A DNA stretch of 63,931 bases, counting the filler, from Hausera hauseri (lineage: Eukaryota), in NCBI GenBank assembly GCA_046269625.1. It is 10 parts of 10 records of this genome, joined end to end, with 100 filler letters (N's around TTAATTAATTAA, not from the genome) between each part and the next. Parts side by side here need not be neighbours in the genome. Positions count along the whole stretch, not along the records: positions 12,115 to 21,344 come from JBJURY010423253.1; positions 21,445 to 29,028 come from JBJURY010005456.1; 8 more parts are not named here. The stretch is one strand, 5' to 3'. Of the stretch, positions 1 to 63,931 are shown piece by piece. Position 1 is the stretch's first letter; every line of letters starts with the position of its first letter. The notes beneath the pieces are model-generated. The model ran no database searches and had not been told where the DNA came from. It worked only from the letters and a program-made list of their open reading frames with translations. Position numbers and translations under genes: made by a program.

Positions 1-1645
1 TTTACTCTACCACAGTCCCACTTTCCCCACTACCATTGCTGCATCTCGATTTTGAGAATTTTCTACTCCAACTTCTCTGACAAATTGCTCACAACACAGT
101 TTCTGGTGTTTAAAATTTCCTGTTTATTGTCTTCATATGGCACTATTTCATCCCAATGGTCGTCATACATCTCTTCCACACACATATGGTTTACCTGGCG
201 TAATATGAAACAGTTTCTGAATTTGTGTACACTTTTCCCACATCAAACGTAAGTTGTTTGAAGGGCAGTTTCTTCTAATGTGTTCATGTTTTCCTCAGCA
301 AAAACAATCACCTTTAAATAGCACTTCAGCTTTCGGCGCTGGTAACTGTTTCATGAGGCAGTAGAGCTTTCTGGCTTCGTGATACACAAAGTGCGTTGGA
401 GCCTGTCTTCTTGTATCTGTAACCAAGCTGAAAAGTGGTTTCTTGTCCTGTGCAATACAATTGTTTAGCGACTTCGTTTCAAACCTTTCTTTTCTCGGAT
501 ATTCTGTTCCACAATTTCATATGACCGGTCTTCTGTCATATCCCATGGGTTTCAAGTACGGTGTCTTTTCAAGATTTCTGTTGGGAGCCTTTACCGCATT
601 TCGGAAGGATGCCACTTCTCTGTACTCTTCTACGGTTTGACTATCCTCCAAAATTTTAGCCTCCATCCTCATCCCTTCTACCGTCATTTTTGGTTTGAAA
701 ACAAACCGGTGTCTTAGCACTTTTGAGCTAATTCATTTTCCCAGAACTTCTTGAACGAATTCATCTTTGTTCAACTCAAAAATTTTATCTTGCTTGAGGC
801 ACCCTGATCTCAAATGTCAACAACTTTTCTCCTTCTTTTTGACACATGTTGGCCAATTCGACTACCTCATCGAGAGGGTTTACCTTCCTCATAAACGTCG
901 TTTTAAACCATATTATTGCTTTTTCGTCTGATGGTTGGTTAGTAAGTAGAAGTGAGCTCTCCACCGCACTTCTCTAATTTGTCGGAAAACCACTTTTCCC
1001 CACCTGATTGGCTATTCCGATCATGTCACTAAAATTTTCTCGCGACCCCCCTCCCTTGCCTAAAAGAAGGTCGTGAAATGGACTTTGGACCAAGTGATAT
1101 CGATAGCGCATGACGAGGTGAGCAAAAATTAGTATAGGTGGAGTGTACCTAAAATGTAAGGGAAAGGTGCTAGAATAAGAAGAAGCAAAACAGGAAATGT
1201 GTCACGTATAACGGGAAACATGTTGATAGCACTCAAAAAATGTGTACAGGGGGTAAATCGATATTTTCGATTGCAATGGACACGGTTGCAACGTTATCTG
1301 ACCATGGGAAGGAGGAAAAATCGATGGGAAATTTTCAAATGGGAAAAATTTCCCCTTGCATAAGTCAGACGGTGGTAGAAATGGGTTGTGTACGTAGCAC
1401 ATCATTAGTTCAGCATTTCATATTATAGCAGCCTCACGATCAGACGATTGTAAGTCGGTGAAAATCGTCGTTGAAAATCATCATCACCATCATTATTGTA
1501 AAAAGTCAACTTTGAAGTTTGTTTTTTGCTTACAAAACCGACAGTCGGTTACCGTAACGGAATTTTACTACATAAAACAAAAGCATCAGCAACAACAAAA
1601 TAAAATATATTTCACAAAACAGAAAACGTTTTTTCACAAAAGTGA

Positions 1646-2020
1646 TTATAATGTAAGCCACAATAAGCAGTAATGTCCACACAGTATAGTCATTGGATGT
1701 TGATAGTGAAGTCAATTATATTCAACACGTTATGATGAAAATGATTGTCTTTCAACTTGAGAAACTAACGGTGACAGATAGTAAAATCCAAGCGGATCGA
1801 ATACTCTGACGATGGTCGGATGGACGTACACAGCAATCCCATGTTCGCCCGGCAACGATGAAGTGTGCATTGACAATGAAGCCGCCAGTTTGTCGTAAAT
1901 CACGCGGCACAGTCTAGTGGAAACGCCACGAAATTTCGGGCCCAAGAGCAGTTTTCCGTAGTTACTGAGCTCACTGGAGCTAAATGTAAAATGTGATTGA
2001 AGCACATTAGTAGTAGTCAA
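1646..2020 (-). pseudogene. Polinton adenain-like cysteine protease
   Basis: SSLPGEHGIAVY...VFDPLG matches the H and D motifs. After in-frame stops the reading continues YN...HYQHPMTILCGHYCLLWL, matching Q...CGxYC. Confidence 0.8.
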
Positions 2021-2079
2021 AATAAATTACTTCACAGTACGACGAAGAAGACGAAGAAAAGGTGAGACACAGCGAATTT

Positions 2080-3322
2080 TTTATACAATGACGGTTCAGT
2101 TTTCGTTATTTCAACTTCGGCATCAAATACACCGTAAATGTACATGGCGGTAGATTGCTCCAACGCTTTAGCAAAGTGAACCTCCAGTCGCAGGTTTCCC
2201 TGCTGAGGTAGTTGAGTCTGTTCAACGTCATAATTCGGAGCCAGCACGAAGGTGAAGAATGGATAGATGGACTTGAACAAATCCATCGATATGTCATTGT
2301 TGACATTTTTGTTCAGCAAACTCATGTTGCGCACGACATATTGCATATATATGCAAACATAATCGTCGGTCTCGAAATCCTGCTTGTATGTCTCAAAGAA
2401 ATCAGCATTATTACCCAAACTGATGTAATTCACATTGCTATGGATAAACGTTTCCGAATCGGTTGTATAACTGCCCGTTTATTGAGCACTCATTGAAATA
2501 TAACAAGCACAAATTTCGGCAATCGCATGTCACCAAACAATGCAACTTTGTAAAACGTAGTTGAACCTTTGGGCATGGTATAAAACACGAGTTCTGTGCG
2601 TTGTAATGGGTAATAGGCATTTTGTGTTTCCAAATCTCATCGATGTCCCATGAGCACAGGTAGTTCTACCTTTACACGACGTACGTATAATCGTGCCTCG
2701 GTAATTTTCAGTATGAGCTTGAGATTTGCAACTGCAGTTTTCAAAAAAAAGACATTGTCGCTTTGTTTGAGCTGAATCATGGCTTTAAAAACGGGCAGTA
2801 GGTATTTCGGCTGATCGAAAAAGTCAAAGTACAGTGGTCCACACATTGTAAGCGCTTTTGATTCTGCTACCCATGCCTGACGGTTTGCTGCAGTGGCGTC
2901 ATATTTGATGGTTTTCGTCAAATGAGTCGTTTTCGCGTCTACACTGTAATTTATAACCGTTTCCGTGAGTACTTTGATACTGTAGACTGGTGTTGCCTTC
3001 AATTTTGGCTCTGTTTAGAGTCAGTGAAGCCTCCTGGAACAGTGTGAGGAAAAAGTAATTGGCCGGTGTGACAGTATCTGTTGCAGCGAGAACAGTTGAC
3101 CCATCCTTTTTAACAATGACTTTTACATAGAGTAGAGTATCGTTCAAATCCAGGTATTCATTGTCCGATGTCATAATGTTGAACTGAATGTCACTGTTAT
3201 CGTCCATTGAAACCGAATCAACGGAGTAGATTTCTTCAAATGCCGCATTGTCAATAGCAACTTGTGGTGCAGCTTTGTCAAATATTCACGATTCAGATTA
3301 TGCAGATGCCGTTAGTCTATCA
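2080..3322 (-). pseudogene. Polinton major capsid protein (double jelly-roll), frameshifted
   Basis: Fragments IQFNIMTSDNEYLDLNDTLLYVK, GPLYFDFFDQPKYLL, KITEARLYVRRVKV and QQGNLRLEVHFAKALEQSTAMYIYGVFDAEVEI occur in the expected order across three ORFs. Confidence 0.88.
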
Positions 3323-3329
3323 ATCAATC

Positions 3330-3680
3330 AATCGAAAATCGTACGATGACGACGTTTGCTTATAGTTGAAAAGCTAGCTAATCTACCACGTTTTTTAAAG
3401 CCACTACCAGCGAATTGTTTTTTGACTGATTCAACGACTCCCAGTGCAGCGCTTTTTCTGCCAAGGTGGGTTCCTTCAGTGATGGTAAAATCGATTTGTT
3501 TTCATATAGTACGTCCTATGTTGTTTTTGCTGCCACGGCTCAAATACGTTTCAACACTGGAAATGCTAAATATGCCAATGGACGCAATCATCCAGAGCTA
3601 TACTGCTTACCAACGAAATACGGCAGTTAACCGCCTTGCTGGGGTTTCCTGTGAATGGAAACGATTTCAGAATCAATCAT
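3330..3680 (-). pseudogene. Small basic Polinton core (pVII-like) protein remnant
   Basis: Reconstructed frames read YFVGKQYSSG... and end GSGLKKRGRLASFSTISKRRHRTIFD; lies immediately upstream of the major capsid gene. Confidence 0.5.
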
Positions 3681-3689
3681 GTTCGTTTC

Positions 3690-4710
3690 GACGTAAATGA
3701 AGAGTTAGACTGGTTGTGGTATCTTACAGAAATTCAGTAAATTAGCCAACGTCACATATGATATTGACTTCAACATTGTTTATAGATGTAGTTGTCACAG
3801 GTAGGTATATTGGATTATCGAGCTTGACAGTGACATTGTCGCCAGCAGTATACTTGCTACTTTCCGGATAAATTGCACGGAGTAGCGGTACACGTACGCT
3901 ACCCACCAAAATCGGTTCGGTGATATTCGTGTAAATGTACATTTGTTGTAGTGCGTTTTTCAGCTTTGGTTTAAGTGTTGCAAGACGTGCCTTCGTATTC
4001 CGCTCAAACTGCTGTATTTCAAAACCCAATACCCTGGCCTAAGTTTTGTCCAACGAAATGTCGACAATATCCTTAGCCAGTTCAAATTTAATGTACCCAC
4101 TTGCACCTGACTCGAAAACTTTAAATATCTCCTTGTACTTTTGATACGAAAAGTGTTGACCGCGATGTGCTACAGATTCGCAATAGACATTGTCTCCAAT
4201 CGATACGTATTTTGTTGACACCTTTTTGCTGTATAGGTAAATTTCACCGTTGTCTGGTAATGTATGGGGCTTAATCTTGGAGCAACTGCATATTCCCTTT
4301 TAATATCTTTAGCCTTGTACTCTATATTTTTGAATCCAGATTTCTGCGCCATATCACAGGACTCAAAGGCGACAGTAAATTCAAAATTTGCCACAAAATG
4401 TAAGTTGTCCTCTAAAAGAAAAACACCGATCTTGCCGCATGAATCGGAATTTTTACTGGCCGTGCAAATGGGAAATTTTTTAACTGTTATTTTATTGTAA
4501 GTGACAGAGGACAAGAATGTGTTTTGGTTTCAATAACAGCCTCGCTGTACGTTATATTCATACTACCTTTCAATGTCACCGGTATGTAGGGAAAGATAAA
4601 TTCCGTCAGTGCAACCTCACATTTTCCAGATAAATCCAAAGGATTGTCCCAGTCTACAACGTATTCACTGGCTGAATTGCTCGGACAACACCATGTATAT
4701 ACTCATGATC
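3690..4710 (-). pseudogene. Polinton minor capsid (penton-like) protein, copy 2
   Basis: N-terminal SNSASEYVVDWDNPLDLSGKCEVALTEFIFP and C-terminal MYIYTNITEPILVGSVRVPLLR...NPIYLPV...INNVEVNI...LTLHLR. Confidence 0.8.
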
Positions 4711-4742
4711 TCGATGATGCTGGTGATGACTCAGTTTGTTTA

Positions 4743-5580
4743 TTATTGACGACTTCGAAAATGTAACGTCAAATGTGTCGTTGACCCAAACAGAAATTTA
4801 ATGGGTTTACAAAATTCATCAAGCATATACACGGAAATACTGTGCACAATATTCTTAGACAATGACAAGTAAATGGGTCTGAACATATTAACGCGAACAG
4901 TTTCACCCGATGTTTCGTACGTGTGAGAATCCAGGTCGATAGAAGCCAGTAGTTGTTTACGTTCTCCACCAACGTGTATAGATTGGGTTAAGTCCGTTAA
5001 AATGTTGATTCGGTGAAATGCTCCATAGAGTTGGGGTTTGTATTTGGCAACAGTAGATTGTCCAACAATGGTTTGATAGAATTCACATTTTGGATAACCC
5101 AGATTCCGAGCCAATAATTCATCAAAGGCAAAATATGTTACATTTTAATGTAGTGTAAGCGAAATATGACTATCTGAGTTTATTTTACATGTTTTTACAG
5201 CTAATGTAGCCGTTTTCTTAACGTATTCACACAATTCCAGTTCCGTTTCCATAAATAAGTCATATGGTACAATATACGAGCGAAAGACTGATTCTGACCG
5301 AATCCAGTTCACTGCAACTACGGTTGTCACATTAGAAGATAGGTTCAATTTTTCACCAATTATAACATGTCCACCTGGCCGTAGACCTTTCAAACGTATA
5401 TTGACTGATTGAAAACCCAATGCCTGAGCATCAGCTATGGATTCATACTGCAATTCCATGGGATGTCGATGTGTTAGTTTTATACGGTAGTTTGAAAAAT
5501 AAGCGTAAACCGAGAAATTGTATTGCTAATAATTGCGACGAGTATATTTGTTAGAGTCTCGGGTTAACTGTAAACGGCTT
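4743..5580 (-). pseudogene. Polinton minor capsid (penton-like) protein, copy 1
   Basis: C-terminal INILTDLTQSIHVGGERKQLLASI...RPIYLSL...VHSISVYMLDEFCKPIKF...LTLHFR is collinear with copy 2. Confidence 0.72.
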
Positions 5581-5625
5581 GAAATAGGGTATTTTTCTAG
5601 TCGGAGAAAGTAAATACCACTTTTC

Positions 5626-6615
5626 TCACGTATTGATTTGAGTGAAAATGTAATGTGTTAGATATTGTTTATTCGAATTATTGCCGTGTGAACATATAAT
5701 TTCCTGAATACGATATTCGTCGGGTTTCTCTGACGGTACTTGCAGTTCCTGTTCGTAGAATTTACCACCTATCTTCTCACCATTCCAAAACGTACATGAT
5801 GGGTGATTGTTTTGTGTTGATTGCTGAAATTTAAAATACTTCATCGCTCCAGTTCTGATTGAAATTCTTGATAAATGGCGTTTTCTTCAGCCGCGAAATG
5901 CATACATAATCGCCAATTCTATATTTTGGACGACAATTAACTGCTTATTGTCGGTTCTGGTAAAGCCACATGTCCAAATCATCAATTACATCAACCGGAC
6001 GTAATCCATTGATTCCTCAATGTGTCGCGTGATTGTATGCATGAATAATATCCGGAAGTACCTTTACCCTGCATTTATTGTCCTGCTTGGTAAAGAATTT
6101 GTTCAGTCGACCGTGTAGGATTCGATTAAATCGTTCAACGAGTGCGGCCTTGTATTGTGAAAATCCAGAGTAGTGATTTACACCGAACCGCCTGAAAACC
6201 GAGGCGACATGAGAATTGTAAAATGCCTTACAAAAGTCCGTTTATATGTGCTTTGACGGCTGTTGTTCAATTAATCTGTGAACGGCGTTGACAATCTCCT
6301 TACCGGATTTGGATTTGACTGCAACTGCACGTGCAAAGCGACTAAACAAATCAACTCATTCAACACGTAGCGATATCCATCGATAATGCTTTCATACGGG
6401 ATCATTTCCATGACAACCATTTGTCATACGTTGTTCACGCCTGCAGCACGGTATGCAAGAGTTGGAAACCGTTTTCGCCTTGGTTTGTTTAGGCTGTAGG
6501 CCAACTGCTTTCCCAACAAACGTTGGGTTTGTCGACGACTCTGCCGTACAGTCTTGATAGATTGTCGACGCGAGTATACCCTACGGGATGATGCGGATCG
6601 AACCACACGTCTATC
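5626..6615 (-). pseudogene. Polinton retroviral-like (rve) integrase with C-terminal chromodomain remnant
   Basis: WFDPHHPVGY...AYSLNKPRRKRFP...VDLFSRFARAVAVKSKSG...KAALVERFNRIL...AYNHATH...KYRIGDYV...NWSDEVF...IGGKFYEQELQ...YRIQEII; multiple stops and frameshifts. Confidence 0.9.
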
Positions 6616-6779
6616 ATCGGTGTTATCGATGTCGTTGTTGTTTGCATTACAACAAGTTGAACGAATCGTAAATGAAAGATTCGGTAAACTGGGACGAAAT
6701 GATGAAAACCAAGAACCCATACCGCCAAACATTGAATACTTACATAAATTGTTTCTACTGTTCACCCGAAGGGACCACC

Positions 6780-7076
6780 GATTAATGATGCGATGACCGG
6801 TAAAATTGCATCAAGGAATCCTCCATCTTGCTGGTACATGACCTCCCGTTTAAGTCATTTATTCCGAGCGTTGGCAAGGCTGATTAGTCGTTTTCGATAC
6901 TTTAATAAATTCCGCTTTCCATTACCAATGTCAACATGACTCACATCAAAATTGTACAAAATTTCCATTAAATCGTATACTAAAAATAGCGGGAATGATC
7001 GGAGCATGTTTTGCTTATGTTTTGTAGGTGACTTGAGCAAAGCAATAAAGTACGGCTGACTACGTTTGAATCGCAT
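6780..7076 (-). pseudogene. Small basic Polinton/adintovirus core-like protein
   Basis: DLMEILYN...LLKYRKRLISLA, then past a stop KREVMYQQDGGFLDAILPVIASL (QxGGFL motif). Confidence 0.65.
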
Positions 7077-7235
7077 TTTTGAACGTATTAATGCTGAAAC
7101 GTAGTTGTTTATAACCGCTACCACTGTGACGGTAATTGGCGTCTAGTCACTGCTGCTGCTGATGGTGTTCGAAGCACAGAATTGATTAATCGCCTTGATT
7201 AATCGCGGTTCGTTTGGAGACACGTTTCTTGCTCG

Positions 7236-7335
7236 NNNNNNNNNNNNNNNNNNNNNNNNNNNNNNNNNNNNNNNNNNNNTTAATTAATTAANNNNNNNNN
7301 NNNNNNNNNNNNNNNNNNNNNNNNNNNNNNNNNNN
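7236..7335. other. Artificial 100-bp contig spacer (N-run, TTAATTAATTAA, N-run)
   Basis: The same spacer recurs at 12015-12114, 21345-21444, 29029-29128, 34790-34889, 41479-41578, 49961-50060, 55093-55192 and 59890-59989, and gives stops in all six frames. Confidence 0.98.
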
Positions 7336-7878
7336 TCCGCAATTCCGTTCTAGACGAAATGTTTTCGACGACTGGAATCCAGACTTCTCCGAATTCTCTT
7401 TCTTTATTAACTTTAGTACCTTTTATCAGTCCGAGCTCGATTAGCTTCGAGGTATTCAAATCTATCGCGACGTTTGGTAGACGTCTTAATACATCACGTC
7501 CTAATACTACGTCGTTTTCTAAGTGTTCCATTATAGAAAATTCATGTTGAAATGTCTGTCCCATTATTTAAGATTAGAATTCCACTTGAATTTCGGTCTT
7601 GATTCTTGTCCGAAAGTTCCTACACTTCCGGGATCGGTTGCAAGTGGTAGTCGTAATTGATTGCGTAACATTTTTGGTATCGATCCGTCCTTTACGAATG
7701 ATTTCCCTGATCCGGTATCTACTAATGCGTATACTTTCCAATCTTCAATACTAATTTTGGCGAAGGATCTACCTTCTTTTATCTTAGGTTGTTTAACGAC
7801 TGATATTTTGTGCCGGTTCACGCTAATTTCTGGTGATTTATTCTCGGCTACTTGTCTTAACTCCTCAATGGGATACAA
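7336..7878 (-). pseudogene. Retropepsin-type aspartic protease
   Basis: KISIEDWKVYALVDTGSGKSFV active site, then after a frameshift FQHEFSIMEHLENDVVLGRDVL (hhLGxD motif). Confidence 0.88.
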
Positions 7879-8329
7879 TCCATTATTGAAACTATTTTCG
7901 TTGTCTCTTTTCGGCGCATTGATTAGCGGTTCTTGGTTGTTTTAGTTATGGAAGAATTGCATTTGTGGATTATCCCAAATTAATGATTTAGTTTCTGTAT
8001 TCCGTGAAATCGTTGGAGAGTATATTATCTTGCGATCATCTGCGTGGTGGCGGTATAATTCGGATTTTTCTCTGGTTCGGTACATTTTCCGTAACATGCC
8101 GTACTGTTTTGACCCTTCATAGGGATCTTCATAACTGAAAAACTTTTGATATTTTTCCCAACTATAGGAGTTAATAGATCTCTTACCGCTGTCTTCATAT
8201 TGTGGTGCCAAAGGGGACAACTTTGGCAAAGGCGGCCTAAGCGCCTTCCGATTTTGTGTTTCTTTGGCCTATAAAAAATATATATTTTCTCTTTCGTTTC
8301 CGATTATAATAACCAACGTGTCTCTGCAC

Positions 8330-10165
8330 GTCGCTCTTCCATATGTTTTCTTCGTAAGCTTTCAAAAATTTTCCGAAAGGTGTTATGATTGCGGTCAAAA
8401 TTTTACATGAAAATCCAGTTAAAGTAAATATTTCGTAGCTTTTTATAATAGACTAAATTATAGCCTTTATGAGTTGTACCAAAAAGTAAGTGGCTAAAAA
8501 TTCTGATATAGCTTGTCCGAAAATTAAAAATCTTCCCCAAATTTATGCAATATTTCTGTGGTGACTCTTTGATAATAATTGACGCCAAGTAAGGATTCCC
8601 ATTTTGCTTGGTAACGGGTGTTATCCATCACCGTTGACATGGCTCTATTTAGCTCATGTGTATGTTGTCGAGGGAAAGCCAAAAATTGTCTAAAAGCTTC
8701 GATCTCTTTTGGTCTGTAAATACCTTTACTTGCATTGTCAGCGAACTCATCGTCTGTTATACCTTTTAGTAAGTTTGTTCCGGTTAATTTGCCAGGCGTA
8801 GCTATTATTCCTCCATTTGGCAGACTTACCCAATTTGTCTCACTTCTCTTAAACATAGGCTCGCCTAAACCTGCTTTGCATTCTTTCAAGACACTTGGTT
8901 GTGTCGCGTTTTCTAGTAAAACTCTAGTGAGTGGCATATCCAATTGGGGTACGTTTTGATATATGTCCGGCAATTCTTTAATACAGCGTTTTTTTCCACG
9001 TTTAAAGATACGTCCCGTTTCTCACATTCGTAGATTAACAGAACTTCTCCCGTAACTCTTCCGAAAATGCCTTGTTTCATTGCAATTATTGGTGATGCTA
9101 GTTCTTGATTCGCATAGATTAAGGCTAGTTTGGTTCTCATGATTTCCATATCCAGTTTACAATCATTTGCAATCATTTTTTGATATAATTTTGCTAATCC
9201 GATTTGTTCTCTATAATAGAAGAAATCATCTCTATTTTTTAATTAATCTTCTATTCGTACGTCTTGTGTTTCCAATGTGAAGGTAGTCATTGCGGTTTCT
9301 TCCACGAAGAATGCTTCATTATTGGTAGCGTACATTACGTTGCATCGAGAGAGCATTTGTTTCTTAATAAATTTCAGTCCGTGATCCTCAGATATCAATA
9401 TCGTGGGTGTAGAGTGCTCAGCAACGTCCTTCCTTGGCCTGGCATTATTCTCGGTTGTCTACACCTACCTTTTTCCTGTGGTTTCGTTAAAATTTATCTC
9501 TTGTTTTAATAAAATTCCAATCATTCATAGGTGGTGGAGTCCAATTGACTATTGAGTTTTGAAAAGTACAGGCGCCATCTTGGATATGGCACTTCTGGTT
9601 TTCGGTATATGTTTTCGTAATACTATGGAACATCATCTTTTGATTCCTCATTTCTGTTTCGTAGAAATCGACTATTACTATTCCTGCTTCTCTTCCTTTT
9701 CTGGTATTGTGTTCATCTCCTTTACAGTATCCGGTGTGCATGTCCAGTTTTCCAATTGCTACTTTATACACTCGATTTATCTTTCCTGGTTGGACTTCTA
9801 GCTCTATTCCATCCCATCTCAGTCATCCGGTTTCGTTAGCCTGTTTACACTTGTCGATCTAAATCCATAGGAATTAGTGGAGTCGTCTGTTTTACTATCG
9901 ATGAATGTCCGTGCATGTTTCCGTAGTGGAAAATGCTTCACGGTCGTCGCAACATGCATTCTATTCCGTCTATTGCAATTAATTCGAGTTGCTGATACAG
10001 AAAATACTTTTTCTCAATGGTTACTAACTGGTGAGGTCGAGCATCTTCGCATAATTCCAAATCCATCAAGGAATATCTTTGTCCAACCTTAAACTTATCG
10101 CAGTCATATACGGTGACTGCACCGAGCTGTCTTATTAACATCATAAGTGTTATTAGTTTAATCAT
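8330..10165 (-). pseudogene. Chuvirus-like / herpesvirus gB-type (class III) envelope glycoprotein
   Basis: Signal-like MIKLITLMMLIRQLGA|VTVYDC; KCHIQDGAC; CKLDMEIMRTKLAL; GIFGRVTGEVLLIYEC; GIYRPKEIEAFRQFLAFP; C-terminal membrane region GRFLIFGQAISEFLATYFLVQLIKAII...TGFSCKILTAII. These are collinear with chuvirus G motifs. Confidence 0.82.
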
Positions 10166-12014
10166 CCAATTTGATTCACTGTCTCGCACTGAGTTAGTTG
10201 GCGTTAAATTTCTTACCACATCTTCAATCCTAGTGGTCAGCCTGTTTCCATCTTCGTCATCAAATAACTTGGACCAATTTATCTCTCTAGGTATCTTCCT
10301 AGCAGCTTTTCTGACTAACCCAATGGTCCTATTGAATTCATTTTATTTTAGAGGATTTGTTTTGATTGACAAGTACAATATTACTTTCCTAAATTCTTCC
10401 TTAGTATTCTCTACCATAATTTTCTCGATTAAAACTTCGTCAGATAAGTTGCTTTTATTCATTTTCAACCGAAATGTTCTCATAATCCTCGCAGCATCAT
10501 AATTGCTTTTTCTTTTTCGTCTAACATCTCGTCTCTCGGTTCAGAATAGTTTACTATTTTGATGATGTATCTAAGCAACCCGTTTAACTCTTCGCTCTCG
10601 GAGTTAATCGCGGGCATAGATAGTTGCCTTAGTTCTCGTATCAGGGCTGCACTTTGGTCAACATCATCTCTTATTTTTCTCGGCTTTCCAACTGGTCGTT
10701 TCTGTTTCGGCGCAGTTGGTATTGCTTCACTCATCGGTACTAGATTCTTGTCGTATTGTTCCTTATCTTCTTCATTCTGGAGGTAGTCAAAATACATGAC
10801 AGTGTCTATGACTCCCATAATGCGTCCTACAAAGTGTTTATCTCTTGCTTTTCTCGTAGCCTCTTCCTTTGTCTGTTCGTCGGTAATTATGGCCACTATA
10901 TGGTTTGTCTCTTCCGGAATAATTTCAACATCTATTAGCAGTTTGGGTTCGTATAGTATTCTACCTCTGACATATAATCGGTAATTTACTTCATCTTCTC
11001 CACCGTTTCGTACTATTCATTATTTTACTGCTCTAACCGATATCATCGTTTTACATTCAATTTCTTTTTCTTCCATCCATTCATCTGATACTTTTTACAT
11101 TAACCGTCATTTCGGGTTTAGTTTTTAAGAATTCAGCGTATTTCTTTATTAGTAATCCGGGTACTGATCTACAAACAGTATTTTCGGTTGATAATTTGGT
11201 CAATGTATGGATCAATTGTCTCAGTTTTCTCTCCATCATGTTGACGTTAATCTGCTCAATTAATTCTCTTTCGGCTAGTGCGGGATTTGATATCATTTCC
11301 ACATTAAATCGTCGATCGATTTGAAGAGTATCCATTGGTTGAAGTTGGATGGGCATTTTGGGGTTTTGGTTGTATAAATCTTCCAAATAAGTATCCCATC
11401 CTAAGTCATCTGTAACATGTGGAATTCCACAATCTAACAATGCCATAGGCGTGCTTTGTGCATTTTCACGGATTTCATTCAGTCTTGGCTGTATTTCCTT
11501 CATCAAGTTAGTGCGAAATTCTGCTCCATTTCCGCACGCAAGTTGTATAGTTTTTAGTGTCGGTCCTAATTCATCTGTAGGAAATAACCCTTTCCTTTCA
11601 TAATCCGTTTATTCGGTCGTCACATCCATTAACCATCTTTGTACGACTTCTCTTTTATTCGCTAACTCTAATTGCGTGACCTTATATTTATTCTTATAAG
11701 TCTCCTTACCTAATTAATCAAGTTTCGTAGCCCTTTGCTTTGTGCAAATCCGCAATTCTTCTAGCTCCTTGACTTGAGTTATCAATTGTCGTGTCTTATT
11801 GTCGTCTATTTCTGCCATTGTCGATAGTAGTGAAATTAATTCGCGCATTTCTTTTATATTTTTCGAACCTGGGTCTATTTCTTCAATCAGTCTCTTTACG
11901 AATTTAGCTTTATCTGGTGTGAGGCGATAATCTTTGTTTATTTCTATTAATTCAGCGTGACCATTCTGGTCGGTATCTGATGCCCACTTAAAAAGATGAT
12001 GTAGATAATTTAGT
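10166..12014 (-). pseudogene. Unknown charged/helical polyprotein region upstream of the glycoprotein
   Basis: ORFs 11081-11506 and 10480-10896 and their flanks join through isolated stops and frameshifts; the last segment runs in frame into the glycoprotein signal peptide. Confidence 0.55.
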
Positions 12015-12114
12015 NNNNNNNNNNNNNNNNNNNNNNNNNNNNNNNNNNNNNNNNNNNNTTAATTAATTAANNNNNNNNNNNNNNNNNNNNNNNNNNNNNN
12101 NNNNNNNNNNNNNN

Positions 12115-12230
12115 GATGGACTCTACTACCTGACAACCCTAACATAGACGATGTCCTATATGGCAGCCCACAGCAGCTTATTAAAACTGCAAATTTATAG
12201 GAAAGTCTACCCAAACCTAAAGTATAACGA
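12115..12230 (+). mobile_element. Possible 3' end of a non-LTR retrotransposon ORF2
   Basis: LPDNPNIDDVLYGSPQQLIKTANL resembles the LYG..xL.xTA C-terminus of LINE ORF2 proteins. Confidence 0.35.
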
Positions 12231-13439
12231 AATTCTCGCATCTGAGCAGAGATCATCCGAATGGGAGGACAACGGATCACTTATAAACACAATTGTATGT
12301 TATAATGTTGATCTTTCGACTAAACTATGCTAAACAAATCCAGTGGATTCGATGCTCCCTGTTAGGAACAGATAGGGTTCTGTCGGCTTATCGTGTATCG
12401 GGTAGATGAAGGTGTCTGAACCCGATCCTTTCAGGTGATTATGGTCACAATCCTGTCAAATAACATGTTCAGATAGTTCAGAAAGGCTTGGATAGTCGAA
12501 GACAGATGCGCGGGGTTGCGACTTTTTTTCCGGCTTCGGCCCAATAAAACATTATGTAAACGTGAGACCAGTCTTTTCGCCGGACTATCTATGAACCAGC
12601 CTAACTCTTTGGTGTTACGGCTGCTGGTTAGTGACAGCCGCTCACAAAGTGGACAGAGATCCAAAACAGAAAGAAAATAAAAATGAATGGACGAAAATAG
12701 AATGCAGCAAGACATGAACAAATCAAACAATACGGCTGCTTGCACGACATGGCATGCACACACACGGAATCAAACAGCATGAACGGAGGGAAAATGTTGA
12801 TATTTGACAGCTGAAGGAAACAACAAACTGGTTAAAATGTTCACCGACAACAAATGGCGGTTAAAATAACTGAACACTTTCTCGTTTGTGTGTTTTTAAT
12901 TAACTCTCCTGTTCAAAGCTCGGAGAAAGTGACTTGTTTCACGAGTTTCTTTAAACAGCAATCAAGTTTACAGGGACCGTGAATGATGGGTGCGATCTTC
13001 AACAACGGCGAATCAGAAACACTGCATCCAATATTCAATGCATAGAACTATTCGCCAATTTGATTTGGCAAGACGGGGTCCATTTCCTCAATGTGTTGAA
13101 GTTTGATTTTCTCGATTCTTCAAGAAAGCAAAACAACAAAGGTCAAGGTAGCTTCAAAGGTCGTGTTAGAATCTTCCACGTTTAATTTCACCTGCAATTT
13201 AATTCACTGCCATTTCGAGAAGGAATCGTTCATGGGACTTTACTGCACTGAAAAAACAATGGAAATGTAGACATATTTTATTCATCTAACAAAAATCATA
13301 AAAAATAAAATAATAGGAATTATGACACCCATTCAAACATTTACTGAGATGTACAACAATCATAACAAGTACATCATGCTATGTGATAACATATCAACTA
13401 TTTAAGACTACAAAATTAGTCAACATGCACCAAATATTT

Positions 13440-14110
13440 TAAAAATCTATTTACCGCCGTATGAATCAAAAGCAATATCTCGCCGAATTATACCAGGAAC
13501 GTATTATTATATCATATGCATATTTCATTTCAATGTTTGATCGTTTAGGAGTCTGTCGAATAGGTTCATCTTTTCCTGGTGTAATCCATCAACCGATTTT
13601 ATTGCATCGAATAAGCTTATGCAAATAGAAAATCTTTTCATCAATTGTAACTATATTTCTGAGATATATTCTTTCATTCAACGATTGTAACAAATCTGTG
13701 CATCTCTTTGCAGGTTTAGCTTTATTTTCGACTGTCGATCTATGAGACACACATTTTGTGTCAACCCGTTTCCTTTCCAAGTCTTCTTCAATAATCCTTT
13801 GAGCTATAGTATGGAATATGTGAACTTCCTCAGCAATCGTTTTAACAGTGAGACTGTTGTCTTCTTTAATGAACCGTTTTACCAATTCAGTGTTTTCCCG
13901 TATTAAATCGCTTTATGGTCTACCACTACCTTCAAGTCTTTCAAGCGAATTTCTCTGATTTTCCTTGAACTCCTTACAAATTGCCTGTATGCGGCGTAAA
14001 CTTAAACAATCATCTGGCCACTCATCTTCCGTGATTTAATGTATTCTAGTAGCTTTATAATCACATCTGTGTAAAGTTTCAATCAGAAAAGTGTATGTGA
14101 TCCTTCGTGA
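13440..14110 (-). mobile_element. Mariner/Tc1 transposase relic
   Basis: SGRP...VKRFIKEDNSLTVKTIAEEV (HTH), KCVSHRST (WVPHEL-like) and IVTIDEKIFY (first catalytic D); stops present. Confidence 0.85.
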
Positions 14111-15141
14111 CTTCTACAAAAATAAAACAAAAATGTCAATCTAAAACAACGATACAACGCAATATAACGACAATCTAAAATTAGAGCTTTATTTGTCGGT
14201 TTAAATTAGATTTAATTTAAATTTCACACAATACAAAATAGTGAATTAAACTTAAAAACAATACAAAACAATAAACTGCACATACATTATAATAGTTACA
14301 TATCCATACAGCTCTCCTCTGATTGGGCTCTACCTATTACTAAAAACATTCGATCTTGGCACCTTATCTTTGGTTTATAATAAACTAACCCAAAACCAAT
14401 AACGTAAAATTATTAAAATAATATTACAAATATCACCGATATTATAGTCAATTTTCTGGATATGTTAACCTGGTCAATGGAAACATTGATCTTATTTTGA
14501 ATAAAACAACTAGTAATGTCAAGCTCAAGAGTTCCGCTTTTTACCTTCGCATTACGGGACTAACACGTAAACATGTAATTTATTTAATTTAATATATCTG
14601 TAGGTCATTTGTCTTATGTTTAACGCAAAGATTTGTCCTGCAATAATCATCTCTTTTCTACAGATAGATTCAGCTAACATCTTATTAACTGATCTTTAGC
14701 TCCTCTTTATTCTTTGGTATCTGTACTCTAAATGTACTTTCATAGTCAACATTCATAAGATACCAATCAATAGGACTGTGATTTTTCTTTTCGTGTATCG
14801 TTCTGTCAAACACATCATAAGATTTTGCTTTTCATTTCTGTTTCCCTTTCATTGTAGAATTTTTAACTGTATTTCCATTTTTCAGGTATTCAATGTCACT
14901 GAATATAAGTTTATAATTTTGTAAATCTACTATTCTATTGATTTTTCTGGTAAGATTTTTACTCCAACATGCAATTATTGCAAACATGATTTTTCCGTTG
15001 TTAACGTGCCTCCACCTGGTCCCAAATCCGGGGTGAGAAAAACGGAAGGACAACGGGACCTCTGAAGTTACTAATATTTTTTATTAAGATGACAATTATT
15101 TCTGAAGCCAATTATCGGTGTATTAAACTTAGTGCTTCCAA

Positions 15142-15907
15142 TATTAGGTTGTCAAAATAGTTTCCGGCCCTTGCGAACTGATGGATCTACATTTTTTATT
15201 TTCAAGCCGCTTTTTATGGTTTGGGCTTCATTTGAAAACCCGTTTTCTATTATTATTGATATTCAATATTATTCGTCTATAGTTGTTTAGAATGGAGTTG
15301 ACTCGCGAAAAAAACGCTTATTATTGTAGTTTCAATGGAAATTGGACATGAATGCATCTGAAAGCACAGAAAAGATCAATAAAGTCTATGAAAAGAGAAC
15401 GATTGGCCAATCTAGAGCTAAGGAATGGTTTGCCAAGTTCTGAAATGACGACGAGATATTGGAAGATCAGCCACACCGAGGTCGACCGACAAAATGTGAT
15501 GATGGAGAATTTTAAGCCGAATTGGACATTGAACCTTCGTTATTCACACGATTTGGCAGCAGAACGTAGCGTCTCAAACGTGGCAACCTGGAATAATTTG
15601 AAGTAAATTGATTTTGTATACAAAAGTCCCGACAAGATCCACACGAACGCACCAAAGCTCAAGCTGCCAAACGGTTTGAAATTTGACGTCAGTTGCTCAA
15701 CAATCCATTAAATGATCGGTTTTGGAAGCGGATTATGATTTCGGACTAGAAGCGTGTGTATTTGGTCAACCACAATCGAGACAAAAAATGGGTTTTGAAT
15801 AGCCAAGCAACGCCGTCAATTCCAAAGCAAGATTCATTTGGCAAGAAAGTCATGCTGTGCGTCTGGTGTAACTTTGAAGGTGATTTGCATTTTGAGTTGG
15901 TCGAACT
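15142..15907 (+). mobile_element. Mariner element, left part (TIR and transposase pseudogene), 3'-truncated
   Basis: TA followed by a TTAGGTTGTCAAAATAGTT mariner-type TIR; EWFAKF...LEDQPHRGRP, FWKRIMISD and KVMLCVWCNFEGDLHFEL, then an abrupt end. Confidence 0.9.
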
Positions 15908-18434
15908 TCATACTACACATAACAACTGTATGACTTCTGCACGAATGTCGGTTTTAGTAATGTGGAATCCATGCACACACATTTTGAAATAACCGTATAA
16001 TATATAGTACAATGACTGTTGATTGAACACAATTAAACGCATATTTTTCGATTCTTACTAATAATACACGCTGTTGAATCTATTTCAGGCTTTTTGTATG
16101 TTCTTTCTTCAGATGTATTGATATGTAACTTAATTACCATCTTTCTACAGCTTTGCAAGTGGCTTCTTTTGCTTTTGAATTTCTTCTACCATTGTATTTT
16201 TTGAAATGTTTATTATTGTCAACTGAAGTAATTTCATTAAAAAGAAAAAAGAAATAAAAAGATTGCTGAAGCACCGACGTCTGGAAAGATATTTATATTT
16301 GTTTGTATTGAGTAGTTTATATTCTTTAGATTTTGGAGATTAACATTTATCATATTTTGCATGTGCTGAGAATGCTTTTTAAAATTGTTCTAAGATATTC
16401 TTGGATGTTCATGTTTGCCGCAAAACAGATGTGAATGAGAATTAAATGCCGATATTGTACGATTTCTCGGATCGTGTCTGTTTTTGTATAGGAATTTTTG
16501 TTACATGCTAATACATTTTCGTCAGAATAAAATTCATTTCAGTTTCGATATCGTATTGTTTTTTTTTCATTTTTGATATTCCACAGTATTACATAGTAGA
16601 CAATAAACTTATTGCTCCATTATCATTAAACAACAATTAGGTATCAATTCTAATCTTTAGTTGAATATAGAACACACTGTTTTACAAATACATGTTTCAT
16701 CCGTATTTAACCGAAAATCGACAAACTTTCCGGAATTCGTCAATCTTATTGTTGTGCCCAACAAGCGCCGTTTATTGACTTCTAAATACACTGTTATTGT
16801 TTTCCTTATTTGCTGTTATCTTTTGTTATCTTTTTCTGCCGACGATTTGATGCACTTTTGCAGTTTTATATCACCGTGACAAAATACAGCAACGCTTAGC
16901 CGCAACCGTCAGATCTGAACCACAACAACTCAGATTTACAGCGATCAAGAATCAAGGAATCTCTAAGATGTTTCAGGAGGCTTTTTGTTTCAATCGTCAA
17001 AGAAGAATACACCCTGACGTTTATAACCAAAACGCACTGATTCAATTACCTAACGCAGGCTATCAGTTAAACGAAATATCAAATATCGATGACATTACAA
17101 AATTCATGCTTGATGGAACAAGTCGCATAATGCTTCTACTGGTTGTACAAGATGTTGCTGAAAGTAACATCTCTGTGATGAAAACCAAAAGCAAAAAGCT
17201 AAACCATTATCCTCTGACACATCTCGATCTTTTCGATCTGACTTAAACATTCCGGATAAACGATTAATTATTGAGGCATAAAATTTTAAGTCAGTGGTCA
17301 AATTTAATTAATAAAACAGCAGTTTCATTTAAACTGGCGTCGTTTTTTGTATAAGGGATAAATTGGATTTTTCTCTGCTTTACTTGGTCTAGAATATTGT
17401 GGAGTTTTAGTTTGCTTTTAATACATAGGTCAGATTCTATAATTTCCTATTGTTGGCCAAGAAAGAAACAACCGATATTGACTGTAGACAAAATTCAGTC
17501 TAGAAATATTAAAGATATTGTAAAATCGTTTGCGTTGACAAATTAGTTAAAAATGTATTGAATTTTGAAATTTAAACAAATAATAAATTAGCAATTGTTA
17601 TATTTGTTGCTTTTATGTGGTTCATAATGATGGGATTATTTAAAATCCCTGACTAAACACAGAAACTTCACTCATCAAGTAATCGTTCAATACGATGTAG
17701 CTCGTCGTTTATAGCCTACTCTAATTTACTGTCGATGTCGGATATCCTAAAGTCGTAGCGGTTATTCTGGTTCGAATTTCTTGTCGTGAAATTTATGTAA
17801 GAAAATTGTGAGTAATTCTTCGTGTCTAACGGTTCATATACAGTCGTAAAATAAGAATTTTGCAATTTCGAAAATTTAGACCAATAGAAATTCAAATATT
17901 GAAATTCGAAATTTGTCACAGTGACTATCCGAGTACGTTAATCACCATCTTGCGACTTCGTGCAATAAATTTTAGATGACTAATATGGGTCATCTTGGAA
18001 TATCCAAATTTTATTTTTAAAATTTCCAATGTACTAATTAATTAGAAAATAGAACTTTATGATAAAATAAAATATTTTAATATTGAATTAAATTAAATTT
18101 TGTTTTACTTTGAGTTAAATTTTATTTCATATTACTTTAAGTTTGACATTGAAATATTTAATAAAATGTTACCAATTATTTTTGGTCTTTTATGGAAATG
18201 TATCAATTTTATCCCAAATTCCATATGAAATATTGAAATACTTAATCTAAATTGTTGCAATTTATTTCTGCTCTTATATTGAAATATACCAGTTTTGTCC
18301 CAAATTCCATTTGAACTTTACCTTATTTGCTTCTTTACCCGGAATTGGGAAAAATGAAAAAAAATATTCATATATATTTTCAATTATACATTTGTCTTTT
18401 AGTTTACCCTTTATTTAATGTTAACTAGTTACTC

Positions 18435-18797
18435 AGTTACTTTGCCGTCATTGGCTAACACATTGTGTATATTATAAAGAAATACAGGAGATACCCATCA
18501 GGGGTTTAACACAAACAAACACAAAAAGACGTTTACATATATACAAGGGTTTATTATTTATACAGAATATTAACATCCTCATAGCCAAATTTGTTTGAGT
18601 TGCACAATTTTGAATTAAAATATTATTGCCAATACTTTGTTAATTTTGAATCACATATGCTTTTATTTCGGTTCATATTTGTGGATTCGGAGTAGATTCG
18701 GATTACATTGAAATTTCGCGCTCCGCTTTGGGTTCGAATACATTGTGTCTGAAATTTTGATTTTTGTGTTTAGGCGGAGTTAATTAAGGAATCCTAA
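18435..18797. repeat. Diverged block shared with 22291-22635 (contig 4)
   Basis: Collinear TTACT..GCCG..TTGG.TAA, GATACCCATCA, TTTAACACA, TTTATTATTTATAC and ATTAAGGAA motifs with similar spacing. Confidence 0.75.
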
Positions 18798-19551
18798 CAC
18801 TTCTAAATCGTAAAATGTTTCGAAATTCGTTCAAATATCATAATTTATAGCAGTCATTAACTTCACATTGCTCACCAGTGTATCTACATGCATTTCTCAA
18901 CTAATAAATCCCGAGAGTTATTTCCTCAATGACACTCAGCGAAAGTTTGCGGAAGTGAGAAATTTTTTCAGCTATTACAGACGCATATTCTTTCAAGGAA
19001 TTCTTTTCTTAAAGCTGAAGTGTCTGCAATTTTTGCGGAATGACGTTGTCTTTTTGTGCCAATTTGACAATTCTTTATATTTGTTCATCACTTACGTCGC
19101 CGCTTTTAACTAATGAAGAGCCAAACGCATTTTCGAAAGTAATCTGATACTGACTGTGTTTCGAAACATTTTGTACTTTCATTTGAAGTGTCCATGTTTG
19201 TTTCAACTGCCCAATGAAACATAATCATCAATCGTGATTTATTAGCTTGCTTCGTATTATACTGGCAACCTTTCTTTGCAAAATGCCATATAAAATTTTT
19301 CATAGCTTGTTTTAAAGCTTTGCTTTACAAACAAAACCAATTTAATTTTAATTTAATAACACAATTTAATTTTAAATAACTCAATTTTAAATGACTTAAC
19401 TTAAAATTCAATTTAATAATTACGGATTAGCATAACATAAATTACAAATAAAAATTAATAACAAAAAACATAATTTAGTTTCTAAATACAAAATCAATCA
19501 CAAATATAACATCTTTTTCCGAACAAACAAACAAACCAATTTCAGAATCTT

Positions 19552-19809
19552 TCAAAACAAATTCGCACTTTCAAAGATCATGTTCAGCACGATATGCCTG
19601 GCAAAGAAGCCAAGAACGCAAGTGAAACTCAAACCAACAATTAATACAGGTTGTGAGAAATCCATACCAAAACAACAAACCGCGAAAAGAACGAAAGCGA
19701 CTGCGAGGCCCAATGAGCCGATCACTATGAAGAAACGATGGCAAATCCCGAAATACTTCAAAAAGAAATGTGATATATCCACGCGTATGTACCACATGAT
19801 GTCTATCAT
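19552..19809 (-). CDS. Putative small orphan protein with two hydrophobic segments
   Basis: 85-aa ATG ORF with FFIVIGSLGLAVAFVLFAVCCF and PVLIVGLSFTCVLGFF; GC content is higher than the flanks. Confidence 0.35.
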   Translation of the reverse strand: MIDIMWYIRVDISHFFLKYFGICHRFFIVIGSLGLAVAFVLFAVCCFGMDFSQPVLIVGLSFTCVLGFFARHIVLNMIFESANLF

Positions 19810-19982
19810 ACCTCCTACAGCCTTTTATGCTGTGTCGAGATCAAGTCCACCAACGCGAGCCACGACGACAAGATCGCCTCCATCGAAATGCGTTTTAAAA
19901 TGTGTCTTTGAACAATAAACCTTCTAACCAGAAAATTTTGTTCTCTATTACGTTTTCACCACTCATTTTATTCGACTGTCGT

Positions 19983-20760
19983 TTAATACTTATACTGTGG
20001 AGCCTGTATAAAGCTTTCGCACAAAAGAAAATAACCAAACTTTTTCGGATAAAGACAATAATTCATCTCGAAATCCATGTCCACTAAAATTGCATCGCCA
20101 GCTTGGAAAATATGAAATATTCGAATTCGTTTCTGTATCATTGTCTTGACTATCGATGCATCGTTATTTATCCCAACGTAAGGACCCCATGCATTTACAA
20201 TATAACCATCAAGCAACACTATTATCATTGGTTTAATAAGTGGTCTTGGCTTCTGAACACTATATAGTCGCTATTGTATTGTATATTTGCTGGATTTTTC
20301 GGTGTACAAGTACGTTCCATCAAATATAACAAATCAGGCTTTCATCGCTAACACCAAACAATTGCTGACATTGCTTTGATACATGCTGTAATAGCCTATT
20401 ACGATTAATTCCAAGATATTATAGTAGGAAGTTGTCTAGAATGTACTGTCTTGTTAAGCTGAGACATCTTGACACTACAATTCTATTTTCATATACAAAT
20501 GCTGCTGTGATGTAATTGTTATATAATCCTTATCTCATTTTGAATAAAGCATTCCAAGTTTCGTCCTTTTACTGTAGTCAAATCTGTTTCTGCTGCCAAC
20601 ACGAAAAACAAGTGTTGAGAAGAACGAAATTAAACTGCACCACATTTAAACCGGTCGGAAACGTCTTAAGCTGCTTCTCATCTCAGTGTAATAAAAAGTT
20701 ACAAGGATCTTTGGAATTTGCTTTGATAAGGAATTCTTTATGGCCTCATATTTAAACATT
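19983..20760 (-). mobile_element. PIF/Harbinger-ISL2EU-type DDE transposase relic
   Basis: LYSVQKPRPLIKPMIIVLLDGYIVNAWGPY...NNDASI...GDAILVDMDF (DDE_Tnp_4-like); decayed upstream. Confidence 0.75.
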
Positions 20761-21444
20761 TTTTTGCTTTAACCAACATTCGAGCTCTTAATGCTTATAT
20801 TTCACAAGAATATGCCCACCGTAATTTTTATGCCTTTTTTGAATCAATATGTGGAATCAATAGTGTGGGTGCATAACTCCCATAGGCTTATTATTACATG
20901 GTGGCGTTTAAATGCTTTGTTGGTAATATTGAACGACGTTTGAACAAAATCCGAAAGACGTATTCAATTATTTTAAAGCTGATGTTATTAATTCAAACAA
21001 TTTTCAATCAGTGACAGAGAAGGTATGGAACCACGTCCTTTCATTTTAATTTTTACTTCAATTGACATTATTTCACTTCTACACCCAGACTTTGATGCAA
21101 TTCTGTATAATCAAATACTTTTGTACGCTAATTAGAAATGTGCAAATTATTTTCCTTATTATGTGGAAATTTCTGAGTTCTGAATAATAAATTTTTATTA
21201 TCGTTACTACTGGTATACGTTATTACCCTATGTGAAATCAAAATATTTACAAAATTACATTGCTTCATTTAATAGACTAATGAGCATACGACGGTCAGAT
21301 ATTACACACAATTTTACACAAACCATTTTATATTTGGAAAGGATNNNNNNNNNNNNNNNNNNNNNNNNNNNNNNNNNNNNNNNNNNNNTTAATTAATTAA
21401 NNNNNNNNNNNNNNNNNNNNNNNNNNNNNNNNNNNNNNNNNNNN

Positions 21445-21521
21445 GATTCAATTATTATTTTCCTTTCGTCTCTCCCTTAATTTGGATAGGCAGCCTTTTC
21501 TGAGTGTAAATTCAGCGTGTC
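21445..21521 (+). repeat. 77-bp exact terminal direct repeat, left copy
   Basis: GATTCAATTATTATTTTCC...AATTCAGCGTGTC is identical to 28952-29028. Confidence 0.97.
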
Positions 21522-22290
21522 AGTTCAATTCTCCACATACACGAATATTTTCACAAAAACCCATTGTGGTAATTCTGTCTGGACTATTTAATACGCAGCT
21601 GATTGTTTTATAATTATGTATTTGTGTGCAGTGTATAACGATATGTATATATGCACATTTGTGCACGTGTATGTAAATATATTTGTATGTAAATCTGTGG
21701 TGGTAAGGCAAAGCAAATTACCTGCACCCTAGATCAAAATTAAAAATGACACAGTCTTTCATATGAAATTATTTCGATTCAATCATAAGAATTCATCTTT
21801 ACTACTAATAAGAAATACGCATGGATAATGACACGAAATCATTGCAATGTTGCATAATAATAGAATTCTATCGTAAACGTTTATTTATTCGATCATTTGT
21901 ATAAAGGCAATATTATCAAAATACTAAATGATTGTACAAATCGTTCGGAATCTTGTCAAAATAATAAGTGGCGACATAACTGATGTACACTCTACTTATT
22001 AATTAAGGAATTTGAAGGTGAAGAGTTTATAAAGTTTTGCATTTTATACATATTTATTACATTTTAATAAATCCTTCTCATATGCTAATTATGTCGTCGG
22101 AACCTTACTTCTGCTAATTTTATTGTAAGATGGAATCTGAGGAATGAAGAAACAGTACCTGGCACTTGCTCATTATACCACATATTGGTAATTGTACATC
22201 GTGCGGTACATAACGCTCGTTATCGCCATGTGTTTGTCATGTACTGCAATATTAACACTTGTGTATTTTGTATTTACTTAATTATTTAAT

Positions 22291-22635
22291 CATTACTCTA
22301 GCCGCCTTGGTTAATAATGTTTGTATAAAATGCAGCAGTGGTGGTGATACCCATCAATGGATTTAACACACATCAAAACTAGAAGGCATTCAATTATATA
22401 AACATCGATTTATTATTTATACACAGATATTCACATAGTCAGTGTTACTTGTTAGAACTGTAAAGATTTCGAATCATAAAATTATAGTTAATGATGTAAC
22501 TGTTTTTTGGATAACACAAGTAAATGTTATCGTATATTCTTCTTCATCCTGAATTGGTTTTGGTGTTTCGGGATCAAATCGAGTTATGGGTTTTTGGAAT
22601 TCGTATTTAGAGTGATTTTCATTAAGGAAATTTAA
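22291..22635. repeat. Diverged block shared with 18435-18797 (contig 3)
   Basis: GATACCCATCA at 22346, TTTATTATTTATAC at 22409 and ATTAAGGAA at 22621; overlaps the small minus-strand ORF 22474-22659. Confidence 0.75.
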
Positions 22636-23792
22636 CAAAATATAGGCTTTGGGATGCATTAATTAAATTGCAACTTTTTAAACCATCAATATTACAAATA
22701 GCATAATTCTGAAATTATTTCGGCAGATTTAAAACTTTGTTTCGAAAGTACTAAAACTTATATTCATTACCAAATACTTTAATCGAAATGCCCGATATCA
22801 ACAACAATGAAGGTACTGCAATAAGTGGAAAAGATATTGGAAATAACTAATTGGAGTTATTCACAATATTTGTCAATTCTAAAGACTGTTTTGTTAAATG
22901 AATGAAAGATTTTGCAATTTTTATTTCACTTTTATCTTATAACATTCAAAAAAATTGTTTGATAATAAGATTTTATGGTAAATACTAACATAAATTGAAG
23001 ATGTTTCATGATTTACTAACACTTTCATATTGCCATAGAATAGAAAATAAGTTTTATCGATAAGTTCAACATAACAATTAAATTTTTTGAAATTTTAATT
23101 GGATAAATTAAATTTTTACTTTAACAGTATATAAATAAATAATTGTTTGTGTAAATAATAATTTGAATTAAAAATTTATAGTGATTTATTGAGTATTTCC
23201 GTAATAGAATATTGATAAGTGAATGAAATGTAATAAATAAAGTAATTCGAACTTTATTATTTTTTAATGTTTCAATTTAACAACTTCATATATAAGAAGT
23301 TAAAATGGCATTTTTGCCATTTTTATTTATAATATCTATTTAACAAATCCGTGATAGTTCACGGAAGAAAGTTTACAAAGTAAAAATGTGTAAGGAAGTT
23401 CTTAAAGAATTAAACTTTCAGAATGGAAGATTATTCAAAGTATAATTGTTATTGCATGGAATAATTAATACTTGTTCTAATGAAAACATTTTACTGCTAA
23501 AGTATTGATAAAGATATTTCAAAAGATTCTGAACTTTAAAGATTGATTTGATTAAGGTTTAGCAGGTGAATATCAATTGATAAATTAATAGAAATTAAAT
23601 AATGATTGTAAAATTGTTAATTTTGGCTTTATTGCGCACTGTGAGATAAACTATAATTAATCTTTATTGAAAACATTTAAAATCTATCCTCATCTTTCAC
23701 AAGAATGAATATTATTCGTTCAATACAAAACTATAATAAAAGTAACAAATAGAAAGATACAAAAGTTTTTTATTGAACATAGAAATAAACTT

Positions 23793-25922
23793 TTATGGTA
23801 ATACTTTATTTACAATTTTTTCACCAAGTCTGTTTGAAGCTATCAATCTAATATGTTCAACACATTTTTGTAAACCTTCTAAATCCGAAACGGTCTCAAA
23901 ACTCTTTCTGAAAAATGAGGAACACTCTTCACTTACAAATCGTTCAAGAAATTCTGCCAAAAATTCCCAAAACTTTGGCACATCCTCAATTATATCATCC
24001 GCATTGTTTATTAATTTCTGGATACTATAAACTATATCTTCTACTTTTAAAATGTTTAACTGTTCCGCTCTGAAAATATAGTCTCCCAAATTTCTTCTGC
24101 AGCTTGCATTTTTTTCCAACATATCGTCAATCCATTTTGTCAGAAGCTGTTTTGGATTTTTGATAAACTTTAATGACTCAATCATTGCATTTCCCAATGA
24201 TATTTCATAAAATAATTCATTTTCAGAAATGTTTTTGATATTTTCGCTTTCTCTATTCGGCTCTTCATTGACTACATATGGTTTATTTTCCTTATTTGAC
24301 TTCATTGTGTTACAATCGGAATTTTTACTGTTATAATAACGTCTTGATGAAATCTTCAAATTTCTAACTTCACCTTTTTGATAGCACTCTGTTTTTGATT
24401 CATTATTCCAAGCATTTCTATGATTGTTAGAAAATGTTGCTGTTCTGTTTGCTTTTGGAAACTGGATTTCATTATCGTTTTGTAACTCTTTTAAGGTTTT
24501 CGGATCAACACTTTTCTGAGCTGTTCTTTCGGTCCATTTTCGCTTGCGCATGTCCAAAACATCTTTTACTTTAAATCTGTATCTTGTTTCTAACGTGTTC
24601 ATTCTACTTAATTGTTCTACGTCTACCATTAATTCATCAAATCTTTTAGCAAAATTATTTTCAAGTATTTTTCCACACCTTTCTAAGATAATACAAATTG
24701 AATTTATATTATCAAGATTAGTCACGTTTTTCAACAGTGATTCTAAACATCTGATGATAACGTTTCCGTTTAAACAGTTTTGAATAAACAATTCAGAAAT
24801 AAATCTCATATTACCGAAGTAATTATCTTTTACTTGACATATCTTTTCTTCAACACTCTCTTGATAAAGTATTTTCATTCTTTCATCTTTTTCCTCGTCA
24901 ATACGTTTTCTCCAGTTTTCTCTTTCAATTTCCATTAATTCAGTTAAATTTGATTCAAATAAGGTTTTGCACTTCTTCAAAATCAGCGCTTTAAAAGACA
25001 ATGTATCGCATTTCAAATCAAATATTCGGCAACAAAACCGAGAATATACTTTTGCATATCCACGCTCCTTTATTGCTTTACAAAATATTTCGTGGCTCAA
25101 AAGTTCAAGACTACTTTCATCAAAATATCTACATGTTTTCAATTCATTCAAACATGATTCGAAATTCTCTGGTGCAAGCATGTTGAGTATTTTAAGAAAT
25201 CTTCTTTTAGTATTTTCACTTTCATTCTCATTTTGAGTTCTTTTATGTGGAACTTTATAACTATTTTCATATTGCGTTTGTTTCTTAAGTTTTGTAGTTC
25301 GCCACTCACCCGCAGGTTCTACGCATTGATGATTCAGAAATAATAATTTTACTGGTTTCAAAGATAAAATTGACCTAAGATTTTCATTGCTAAATGACAA
25401 ATGTTTAGGCCTTTCTCTACAGAAACTTAATTTTTGAAGTTCTTCTACCGTGTACGTCTTTATCTTTTGTTTTTTACTTTCCACCATTCTATTGGATTCT
25501 GAATATATACTTTCTGTTTTACTCATGTCATTTGCAGTATCTTCACACAAAGTTGTATTTAAATCACGTATTTTTTCAATGTTGCAATTTGACTTTCTAT
25601 TAAAGTCTATTGCAATTTTTGTTACCGGATCTAAAACAACTAACGGTTTTAATTCTCTTTTGCATGACTTAATTGTCGTCACCGGATCCAGAACAACCGA
25701 TTCTCGTTTTGCCGGATTAAGTGTTATTATTGGATCCAAAATTGTTAGAGGTTTGAATTCTCTTTTACTGACATTACTTTGATTATGCTGAATTTGATTT
25801 TTATAAACGACATCAGAACCATTGTTAAAATGCAATATTGATTTTGTTTTCGGATCAACAATTGTTAGTGGCTTGAACACTCTCTGGCTCAATGTTTTTT
25901 CATTCATTTGATTCATATTCAT
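23793..25922 (-). CDS. eIF4G: Divergent intronless eIF4G-like translation initiation factor (PABP-binding-like repeats, 4E-binding-like motif, MIF4G, partial MA3)
   Basis: 709-aa intact ORF. MIF4G: ILNMLAPENF...IFCKAIKERGYAKVYSRFC...FKALILKKC...GNMRFISELF...RYRFKVKDVLDMRKRKW. MA3-like: LEKNASCRRNLG...ADDIIEDVPKFWEFLAEFL. YTVEELQKL motif. AATAAA follows the stop. Confidence 0.9.
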   Translation of the reverse strand: MNMNQMNEKTLSQRVFKPLTIVDPKTKSILHFNNGSDVVYKNQIQHNQSNVSKREFKPLTILDPIITLNPAKRESVVLDPVTTIKSCKRELKPLVVLDPVTKIAIDFNRKSNCNIEKIRDLNTTLCEDTANDMSKTESIYSESNRMVESKKQKIKTYTVEELQKLSFCRERPKHLSFSNENLRSILSLKPVKLLFLNHQCVEPAGEWRTTKLKKQTQYENSYKVPHKRTQNENESENTKRRFLKILNMLAPENFESCLNELKTCRYFDESSLELLSHEIFCKAIKERGYAKVYSRFCCRIFDLKCDTLSFKALILKKCKTLFESNLTELMEIERENWRKRIDEEKDERMKILYQESVEEKICQVKDNYFGNMRFISELFIQNCLNGNVIIRCLESLLKNVTNLDNINSICIILERCGKILENNFAKRFDELMVDVEQLSRMNTLETRYRFKVKDVLDMRKRKWTERTAQKSVDPKTLKELQNDNEIQFPKANRTATFSNNHRNAWNNESKTECYQKGEVRNLKISSRRYYNSKNSDCNTMKSNKENKPYVVNEEPNRESENIKNISENELFYEISLGNAMIESLKFIKNPKQLLTKWIDDMLEKNASCRRNLGDYIFRAEQLNILKVEDIVYSIQKLINNADDIIEDVPKFWEFLAEFLERFVSEECSSFFRKSFETVSDLEGLQKCVEHIRLIASNRLGEKIVNKVLP

Positions 25923-26620
25923 AACACAAAGATAGTTTATTATACTAATCTTTCACAAATGGCTTCGAAATTTTCATTTAAATTAATTCTTTATAATAAT
26001 ATTGGATAAATGTGAATCCCATTACAGGTTCTAATGTATAAGTTAAAATTTACAAATTTAACATTCATATGTTAAAGAATGGTAATTTTGTGTTTGAAGA
26101 ATTTAATGAGATAAAGTTAATTTAAAAAGGTCAAATTAACTTTGTTGAAATATACACCTAATTTTAATTTTCAATATAAACTTTTGGTGGAAAGGGTTTT
26201 AAGTAATTTATAATTTTGAAATAAAATTGAAATATCATGGAATAATAATAGCAAATTACAATATTACATAATATAAACGAAGATGTGTATTAACACTAAA
26301 AATATAAGATATCTCTTTAAATATATAGTTTGTTTGTATACTAATATTATTGCGGTTTAATTATTTTAATATAATAAATTAATTATTTTAAAATTATTAT
26401 GATTTTGAAAATTTTATTATAAACCGTAACATGGTAATACTATTTGATTTAATACGTTACAATATTTGACCAATCGTTGTACATTGACGTTGGTAAGAGC
26501 CACTTTATTAACAAATAATAAAACTATTTCAATTTATTTAATTATACAATAATCTCTTACTTTATATTCTGATGAAAGTTAAATAACCTAAGATAGATTT
26601 TATGTCTAACCAATGATATG

Positions 26621-27713
26621 TAGGGGAGACCGGGGCAGGTTGTAACAGTTACTAAAACAAGCCAAACATTTATTGTAATTTAGTTATTTATCTATTAGCA
26701 CATCCGTTTGGCACCAGCTGATAATGCAAAACTAGAGACAAGCGTATAGTTTTCGATTACTATACAGTATTGCAGGTTTGTTAAATTTTACTTTACAAAG
26801 TATTATTTAGTAGTTTTGATTATTTCTTTCTCTAATTTAAACCTGTTTGTCGATTTTGGTATCTATATAGTCAAACATGTGCAAATATATAGTGACTGCA
26901 CTGCCTTAATTACGAGATGGTAGTATTTTCAGTTTCGTTGCTGTAGACTGCTGAAGTTATGCCTCAAGGCTGGGGCAGATTGTAACATTGTAGTGCAATG
27001 TAGGTTGCAATGCGTTACAACCTAGCCCGATGTATTTTGCAGCAAAGTTCACTATAATCGTACGCATTGCTGCTACGGTATATAAGCCTAGTGTATGAAC
27101 TCCGTATAAACATGTACCGTATAGAGATATAACCATTTGATTTGCATCAATATTATGTAAATATATATTTTTTAGAATGAAAACTATAAAAGAAAGACAA
27201 TTAGAGGAAACGCGTCGAATGACGAAATTGAGGCTGCCGTAAACAGAGTGATTGAAAATAAAGAATCAATTCGAAAGGTAGCCAGGGAGTTTGGCATTGT
27301 ACAAGTCACTTTCTTTCGATAAATAAAGAAGGTTCAGGCGAGAATAACAAATAAAATGCCTGCCAAACTGGATCAAGTTGGCTATATCCCAAATCGTCAA
27401 TTTTTCACACCGGCTCAATTAGCTGAACTTGATAACGTATATAACTGCTTCACGCAGTGAAATTAATATTGTTACAACCTTCTTCGGGAAGTGTTGCAAC
27501 TTGCCCCATATCTAAGGTTGCTTGTAACACAAGTGAAGACCTTACGAAAGCTTATATCTTCTGAACATTAACGTCTAGCCGACCGTATTATTCACTATAC
27601 GTAGACCGATATTGGTTGATTAATAAGCGCTGATATCTATTTTAGAATATATCACTACAGTCCGCTAAGAAGGATAAAGCAAAAATTGTTACAAGTTGCT
27701 CCAGTTTCCCCTA
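26621..27713 (+). mobile_element. Pogo/Tigger-like non-autonomous deletion derivative
   Basis: TA-flanked imperfect TIRs (TAGGGGAGACCGGGGCAGGTTGTAACA / TGTTACAAGTTGCTCCAGTTTCCCCTA), subterminal GTTACAAC repeats, and an HTH-psq remnant EIEAAVNRVIENKESIRKVAREFGI near 27180-27440; no DDE domain. Confidence 0.85.
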
Positions 27714-28951
27714 TAACATATTATATATTTAGATGGCTTCATGAATTTTGTAACTAATTCTGCAAATAGAAAATTTGAAGGAAAATTAAATTAAAGTCAA
27801 ACTTAAAATTTGAAGATGATGAACATTAAAGTTTCATAATTATTAATCGTCATTTTAAATTTTTTGTCACTAAATAATTGTAAATTGATTTATTTAAAAA
27901 TTATTACTGTCCATAAAGAAATGAACTAGTTATATGTTGGTTCATTTTATCATTGAAAACAAATATACAAAATTAATTAAAGAATTCAGTTAGAATCTCT
28001 TGTACTATTTGGATATTGAAATTACAGAATATCAATTTCCCAAATTAAATAAAGACATTTATAACTGTTTATTGTGCGTTCCAATTTGGTACAATTTTGG
28101 AAAATTTTTGACAAAATTTCTTTGAAGATGAAATATATTTGTAACAACTTAAGAAATTTCAAAGTTTTTTCCAGAAAAAGCTATTTAATATAGAAGTAAT
28201 CGATTAGTGGTCAACGGACTTTTATAAAACCTGGAAGTAACATAGTATTCATCATGTTGATTATTCAACATAAATGAAAAATGGCTACAGATAAAAATGG
28301 CTTCCATGCTGAAGTTGCAAATTTGTAACGGATTCTATCCTAGTCAATCATACACATTAAATATTTTTACTAATATAAGTTGAATATAGATTTTATTATA
28401 TATGAATAAAGACGGATTTGCTCGGCAAAATCCGCGGATCAAAATCCGGAGTATCACTTGGCTTATTATCGCACATTTTAACTCAAACTGAATTCGAATT
28501 ACTTTTAAATTATATTTATTTTAATCCTAATTTTGAAACAAATTATAAATACATAATAATATTACTTATTATTTATTTTTTCTGAGCCATTAATATCCAT
28601 TCTCCTTTATGATACTTGTTCACTCTAAAATTAAACATTTTTATTTACATAAGTTGCATATAGATTTTATTATATATATGTACACAGTTTTTCAACTAAT
28701 AGAAATTTTCATTTCGAAAAACACAATTCGAAATATGGACTACTCCAAATTCATACACTGTTGTTCACGTTGGAGAAGTCTAGTTTGGTAGTAACGATTC
28801 CTCTTTCCCATATATGAATTTTTATATCCATAAAATAAATATACGGTGATAATAAAATAGCCAAACCAAGACCTTAAATTTTGGAAAGTCTGCATAAAAA
28901 TTGAATGTGGGTGTTCGAAAAAGGCTTTTCATATAGTACTTGAAAAACATT

Positions 28952-29028
28952 GATTCAATTATTATTTTCCTTTCGTCTCTCCCTTAATTTGGATAGGCAG
29001 CCTTTTCTGAGTGTAAATTCAGCGTGTC
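28952..29028 (+). repeat. 77-bp exact terminal direct repeat, right copy
   Basis: Identical to 21445-21521. Confidence 0.97.
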
Positions 29029-29341
29029 NNNNNNNNNNNNNNNNNNNNNNNNNNNNNNNNNNNNNNNNNNNNTTAATTAATTAANNNNNNNNNNNNNNNN
29101 NNNNNNNNNNNNNNNNNNNNNNNNNNNNGAAAATGGAACAAATATATTGAACACCATATCCATATTTAAAACAATTGCCGAGATGCACACACCAACTTTA
29201 CACACACCGTTCATAATTTCGCTGGTGAGTAACAAACAGTTTTATTAATGCAGCTGTTACTATTTCCTAGGTAAAGATAGAATTACATTTAGGTGAGTAC
29301 TTCGTTATCCAATTTATAGTAACATATAAAAGAAATCTTCT

Positions 29342-29566
29342 TTATAGAACCTGAAGGGGAAGTTCGCTGGCGGTTCGGTACGTAAAATACCTGCGCCTTT
29401 GTTCATTAAACGTATAACAATAGGTTACGTAATCCTCGTAGTTAGACACGTCAATGTTACGTACTTGCTCTATATTTTCTTCCATCAGGCACTCAACCTT
29501 TTCCTTCTGTGACCATATGTCGGTGTTGTGTTTATAACTTAACCAATATGTTCCCTGCTCAGGCAT
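29342..29566 (-). CDS. Putative small orphan protein
   Basis: 74-aa ATG ORF with globular-like composition in very AT-rich DNA; no recognised motif. Confidence 0.25.
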   Translation of the reverse strand: MPEQGTYWLSYKHNTDIWSQKEKVECLMEENIEQVRNIDVSNYEDYVTYCYTFNEQRRRYFTYRTASELPLQVL

Positions 29567-29619
29567 AATGTTAACTATGTTGCAAATACGTTCGTTTCAT
29601 TTGTAATTTTATGAATATT

Positions 29620-29795
29620 TTCATTATGTTTATAATTTCTCAAATGAGTTCATGATGTTTATAATTCCACAAATATGTTCACCTTTTAGGCATAGGCCGT
29701 AATGATATGTTCATTATGTTCATAATTTCTCAAATGAGTTCATGATGTTTATAATTCCACAAATATGTTCACCTTTTAGGCATAGGCCGTAATGA
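29620..29795. repeat. Tandem duplication, 90-bp period, about 2 copies
   Basis: TCATTATGTT...GGCATAGGCCGTAATGA at 29621 and 29711. Confidence 0.92.
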
Positions 29796-30075
29796 AATTA
29801 AATTTTTTGCCTTGCTACGCTCATTCATCCAATTAGTCGTAATCATCTAATTCTTCATCTTGGATCTAGAATAATATTCCTTAAATGTTTATAGATATCT
29901 AGATCGATAGGATTTTTACATCGCGGTTTTGTATGCACATCCATGTCCCATTAACGTTGACTTCAAACATAAAATGCATTTCTTCTGAATAATTATTACA
30001 TTGGTGCATCAAATATATAGAAATCGAAATTCATACGACTGTAATCTAATACATAAAGTTTAAATTGAATTTAAA

Positions 30076-30430
30076 TTTACAAAATATAATTTATCAAATT
30101 ACAAACGTAAGTCAGTTGGGAAAGTCTATAAAAGGGTAACATGGTTATTGTAAATTCCATCATTCCATCTAAATAGGTCAGTAGGTAGGGTAGTGAAAAG
30201 GGTAATATTATGTCTTTGTACATTCTGCTTATGGATGTGTCGAATCTTTATTATAATGGATCCTTTAGTCATGTTATTATCGTAATTATTTGTACTTTAC
30301 AAAATATAATTTATTGAATTATAAGCGGTTGGGAAAGTCTATAAAAGAGGTAACGTGGCTATTGTAAATTCCCTCATTTAATCCAAGTCGGTCGACATGT
30401 CGGGCAATAAGAAGGGTGGTATTGTATTAT
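30076..30430 (+). repeat. Diverged direct repeat of about 135 bp containing TATA-like boxes
   Basis: TTTACAAAATATAATTTAT...GTTGGGAAAGTCTATAAAAG.GGTAAC.TGG.TATTGTAAATTCC starting at 30076 and 30296. Confidence 0.8.
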
Positions 30431-31779
30431 TAAGGGAATTGTCATTCAACTCAGAAATATATTAAGAAAGTAGTCCATTCTCTTCTGTCGTAATTTTACA
30501 CCGTATACTACGTATATACACAATATCAAGGTAAAATATTATCAATAAAGGTTTTAAGAAACAATCATACAAAGATATACACACACTTTACGTTAAATTT
30601 CATTAAGCAAGTTAACTCCCAAAATTAACGATAACAATAATCAAGGTAATAGACGATCACCGATCGAAATGAGTATAGTTAGTCTTAATCCTGCGATTTC
30701 AGTTAACCAGTTAAAGTACAACACTGTTTTCCACATTCTATACTCCGTTATTCAGCGATCATCCATTATCATTATACTTTCTATGTTCTCGAATAGGATC
30801 TTTCATTCATTACTTTTCTCAAAGTTTTGTCAATGTATTCTATTCAATTTTTTCGTCATGCTGACCTTCATTTCGTTGGATCTCAACTTCTTTCGTCTCT
30901 TTTCTACTCATCTGAGCATATAACATATCTCCGCATTTACAGGCGATCGTGTATGACCATCATCTAAAGTTAAATTCTCCCCTCTTAAAATTTAATTCTT
31001 GAGTACACAGGATTTTATATCGTAGCCGACAAGAAAATAATTATACAATTATACTATTAAATAGTCTAAAGATATAATAAATAGGATCATCATAATATTC
31101 TATTAATCATTCAATCTTAATCATGTAAGTATGTTGCTTCCCAGTAATTATTCTACTATACCAGAGTTCAATTAATTTAAGATCTCTTGGTACCATATAT
31201 TCAAGGGTTACGTCTCCCCTTTCTGATTGACACAGGAAAAACCATGAATTTCTTTCATTCATCTTTGGCCAATCCTCAATGATCGTAGGTTGCAGGAGCT
31301 TCCCAGAAATCCGTGTGCGATAACACAAGACTGTCTAAGATTATTTTATATTTTTTCCCACCATGTTCCACCATAGTCTGACCGATGTCTACGCATATAA
31401 CCTGAAACCAACTTGCAAACTATATTCGTCTTTCAATTTATGATTTAAAGCTTTATTGAATACAAAATATATACAGCAAAAAATGAAATTTCAATAAAAA
31501 GAGAGTAAACACATAACAATCAAATTTTTACCATCTCCTTGGCCGTTGGTGTTCGAGAAAGAATTATTTTCTGCAGAATTATTCATTGTAACTAAAGTTT
31601 ATTGATATAAATAAGATATTTACTAGACCTACTAAATATTTTCGTAGGTAGATGATTGTTCCCGAAAGCTTCTCTGTATCAGTGTAAGTTGAATATTGAA
31701 TGTCGAATGTTGAAAATGTTGTCTTATCAAAATGCCCTGCCTATTTATACTTAGTGCGAGTCATAAATTGGTTTTCCAA

Positions 31780-31955
31780 AATTCAATTTGCCAATTCACA
31801 CAATGGATATAATAACGTTAATTTGACGGTCTTTGATTTTTTAAAATCCAATTTACCAATTCACACAATTCAATTTGCCAATTCTCACAATGAATATAAC
31901 AGCGCTAATCTGACGGCCTCTGATTTTGAAATCCAACCTGCAAACTCACACAACG
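31780..31955. repeat. Imperfect tandem repeat, period about 87 bp
   Basis: AATTCAATTTGCCAATTC.CACAATG.ATATAA...TGACGG.CT.TGATTTT repeated. Confidence 0.8.
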
Positions 31956-32528
31956 AAGTTGACCTAACGACCCTTAGTTTCTGACTAAAACCGTTATCTA
32001 TTGTATTATAATTTTTAAATTCAATCTGCTGATTCGCACAAACAACCAAACAATTTTCAAAACACGAAACCGACGAAACCGAATAGTCTATATTTTGCAC
32101 AATTGAATAATTAAATGTACTAAATAAATTTGCCATTAAATGCATCAAATGGACCCGTAAGCTCATTGAATAACGCACCAAATAAATTTTGCAAAAACAA
32201 TTCGAAAACGCACCAAACAAACCCGCGGAACAAACAACTCCAAACATTGCGAAACTAATGTATAATTGAATAATCTGCGTTTTTTTTAAAACAACTCACA
32301 TCTCTCGGTGGCAGCAATTGTATAATAAAGAGAAAAGGGTCACAAATAACTCACAATCGACAGTTGATAAAAACGCCCATCACGGAGGCTCGACAATACA
32401 TATGCGCAACGTTTTATAATGTTTCACAAAAATATCTGTCAATAAGTCACAACATTTTATAATGTTTCAAAAATATCTGTCAATAATCGAACTATTTGTT
32501 AAATTGCTGTTAGTGTTTTTCTGAAGGT

Positions 32529-32987
32529 TTATTGCCGGATAATCCATCCTAACACAGCAATGATAACAATAATTAGTAACACAAGCGAAGGCTTAAGTTC
32601 GAGTTTCTTTAAATATATACTGGTGGGATACTTGAGTACGATAAATCGTTCAATTGCTAGAATAGCCAGAATCCAAAAGGAAGTATCCGTAAAAACGTAA
32701 GAGGCATAATGATGTAACTTACAAACGATATTACTGATCGTTCGAATGTCAAACCCGAACATGTAAATAATGAATAGTCGTAATCCCATTATGAGTACTG
32801 CTAATTCATCGGATACTGATTCGCTAATAAGAAACACGCGAGTAAATGTTTTTACTTTTGTTTGGGCTTTAAACACAATTATGCAAAATATGTTTCCGAA
32901 AAGACCAATTATAACAGTAATCGTTATGATCCATTTGTAAATATTAAAAGCTGTTGAATCGGAAGGATTTACGCGTGATAGGTTCAT
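32529..32987 (-). pseudogene. Class A (rhodopsin-like, peptide-receptor-like) GPCR, truncated after TM4
   Basis: TM1 IIGLFGNIFCIIVF, TM2 FLISESVSD, ECL1/TM3 CKLHHY...WILAILAIERFIVLKYP; the ORF stops just after the fourth hydrophobic segment. Confidence 0.85.
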
Positions 32988-33316
32988 AAATTATCTGACT
33001 AATTTTTCTATGCATACATCTGATAATTTATAGGGGATTGTTAGTTCCAATAGGAGTTGTCAGATAACTTAAATCCAAACAATCCAATTCGACAGAGAGA
33101 AATAATGAGATAATTATTAAAGTATACATGAGACTTTAATACTAAAACTGAGAAAAAGAAAAACTTTGAAAATAGTTTATTTGCCACGAAACATTATAAA
33201 AACTTTCACAAACACCGGATTTAATGAACCTTTGAGGCGTAAATAATGTTTGCTGTCAGATTTATTCAACATATAGATATGTTGATGAAATTTAATTTTT
33301 TGAATAATAAAGATTA

Positions 33317-34789
33317 ATGAATTCTGGATCAAAAGTCCTGCTAATGAAGAAATCTCCAGACGTGGATATTAACGAAACTAATGGAGAAGGAGAGCTAATT
33401 CCTATCAGAGTAGGTCAGGGAAGGTTCAAAGGTAACGCGTGTGAAGATTCACCGCGATCTGGTGGATGGTTAAACCGGAAGAGACGGTTGAAATCACCAA
33501 AGGAAAATTTGTCCCAATCGTCGTATTGGAAACCTCAGATACAATGTTATTCTCAACTAACTAATTCGGGGACTTTAGGATTAAATGATGTGGAAGGTAT
33601 TTTAACGGTTGGGAAATCGGTTCGTGCAAATGAAGGGGGAGCTGAACAACCGATTATTCTGAAGATGGAGATTTATTTACAAGATAATTCCACAACACGG
33701 AGAAATACAGAGAGTTCAGGAAGCCGGTTGTATCTCGTGGCTGATTCAGCAAAGGCCATGACTGATAAATCTATGTCGCTGAATATGAAGAGAACGGTTC
33801 GACGTAGTGATAGACAGTGTGGATTAGTCAAGGTATTTAAGTGTCGTATTAATAATAGTGTTATTGTTTATCGTTCTTTTCTTGGCCTGGTGAACTCTGT
33901 CGGAGGTTGTGATAATTGTTTGAGAATATGTATGTCTGCAAAATTCCGTATGAGTGATTGGGACGATGCATTTAAAGGTGGAGAAAATCCCCCGGAGAGC
34001 AGCCCTCCGTTATCAATGGCTGCGAAAATTACCAGAATTGAATTGTGTAACCATATATATGTATATACTTCAGGTGGGGATTGGAGGGAGGATATGGGAA
34101 TATATGAATCAAGGAGTATGAAGATTGGACCGAGAATAAAACTACTCAAAACAAGGATTGATGCACGGGAATTTGAGATGGTAGGGTATGGGGGTACGTT
34201 CGGGTTGCGGGAGGATTTAAGTAATTCCGAGAAAAAATGGGTAGAAATAAGGGTTGGGGAAAAAGTGGAAAATGTGTTGTCAAAATATCGTAGAGAAAGA
34301 GTACACAATTACCCTCGCTATTTTGTTAAAAATTCTTCAACAAATGGTAGCAGAGCGTGGTTTACGCTCCCCCTTGTGATCCGGGAGTGTGAACCACGAC
34401 TTCTGATTGTCTCGAGAAGTTCTCATGTCCTTCTTCTTGTTTTCGGCACTTCTCCATTCCGTTTGTTTAAAATTGATCAAGCGAAAATCTTCGCAAAAGA
34501 CATCCAACTCACAGACCAGGTCGGAGAAAGCTGTGAAAGTGATTCTGTGAGTTGTGGTGGGATTGCGGAAGTGCCGCTTAATGGAGGTATGGTTTGGTCT
34601 TGGGCAGAGAGCCAATTAAAACCATATCAAATGGCCATGGGTATAAAAAGATCCTGGCTGGATAAAGAAAGGACGGAGAAGAGAGAGGGGGAAACTTTCA
34701 AGGAGATGGAAAGGAGTTGGACGAAAAAAGAAGAAAGTCACGCTTCCCAAAGAGAAAAAGAAAATGAGAGAAATACGAAACCAGATAAA
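33317..34789 (+). CDS. Orphan ORF of about 490 codons, open to the contig end
   Basis: Stop-free from the ATG at 33317 to the gap. The antisense frames I read contain stops, and the DNA is purine-rich and more GC-rich than the upstream flank. Confidence 0.5.
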
Positions 34790-34889
34790 NNNNNNNNNNN
34801 NNNNNNNNNNNNNNNNNNNNNNNNNNNNNNNNNTTAATTAATTAANNNNNNNNNNNNNNNNNNNNNNNNNNNNNNNNNNNNNNNNNNNN

Positions 34890-47396: not shown

Positions 47397-48457
47397 ATGA
47401 AACATAGGATGATGAATATTTTAAAGGAAGCAGGCATAGATGATAAAGATCTGAGGATAATTGGAAATCTTTACTGGAACCAGTCAGCAAAATTGAGAAT
47501 TGAGAATGAGCATACAAGGCAAATTGAAATAATGCGAGGTGTAAGGCAGGGTTGTATATTATCACCCATCATATTCAATTTGTACTCAGAAAGAATTTTC
47601 AGTGAGGCTCTGGATGAAATTGAGAAAGGAATATTGATTAATGGAATAAGACTCAATAATATCCGTTATGCAGATGACACAATCGTTTTCTCTGATAATT
47701 TGGAAGATTTACAATTCCTAATGGATCGGATAACGGCATATAGTAATGAATATGGTCTTGACATAAATGTGAAGAAGACGAAACTGATGATTATAAGCAA
47801 AGATAATATAAATGGGTGTCACCTGTATGTCAATCGAGCACCAGTGGAAAGAGTGAAGAGGTATAGCTACCTGGGAACCATCATAAATGAGGAATGGGAT
47901 ATCACTGAGGAAATAAAATCAAGAATAGGAAAGGCCAGATCAGCTTTCAATAGAATGGATGCCCTTTTCAAGAGCAAGAATTTTTCCATAGAAACAAAAA
48001 TAAGAATGCTCAGGTGTTATGTGTTTTCAGTCCTGCTATATGGTGCTGAGTCCTGGACTTTGAATGATGCCATTAGTAGAAGACTTGTTTCATTTGAGAT
48101 GTGGGCATACAGAAGGATGCTGAGGATACCTTGGACTGATCGCATAACAAACATTGAGGTTCTAAGAAGAATGGGGAAAGATATTGAGATAATCACCACC
48201 ATCAAATGCAAAAAGATCCAGTATCTGGGACATGTAATGAGGAACAACGAAAGATATGCTTTATTACAACTGATTCTCCAAGGAAAGATTTTTGGGAAGA
48301 GGGGCCCAGGTAGAAGAAGAATTTCTTGGCTAAAGAACATCCGATCCTGGTGTGGAAAAAGCTCCATAGAAATATTTCGTGCTGTAGTGGATAAAGTGAA
48401 GATCGCCATGTTGATCGCCCACGTTCGTAGCGGACTGGCACAATAAGAAGAAGAAGA
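47397..48457 (+). mobile_element. 5'-truncated RTE-clade LINE (RT C-terminal half)
   Basis: RGVRQGCILSP, NNIRYADD, YLG, VLLYGAESW, FEMWAYRRMLRIPW, GKRGPGRRRISW; (AGA)n tail immediately after the stop. Confidence 0.93.
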
Positions 48458-48673
48458 CTACTGTGACACAAATCTCACAGATATAACACAAGAACAGTCA
48501 AATAGACTTAATAAAGCTCTGAATGCGTGCGTGAGGTTTATATTTGGACTAAAGCGGCATGAACACATATCGCCTTTCTATGACAGATTATCATGGCTCA
48601 GAGCTGATCAAAGAAGGTCAGTTCATCAACTTATTATGCTTTTCAATATCTTTCGTACAAATTCACCCACATA
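48458..48673 (+). mobile_element. L2-type LINE ORF2 C-terminal fragment
   Basis: YCD...RLNKALNACVRFIFGLKRHEHISPFYDRLSWL...NSPTY. Confidence 0.8.
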
Positions 48674-49891
48674 CATCATCATCATCATGAACAAATACGG
48701 TTTAGACTTTTGTTAGCCTGTTCCGTTACAATGGTTATTTATATTAATTATAAAAGTATTGTAAAAATCATAATATTGTATAATATTGAATAAAACTATT
48801 GTATAAAATTTAATTGTATCAAAATTGATCCTTCCATCTCTTCCTCGGCCTACCAACCCGTCTTCTTCCAACTGCCTGGTAATTCCATATGGCTTTTGGT
48901 ATTCTACTGTCTGGCATCCTATCCACATGCTCCTTCCAACTTAATCGGTATTTCCTTATGACTTCCAAAATATTCTCTACTCCTAAACTCTCTCTTATCG
49001 CCTCACTTCGGATGTGATCCCGTAGGGTATATCCAGCAATACTACGCAGAAATCTCATCTCTGACGCCTCTATTCTCTGTTGTTGTTTTGCTGTCAACGT
49101 CCACGTCTCAGAGCCATAAAGCAGTATTGGCCTTGCCATAACCTTGTAAAATTTTATTATGGTCTCTTTCCTTACCTTTCCCTTAAGGGTTCTTCTTATA
49201 GTTCCCAATAGCCGCTGGAATTTATACAGCTTTTGTTCTGCATCTTCGTTTCTCCAGAAGGACAGGTTACACCCCAAATAATTAAATTCACACACCTGCT
49301 CTACAATTTTATCTCCTATTACAATTTTAGTTCTTACTGGTTCTTCCCCAACAAAACCCCATACTTTTGTTTTTTCTGTTGATATTTCTAAGTCAAAGTC
49401 TTTGCCAATACGACTCAATTTATTTACTGCTCGCTGTAAATCATCTTCAGAGCCTGCAAAAACAACCTGGTCATCCGCAAATAGTATAGTATCAAGAGGG
49501 TCGTCAATAATGTTATAATTATTTGTAAGTTCGGCTTGCCACTGGCGAATAGCCTCGTCTAAATATAAATTAAATAGTATGGGTGACAAGGGGCACCCCT
49601 GCCTTACTCCTCGGGCAGTTTCTCTCCATTCTCCTCCTATACTATTGTTTAATTTTATTTTGATTTTCGTATTCTGGTAAAGGCTTTGTACTGATCTGAT
49701 GAGATGGGTGGGGATACCTTTCATTCTCAATACATCCCACATTTTCCTCCTATTCACCCTATCAAAGGCCTTCACATAGTCTATGAAGGCCACGTAAGTT
49801 GGTATATTGTGTTCTCTATGTTTCTCTATTATCTGACTCAGAGTGAAAACGCAATCAGAGTTCGATCTACCCTTCCTGAAGCCACACTGTA
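48674..49891 (-). mobile_element. 5'-truncated RTE-clade LINE
   Basis: QCGFRKGRS, FIDYVKAFD, GVRQGCPLSP, LFADD, LLYGSETW, GRRRVGRPRKRW; 3'UTR ending in a (TGA)n tail at 48674-48688. Confidence 0.93.
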
Positions 49892-50799
49892 ATAATAGCA
49901 TTTATAAAAAATAAAACTTAAATTTATAAATACTGTTGCTGTCTGTTTGGTAAAGTCTTANNNNNNNNNNNNNNNNNNNNNNNNNNNNNNNNNNNNNNNN
50001 NNNNTTAATTAATTAANNNNNNNNNNNNNNNNNNNNNNNNNNNNNNNNNNNNNNNNNNNNATTTTCCTTCGTAACATTCCCTAATTTTCTTAAATTACCT
50101 CCATGTAGATGAAGTCTAACAGATTCGATGAATTGTCTATTTTGATTGCGCCGATAGAAGAGAGGTCTATATGGACCATCTTCCAATGTGATTGTAATAC
50201 ATTGTGCTGGTAATATGAATCTTCGTCCGACGATGATTTCAAAAATAACCATTTTAACAAAATAGAGTGAAAAATTTAACAAAACGCTTAAAGTAAAAAA
50301 GATTTTAGCATAATTCAAGATGAACACAAGAATCAAAAAAGCATTACCGAGTTAAAACTATCAATGGAAGATTCTGATACTGATACTGAATTAATTCGGT
50401 TGGTAGGATCTACATAAGTTTCCGAATTATTTGTAGTATTATTTGTCATATTTATATGCATTTGGGTATGGGAAATAAGATTTATTTTCCCGTGCGGGGT
50501 TCCTGGTCCCCCATCGGGGGCGTCCGCGGGTGGCGGATAGCGGAGCCATCGAGGAGTGGCAACACAGACTCGGTGGTGGGGGGGGAATAAGGAATTTCCT
50601 TTTTCCTCCCCCGTGGACCAAAACCAGCCCCAAGCCAGTGGTGGAAGTTATCGTGCCGAGGGCTGAATGGTACAGGGGAAAATGTGCCGCGAACGATACC
50701 AGCAGAGCACCAGGCGAAACTCTGCTGTATTTAGCCTTCTGCCTGTATGGGGGCTCTGCAGGCAGTGACCGATTAAATCCCCTATTTCTACGGTCATTT

Positions 50800-51789
50800 A
50801 TGGACTATAAAAATTCAAATAAAATAATTAATAAGGCTGGGACCAGTAAGGAACCAGATACGGTGAGAGCCGATTCATCTCTCCTGGTTGGGACTGATTC
50901 TATCGGTGCACAGCAGGGGGGGACCGGAATTTCCGAAGCACCCACTGTAACAGGAGAGATGGAAAAGCTTTCTCATGACATCCTTAGATGTCAAATAGGC
51001 AGACCATCCCTTTCAGGAGCCGCTAAAAGGAGACTGAAAAGGGGGAAAACTGCTAAGGCTCGCGAGAGCAAGGAGATAGACCCCGATTCTCGGAAGAGAA
51101 CCAGGATTGGAGAGTCTACTCCATCATCTGCCGAAAAACCCCAAAAGAAACCGAGAACTACTCATCGAGACTTAGGGGCTAAAAAGACGGCGTACAGGGT
51201 TGCAATTATGAGAAGCAACTTTCCTGTGGGAAAAATTAGTGGAGAGGAAGTAACCTCCACAATACAGACCAGGATACTCGATGAAATGGATAGGGTGCCT
51301 AGAGGGGAGGACCCTCCGAGTCTTCTGGGATGTCACCTGACTGGGGGTGTGCTCTTCTACAACTGTGTGGATGAGCGTACCTACAGTTGGTTAATAGGGG
51401 TGATGGACGGGTGCAACACCACAAAGGACATCACCTATAAGGCTGTAGATGCTGAGTCCATTCCAAAGCCAATTAAAGTGGCCTTAAGGACTCAGGACAA
51501 AGTTACTAAGGATCCATCGAAGTTGCTAGAAAGGATTGGGGCTCGTAACCATGATCTGGCTACCGATGGATGGAAGGTGGTAGGGAGAACCGAGGATTTG
51601 ACCCACACTAGATGGATCATCCTCATAGATAGGGACTCCCTTAACCACATCAAAGAGAAGAATTTTGGGATCTTCAGTGGTCTGGATAATGGCACCATAA
51701 AAGTGCTCTCAGACCCTGAAGATCCTAAAAAGACACCCAAGCGCGGGACCTTGAGTGGATCTACGCAGAAGGTTGTCATTGGAAAGTAA
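50800..51789 (+). CDS. LINE ORF1 (DUF4780-like gag); first ATG at 50800
   Basis: LSGAAKRRLK basic patch, GVLFYNCVDERTYSWL, LLERIGARNHDLATDGWKVV, IDRDSL. Confidence 0.75.
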   Translation: MDYKNSNKIINKAGTSKEPDTVRADSSLLVGTDSIGAQQGGTGISEAPTVTGEMEKLSHDILRCQIGRPSLSGAAKRRLKRGKTAKARESKEIDPDSRKRTRIGESTPSSAEKPQKKPRTTHRDLGAKKTAYRVAIMRSNFPVGKISGEEVTSTIQTRILDEMDRVPRGEDPPSLLGCHLTGGVLFYNCVDERTYSWLIGVMDGCNTTKDITYKAVDAESIPKPIKVALRTQDKVTKDPSKLLERIGARNHDLATDGWKVVGRTEDLTHTRWIILIDRDSLNHIKEKNFGIFSGLDNGTIKVLSDPEDPKKTPKRGTLSGSTQKVVIGK

Positions 51790-52249
51790 GGAGACTCCCA
51801 AGTTGTGGGGAACCCTTAAAACGGAAGAAGGGAGGCTTACTTGAGGGTCTGGTCTAGGAGGGGACCCAAAGAGTGTGAAGGGGGAAGGGGTCCTCTCTAC
51901 AACAAAGGGGACCTCTAGTGATGCCTCACCCACCGAGGAAGAAAGCACGCTAGTGTCCGGGCCGATTGGGGAGCAGACCACGGGGTGGGGTATGTCGGCG
52001 TACCAGCCGGAGACTTAACGCCAATCTGGGACCCTATTTGAAGGCTTCTTTTGAGACTTCGGGGGGACTAGAGAGGCGGTCTCCAAGTGTTGGGGGCCGG
52101 GTATCCCGGCCTGAGGCAATGCGGACCTGGTCCACCTGGGCTTTGGGAGCAAAGGGCATCGAAAAAGAACTTGAGATGCTAAGGTGTCATGGATATCTCT
52201 TTGGCTAAACCAAAGGAATCTGTGATTCGATTCTAAGTTTGGATTCACA

Positions 52250-55092
52250 ATGATCAAGTGTCTCCAAGTAAATTTGCATCATGCGCAAGGATCCACGGCG
52301 ATCCTGTGCAGGGAGATTGAGGCTAGGAGAGTGGATGTGGCCCTGATACAGGAACCGTGGATTGCAGGAACACACAAGGTCAGAGGATTTGGATCCATCA
52401 AAGGAACAATCATCTCACCAAGGGACTGTGGGAAGGTAAGAACTTGCATTTATGTTGGGGAAGGCATTGAGTGCTTTCCATTAACCGGCTTAAATTCAGG
52501 GGATCTGACCGCTGTCAAAATTAAAATACAAATTAATAAAGCGGTGAGGGAGCTGATCATTGCATCAGCATACCTGCCATATGATTCGGCTGAGCCCCCT
52601 CCCACGGAGGAGGTAGTTAACTTGGTGGACTACTGTGAGTCGGAGGGGGTGGGCCTGATCATTGGAATGGATGCGAATTCCCATCACATAGTCTGGGGCA
52701 GCACAAACACAAATAATAGAGGACAGTCTCTTCTAGAATTTGTGAGCAGCCACAGACTGCAAATCTTTAATGAAAAGGGCCTCCATACCTTTTTTAATCA
52801 AAATAGGGAGGAGACCATTGACCTAACCTTGGGTACAATGAATGTGTGTGGCCTTGTCGGGGGTTGGAGGGTTTCGGACGAACCATCCCTGTCGGACCAC
52901 AGGCACATATTGTACGAACTGGGGGTAACTAGAATGGGCATAGAACCATATAGAGACCCTCGAAGAACCAATTGGGCGATCTTTGAAGAAGACATCCAAA
53001 CCCAATTGGGGGATCTCGACAGAGAAATGGATACGGTGTGGGATGTTGAGAGGGCTGTTGACATGGTACAACGGACCATGCTCGACTCCTACCACCGGAA
53101 CTGTCAGCCGAAGGAACCAGGCTCCACAAGACGAGTTCCTTGGTGGAATGAATGCCTGGAAGAACTTCGGAAAAAAACGAGAAGACTCTTTAATAAGAGT
53201 AAAAAGACAGGTCTGTGGACTGAGTATAAAGACACACTTACCCTGTATAATAAGGAACTCCGCAAATCTAAAAGGAAATGCTGGAGGGCCTATAGCGAGA
53301 GCATAGAGGGACAAGCGGAGAGCTGTCGCCTTGCAAAGGTGCTTTCAAAGGAAGGCACACCAAAAATAAGCTCCGTGAGGAGAGAAGATGGCACATACAC
53401 TGGATCTGGAGGGGAGACCCTGAGATCTCTCTTTAGTGTTCACTTTCCGGATTCGGTGGAGGAGCAAAACGATGATGTACTGGACTATGCATCAAGCCAG
53501 CTGAGGAGCAGAGGCAGGCGTTTTGGACTGGCTCGCTCTATTGTTGACCCGGAAAAGGTCGAATGGGCTGTAAACTCATTCGATCCATACAAATCCCCGG
53601 GTCCGGACGGAATTTATCCTGTTTTCTTGCAAAAGAATATGGAGCTGGTAAGGCCGATTCTATGTAGAATCTTTAGAGCCTGCATTGCTCTGGGCTATGT
53701 CCCAACCTCTTGGACACGGATTAGAGCCGTGTTTATCCCAAAACCAGGAAAGGATGACTACTCCATTCCTAAAGCCTATCGACCGATAAGTCTCTCATCC
53801 TTTATGTTAAAAGCCTTAGAGAGGCTGGTTGATAGATATTTGAGGGAGGGAGCATTAAAGGCAAAACCCCTACACAGGTTCCAGTTTGCGTATCAGAGTG
53901 GGAAATCCACAGAGACGGCATTACATTATGTCGTCTCTAGAATTGAATACGCAATGGAACATGGCGAAATAGCTCTTGGAGGCTTTCTCGATGTGGAGGG
54001 AGCGTTTGATCAAACACCCTTCCATATAATCGAAGAGGCCTTATATAAAAGAGGAGTAGATGGGGTGGTGGTGAAGTGGATCAGCTTTATGCTGAGACAC
54101 AGAAACATCTCATCGTCACTCCTAGGTGATACAGTTACGGTCGGAGCGGCCAAAGGGTGCCCTCAGGGAGGGGTGCTATCCCCACTCCTGTGAAACATGG
54201 TGGTCGATGAACTCCTGGCCGAGCTGAATCAAAAAGGATATCCGGCTATGGGATACGCGGATGACATAGTCATCCTTATAAATGGGAAGGTTACTTCAAC
54301 AGTGTACGACCTCATGCAAAAAGCTCTAAATGTAGCTGAGCAATGGTGTACAAAAACGGGGCTAAAGGTTAACCCAAACAAAGCCAAAATTGTTCCATTT
54401 ACAAGAAGGAGAACAATGGTTGGAGCTAAGCCTCTGATTATGTCTGGCAAGAGACTTGAGGAGGCGACGGACGTAAAGTTCCTAGGGGTGGTGATTGATA
54501 AGAAACTAACCTGGGGACCGCACCTTGATTATGCAGTAAACAGGGCCATGAAAACCCTGTTCACTTGCAGAGGTGCCATAGGAAAGACCTGGGGGTTGAG
54601 ACCCAGCTCAGTCCTGTGGATTTATAAGATGATTGTCAGGCCTACTGTTTCATATGGAGCAGTTGTATGGTGGCCTAGATGTGAGCAGGGGAATTGTATT
54701 AAGACCCTGGGAAAAGTACAGAGATTGGCGTGTCTGGCGGCAACGGGGGCCATGAAGTCGGCTCCCACTGACGCGCTGGAGGTCATTCTTGACCTGCCTC
54801 CTCTGCACATCTTTATTAAATATGAGGCTTTTAAAGCCTCATATAGGTTGAAGATAGCGAAGGAGTGGAATATACCCTTCGCCAGATTCAAACACTGTTT
54901 AATTGAGAATTACGCAAATAAACATCCTGCTCTGGCGATGATGTCGGACAGAATGATCACTAGACATCAGTTCGGACGTCGCTTTGTAATTGAGCTACCG
55001 ACCAGAGAAATCTGGAAGGGCCCTCTGAGGCCTGATAGGCGTAAGGGTCTCATTTTGTATACAGATGGCTCCAAAGTAATGGACGGTCTAAT
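52250..55092 (+). pseudogene. LINE ORF2 (APE-RT-RNase H) with one in-frame TGA at 54191-54193
   Basis: QVNLHHA, ALIQEPW, DANSHH..WGS, SDH; YRPISL, GCPQGGVLSPLL*NMVVDELL (the stop replaces the conserved W), GYADD; YTDGSK at the contig end. Confidence 0.93.
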
Positions 55093-55192
55093 NNNNNNNN
55101 NNNNNNNNNNNNNNNNNNNNNNNNNNNNNNNNNNNNTTAATTAATTAANNNNNNNNNNNNNNNNNNNNNNNNNNNNNNNNNNNNNNNNNNNN

Positions 55193-58100
55193 AGATCTGA
55201 CACCTGGATATATCATAACGTTAGCAAATTGGAAAGAGAGCAAACCGTCAAAAGGGAATGGCAGTTTATCCACTGCATAGAGGAAGAGAACCTCGAAATC
55301 TCAAAAGAAAAACAAACTATATTGAACTATCTATTTGACGTGGAAAAATATCGATCTTGTAACCCTACATTACGCCTTGATTTTCACTACTACGATATGA
55401 TGAAATGTGCCGATAACTACTTAGATATTTTAATCAGAAGAAGAACGATCACGGAAGAAGATGTTGTAGAATAAATTAGAAAGCAAATTTAAATAAGCAA
55501 AGAAAAAATATGCAATTAGAATAAGCAATTAGAAAGCAAATCCAGTAAGCAAATTAGAAAATGTTGTACAAATGAATCACAAAATATGAAGCTGCCGTCA
55601 ACAAAGGTCACCGATTGAAAAATTCCTTTAACAAAACTTCTGCGCAAGTGCTTAGACACGATATAATATCCGACTGCAGAAATTGACAGATGGATATAAC
55701 AAGTCCTAAGGGAACTAGGTCTCAATCATAACAATATGCCAGGAAGGATGATTAATTGGATCAAGAGTCAGTACCTGAATCATTTTTAATACCTTAATGA
55801 ATATGAACAACAAAGCTTATTACAACAAATGGTATATCACTTCCATATTAATAATTTTGTCCTAGCACCCGATTTCAATACGAAGAAATCCGAAAATATA
55901 TGATGCAAGTTCGCTTTCACAGTTTAAACCGAAAACGAGACCAACCAAAAGGAATAAAAGTGATCGACGAAGAATTATTTTGTATAATGCAATTAAATGC
56001 CATAGAAATTTACCATCGATGAGTACAGTTACATGATGCAATATTGGATATACTTGCTCAAAAATACGGAGCAAATCACAATGGAGTAATCTATGCCAGA
56101 TGGACCAGTAGAATCACAGCTTACTTAGGACTGACCCATGTTGACCTGTTACAGAATGAAGGGGGTTATTTAACAGATTATTTAATAGACTTACGAGAGG
56201 AAGAAATCCCTGTGACCATAATGCATTGTCTGCAATACCTCACAAAAATACATAAACAAATCACGGACATAAGCAGACATTTAAAAAGAGAAATAAATTT
56301 AGATATTCCATCACAGACAAGGAATCTTGAGCGGAATTAGATAAAAACATAAATAAACTAAGCCAACTTATTTCAAATTCCATGCCAAAAAAGAGCACAT
56401 TACGAGTGAAAATCCTACTGAAGCAGATAATCAACAAAGTACGGTAATCCTTTTGATAAACCATCAAAGTATGAAACCGAAATTCAGTCAAGTAGTACTA
56501 TTTTCATATATATTGGAACTATGCATGACAAACGTATTGGCACAATCCATAGCAAAACTCCGAGGAAATACGGGAAAATTGATGATCGATTACATTAGGC
56601 AGTCCTTTATACGATTGAACTATTCAAAGACTGAGATAGATTTAGGATGGGCAAGAAATACCCTATCAATAAAAACTAATAAGTACACTCCAACAAACCG
56701 TGAGACAGCCCTATATATAATCACAATTACTCTCAATATTCTCACAGTCATCGTGAGTGCAACCTTCTGTAAATGTAAACCCCAATATATATTAGCGATG
56801 TATATGCCAGGTTTATTGACACAAATAACCCCAACACCTCAATCGAAGTCAAATATACTTTCGACCTGCCCTAATGAACGAGAATCACACATCATATTTC
56901 GAAGTCATTCGAAACTACCAGAGAAGACAAAATTCAAACTAAAGGATAACAAACGATTCATGTTCAAGGTTATCTCCATCTACTATAATCCTGAGAAAAA
57001 ATGTTTAATAATAGCATACACAAACAAACAAATAGGAGAGGAAAAAGAAGCACCAATGTTGTTTGAATTACACAGACCCATTTATGTTGCACATTCAGAA
57101 TTAAAAGAGAACAAATGCTGTCGCGTTTCTCAAGGACACACCTACTCCATAGTATTCAAAGCATCAGAACTCATAAGTGGTTAAAGTTACAACACAACTA
57201 TGCGACGAACTATCCTTGTCCCGATAGGCGCAGAAACAATAACCACTATGCCAATAAAAATGAAATCCAAAATGCAAAATATAACAGAGAAAAGCAATAA
57301 AAAATCAGTCGACATTCCATGTCGCCCAGTACCTGAACATGACCAGTCCATAAGCGCAGACGTGAAAAATTCAGTAGGACTCACAGGAATAACACCTCGA
57401 ATAAAGAATACACCTTACATCATAACCTGCACAGTCAAACTACTGAATGAAAAAGATTATAACTTAGAGTATTTTAGCATAACAAGGTCAATGATTTGTA
57501 CACCCGGCGACGATCTACATATACAGTTGACCTTGCAACTACCACTCTCATGTCCCAATACATTTTTCCATAAGCACCACCCATTTCGTCAACCTCGATC
57601 CACCATTGCGCGCATCTTATAATGGTGTACAATTTCTCAAATATATTAAAACAACTCCATTCAACCCATTGCTTTTTTCATTCCACGTAATGACAACTAT
57701 ATCATATTCAATTTTCCTGACCAAATTATACGGTTTCATTTGACGATGCTATCGCCACTTTTTCTCTACTCTTGAACACATCCATCGAGTGTGACAAACT
57801 TAAACCCAGCTACCTCTATTGGGTACAGATAATAGGCCAACTTTATGAGCCGTCCTTCGAACAAAAAAATAACCCTATGTCCCATAACTACAACTGAAGA
57901 TCAACACGCTTTCCATACGAAATCTCAGACAACAATAAGGAAAAGCGAAGTACTAGAAAAAATTAAGTCACCAAATACAATAGCTAATCTAGGCCGCAGA
58001 TCATTATTACTAATGACTATTATATCCCCTGTCGCCATTACAATCATTTTAATACCCGTACTAATCCTATGTATCAGAGGACGCCGGCTCGCTGAAATAC

Positions 58101-59889
58101 GTACCGATGCCCATAAAGTACGATTCTGTAATAGATTAACAAATAAACCTCTTAATTACGATGGCGCAAGGCCAAATATGAGCAGAATTGACTCAAAATT
58201 TCGTCGAATGATTCCACACTTAAGCATATTAGTTTGCTGTATACCAAACTCTTCAACACAACCAACACCAATCCCCCCCAAAAAAATAATGACAAACCTG
58301 CTCCATCAGGTATTACCAGATACATTCTCAGATTTTATGAAATTTTTGAAAAGAAACTCCAAAACAGAACCCTGGGATATCCAAGATATTTCAGCAGGAA
58401 ACCTCTTCATCCAATACAACCATAAAAGGAAGTGCCTACTCATGAAATCTTCCCCCAGCAAAACGAAACAGACGATGTCAAACTTGTGAAGGAAGAATGG
58501 GGAACATTAACGCTTTATAAACGACCAAAAAGAGCGTGTACTTCTACCTCCACTAACAAAGAGAACTGTTGTAAAATTACCCAGGGATCTGTCTATTCGG
58601 TGCAAATACATACATCCGGAAGTAAAGATTTTCCTCACCGAAAATCGGATGATTGAAATAATGATACTCATAGAATAGAAAACCATTAAGCTATCTTTAA
58701 CAGATAATTCACAAGAACAAAAAGAACAAACCAATATCGAAAGATTATTCTTACAAGAATGAATATTTTTAGGTCAACCTAACTATAAGAAACAATGTTT
58801 ATTAGTTGAATGGGATAGAAAATACCGAAAGGAAGAGTAATGCAAATAACCACTCGATACGCCGATACCTCCATCACCAATAACAACATCCATTACTCCA
58901 GAGAACACAACCAGTCAACCTGCATATTTGCATGTTCAGATCAGGAATACTCACTAGTATTCGCCATGTTTTGTCTTGTAAATACTATATGGAGAAGTAT
59001 TGTAAAAGGAATTGAAAGAAAAGCACCAACAATCCCATGCACTCTTGCAATTATAGACAATCAACGAATCAATGCAAAAATATTTTACGAAAACGAAATC
59101 TTAATAGTAGCACCTCAAATTAGCAGAGCACACTACGCCATATCCTGCGTTGTGAAACGTTATAGCGAGGAAGTGTACACCATAGAAATCACAAGTCCAA
59201 GACCCCCGATATCATGTACAAAACATGACAATCGACAAATACTCCTAACACTACAGTTACAATCTTCTTGTCCAAATACCTTTTGGCTGGGTAGTTTTCG
59301 CCCTTCCGTACACAACAAAATTCTTTACCTGACAGCAGGATTACAACAGACCCCAGAACGATTCAAAGTAATTCCATTCAGATCATTGGATATTTATCTT
59401 TAAGTGACATCTGAACGCGAAATGTTCAGTTTATATAATCCTGATTTTATTGTCACATTAGAAAACACCAATGAAGCTTGCTTTCTAATCACCAGTACTT
59501 ACGTTGAATGTAATTATTTAATATCCGATTACCCTTACTTAGCTCATATCCAGCTACCTGCTGCGACCCGTTACGAAAACCCAGAACAGTTGCATTATTG
59601 GATGTTAGTATACTCAAAAGAGGAGTGAATTCACTATTTCGGTTTCCAACACCTGGAGAGATAATGAAAAGAGGGAAATTTATTTTAAAAAATCTACCAC
59701 CCCACCTGAAAACAATCAGACACTGACCATCATATCACCGTAAGTTGAACCAACAAAGCAATCACAAATAGATTATAATATATTCTTGCTAATAGTAATA
59801 GTAGCACCTACCGGCGTAACACTTATCATAACATCAATCCGTGCTATATGCGTGCATAAACGTAAGCATGAGAAAAGAGATATGACCAC
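55193..59889 (+). pseudogene. Decayed cluster or polyprotein of orphan proteins with an internally duplicated Cys-rich ectodomain + TM unit
   Basis: Dense A-rich plus-strand coding; ORFs abut in frame across single stops (57184/57200 and 59403/59404); motifs are duplicated (see findings). Confidence 0.6.

Positions 59890-63931: not shown

What the first reader, a model, noticed from the sequence alone, without database searches (positions are those of the whole stretch)
7336..10165. Retroelement with a gB/chuvirus-type envelope placed upstream of the aspartic protease
Seen: on one strand the order is signal peptide, VYDC glycoprotein, TM region (about 10165-8330), a spacer of about 150-200 codons with no zinc knuckle or capsid motif, then a retropepsin (DTG...LGRD) at the contig end. 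Known: in retroviruses, errantiviruses and BEL/Pao elements that captured chuvirus-type glycoproteins, protease follows Gag and env normally lies downstream of integrase. Inference: this is an enveloped reverse-transcribing element with a gag?-env-pol layout, possibly translated as one polyprotein. I do not recognise this layout. RT itself is not visible.
Basis: partly seen in the sequence, partly recalled or inferred. Interest (0 to 1): 0.82.

Follow-up and report, generated by a model that had tools for sequence, protein, structure and literature searches.

The report
Decayed Burro-type enveloped retrotransposon fragment
This is a broken piece of what is likely a retrovirus-like jumping element, in which an envelope-type gene lies directly in front of the protease gene; that unusual order is real here but is already published for the Burro-type elements of flatworms, so the find is fairly ordinary.

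Summary
Confirmed, but known. The 4,679-base contig (7336-12014) reads on the minus strand: about 615 codons of accessory region, signal peptide, PF24664 chuvirus/gB-type glycoprotein with membrane anchor, linker, retropepsin. The copy is dead: 14 stops and at least 8 frame changes. RT lies off the contig. Of 20 relatives scanned, 11 carry a protease behind the glycoprotein in one chain, 5 continue into RT and RNase H, and none has pol first. Three of 4 DNA loci show env-protease-RT-RNase H-integrase in one frame. A relative's envelope folds like herpesvirus gB. The upstream region holds a probable ubiquitin-like module, not Gag. In-frame env between gag and pol, with a ubiquitin-like domain before it, is published for planarian Burro elements (PMC6431247); the GAG-ENV-POL order also for flatworm, nematode and bryozoan Ty3/gypsy elements (PMC13524379). 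The scan noted the same layout before on other DNA (e1-9743086). Host not established; LTRs not seen. Verdict: new member of a known kind, low interest.

The parts
7336..12014 (-). Whole contig: internal fragment of one decayed retroelement copy; both ends are assembly ends
   Evidence: N-spacers at 7236-7335 and 12015-12114; coding strand uniformly A-rich, 0.36-0.42 in all 12 windows; contigs of run X1 cover 30 of 30 bins
11249..12013 (-). Upstream accessory region, unassigned; no capsid or zinc-knuckle match
   Evidence: Frame open for 306 codons (12013-11096) with 2 stops; no Pfam hit under E 0.1; no significant match to relatives
10891..11248 (-). Probable helical plus ubiquitin-like module, split by a frame change near 11095 and holding two stops
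   Evidence: Profile of 7 modules from 6 relatives scores 12.4 bits on the X-read region, best of 500 shuffles 7.9; not significant on unjoined frames; the module in relatives matches ubiquitin-like proteins
10166..10890 (-). Rest of accessory region; the place where several relatives carry a Bcl-2-like domain, not detected here
   Evidence: Bcl-2-like profile best 1.5 bits, shuffles up to 9.6; Pfam Bcl-2 weakly in P0010 and P0046
10109..10165 (-). Internal signal-peptide-like hydrophobic stretch before VYDC
   Evidence: Kyte-Doolittle peak 1.63; aligns with the same place in relatives
8540..10111 (-). Ectodomain of a chuvirus/gB-type glycoprotein, broken into several frames
   Evidence: PF24664; 524 codons from YDC to the anchor against 517-585 in 15 relatives; 11 of 14 conserved cysteines kept
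8300..8539 (-). Membrane anchor, second hydrophobic stretch and basic tail
   Evidence: Peaks 8500-8444 and 8431-8375; PF24664 positions 528-600, E 5.2e-11
7768..8299 (-). Linker between env and protease; frame change between about 8300 and 8270, one stop at 7942-7944; LYP motif at 7878
   Evidence: an [LIMH]YP motif lies 33-92 residues before the first protease in 11 of 14 relatives, about 52 here
7400..7767 (-). Retropepsin (DTG at about 7720, LGRD at 7504), split by a frame change
7336..7399 (-). Start of the protease-to-RT linker, cut by the contig end
   Evidence: P0044 alignment runs on to 7349; the piece matches the last protease before RT in P0044 and P0001 best

Best explanation
The contig is a dead internal fragment of what is likely a Burro-type Ty3/gypsy LTR retrotransposon, in which a gB-type envelope gene sits upstream of the protease, as it does in the one long Gag-accessory-Env-Pol reading frame of intact relatives. 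Shown here: the order accessory region, signal peptide, glycoprotein, anchor, linker, retropepsin; 14 stops and at least 8 frame changes; intact relatives with the same order continuing into RT, RNase H and integrase. Inferred working of the intact element: one transcript gives one polyprotein; Gag and the accessory domains stay in the cytosol; the internal signal sequence threads the envelope ectodomain into the ER, where signal peptidase would free its N-terminus; the anchor stops transfer, so protease, RT and integrase would stay in the cytosol, tethered to the envelope tail until the retropepsin cuts them loose; the ectodomain would trimerise as a class III fusogen and let enveloped particles pass between cells before reverse transcription and integration. 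This copy cannot make that protein.
For: Top phmmer hits of the env piece are long polyproteins. Of 20 hits scanned (20 of 40), 11 have protease behind env in one chain, 5 of these go on to RT and RNase H (4 to integrase), 9 show env only, 0 have pol before env; P0041 and P0044 add env-PR-RT-RH-IN; P0046 and P0047 add gag before env. Their pol domains are PF00078, PF17917/PF17919, PF17921 and PF00665, with no BEL/Pao-specific family listed. Four DNA loci found by env motifs: 3 have env-PR-RT-RH-IN in one open frame of 2,693-3,703 codons, 1 ends inside env, 0 have env after pol. Anchor-to-first-protease distance 272 codons here, 130-390 in 15 relatives. The window env falls in a 97/99 clade with 13 relatives of this type, apart from 4 stand-alone glycoproteins. 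AlphaFold model of relative P0010 (pLDDT 74.7, pTM 0.45) matches HSV gB at E 1.3e-14 and chuvirus glycoproteins at E 2.3e-40. Ubiquitin-like module upstream. Two short motifs seen in the six Schmidtea ENV rows of the eLife supplement recur in relatives (13 and 14 of 25) and, loosened, in the window. Thousands of 85-99% alike contigs cover the whole span in run X1.
Against: RT, integrase, capsid and LTRs are not on the contig. No listed contig bridges anchor and protease; the longest listed pieces are about 290 bases, and X1 may be the source sample. The frame changes between anchor and linker in this copy, so the fusion itself is shown only in relatives. The window env is a long branch (2.32) and at most 30% identical to any of 19 relatives. 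The ubiquitin-like match is significant only after reading through one break whose place I chose, with a profile built after I saw the likeness by eye; Bcl-2-like domain not detected. No Burro sequence itself was compared; the link to Schmidtea rows is by eye and by short motifs. No direct repeat of 60 bases or more in the 3 loci tested. TM-scores to gB are low (about 0.3). Topology, processing and infectivity are untested.
Confidence: 0.9

Rival explanations
1. Chance neighbours: an endogenised chuvirus-like glycoprotein gene and an unrelated retroelement protease, nested or side by side, or joined by misassembly.
For: PF24664 is a negative-strand RNA virus family and the best viral fold matches are chuviruses; such glycoproteins often lie beside fragmentary LTR elements (PMC10084718, passages); no contig bridges the junction.
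Against: Nearest relatives are fused env-protease polyproteins, not stand-alone glycoproteins; spacing and the YP motif match; no repeat above 31 bases in the contig; uniform strand composition; accessory module upstream as in relatives.
Confidence: 0.03
2. Same element, but env and pol were separate reading frames, parted by a programmed frameshift or splice just behind the membrane anchor, so that Env was made in excess over Pol.
Against: All 15 relatives that reach a protease have it in frame, as do 3 of 3 DNA loci; this copy has at least 7 other frame changes; two length differences were not shown.
Confidence: 0.05
3. A BEL/Pao element of the Anakin or Tas kind (env at the 3' end) followed by the start of a second copy.
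For: BEL/Pao elements carry chuvirus-type or herpes-type glycoproteins (PMC7642597, passages).
Against: No integrase upstream of env and no LTR or Gag between env and protease; relatives carry the Ty3/gypsy-type RNase H and integrase families.
Confidence: 0.02

Closest known systems
Burro / GYPSM1 giant gypsy-like LTR retrotransposons of planarians (PMC6431247, section 7 read whole; the primary reports Grohme 2018 and Jurka 2007 were not held and not seen)
   Same: Env in frame between gag and pol, similar to mononegavirus fusion glycoproteins; ubiquitin/SUMO-like domain (PF11976) upstream of env; relatives found here also carry Bcl-2-like and ankyrin domains. The review notes decaying Burro fragments with stops and frameshifts in Dugesia japonica.
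   Different: This is a 4.7 kb dead fragment, so size, LTRs, Gag, MATH, BIR and ankyrin parts cannot be seen; Bcl-2-like domain not detected here; no Burro sequence was aligned; host unknown.
GAG-ENV-POL errantiviruses with HSV/gB-type ENV (Chary and Hayashi, eLife 2026, PMC13524379; abstract, section 14 and 22 whole, first parts of sections 5, 6, 9, passages, and rows of supplements 1 and 2 seen), above all the Platyhelminthes C1a group of Schmidtea mediterranea
   Same: Order GAG-ENV-POL, gB-type ENV flanked by signal peptide and anchor; ENV motifs shared with the six Schmidtea rows, not evident by eye in the nematode and bryozoan rows shown.
   Different: The paper lists intact copies; this one is decayed and its POL is off the contig. 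In the parts read it does not discuss the accessory module or tandem proteases.
Non-canonical nematode endogenous retroviruses (Sacco et al. 2022; not held, known only from its citation in PMC13524379)
   Same: ENV placed before POL in a metavirus.
   Different: Nematode ENV rows look unlike this envelope by eye; not compared by alignment.
Anakin BEL/Pao elements of mosquitoes (PMC7642597, passages)
   Same: Chuvirus-type glycoprotein carried by an LTR element.
   Different: BEL/Pao backbone; relatives of this element carry Ty3/gypsy-type pol families and env before pol.

Membership tests
Burro-type / GAG-ENV-POL Ty3/gypsy elements | gB/mononegavirus-type env with signal peptide and membrane anchor | tested here: met
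   fold shown on relative P0010
Burro-type / GAG-ENV-POL Ty3/gypsy elements | env upstream of the protease on the same strand | tested here: met
Burro-type / GAG-ENV-POL Ty3/gypsy elements | env in frame with pol in one polyprotein | tested here: inconclusive
   Frame changes in this decayed copy; met in 15 relatives and 3 loci
Burro-type / GAG-ENV-POL Ty3/gypsy elements | Ubiquitin/SUMO-like domain upstream of env | tested here: met
   12.4 bits against a shuffle maximum of 7.9, only on the X-read region; module confirmed as ubiquitin-like in relatives; moderate strength
Burro-type / GAG-ENV-POL Ty3/gypsy elements | Bcl-2-like domain just before env | tested here: inconclusive
   Best 1.5 bits, within shuffles; also not found in L002 or L004 by the query
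Burro-type / GAG-ENV-POL Ty3/gypsy elements | N-terminal Gag with CCHC knuckles | not testable with these tools
   Off the contig; no genome held. Present in relatives P0012, P0017, P0028, P0046, P0047
Burro-type / GAG-ENV-POL Ty3/gypsy elements | RT, RNase H and integrase of Ty3/gypsy type in that order | not testable with these tools
   Off the contig; no RT match to these relatives anywhere in the window. Met in relatives
Burro-type / GAG-ENV-POL Ty3/gypsy elements | Flanking LTRs and giant size | not testable with these tools
   Contig is internal; no repeat of 60 bases or more in 3 related loci, which may be cut short
Burro-type / GAG-ENV-POL Ty3/gypsy elements | dUTPase-like domain between protease and RT | not tested
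   Only about 20 codons of that linker are on the contig
Burro-type / GAG-ENV-POL Ty3/gypsy elements | Planarian host | tested here: inconclusive
   Run organisms are coded; the window mixes contigs of unlike CpG content; a search with a neighbouring eIF4G-like protein gave 3 unnamed hits
BEL/Pao with chuvirus-type env (Anakin) | Glycoprotein carried on a BEL/Pao pol, placed behind the polyprotein in the BEL/Pao elements described | tested here: not met
   No integrase upstream of env in the contig or in 20 relatives
Troyka | No envelope gene (PMC12440569, parts 1-3 of 5 read) | tested here: not met
   Envelope present; paper text

The most novel reading that the evidence does not exclude
This is a separate Burro-related lineage in which the frame change just behind the envelope anchor is programmed rather than decay, so that Gag-accessory-Env is made in excess over Env-Pol, and it may live in a host outside the planarians.
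Probability: 0.06. Interest if true: 0.55.

Novelty: new member of a known kind. Interest (0 to 1): 0.22.

Why it matters
As a dead fragment it adds one more, fairly divergent, member to a published group. The group itself is of interest: a polyprotein that threads an envelope through the ER membrane between Gag and Pol has, in the papers read, no tested processing pathway and no shown infectivity. The intact relatives found here (L001, L002, L004, P0041, P0044, P0046) are better material for that question than this copy, and several carry two to five retropepsin domains in a row, for which one literature search found nothing.

Tried and rejected
No whole genome is held, so the contig could not be extended. 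Word-based search with the env piece among 341-2000-residue proteins: 0 of 118 candidates; the exhaustive phmmer then found 40. Viral contigs: no relative with the window piece or the alignment; prokaryote genomes: none. The Atlas look-up of the upstream region did not run, so that region has no language-model comparison. No RNA holder listed. Pairwise phmmer of the three upstream pieces against relatives: nothing under E 0.15. A second helical module at about 11900-11700 looked like P0005 by eye but did not score. The integrase-like piece at 6020-6352 is not this element's integrase: it lies on the neighbouring contig and is only 22-25% identical, E 0.004-0.037. A tRNA-end-like 7-mer at 8210 and one AATAAA at 7842 are within chance and not counted as LTR signs. 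Troyka rejected. Host inference from neighbours rejected, as the window is a mix. Sacco 2022 and Grohme 2018 were not held; figure supplements of the eLife paper could not be read and may show tandem proteases or accessory domains.

Full report
The contig. The window is a chain of 10 contigs joined by 100-base spacers; the finding lies on contig 7336-12014. No genome is held, so it cannot be extended. On the minus strand the coding path runs the whole length and is A-rich throughout, 0.36-0.42. Along the inferred path of about 1,530 codons there are 14 in-frame stops and at least 8 frame changes, near 11095, 10500, 9850, 9510, 9000, 8540, 8280 and 7600. The copy is dead.

The observation. A hydrophobic stretch at 10165-10109 precedes VYDC at 10111. 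Of 10 single-frame pieces scanned, three match PF24664 in order, at E 1.6e-7, 6.9e-5 and 5.2e-11. Hydrophobic stretches at 8500-8444 and 8431-8375 end the glycoprotein. The protease is weak in Pfam (E 0.17) but clear with a profile of 8 relatives' proteases (E 7e-9 and 0.019 for its two halves) and by tblastn with P0044 (36%, E 2.5e-6). No zinc knuckle lies on the contig's minus strand, and the longest direct repeat is 31 bases at 74%.

Relatives. An exhaustive phmmer with one env piece gave 40 hits. I scanned 20 of the 40, chosen as the longer ones: 11 have one or more retropepsins behind env in the same chain, 5 of them go on to RT and RNase H and 4 to integrase, 9 show env only, none has pol before env. 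Cluster members P0041 and P0044 read env-PR-RT-RH-IN; P0046 and P0047 have Gag before env. Protein databases favour fused forms, so I also looked in DNA: of 599 or more pattern matches in metagenome contigs, 4 were relatives; 3 have env-PR-RT-RH-IN in one open frame of 2,693 to 3,703 codons, L002 with Gag and a ubiquitin-like module ahead of env, and the fourth ends inside env. Spacing agrees: 524 codons from YDC to the anchor (517-585 in 15 relatives), 272 from anchor to first DTG (130-390 in 15), and a YP motif about 52 codons before DTG (33-92 in 11 of 14). In a tree of 20 envelopes the window sequence sits, on a long branch of 2.32, inside a 97/99 clade with 13 relatives, apart from 4 stand-alone glycoproteins; its best identity is 30%, and it keeps 11 of 14 conserved cysteines. 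A model of relative P0010 (pLDDT 74.7, pTM 0.45) matches herpesvirus gB at E 1.3e-14 with TM-scores near 0.3 and chuvirus glycoproteins at E 2.3e-40.

The upstream region. It is not Gag. Six relatives carry a four-helix plus ubiquitin-like module ahead of env; its profile finds ISG15 and ubiquilins (E 6e-4 at best), one of 6 members matches PF11976 at E 0.016, and its model (pLDDT 91.4) matches ubiquitin folds. A profile of 7 such modules scores 12.4 bits at 11248-10891 of the window when the break is read as X, above all 500 shuffles (best 7.9), but not significantly on unjoined frames (E 0.09 and 1.4). A Bcl-2-like domain, weakly seen in P0010 and P0046, was not detected in the window.

Copies. 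Two runs hold the stretch, at word shares 0.29 and 0.06; none is on record as RNA. In X1, 3,431 short contigs cover 30 of 30 bins, most 85-95% alike; in X2, 199 cover 29 of 30. This fits a repeat family spanning the whole layout, but X1 may be the source sample and no listed piece bridges anchor and protease. Organisms are coded. The first five contigs of the window have CpG o/e 0.99-1.15 and the other five 0.21-0.86, so the window looks mixed and neighbours cannot name the host.

Mechanism. Shown: domain order here, and the single open frame in relatives. Inferred from general knowledge of signal sequences, class III fusogens and retropepsins: one polyprotein; Gag and accessory domains cytosolic; the internal signal threads the ectodomain into the ER; the anchor stops transfer, the second hydrophobic stretch would have to lie along the membrane rather than cross it; protease, RT and integrase stay cytosolic and are cut free; the envelope would allow cell-to-cell spread. 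None of this was tested. If this protease is the last before RT, as its best matches suggest, YxDD should lie about 820-910 bases past the contig end.

What is known. [quoted passage not shown] Chary and Hayashi report GAG-ENV-POL elements with gB-type ENV in Nematoda, Bryozoa and Platyhelminthes, with up to 215 copies in Schmidtea (PMC13524379). Two motifs visible in their six Schmidtea ENV rows occur in 13 and 14 of 25 relatives and, in loosened form, in the window; the patterns were written with the window in view, so this is a lead, not an alignment. BURRO1 is silenced by SMEDWI-2 in planarians (PMC8532177, passages). An earlier scan note, e1-9743086, describes the same layout on other DNA and names the same eLife paper.

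Verdict. It works like a Burro-type GAG-ENV-POL Ty3/gypsy element and meets every defining feature that lies on the contig except the Bcl-2-like domain, which is inconclusive; Gag, RT, integrase, LTRs and host could not be tested. New member of a known kind; interest 0.22.

Noticed in passing
Relatives P0001, P0002, P0012, P0041, P0044; L001, L002: Two to five retropepsin domains in a row between env and RT (five in P0041, with more behind the integrase). Tandem copies could pair within one chain, which is a guess. One literature search found no paper.
   Followed up: partly
P0046 766-840 and equivalents: The four-helix bundle before the ubiquitin-like domain recalls a TFIIS N-terminal domain (recalled, not from a call); the fold searches were filled by the ubiquitin part and did not test it.
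   Followed up: no
L001 10617-12104 and L002 12085-13470: A second open frame of 496 and 462 codons behind the integrase, not examined.
   Followed up: no
P0014, about residues 110-290: Stretch before env looks by eye like a DEDD exonuclease (recalled motif); Pfam listed nothing there at E 0.01.
   Followed up: no
P0005: This env-pol polyprotein is filed in NCBI as a hypothetical protein of a Flavobacteriaceae MAG, likely animal DNA in a bacterial bin.
   Followed up: no
window 1-7235: Decayed integrase-like piece at 6020-6352 and ORFs at 2032-5525 that look like Polinton capsid genes by recall; no Pfam hit for 4 of them.
   Followed up: partly
window 23793-25952: Intronless 719-aa eIF4G-like ORF with MIF4G and MA3 domains; nearest hits only 36-38% identical.
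   Followed up: partly
window 32529-32990: Rhodopsin-family GPCR fragment (PF00001, E 1.8e-11).
   Followed up: partly
window 41860-55144 and 60993-63527: Several long ORFs that look like non-LTR retrotransposon RTs by eye; the ORF at 41860-42891 has PHD and Baculo_FP_2nd matches.
   Followed up: partly
window 56357-59403: Four plus-strand ORFs of 145-275 aa with no Pfam match at E 0.1; unexplained.
   Followed up: partly
window 34890-41478: Contig made almost wholly of CT/GT-type microsatellite with N gaps, CpG o/e 0.21.
   Followed up: no

What the first reader, a model, noticed from the sequence alone, without database searches (positions are those of the whole stretch)
18435..22635. Diverged block of about 350 bp shared between contig 3 and the eIF4G circle
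Seen: 18435-18797 and 22291-22635 share, in order, TTACT..GCCG..TTGG.TAA, TATAAA, GATACCCATCA (18490 / 22346), TTTAACACA, TTTATTATTTATAC (18550 / 22409) and ATTAAGGAA (18783 / 22621). The non-coding motifs are better conserved than the adjoining decayed small minus-strand ORF, and the CCCATCA-GG core can form a short hairpin in both copies. The surrounding gene content differs. Inference: a cis element (excision, replication, packaging or 3'-end signal) defining a family of cargo-carrying segments, one appearing linear among host transposons and one as a circle.
Basis: partly seen in the sequence, partly recalled or inferred. Interest (0 to 1): 0.72.

Follow-up and report, generated by a model that had tools for sequence, protein, structure and literature searches.

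The report
Old repeat relic on amplified circle
The stretch shared by the two contigs is real but looks like two worn copies of a scattered genomic repeat; the more curious thing is the 7.5-kb head-to-tail DNA unit around one copy, which carries an intact, unusual translation-factor gene.

Summary
The homology is real but shorter than reported: a 222-bp core (18412-18633 / 22271-22492, 67-69% identical, 0 of 500 shuffles), with only a faint tail to about 18900/22750. The 'motifs' are no longer than uniform decay gives (P 0.12-0.15), the hairpin is not shared, and the adjoining 'decayed ORF' is unsupported. Public contigs laid on the circle show the block is a family: 13-32 other contigs in run X1 carry a shared variant at block positions, and contig 3 has their letter at 3 of 3 listed sites and matches their rightward continuation (23 of 30). 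The circle's copy is the diverged one. The circle also carries a pogo-like transposon derivative and other multi-copy pieces that contig 3 lacks. Best reading (0.6): a relic of an unclassified dispersed repeat riding on an amplified, homogeneous 7,507-bp unit (true circle or tandem array, unresolved) with an intronless, deeply divergent eIF4G gene, seen in three studies. A family of gene-carrying circles with shared cis blocks is not excluded (0.17), because the other copies could not be fetched. The bracovirus, MITE, SINE, Helitron and LTR hallmarks that could be tested were not met.

The parts
18412..18633 (.). Shared block, contig 3 copy (core); closer to the family than the circle's copy
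   Evidence: family letter at 3 of 3 listed sites and 23 of 30 match to the loose-end consensus
22271..22492 (.). Shared block, circle copy (core); carries private changes relative to the family
18634..18900 (.). Faint rightward extension of homology (vs 22493-22750); includes ATTAAGGAA; no supported ORF
   Evidence: 3 of 500 and 1 of 500 shuffles in two windows, 98 of 500 in a third; stop counts not depleted
22039..22270 (.). Leftward extension of the family on the circle, shared with a few low-depth contigs of run X1 but not with contig 3
   Evidence: joints 22121-22237 (2 contigs, side 83) and 22199-22301 (1 contig); 65 of 500 shuffles vs contig 3
21445..28951 (.). 7,507-bp head-to-tail unit (circle or tandem array)
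   Evidence: 77-bp terminal repeat; junction 28951-21445 bridged by one contig in X1 and one in X2
23793..25922 (-). Intact intronless eIF4G-like ORF, 709 aa (MIF4G, weak MA3), member of a divergent unnamed clade
   Evidence: Pfam MIF4G E 1e-13, MA3 E 1.3e-4 below cut-off; human eIF4G1 E 5e-22; clade of 17 of 86 tree leaves, support 0.98
26621..27713 (+). Internally deleted pogo-like DNA transposon: 80% complementary 30-nt arms beginning and ending in TA, HTH_psq remnant
   Evidence: HTH_psq 22.4 bits, cut-off 20.4; other copies in X1
28190..28951 (.). Second, larger multi-copy region of the circle, continuing through the junction to about 21520; holds a 48-bp direct repeat (28356/28630) around a GC-rich double hairpin; absent from contig 3
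   Evidence: 17-105 other contigs per listed site in X1; contig 3 vs this region 16 of 40 shuffles; left edge approximate
22776..22913 (.). 138-bp piece shared (21 other letters, 4 gaps) with a different 738-bp contig of high depth
   Evidence: record 3 (depth 106.6 in X1; 8.24 for the same indels in X2)
15292..15992 (+). Decayed mariner transposase in contig 3 (context; start approximate)
   Evidence: Pfam Transposase_1 E 1.8e-10 on 15750-15989
19570..20755 (-). Probable decayed DDE_Tnp_4 (ISL2EU/Harbinger-like) transposase in contig 3 (context; limits approximate)
   Evidence: Pfam DDE_Tnp_4 E 0.032, below cut-off; subfamily label recalled

Best explanation
The block is a fragment of a dispersed, middle-repetitive element, most likely the non-coding part of an old transposon family of unknown class, in the genome of an AT-rich eukaryote. 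It spread by that element's own copying. One copy decayed in ordinary chromosomal DNA among other transposon remnants (contig 3); another decayed in a 7.5-kb chromosomal stretch next to an intronless eIF4G-like gene. That stretch was later amplified head-to-tail, as an extrachromosomal circle or a homogenised tandem array, and carries the block passively together with a pogo-like derivative and pieces of other repeats. Shown: homology, multi-copy family, even decay, head-to-tail junction in two runs, intact ORF. Inferred: transposon origin, passive carriage, amplification relative to the rest of the genome, same organism for both contigs.
For: Even 67% identity without excess motif runs, 29 transitions to 35 transversions, indels of 1-2 nt. 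In run X1, 22, 13 and 32 other contigs carry a shared variant at 22315, 22401 and 22426; contig 3 has that variant at all 3 (only 40 of 296 variant rows were shown, 3 in the block). 16 contigs run on past 22441 with a consensus matching contig 3 at 23 of 30 (best hit in the window) and the circle at 17 of 30 at best; their loose parts are short (median 85), while the circle's own copy lies in one unbroken 4,412-bp contig. Left-extending relatives have depth 3-6 per contig against about 54 for the circle. The circle holds at least two other multi-copy pieces that contig 3 lacks; contig 3 is linear with mariner and probable DDE_Tnp_4 remnants.
Against: No element class could be assigned: no TIR, TSD or shared end, no Rfam or tRNA match, no protein match for the adjoining frame. 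The core is clearly better kept than its flanks, which suggests past constraint on it. Mean depth of the other block contigs (16-40 each) fits collapsed repeat copies but equally a set of other abundant circles. A different high-depth contig shares 138 bp nearby and changes ratio to the circle between runs (about 2.0 in X1, 1.1 in X2).
Confidence: 0.6

Rival explanations
1. The block is one of several conserved cis blocks of a family of gene-carrying DNA circles (working like polydnavirus segments or dicyemid circles): segments are excised or amplified from chromosomal copies, the blocks serve excision, replication or packaging, and contig 3 is an integrated or decayed segment.
For: Homogeneous unit with its junction in two runs, 5 other letters over about 6.3 kb in X2 and exact pieces in X3; similar numbers of other contigs (about 13-43) at the block and at 28230-28293 and 28805-21505; a second high-depth contig sharing 138 bp; an AGCT at 28179 near the left edge of the larger shared region, the layout described for bracovirus WIMs (PMC4169385, passages); intronless cargo gene.
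Against: No AGCT or palindrome in the block; contig 3 lacks the larger shared region and terminal repeats; the circle's copy is the diverged one; the eIF4G sits in a clade far from ordinary eIF4G and no Pfam family other than MIF4G/MA3 and HTH was found among the 3 circle frames scanned plus the transposon remnant; no relative in viral contigs; with 9 AGCT sites on the circle one near some repeat edge is unsurprising.
Confidence: 0.17
2. The block is the promoter/polyadenylation core of an LTR (minus strand: overlapping TATAAATA and AATAAA, then a GT-rich tract), and the unit is a one-LTR circle or tandem of a non-autonomous LTR element that captured an eIF4G mRNA in sense orientation.
For: TATA-like and AATAAA sites in register in both copies on the minus strand (18562/22421, 18555/22414); intronless ORF on the same strand; LTR-flanked retrocopies are common in animals (PMC5131818, abstract).
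Against: Neither of two recalled primer-binding-site patterns found near either copy; no clear LTR ends or purine tract seen by eye; no gag/pol match; no depth doubling or contig break between 22239 and 26650; no close parental eIF4G found (best 33-42% identity).
Confidence: 0.11
3. The block is a multi-copy host element (promoter or 3' end of a small gene family, or an undescribed small RNA gene).
For: Core better kept than flanks; TATA/AATAAA in register; a weak three-base trend in identity (58 of 71, 52 of 72, 47 of 73; about P 0.07 by hand).
Against: Stops and 1-2-nt indels in every frame; no Rfam match at E <= 1; no shared fold.
Confidence: 0.08

Closest known systems
Old interspersed repeats (unclassified non-autonomous transposon relics)
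   Same: Tens of related copies, even decay with small indels, ragged ends, found among other transposon remnants.
   Different: No class hallmark found (TIR, TSD, tRNA-like head, LTR ends); no eukaryotic repeat library was available to name it.
Bracovirus / ichnovirus segments (WIM/DRJ and HIM; PMC4169385 and PMC10025437, passages read)
   Same: Several-kb circle, one cargo gene, non-coding stretches shared with other sequences, apparently above background depth.
   Different: Block has no AGCT and is not an inverted repeat; cargo is a divergent eIF4G; the linear copy is not shown to be a J1/J2-bounded integration.
Dicyema circular DNAs (PMC6543705, passages read)
   Same: Circular contigs defined by 77-nt terminal repeats, with motifs shared between otherwise unlike circles.
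   Different: Those are mostly under 1 kb, non-coding or mitochondrial, with 12-20-bp motifs confined to circles; here 7.5 kb, a nuclear gene, and a 220-bp block also on a linear contig.
Gene-amplifying eccDNA such as the Amaranthus palmeri EPSPS circle (PMC5879691, abstract read)
   Same: A host gene amplified head-to-tail and found in separate samples.
   Different: Far smaller; extrachromosomal state and any selective role are unshown here.
LTR-mediated retrocopies (PMC5131818, abstract read)
   Same: Intronless gene flanked by repeat-derived DNA in sense orientation to a TATA/AATAAA site.
   Different: No LTR pair, primer-binding site, retroelement coding remnant or parental gene identified.

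Membership tests
Bracovirus segment | Junction (WIM/DRJ) containing AGCT with conserved adjoining sequence | tested here: not met
   No AGCT in 18380-18900 or 22030-22760. Elsewhere on the circle an AGCT at 28179 lies near a multi-copy edge; inconclusive for the circle as a whole.
Bracovirus / ichnovirus segment | HIM: imperfect inverted repeat with J1 and J2 about 50 bp apart | tested here: not met
   Self-inverted score of the block no better than shuffles (455 of 500, 416 of 500). The published J1/J2 logos are figures and could not be scanned.
Bracovirus / ichnovirus segment | Proviral copy flanked by direct repeats in a wasp genome; packaging in virions | not testable with these tools
   No genome held; 18 of 578 loose ends shown.
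MITE / TIR DNA transposon | Terminal inverted repeats and target-site duplication at the block's ends | tested here: not met
   No 14-nt arms at 12+ matches; no flanking direct repeat of 8+ nt in contig 3, one 8-mer on the circle. The true ends of the family may lie outside the searched range.
SINE | tRNA-, 5S- or 7SL-derived head with pol III boxes | tested here: not met
   No tRNA, no Rfam hit, no exact match to recalled A/B box patterns.
Helitron | 3' hairpin followed by CTRR at homologous positions (feature recalled) | tested here: not met
   CTRR sites exist in both copies but no shared hairpin, and the family runs on at both sides.
LTR retrotransposon | TATA box and AATAAA within the repeat | tested here: met
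   Minus strand, in register in both copies; common in 72% AT DNA, so weak.
LTR retrotransposon | Paired LTRs, primer-binding site, gag/pol | tested here: inconclusive
   Two recalled PBS patterns absent; no coding match; other PBS types and full-length copies not examined.
   In the window 1 of 2 copies is on a circular contig and 8 other sequences searched hold no full copy; the other family copies could not be fetched.
Extrachromosomal circle (vs tandem array) | Free circular molecule | tested here: inconclusive
   Junction bridged in X1 and X2; short-read contigs give the same picture for a tandem array.

The most novel reading that the evidence does not exclude
An unsequenced AT-rich eukaryote keeps a family of amplified, few-kb DNA circles, each with one intact cargo gene (here a divergent eIF4G with N-terminal repeats) and shared non-coding blocks that drive excision or replication: a polydnavirus-like or dicyemid-like segment system outside the known hosts, stable enough to be nearly identical in three studies.
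Probability: 0.15. Interest if true: 0.85.

Novelty: new member of a known kind. Interest (0 to 1): 0.32.

Why it matters
If the best reading holds, the block is ordinary: one more unnamed repeat. What remains worth a look is the unit around it, an intact, lineage-specific eIF4G gene amplified head-to-tail and nearly invariant across studies; amplification of a cap-dependent translation scaffold on a circle was not found in my paper searches. If the circle-family reading holds, it would be a new segmented gene-delivery or gene-amplification system, and the shared blocks would give direct probes for its mechanism.

Tried and rejected
Pattern scans of viral contigs: 0 hits, 1 hit (L002), which lies in a phage coding region and scores E 0.25 or worse with the block profile: chance. 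Pattern scan of metagenome contigs: 1 hit (L001), similarity limited to 30-42 nt around the pattern in unlike flanks: treated as chance. eIF4G alignment and the read-through frame against viral contigs: no relative. Read-through frame 18472-19230: no Pfam family beyond E 0.05, none of 105 candidates scored, PDB best E 0.83, single-sequence model pLDDT 34, not searched further; a gag-like or BED-finger look was recalled only and is unsupported. Atlas: the circle's 62-codon frame and contig 3's 131-codon frame gave low-recognition, uninformative rows. Protein-level comparison of the right flanks: best 2 of 18 frame pairs at 1 of 200 and 0 of 200 shuffles, the top alignment off the DNA diagonal. 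Rfam 12115-29028: 0; ARAGORN: 0; the bacterial promoter scan is irrelevant and below chance. No RNA holder listed. Cluster membership and names for the eIF4G relatives could not be obtained; of 10 with sources shown none came from NCBI or UniRef and one bore a name, 'translation initiation factor 4G'. The 5 look-ups of earlier findings returned nothing. Paper searches showed no report of an eIF4G-bearing circle in the listings; the library lacks most subscription papers, and no supplements were read (published WIM/HIM alignments are there or in figures).
Full report
Setting. The window is a string of separate contigs joined by N spacers; no whole genome is held. Contig 3 is 12115-21344 (33% GC, no terminal repeat). 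Contig 4 is 21445-29028 (28% GC) and ends in an exact 77-bp copy of its start, giving a 7,507-bp head-to-tail unit. The other contigs hold retrotransposon-like, polinton-like, GPCR and microsatellite DNA (most of these labels are recalled from the translations) and may come from several organisms.

The observation. The homology is real. Sensitive blastn gives 18412-18633 against 22271-22492, 68.9% over 228 columns, E 5e-22; the next contig 3/contig 4 hit is an AT-rich E 2e-6. The extent is smaller than reported: of 16 collinear 120-bp windows only the two over the core are significant (z 10.0 and 7.7). The left flank is not (65 of 500); the right flank is faint (3 of 500, 1 of 500, and 98 of 500 for the piece next to the core). 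The named motifs are at the stated places, but 153 of 227 columns match evenly (18-24 of 30 per window), and permuting the columns gives a run of 15 in 15% of trials and top-three runs of 35 in 12%, so they are what two-thirds identity leaves behind. The hairpin is not shared: the two cores pair different bases, with z -1.4 and +0.8, and the consensus folds are weak on both strands. The adjoining 'decayed ORF' is unsupported: stop counts of 11-18 per frame against 17.7 +/- 4.3, with 35% of 1000 shuffles as open, and no match in Pfam, the protein collection, viral contigs or the PDB. Identity by position modulo three is 58 of 71, 52 of 72 and 47 of 73, a weak trend broken by 1-2-nt indels.

The block is a family. 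Three runs from three studies hold the circle (97%, 85% and 8% of sampled words; X1 may be the source sample). Laid on the circle at 80% likeness, X1 shows about 54-fold word depth over the unique part but 308 over 22204-22456. At 22315, 22401 and 22426, 22, 13 and 32 other contigs carry a shared different letter. Contig 3 has that same letter at all three (the tool showed 40 of 296 variant rows, three of them in the block, and the third site is next to an indel). Sixteen contigs leave the circle's sequence at 22441; their consensus matches contig 3 at 18582-18611 at 23 of 30, the best hit in the window, and the circle at 17 of 30 at best. Three contigs of summed depth 6.5 and 5.8 share sequence to the left, back to about 22039, with deletions. 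So both copies belong to one family that extends beyond the block on both sides, and the circle's copy is the diverged one. If single-copy depth is 4-6, which I infer from the low-depth relatives, the extra depth would mean roughly 60-200 copies; contig depth is not a copy number, so this is only an order of magnitude.

The circle. Its junction is bridged by one contig in X1 (136 letters on the short side) and one in X2 (180). X1 pieces match without a difference, including one 4,412-bp contig over 22239-26650; X2 pieces at depth 6-8 show 5 other letters and 2 gaps over about 6.3 kb; X3 has four exact pieces of 150-220 bp (24 of about 1,720 pieces shown). It carries one long ORF, 23793-25922 on the minus strand, 709 codons with no intron: Pfam MIF4G E 1e-13, MA3 just under cut-off, human eIF4G1 E 5e-22. 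Its nearest relatives are 33-42% identical environmental proteins of 277-821 aa; in a tree of 86 of 153 MIF4G domains (the 16 clade candidates plus the first 70 others) they form a clade of 17 with support 0.98 and a long stem. None of the 10 whose sources were shown comes from a reference database, and none was found in viral contigs, so the organism is unidentified. The circle also holds a pogo-like derivative at 26621-27713 (inverted arms, HTH_psq remnant) with other copies in X1, a larger multi-copy region from about 28190 through the junction to 21520 (17-105 other contigs per site), and a 138-bp piece shared with a different contig of depth 106.6. Contig 3 has no match to the larger region (16 of 40 shuffles score as well) and carries a mariner remnant and a probable DDE_Tnp_4 remnant.

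How it most likely works. Shown: two evenly decayed copies of a multi-copy element, one in a linear contig with transposon remnants and one in a homogeneous head-to-tail unit littered with other repeat pieces. Inferred: the element spread as a transposon of unknown class; the core is better kept than its flanks because it was the constrained part while the family was active (it has a TATA-like site overlapping AATAAA on the minus strand in both copies); and the 7.5-kb unit is amplified host DNA, about tenfold over the low-depth relatives in X1, that carries the relic passively. I put this at 0.6. Whether the unit is a free circle or a homogenised tandem array cannot be told from short-read contigs.

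Rivals. A family of cargo circles with shared cis blocks (0.17) would explain the unit's homogeneity, the similar numbers of other contigs at the block and at parts of the larger region, the second high-depth contig whose ratio to the circle differs between runs (about 2.0 and 1.1), and mean depths of 16-40 for other block contigs. An AGCT at 28179 lies near the edge of the larger region, as in bracovirus WIMs, where about 100 nt beside the tetramer are conserved (PMC4169385, passages), but the circle has 9 such tetramers. Against it: no AGCT or palindrome in the block, its absence of linkage to the larger region in contig 3, the circle's copy being the outlier, and the short loose ends of the other copies. 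A one-LTR circle or tandem of an LTR element with a captured mRNA (0.11; mechanism in PMC5131818, abstract) fits the strand and the missing introns but lacks a primer-binding site, LTR ends, depth doubling and a parent gene. A host promoter or small-RNA family gets 0.08.

Comparison with known systems. It works like an old interspersed repeat; membership in MITE, SINE or Helitron classes failed the tests that could be run and LTR membership is inconclusive. The circle resembles polydnavirus segments (PMC4169385 and PMC10025437, passages), Dicyema circles with shared motifs (PMC6543705, passages) and gene-amplifying eccDNA (PMC5879691, abstract) in layout only. Searches for an eIF4G-bearing circle or segment listed no such report.

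Verdict. Observation partly confirmed; interpretation partly supported. The block is most likely an ordinary unnamed repeat relic (new member of a known kind, interest 0.32). The open lead is the amplified eIF4G unit; the circle-family reading has about 0.15 probability in its strong form and would deserve 0.85.

Noticed in passing
window 21445-28951: The 7.5-kb unit is nearly identical in runs of three studies bearing three different organism codes, with the junction in two of them and depth well above that of related repeat contigs in X1.
   Followed up: partly
window 23793-25922 (-); P0001-P0008, P0010, P0012, P0014, P0015, P0097, P0153-P0155: A well-supported, long-stemmed clade of short eIF4G-like proteins from unnamed environmental sources; several end right after MIF4G, others keep MA3; those with contig lengths shown lie on contigs of 1.0-2.4 kb. 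The window's member has three to four copies of a K-x-L-x-I/V-x-D-P motif at its N-terminus and a degenerate eIF4E-binding-like motif (label recalled).
   Followed up: partly
window 28314-28344: 16-bp imperfect palindrome, 10 nt, then CTAG and T: looks like a Helitron 3' end (pattern recalled), but related contigs appear to run on homologously past it.
   Followed up: partly
window 28407-28478: GC-rich double hairpin (z -2.1) shared with about 50-100 contigs of X1 that have a different GC-rich sequence upstream; sits between 48-bp direct repeats at 28356 and 28630.
   Followed up: partly
window 22776-22913: Matched by a different 738-bp contig at twice the circle's depth in X1; in X2 a contig goes back 138 bp here, suggesting a tandem unit elsewhere.
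   Followed up: no
window 24725: A difference carried at full depth by the one X2 contig there falls on the first position of codon 400 of the eIF4G ORF.
   Followed up: no
window 18047-18315: AT-rich loosely palindromic tract with an 86-bp tandem duplication directly left of the contig 3 copy; may have truncated it.
   Followed up: no
window 55193-59889: Contig with five same-strand open frames of 105-275 codons, none with a Pfam match.
   Followed up: no
window 1-7235: Broken minus-strand frames that look polinton/adintovirus-like (recalled; no Pfam match for the 4 frames scanned).
   Followed up: no
window 8524-9021 (-): Weak match to Monjiviricetes fusion glycoprotein (E 8.5e-5, below cut-off) in a contig of broken retrotransposon-like frames.
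   Followed up: no
window 32529-32990 (-) and 33317-34789 (+): A rhodopsin-family GPCR fragment (E 1.8e-11) beside a 491-codon open frame with no Pfam match.
   Followed up: no

What the first reader, a model, noticed from the sequence alone, without database searches (positions are those of the whole stretch)
21445..29028. 7.5-kb circular (or tandem-unit) AT-rich molecule whose only intact large gene is a captured eIF4G
Seen: the contig ends are identical for exactly 77 bp, giving a 7,507-bp unit. It has one intact intronless 709-aa eIF4G-like gene and no recognisable polymerase, Rep, integrase or capsid. Known: an exact terminal overlap equal to a common assembler k-mer (77) marks a cycle in the assembly graph, meaning a circular molecule or a collapsed head-to-tail array. 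Inference: this is a non-autonomous gene-carrying circle (polydnavirus-segment-like or eccDNA/plasmid-like) or a tandemly amplified retrogene delivering a translation-control factor.
Basis: partly seen in the sequence, partly recalled or inferred. Interest (0 to 1): 0.82.

Follow-up and report, generated by a model that had tools for sequence, protein, structure and literature searches.

The report
Amplified planarian embryo eIF4G repeat unit
A 7.5-kb DNA unit that joins end to start in two sequencing runs carries an intron-free flatworm eIF4G gene whose relative in a laboratory planarian is expressed almost only in early embryos; it is likely a chromosomal tandem array that would raise embryonic protein synthesis, not a virus-like circle.

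Summary
The contig has an exact 77-bp end overlap (unit 7,507 bp) and one long ORF, a 709-aa eIF4G (MIF4G, weak MA3, no W2). Independent contigs in runs X1 and X2 cross the end-to-start junction well beyond the overlap. The gene is not captured cargo. It sits in a flatworm clade beside Macrostomum and fluke eIF4G, and clade member P0006 matches the Schmidtea mediterranea early-embryo transcript SMED30027996 at 31 of 32 residues (read by eye). The only other clade locus I could fetch (L001) is also a repeated unit of 2,990 bp, pairing the eIF4G with a short Dcp2, another early-embryo gene type. In X1 the unit is about 8-10 times deeper than diverged copies of the transposons inside it. Best reading (0.6): a head-to-tail chromosomal array of a triclad early-embryo eIF4G paralog with 3-4 PABP-binding-like motifs. 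Free circles are not excluded (about 0.17); a polydnavirus-like segment is very unlikely. Expression of this copy and circle versus array were not measured. Ten literature searches found no report of such arrays.

The parts
21445..28951 (.). 7,507-bp repeat unit (head-to-tail array unit or circle)
   Evidence: end overlap; junction 28951->21445 bridged by one contig each in X1 and X2
21445..21521 (+). 77-bp terminal overlap, left copy (assembler k-mer overlap, inferred; no special sequence feature seen)
28952..29028 (+). 77-bp terminal overlap, right copy
23793..25922 (-). single-ORF eIF4G paralog, 709 aa (P0001), triclad early-embryo-type clade
   Evidence: frame unbroken in the X2 contigs that cover 23970-25693 and 25715-25922
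25599..25892 (-). three clear and one degenerate PAM1-like (PABP-binding-like) motifs, [KR]..[KR]PL.[IV].DP, aa 14-99
   Evidence: pattern in 20 of 151 proteins (1.3 expected from shuffles); more than one copy only in P0001; binding not tested
25434..25454 (-). variant eIF4E-binding motif, Y157-x4-L-Q (last position not hydrophobic)
   Evidence: canonical YxxxxL-phi per PMC12709193
24537..25202 (-). MIF4G (HEAT-1) domain, aa 241-462, predicted eIF4A-binding
   Evidence: Pfam E 1e-13; model pLDDT about 90; best fold match 8huj_B eIF4G-HEAT1, E 1.7e-9
23922..24173 (-). MA3 (HEAT-2) domain core, aa 584-667; the protein ends after it, no W2
   Evidence: Pfam E 1.3e-4, under cut-off; helical in the model; clade relatives P0003-P0005 pass the MA3 cut-off
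26621..27713 (.). non-autonomous pogo/Tigger-type DNA transposon remnant: terminal inverted repeats (24 of 30 match) beginning and ending in TA, broken HTH_psq at 27176-27319 (+)
   Evidence: (HTH_psq E 1.1e-4, above cut-off); diverged copies in X1
22278..22436 (+). dispersed host repeat, 71% identical to window 18421-18576 on another contig
   Evidence: E 7e-11; raised depth at 22204-22456 in X1 and X2
28265..28816 (.). high-copy dispersed repeat zone of unknown family, with a 48-bp direct repeat (28356/28630)
   Evidence: summed depth 2,100-2,400 in X1 bins against 42-54 for unique parts; limits approximate

Best explanation
The contig is one 7,507-bp unit, joined end to start and carrying an intron-free eIF4G of a flatworm paralog family, and it is likely a head-to-tail tandem array of roughly ten or more copies on a planarian (triclad) chromosome that would supply extra eIF4G for early-embryo translation. 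Shown: the junction, the ORF and its domains, the flatworm placement, and the match of clade member P0006 to an S. mediterranea early-embryo transcript. Inferred mechanism: the paralog arose by duplication, probably retroposition, and was amplified by unequal crossing-over, carrying along transposons that had inserted in its spacer; an assembler then collapsed the near-identical copies into a cycle. The protein would act as the scaffold of an embryo-type eIF4F: MIF4G and MA3 binding an eIF4A, the variant Y-x4-L motif binding a divergent eIF4E, and 3-4 PAM1-like motifs binding several PABP molecules on poly(A) tails, so favouring polyadenylated mRNAs in blastomeres. The array would provide dosage for a short burst of expression, as histone and rDNA arrays do.
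For: (1) Junction bridged by one contig in each of X1 and X2, at depth close to the gene body (46.4 vs 42-54; 6.0 vs 5.9-8.4); X2 differs at a few fixed sites, so it is not the window's own assembly. (2) Copy number: 16 listed X1 contigs from diverged repeat copies have median depth 5.2, and unique unit contigs are 8.2-10.4 times that; 12 variant rows average 5.9-18 per contig. A single-copy gene should sit at the depth of those copies. (3) Flatworm placement: 14 clade rows group 93/97, with P0023 99/94, next to Macrostomum and Clonorchis/Schistosoma eIF4G. (4) The Nanostring target of SMED30027996 read by eye matches P0006 at 31 of 32 residues; P0006 is 32% identical to P0001 over 528 columns. 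That transcript has RPKM 400/203/80/5.7 at S2/S3/S4/S5 and 0.05-0.07 in adults. The same early-embryo cluster holds an eIF4E-like, eIF4A-like and short Dcp2-like transcript. (5) The 1 clade locus that the JGI scan returned is a doubled 2,990-bp unit (2,959 of 3,007 positions match) with the eIF4G next to a short Dcp2. (6) Host transposons sit inside the unit, one shared with another contig of the window.
Against: No read shows an array flank or more than one junction in a row; contigs cannot tell array from circle. The depth ratio uses only listed rows (152 variant rows and 1,366 pieces not shown), the tool warns that depth is not copy number, and the diverged copies could come from a rarer second species. 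In X2 the ratio cannot be read: other contigs lie at 2.3-12, overlapping the unit. P0001 is unresolved inside the clade, has its longest branch (1.05) and does not group with P0006; only 1 eIF4G row appeared in the early-embryo lists searched, while four UniParc-only clade proteins exist, so P0001 may belong to a differently expressed subfamily. The eIF4E motif ends in Q, and the PAM1-like stretch gave no PDB sequence match. Retroposition was not tested.
Confidence: 0.6

Rival explanations
1. The unit exists largely as extrachromosomal circles (host-derived eccDNA or developmentally amplified circles, as for oocyte rDNA), made from a planarian early-embryo gene locus.
For: A closed cycle with a real junction at about 1:1 depth with the gene in two runs; the second clade locus is also cyclic; the ratio of unit depth to the 28276-28528 repeat bin differs widely between runs (about 0.025 in X1, 0.3 in X2, above 1 in X3).
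Against: No Rep, origin-like hairpin or motif shared between the two units (blastn gives only the coding match and AT-rich noise); same junction and nearly identical sequence in two samples suits an inherited locus; the changing ratio is also expected when low coverage drops diverged repeat copies from contigs; host transposons inside.
Confidence: 0.17
2. One or two chromosomal copies flanked by identical copies of a dispersed repeat, closed into a false cycle through that repeat.
For: In X1 the k=31 contigs break at three repeat zones (22204-22239, 26650-27607, 28265-28816), so the cycle passes through repeats where an entry and exit could lie.
Against: The reported junction itself lies in unbranched sequence; unit depth is about 8-10 times that of diverged repeat copies in X1; a second clade member shows the same architecture.
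Confidence: 0.11
3. A chromosomal tandem array, but of a germline (testis or ovary) or otherwise non-embryonic eIF4G paralog, or an array drifting towards loss of function.
For: P0001 does not group with P0006 and shares PABP-type motifs with P0003 instead; S. mediterranea has a germline eIF4E paralog (PMC5544531); long branch; the Dcp2 in L001 is frameshifted.
Against: The only clade member with expression data is embryo-restricted and near zero in sexual adults; the ORF is intact over 709 aa and in the covered parts of X2.
Confidence: 0.1
4. A polydnavirus-like segment or other virus- or plasmid-borne circle with a captured eIF4G used to control host translation.
For: Small AT-rich cyclic unit without replication genes; one Atlas neighbour cluster is half viral, MIF4G on 48% of members; a mimivirus vIF4G appears at rank 50 of the fold search.
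Against: Gene nests among flatworm eIF4G, not insect or viral ones; a clade member is a host transcript; no relative in viral contigs or phages; polydnaviruses are known from parasitoid wasps only (PMC5012692 abstract start).
Confidence: 0.02

Closest known systems
Schmidtea mediterranea early-embryo-enriched eIF4G-like transcript SMED30027996 (Davies et al. 2017, PMC5293490, cluster 6)
   Same: Same divergent flatworm eIF4G clade (P0006; 32% identity over 528 columns); MIF4G plus MA3, no W2
   Different: P0001 has 3-4 PAM1-like motifs that P0006 lacks; orthology unresolved; the passages read say nothing on its genomic arrangement
Canonical metazoan eIF4G1/3 and flatworm eIF4G (Macrostomum, Clonorchis, Schistosoma)
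   Same: Order PAM1 - 4E motif - MIF4G - MA3; flatworm form of the PABP motif and of the MIF4G helical insert
   Different: 709 aa instead of 1,000-1,700; no W2; multiplied PAM1-like motif; variant 4E motif; one ORF on a repeated unit
Tandem arrays of high-demand or embryo genes (histone, rDNA, DUX4/D4Z4-type macrosatellites; recalled, no call)
   Same: Kilobase head-to-tail units with an intronless ORF that collapse to a cycle in short-read assemblies
   Different: Here the cargo is a core translation factor, and in a relative it is paired with a decapping enzyme
Polydnavirus segments and the planarian element PEVE (PEVE recalled, not read)
   Same: Small gene-bearing DNA unit; PEVE is planarian and extrachromosomal
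   Different: No wasp link; no Rep or helicase as recalled for PEVE; the gene is a resident host paralog

Membership tests
eIF4G family | MIF4G (HEAT-1) domain | tested here: met
   Pfam E 1e-13; PDB sequence and fold matches to eIF4G1
eIF4G family | MA3 (HEAT-2) domain | tested here: inconclusive
   E 1.3e-4, 22.3 bits against a cut-off of 23.2; aligns with relatives that pass
eIF4G family | W2 (HEAT-3) domain of metazoan eIF4G1/3 | tested here: not met
   no W2 hit; protein ends at 709 after the MA3 helices
eIF4G family | canonical YxxxxL-phi eIF4E-binding motif | tested here: inconclusive
   Y157-x4-L-Q at the aligned place; last residue not hydrophobic
eIF4G family | PAM1 PABP-binding motif | tested here: inconclusive
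   three pattern matches, as in 19 other eIF4G of 151 including a sturgeon eIF4G3; no PDB match; binding untested
Triclad divergent eIF4G clade containing SMED30027996 | groups with P0006 and relatives apart from other eIF4G | tested here: met
   93/97 in IQ-TREE on 27 rows, one side of a branch in 94% of bootstrap trees, just under the star threshold; 99 in FastTree on 151 rows
Planarian early-embryo-enriched genes | expression at S2-S4, off in adults | not testable with these tools
   known only for P0006 = SMED30027996; no RNA run for this unit
Chromosomal tandem array | head-to-tail junction at unit depth | tested here: met
   X1 and X2
Chromosomal tandem array | several copies per genome | tested here: inconclusive
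   about 8-10 times diverged repeat copies in X1; not readable in X2
Chromosomal tandem array | continuity with chromosomal flanks | not testable with these tools
   contigs only, no long reads; no genome held
Extrachromosomal circular DNA | covalently closed, exonuclease-resistant molecule | not testable with these tools
   needs bench work or long reads
Polydnavirus segment | parasitoid-wasp origin of the gene and carrier | tested here: not met
   flatworm placement
Polydnavirus segment | segment excision motif (direct repeat junction) | not tested
   no motif search run
Rep-encoding circular element (CRESS, plasmid, PEVE-like) | Rep, helicase or polymerase ORF | tested here: not met
   no other frame over 122 aa in the contig, none over 65 aa across the junction
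Retrogene | intronless copy of an intron-bearing parent, poly(A) remnant, target duplication | tested here: inconclusive
   uninterrupted ORF shown; parent's introns and poly(A) remnant not tested

The most novel reading that the evidence does not exclude
Triclad flatworms keep an embryo-only cap-handling toolkit (eIF4G, Dcp2, perhaps eIF4E and eIF4A) on small amplified units that exist at least partly as free DNA circles, a gene-amplification system for protein-coding translation factors comparable to oocyte rDNA circles.
Probability: 0.15. Interest if true: 0.85.

Novelty: new variant of a known kind. Interest (0 to 1): 0.5.

Why it matters
Planarian early embryos express a separate set of translation factors whose role and genomic basis are unstudied in the papers found. 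Two of two genomic contexts seen here are repeated units, which suggests that this set is dosage-amplified and may be collapsed or miscounted in planarian assemblies. It gives direct tests: copy number and arrangement of SMED30027996 and SMED30007542 in existing long-read genomes, and whether an embryo-type eIF4F selects polyadenylated mRNAs in blastomeres. It also explains why such genes turn up as small 'circular' contigs in environmental data, where they can be mistaken for viral or plasmid cargo.

Tried and rejected
No genome held for the window. No RNA holder listed: no evidence either way on expression. X3 (share 0.08) has four short identical pieces at depth 2.5-3.7 and no junction; not used as support. 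Word-index protein searches found only 1 and 4 proteins and missed clade members that full HMMER found. No relatives in viral contigs, phages or GTDB genomes. Rfam: one chance hit, mir-297 E 0.94. Tandem Repeats Finder: one 17-bp doublet. No Dcp2 remnant in the window unit (tblastn best E 0.24) and no non-coding motif shared with L001. PAM1-like region against PDB sequences: 0 hits. First tree did not finish; redone with FastTree on 151 rows and IQ-TREE on 27 chosen rows. Earlier-findings look-ups returned nothing. No complex prediction was run: no planarian eIF4E, eIF4A or PABP sequence was in hand. The probe-to-protein match was read by eye, not computed. AATAAA sites 19, 125 and 160 nt after the stop are uninformative in 72% AT DNA.
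Full report
Observation. The window is 10 contig pieces joined by spacers. Contig 21445-29028 is 7,584 bp at 28% GC, and its ends are identical for exactly 77 bp, giving a 7,507-bp unit. No other N-free segment has such an overlap. One long ORF, 25922 to 23793 on the minus strand, encodes 709 aa with MIF4G (E 1e-13) and a weak MA3 (E 1.3e-4, under cut-off) and no W2. Its best solved relative is human eIF4G1, and a model built on 13 aligned sequences folds the MIF4G region at pLDDT about 90 and matches eIF4G-HEAT1 first. All other frames are 122 aa or shorter, and none across the junction exceeds 65 aa.

Is the cycle real? Three public runs hold the stretch (shares 0.97, 0.85, 0.08; three studies). 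X1 may be the source sample. In X1 and X2 one contig each runs from 28951 back to 21445, with 136 and 180 bases on the short side, beyond the 77-bp overlap; X3 shows no junction. Junction depth is close to the gene body in both (46.4 against 42-54; 6.0 against 5.9-8.4). X2 differs at a few fixed sites (23529, 24725, a 2-bp gap at 26321), so it is independent of the window's assembly. End-to-start joins therefore exist in DNA. Contigs cannot say whether they lie in a circle or an array.

Copy number. The unit contains host repeats: a pogo-type remnant at 26621-27713 with terminal inverted repeats and a broken HTH_psq, a repeat at 22278-22436 that is 71% identical to 18421-18576 on another contig, and a high-copy zone near 28265-28816. 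Diverged copies of these give an internal yardstick. The 16 such X1 contigs whose depth is listed have a median of 5.2, and the unique unit contigs are 8.2-10.4 times deeper; 12 variant rows average 5.9-18 per contig. This is a rough estimate: only the best-supported rows are shown, the tool warns that depth is not copy number, the copies could come from a second species, and in X2 the ratio cannot be read.

Whose gene? Full HMMER gave 150 listed hits. Thirteen of them, plus P0152, P0168 and P0170 from other calls, form a divergent clade with P0001 (15 rows with P0001 in FastTree, support 99; 14 chosen rows in IQ-TREE, 93/97). Its neighbours are P0023 (99/94) and named eIF4G of Macrostomum, Clonorchis, Opisthorchis and Schistosoma. 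Clade members carry no species names, except one filed under a bacterial MAG. The link to planarians comes from Davies et al. 2017 (PMC5293490; I saw search passages, section 9, and rows of supplementary files 2, 3, 10 and 11; file 12 had no hit for the two ids; file 13 was not searched). The Nanostring target of transcript SMED30027996, read by eye, matches P0006 at 31 of 32 residues. That transcript has RPKM 400, 203, 80 and 5.7 at stages 2-5 and 0.05-0.07 in adults. P0006 is 32% identical to P0001 over 528 columns. The same cluster holds eIF4E-like SMED30018175, eIF4A-like SMED30011137 and an 817-nt Dcp2-like SMED30007542. Against over-reading: P0001 is unresolved within the clade, has its longest branch, and does not group with P0006, and only one eIF4G row appeared in those lists. 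That the other UniParc-only proteins are also S. mediterranea is my inference.

A second cyclic unit. The JGI scan confirmed 2 of 224 pattern hits, both in one contig, L001. It is a doubled 2,990-bp unit (2,959 of 3,007 positions match) with an uninterrupted clade eIF4G and a frameshifted short Dcp2 (Box A E 8.5e-8, Nudix E 1.4e-5). Seven intact relatives of 231-247 aa exist in environmental collections, and their Nudix box agrees by eye with the SMED30007542 probe. So both genes of L001 correspond to early-embryo gene types, and 2 of 2 genomic contexts seen are repeated units. The two units share no non-coding motif. Other clade proteins lie on contigs of 0.9-4.6 kb from several sources; I could not fetch these, and their recovery from environmental data only hints at high copy number.

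How it likely works. The motif order is that of eIF4G: PAM1 for PABP, then the eIF4E motif, then MIF4G and MA3 (PMC12709193, passages). P0001 has three clear and one degenerate PAM1-like motifs; the pattern occurs in 20 of 151 proteins (1.3 expected) and more than once only in P0001. The eIF4E motif is a variant, Y-x4-L-Q. I infer a compact scaffold for an embryo-type eIF4F with multivalent poly(A)/PABP grip, expressed in a short burst in blastomeres, with dosage raised by a tandem array. None of the binding or expression steps was tested for this copy. A germline role is a live alternative, since S. mediterranea also has a germline eIF4E paralog (PMC5544531, passages).

Rivals. Free circles (0.17) fit the junction and depth equally well but lack any replication gene or shared motif, and the conserved junk-bearing unit in two samples suits an inherited locus. 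A low-copy gene closed through flanking repeats (0.11) is possible because the cycle passes through three repeat zones, but the depth argues against it. A non-embryonic or decaying array gets 0.10. A polydnavirus-like or viral circle (0.02) fails on phylogeny and on blank searches of viral contigs and phages.

Novelty. The gene type is known as a row in an expression table; tandem gene arrays are a known kind. Ten searches found no paper on tandem or circular arrangement of planarian early-embryo translation genes. PMC7308552 (passages) mentions a Dugesia eIF4G only as a regeneration-induced transcript; all other papers were seen as listings only. Subscription journals and bioRxiv supplements were not searchable and may bear on this claim. 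Verdict: observation confirmed, interpretation partly supported, new variant of a known kind, interest 0.5.

Noticed in passing
L001 1-5997: Doubled 2,990-bp unit with clade eIF4G (195-1439) and a frameshifted short Dcp2 (2170-2872), separated by two families of short tandem repeats (one with a palindromic core, three copies at about 1800-2090) and AT microsatellites.
   Followed up: partly
proteins P0180-P0186: An unnamed family of 231-247 aa Dcp2-like proteins (Box A plus Nudix, no C-terminal tail) on short environmental contigs; P0180 and eIF4G P0015 both come from JGI, Logan and ENA with longest contigs of 4.5-4.6 kb and may share a unit (not shown).
   Followed up: partly
protein P0003: Clade eIF4G with two to three PAM2-like motifs (Pfam E 0.0017, under cut-off) followed by one PAM1-like motif: a second way of multiplying PABP contacts in the clade.
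   Followed up: partly
protein P0012: A flatworm-clade eIF4G fragment is filed in NCBI under an Aeromonas hydrophila MAG, probably bin contamination.
   Followed up: no
window 2032-5525 (-): Stop-broken frames that resemble Polinton/adintovirus capsid and neighbouring genes (resemblance recalled; no Pfam hit).
   Followed up: no
window 7564-11608 (-): Broken element with an aspartic-protease-like motif (recalled) and a Monjiviricetes fusion glycoprotein piece at 8527-9021 (Pfam E 8.5e-5); probably an LTR element carrying an RNA-virus-type envelope gene.
   Followed up: no
window 12115-21344: AT-rich contig sharing a dispersed repeat (18421-18576) with the unit, and holding a degenerate mariner-like stretch near 15300-15900 (by eye, recalled); probably the same host.
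   Followed up: partly
window 32529-32990 (-): Rhodopsin-family GPCR fragment (7tm_1 E 1.8e-11).
   Followed up: no
window 34890-41478: CT-rich microsatellite contig with extreme strand skew and many N runs; its long frames are artefacts.
   Followed up: no
window 41860-55144 and 60993-63527: Several LINE-type elements: PHD/FP ORF1 plus endonuclease-RT (41860-45833), RT frames (47397-49901), DUF4780 plus endonuclease-RT (50479-55144), RT plus RNase H (60993-63527). The window is rich in multi-copy elements, as in a low-coverage animal assembly.
   Followed up: no
window 56357-59403 (+): Four frames of 145-275 aa on an A-rich strand with no Pfam match; unexplained.
   Followed up: no

What the first reader, a model, noticed from the sequence alone, without database searches (positions are those of the whole stretch)
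23793..25922. Re-engineered eIF4G: four PABP-binding-like motifs, non-canonical 4E motif, no W2 domain
Seen: N-terminal repeats QRVFKPLTIVDP, KREFKPLTILDP, KRESVVLDP and KRELKPLVVLDP (about 25890-25620); YTVEELQKL before the MIF4G; a shortened MA3 and then the stop. Known: human eIF4G1 binds PABP through a single KRERKTIRIRDP segment, binds eIF4E through YxxxxL-phi, and ends in a W2 domain that recruits Mnk. Here the phi position is Q. Inference: a minimal eIF4G with multivalent PABP binding and altered 4E/Mnk control, which could act as a translation hijacker, a dominant negative or a germline-specific factor.
Basis: partly seen in the sequence, partly recalled or inferred. Interest (0 to 1): 0.7.

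Follow-up and report, generated by a model that had tools for sequence, protein, structure and literature searches.

The report
Flatworm mini-eIF4G on a DNA circle
A shortened, intron-free copy of the translation scaffold eIF4G from the flatworm lineage is the only intact gene on a 7.5-kb piece of DNA whose ends join (likely a free circle, possibly a tandem array), and its multiplied poly(A)-binding-protein motifs and damaged cap-factor and helicase sites suggest it would compete with normal eIF4G rather than replace it.

Summary
In detail: an intact, intronless 709-aa ORF with MIF4G, an MA3 lacking about 28 C-terminal residues, no W2, Q at the phi position of the eIF4E motif, and four N-terminal repeats. 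Against a profile of true eIF4G PABP motifs, one repeat scores fully, one moderately, one weakly, and one carries a deletion.

The gene sits inside flatworm eIF4G, in a fast-evolving clade of short paralogs; loss of W2 is shared by 4 of 4 other long members. The repeats, the 4E-motif damage and loss of a lysine kept in 39 of 39 relatives are its own.

Its contig (21445-29028) closes into a 7,507-bp loop in two runs, is deeper than neighbouring unique DNA, and carries host transposon debris but no viral gene. A metagenome relative lies on another head-to-tail unit (2,990 bp) beside a mini-Dcp2 gene.

Best reading: an amplified, likely extrachromosomal flatworm eIF4G paralog predicted to act as a PABP-avid competitor. 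A chromosomal tandem array is not excluded. Expression and binding are untested. New variant of a known kind; interest 0.6.

The parts
21445..28951 (.). 7,507-bp unit that closes on itself (circle or perfect tandem unit); 28% GC; the eIF4G ORF is 28% of it
   Evidence: Exact 77-bp terminal overlap, the only one among 10 contigs in the window; joint 28951 to 21445 bridged inside one unitig in run X1 (depth 46) and one in X2 (depth 6)
28952..29028 (.). Terminal 77-bp copy of 21445-21521 (assembly overlap)
23793..25922 (-). Intronless eIF4G paralog, 709 aa (P0001)
25851..25886 (-). PABP-binding-like (PAM1-type) repeat 1, aa 13-24; moderate match
   Evidence: 10.9 bits, p 0.003
25731..25766 (-). 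Repeat 2, aa 53-64; core intact, flank degraded; weak match
   Evidence: 5.9 bits, p 0.03; 73% DNA identity to repeat 4 over 48 nt
25683..25709 (-). Repeat 3, aa 72-80; 3-residue deletion, probably non-functional
   Evidence: not in top 8 windows; 81% DNA identity to the repeat-4 core over 21 nt
25626..25661 (-). Repeat 4, aa 88-99; full-strength match, likely the ancestral PABP site
   Evidence: 24.3 bits, 0 of 5000 shuffles
25434..25454 (-). Degenerate eIF4E-binding motif, aa 157-163 (Y and L kept; R at +2 is V; phi is Q)
   Evidence: R in 32 of 33 and hydrophobic phi in 32 of 33 relatives; register
24537..25202 (-). MIF4G / HEAT-1, aa 241-462; M248 replaces a K/R kept in 39 of 39 relatives, L243 replaces a K/R in 29 of 39
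23796..24236 (-). MA3 / HEAT-2, aa 563-709, C-terminally trimmed; no W2 follows
27176..27460 (+). Broken HTH_psq-type transposase remnant (pogo-like by recall): host-type debris on the unit
   Evidence: Pfam HTH_psq E 1e-4; in-frame stop; extra summed depth in X1
28276..28781 (.). Dispersed repeat shared with many other contigs of run X1
   Evidence: summed depth about 2,400-2,500 in X1 against about 54 over the ORF
22204..22456 (.). Second dispersed repeat; 22278-22436 is 71% like window 18421-18576 on another contig

Best explanation
This is a flatworm-lineage, intronless, shortened eIF4G paralog on an amplified 7.5-kb self-joining DNA unit (likely a free circle cut from host DNA), and its protein is predicted to grip poly(A)-binding protein through one to three motifs while binding eIF4E and eIF4A weakly, so it would compete with canonical eIF4G and dampen closed-loop, cap-dependent translation. 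Shown: the ORF, the folds, the motif gains and losses, the flatworm placement, the looped assembly in two runs, the lack of viral genes, and a second head-to-tail unit in a relative. Inferred: origin by retroposition from the intron-bearing gene; physical circularity (about 0.6 against a tandem array); expression; PABP binding; weak 4E and 4A binding; the decoy role (about 0.45 decoy, 0.3 cap-independent positive scaffold, 0.25 relaxed or decaying).
For: Placement: IQ-TREE on 35 MIF4G domains gives Macrostomum + trematodes + the short-paralog clade 100/99, and the clade itself 98/98 (names). A canonical-type fragment (P0033) and one exon of an intron-bearing gene (L002) branch below the paralogs (90/88 and 91/95). 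Loop: 77-bp overlap and a junction inside single unitigs in X1 and X2. Amplification (a hint; the tool warns that depth is not copy number): the unit's four long X1 unitigs have depth 42-66, including 4,412 bp with no difference and no branch, while unique pieces of the neighbouring contig have depth 5-8 and 15 and alleles differing by up to 7%. X2 carries the unit with 0-2 differences per 0.3-1.7 kb. Unit depth X2/X1 is about 13%, against about 1-7% for shared repeats, suggesting variable copy number. Recurrence: L001 is two copies of a 2,990-bp unit, identical over positions 52-2957 and differing only in a junction microsatellite, carrying a 406-aa clade member and a Dcp2-like gene. Protein: motif statistics, V159, Q163, L243 and M248, and high-confidence folds. 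That R240/L243/M248 align with the basic eIF4A-binding patch of human eIF4GII is read from the 1hu3 alignment; the role of that patch is recalled.
Against: Short-read unitigs cannot tell a free circle from a homogenised tandem array, and the unit's unitigs break at dispersed repeats where array ends could hide. The host organism is inferred from gene phylogeny and a spiralian-like GPCR on another contig (one search is only a lead: Rotifera, Cnidaria, Mollusca clusters). P0001 has the longest branch in its clade (1.14) and differs from the outgroup consensus at about half of the conserved columns (42 of 83 listed, 13 of them gaps), which fits relaxed selection as well as re-purposing. Other eIF4A-facing positions are kept (R240, N247, K282, E286, R447, F450), so helicase binding may persist. 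Some eIF4E ligands tolerate loss of the +2 arginine (recalled). No replication origin or sequence shared with L001 outside the coding region was found. Only one relative's DNA unit (L001) could be examined for head-to-tail structure.
Confidence: 0.4

Rival explanations
1. The unit is one copy of a chromosomal head-to-tail array of a retrogene, an ampliconic cluster. The protein is a tissue-specific (probably germline or yolk) alternative scaffold that promotes translation of selected mRNAs with little eIF4E dependence.
For: An identical tandem array gives the same loop. The unit carries host-type transposon and repeat debris. Five clade proteins carry UniParc ids, so the family is present in deposited gene sets. 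Planarians have a germline eIF4E paralog needed for oogenesis (PMC5544531, passages). MIF4G and MA3 fold intact.
Against: No variant among the copies over 4.4 kb while neighbouring alleles differ by up to 7%. About 0.1% difference between two samples. The unit-to-repeat depth ratio differs between runs (weak). The 4E motif and M248 are damaged.
Confidence: 0.3
2. The unit is one segment of an undescribed multipartite DNA virus or plasmid system of free-living flatworms that captured host eIF4G and Dcp2 to control host mRNA, with replication supplied by other segments or a helper.
For: Two of two examined units are head-to-tail. eIF4G and a decapping enzyme are linked on L001. The mini-Dcp2 is a family of 12 proteins, 11 of them 231-241 aa, on contigs of 0.9-6 kb where a length is given. 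Short eIF4Gs recur on 0.9-4.6-kb contigs. Giant viruses use a truncated eIF4G (bioRxiv 10.1101/2025.09.30.678621, passages). An extrachromosomal virus-like element, PEVE, is known from a planarian (PMC3198968, passages).
Against: No Rep, helicase, capsid or integrase ORF among the unit's ORFs of 40 aa or more, and no convincing origin stem-loop. The unit is 72% non-coding and holds host repeats. The tree follows flatworm descent. Viral eIF4G-like folds are only 11-21% identical. Small contigs are also what high-copy host arrays give in metagenomes.
Confidence: 0.2
3. It is a decaying retrocopy under relaxed selection: the repeats are chance internal duplications, and the amplification is a neutral by-product of recombination between repeats.
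For: Longest branch in the clade, losses at otherwise invariant sites, two of four repeats weak or broken, and the Dcp2 copy on L001 is frameshifted.
Against: A 709-codon frame stays open at 30% GC while only 34-39% identical to its nearest relatives in MIF4G, and both domains fold with high confidence. This implies long purifying selection.
Confidence: 0.1

Closest known systems
Canonical metazoan eIF4G (human eIF4G1/eIF4G3; Macrostomum lignano, Schistosoma and Clonorchis eIF4G)
   Same: Order PAM1-type PABP motif, 4E-motif position, MIF4G, MA3; same folds; phylogenetically nested in flatworm eIF4G.
   Different: 709 aa, intronless, PABP motif multiplied, phi is Q, helix-1 lysine lost, linker motifs lost, MA3 trimmed, no W2; lies on a looped amplified unit.
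eIF4G2 / DAP5 / NAT1 (p97)
   Same: An eIF4G-family scaffold without a canonical eIF4E site (PMC12709193).
   Different: DAP5 has no PABP site and keeps W2; this protein is the reverse, and descends from flatworm eIF4G rather than DAP5.
Mimivirus vIF4G (R255, PDB 9E5A; bioRxiv 10.1101/2025.09.30.678621)
   Same: A highly truncated MIF4G scaffold with a cryptic 4E motif; the fold matches at Z 16.4, rmsd 3.5, 203 aligned.
   Different: 10% identity; vIF4G lies in a giant-virus genome with its own vIF4E and vIF4A, whereas this gene is a flatworm paralog alone on a gene-poor unit.
PEVE, planarian extrachromosomal virus-like element of Girardia tigrina
   Same: Extrachromosomal element of a flatworm, not found integrated (PMC3198968); size of about 7.5 kb is recalled, as the original paper is not held.
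   Different: PEVE encodes Rep- and helicase-like proteins (partly recalled); this unit encodes neither and has no long inverted repeats (longest 38 nt at 74%).
Germline-specific initiation-factor paralogs (Smed-eIF4E-like; Drosophila testis eIF4G2, recalled)
   Same: Lineage-specific paralog of a core initiation factor.
   Different: No expression data here, and no amplified or circular unit is mentioned for Smed-eIF4E-like in the passages seen.

Membership tests
eIF4G family | MIF4G (HEAT-1) domain | tested here: met
   Pfam E 1e-13; Z 25.5, rmsd 3.8, 230 aligned to 8huj_B
eIF4G family | Descent from eIF4G | tested here: met
   Nested in flatworm eIF4G at 100/99
Canonical metazoan eIF4G1 | MA3 (HEAT-2) domain | tested here: met
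   aa 563-709 align to 1ug3_A 1241-1398; about 28 residues short
Canonical metazoan eIF4G1 | W2 domain with AA boxes | tested here: not met
   Stop follows MA3; an AATAAA lies about 18 nt after the stop; no further exon was sought by RNA
Canonical metazoan eIF4G1 | YxxxxL-phi eIF4E motif | tested here: not met
   phi is Q; hydrophobic in 32 of 33 relatives
Canonical metazoan eIF4G1 | PAM1 PABP-binding motif (sequence) | tested here: met
   Repeat 4 scores 24.3 bits, inside the leave-one-out range of true motifs
Canonical metazoan eIF4G1 | eIF4A-binding surface intact | tested here: inconclusive
   M248 and L243 lost; R240, N247, K282, E286, R447, F450 kept; contact roles recalled
Canonical metazoan eIF4G1 | Binds PABP, eIF4E, eIF4A, eIF3 and supports initiation | not testable with these tools
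DAP5 / eIF4G2 | No PABP site, W2 present | tested here: not met
   PABP motif present, W2 absent
Giant-virus vIF4G | Encoded in a gene-dense giant-virus genome | tested here: not met
   Only intact gene on a 72% non-coding unit with transposon debris
PEVE / Rep-encoding circular DNA viruses | Rep or SF3 helicase gene on the element | tested here: not met
   No such Pfam hit among 33 non-eIF4G ORFs scanned; small ORFs overlapping the gene were not scanned
PEVE / Rep-encoding circular DNA viruses | Nonanucleotide origin in a stem-loop | tested here: inconclusive
   Six consensus matches, none atop a stable hairpin (best -3.5 kcal/mol) in AT-rich DNA
Extrachromosomal circular DNA | Head-to-tail junction in reads | tested here: met
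   Bridged in X1 and X2
Extrachromosomal circular DNA | Physically free, covalently closed molecule | not testable with these tools
   Needs long reads or exonuclease assay; a tandem array gives the same junction
Polydnavirus segment | Parasitoid-wasp origin with direct-repeat junctions | not tested
   Considered for the gene-poor loop; dropped because the gene is of flatworm descent

The most novel reading that the evidence does not exclude
Free-living flatworms carry an undescribed system of small DNA circles (3-7.5 kb), the segments of a multipartite virus or an inherited plasmid set, that encode captured, stripped-down mRNA-control factors: mini-eIF4G scaffolds and mini-Dcp2 decapping enzymes. 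This circle encodes a version turned into a multivalent PABP trap.
Probability: 0.22. Interest if true: 0.88.

Novelty: new variant of a known kind. Interest (0 to 1): 0.6.

Why it matters
Planarians are a main model for stem cells and regeneration, yet the ten literature searches run here (open-access library only, supplements not examined) listed no paper on an expanded family of short eIF4G paralogs or mini-Dcp2 genes in flatworms. If the units are free circles, they would be either a gene-carrying animal plasmid or segments of an unknown DNA virus that took over cap- and tail-control genes. If they are arrays, they mark an ampliconic translation module, probably of the germline. Either way this protein is a natural experiment on closed-loop initiation: more PABP sites, weaker eIF4E and eIF4A sites, no W2. 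Both questions can be tested with existing planarian assemblies, RNAi and tethering assays.

Tried and rejected
No whole genome is held for this window, so chromosomal position, paralog count and other loops could not be checked. No RNA holder was listed; this says nothing on expression. X3 and X5 hold only short pieces of the unit (152-222 bp, 0-1 differences, depth 2.4-3.7) and could be carry-over, so no host range is drawn from them. The unique parts of the neighbouring contig have no cover in X2, X3 and X5, which proves nothing by itself. IMG/VR scans found no relative of the eIF4G and only generic Nudix hits for the mini-Dcp2. GTDB scans gave no eIF4G relative and 80 kept generic bacterial Nudix hits. 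The metagenome scan confirmed 3 of 521 pattern matches, in 2 loci. No Dcp2-like sequence lies in the window. Rfam found nothing in the window or L001. The repeat region alone had no PDB sequence match. A count of proteins with two or more motif windows used a chance-level threshold (2.4 bits) and was discarded. The bacterial promoter scan is irrelevant and at chance level. An insect or parasitoid (polydnavirus) origin was first suspected from the neighbouring retroelements and dropped after the trees. No complex was predicted, because no PABP, eIF4E or eIF4A sequence was obtained. dN/dS was not computed: the nearest relatives are too distant and X2 shows a single listed coding difference (codon 400, V to L). 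Three papers were not held.

Full report
Observation. The ORF at 25922-23793 (minus) encodes 709 aa without introns. Pfam finds MIF4G at aa 241-462 and a sub-threshold MA3 at 584-667, and no W2. The best solved relatives are human eIF4G1, eIF4GII and DAP5. An AlphaFold2 model from a 41-sequence alignment has two confident helical domains and a disordered N-terminus and linker. They match eIF4G HEAT-1 (Z 25.5) and residues 1241-1398 of human MA3 (Z 16.5); human MA3 ends at 1426 (PMC12709193, section 8).

The repeats. A vertebrate-type eIF4G from the search, P0159, matches the PABP-bound peptide 4f02_C over residues 321-343. I built a 20-column profile from this segment in 17 eIF4Gs, none of them P0001. 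Repeat 4 scores 24.3 bits (0 of 5000 shuffles; true motifs 11.6-37 when left out), repeat 1 scores 10.9 (p 0.003), repeat 2 scores 5.9 (p 0.03), and repeat 3, with a 3-residue deletion, does not score. DNA similarity shows they are local duplications. Of 16 clade relatives, some of them partial, only P0014 has the motif, once. One fish record, P0142, has two copies, so duplication is rare but not unique.

The eIF4E and eIF4A sites. The motif at aa 157-163 is in register with relatives. Arginine at +2 is kept in 32 of 33 relatives and phi is hydrophobic in 32 of 33; here they are V and Q. In MIF4G helix 1, position 248 is K or R in 39 of 39 relatives and M here; position 243 is K or R in 29 of 39 and L here; R240, N247, K282, E286, R447 and F450 are kept. 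By the 1hu3 alignment, 240, 243 and 248 fall on a basic patch that I recall as needed for eIF4A binding in human eIF4GII; that role was not checked in a paper.

Where it comes from. The representative search gave 2,590 hits; the best 150 were listed. A FastTree of 153 MIF4G domains put P0001 in a clade of short proteins beside Macrostomum and trematode eIF4Gs (names). IQ-TREE on 35 chosen domains gave the flatworm group 100/99, the short clade 98/98, and its sisterhood with trematodes only 88/69. A fragment, P0033, keeps linker motifs of canonical eIF4G and branches below the short paralogs with one exon of L002, a metagenome gene with GT-AG introns; the other L002 exon fell among the paralogs, and both exon rows are short. 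Members are either 627-821 aa (MIF4G + MA3) or about 390-470 aa (MIF4G only). All 4 other long members also stop just after MA3. So W2 loss is a family trait. The canonical flatworm rows keep a W2-like tail without the terminal acidic segment seen in the three non-flatworm rows. A free-living flatworm host, probably a triclad, is inferred, not shown.

The DNA. The window is ten contigs joined by spacers. The gene's contig, 21445-29028, alone has a 77-bp terminal overlap, and single unitigs bridge the junction in runs X1 and X2. X1 may be the window's own source, so X2 is the independent witness; it differs by 0-2 bases per 0.3-1.7-kb piece. In X1 the unit's long unitigs have depth 42-66, one of them 4,412 bp without a difference, while unique pieces of the next contig have depth 5-8 and 15 and alleles differing by up to 7%. 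The unit's X2/X1 depth ratio is about 13%, that of shared repeats about 1-7%. The tool warns that depth is not copy number, so these are hints of amplification and variable copy number. The rest of the unit is non-coding, with a broken HTH_psq transposase and two dispersed repeats. No viral gene appeared among 33 other ORFs scanned and no clear origin hairpin.

A second unit. L001 is a 5,997-bp metagenome contig made of two copies of a 2,990-bp unit, identical over 2,906 bp and different only in a junction microsatellite. It carries a 406-aa clade member with an intact 4E motif and a frameshifted gene with Dcp2 box A and Nudix domains. That gene belongs to a family of 12 proteins among 18 candidates, 11 of them intact at 231-241 aa and 50-69% identical to P0203. 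P0025 (93% to the L001 eIF4G) and P0203 (88% to its Dcp2) come from the same three sources on contigs of 4.6 and 4.5 kb and may be the same linked pair; I could not fetch them. Two of two units examined are head-to-tail, which is a small sample.

How it most likely works. Inferred steps: an eIF4G mRNA was retro-copied early in this flatworm lineage, lost W2, and diversified; copies came to lie on short amplified units. Most relatives keep the 4E and helix-1 sites and would work as minimal eIF4F scaffolds, like mimivirus vIF4G (bioRxiv 10.1101/2025.09.30.678621, passages). This copy gained PABP motifs and lost parts of both other sites. It would therefore occupy PABP on poly(A) tails without closing the loop to the cap, competing with canonical eIF4G. 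I give the decoy role about 0.45, a cap-independent positive scaffold 0.3 and decay 0.25; a free circle about 0.6 against an array. The rivals are a chromosomal germline array (a planarian germline eIF4E paralog exists: PMC5544531, passages) and a segment of an unknown multipartite virus or plasmid.

Comparison and novelty. It is an eIF4G by fold and descent, but fails the canonical tests for W2 and the 4E motif; it is not DAP5, not a giant-virus vIF4G, and not a PEVE-type element (PMC3198968, passages; the PEVE paper itself is not held). Ten searches of the held library listed nothing on this family; I saw listings for most, passages of PMC5544531, PMC6467871, PMC3198968, PMC13034038, PMC9241645 and the bioRxiv preprint, and passages plus sections 8 and 9 of PMC12709193. 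Supplements were not examined and planarian gene tables there may list these genes. Earlier scan notes held nothing on this sequence or genome, only giant-virus and Cryptosporidium parallels.

Verdict. Observation confirmed; interpretation partly supported. New variant of a known kind, interest 0.6. The odd protein alone would rate about 0.4; the looped, amplified setting and the eIF4G-plus-Dcp2 sister unit raise it.

Noticed in passing
L001 195-1439 and 2170-2872 (repeated at +2990): A 2,990-bp head-to-tail unit with a MIF4G-only eIF4G paralog and a frameshifted mini-Dcp2; the mini-Dcp2 is an unnamed family of 231-241-aa proteins on small metagenome contigs. Worth its own follow-up.
   Followed up: partly
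L002 543-1187: Intron-bearing, canonical-type eIF4G of the same lineage in the same metagenome as L001, with two short GT-AG introns; 78% identical to P0033 over the shared exon.
   Followed up: partly
window 32529-32987 and 29129-29243 (minus): A rhodopsin-family GPCR gene (Pfam 7tm_1, E 2e-11) split by a 3.3-kb insertion; run X1 also holds the form without the insertion (joint 29243 to 32550).
   Followed up: partly
window 1-12014: Two contigs of broken short ORFs that look like DNA-virus or Polinton-type remnants (recalled resemblance); 8524-8937 has a weak hit to a viral fusion glycoprotein family (E 0.022).
   Followed up: no
window 56357-59403 (plus): Four ORFs of 145-275 aa in a row with no Pfam hit at E 0.001; the second and fourth resemble each other near their C-termini by eye.
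   Followed up: no
window 41579-55092 and 59990-63931: Several non-LTR retroelement ORFs (RVT_1, endonuclease, RNase H, DUF4780, PHD finger).
   Followed up: no
window 34890-41478: Contig made almost wholly of pyrimidine-rich microsatellite with many N gaps; its long ORFs are artefacts.
   Followed up: no
protein P0014 (aa 60-122): A clade member with short repeats giving a sub-threshold PAM2 hit (E 0.0017) ahead of its single PAM1-type motif, a second way of adding PABP contacts.
   Followed up: no
protein P0022: A clade member deposited as a hypothetical protein of an Aeromonas MAG on a 1,195-bp contig, probably a binning contaminant.
   Followed up: no
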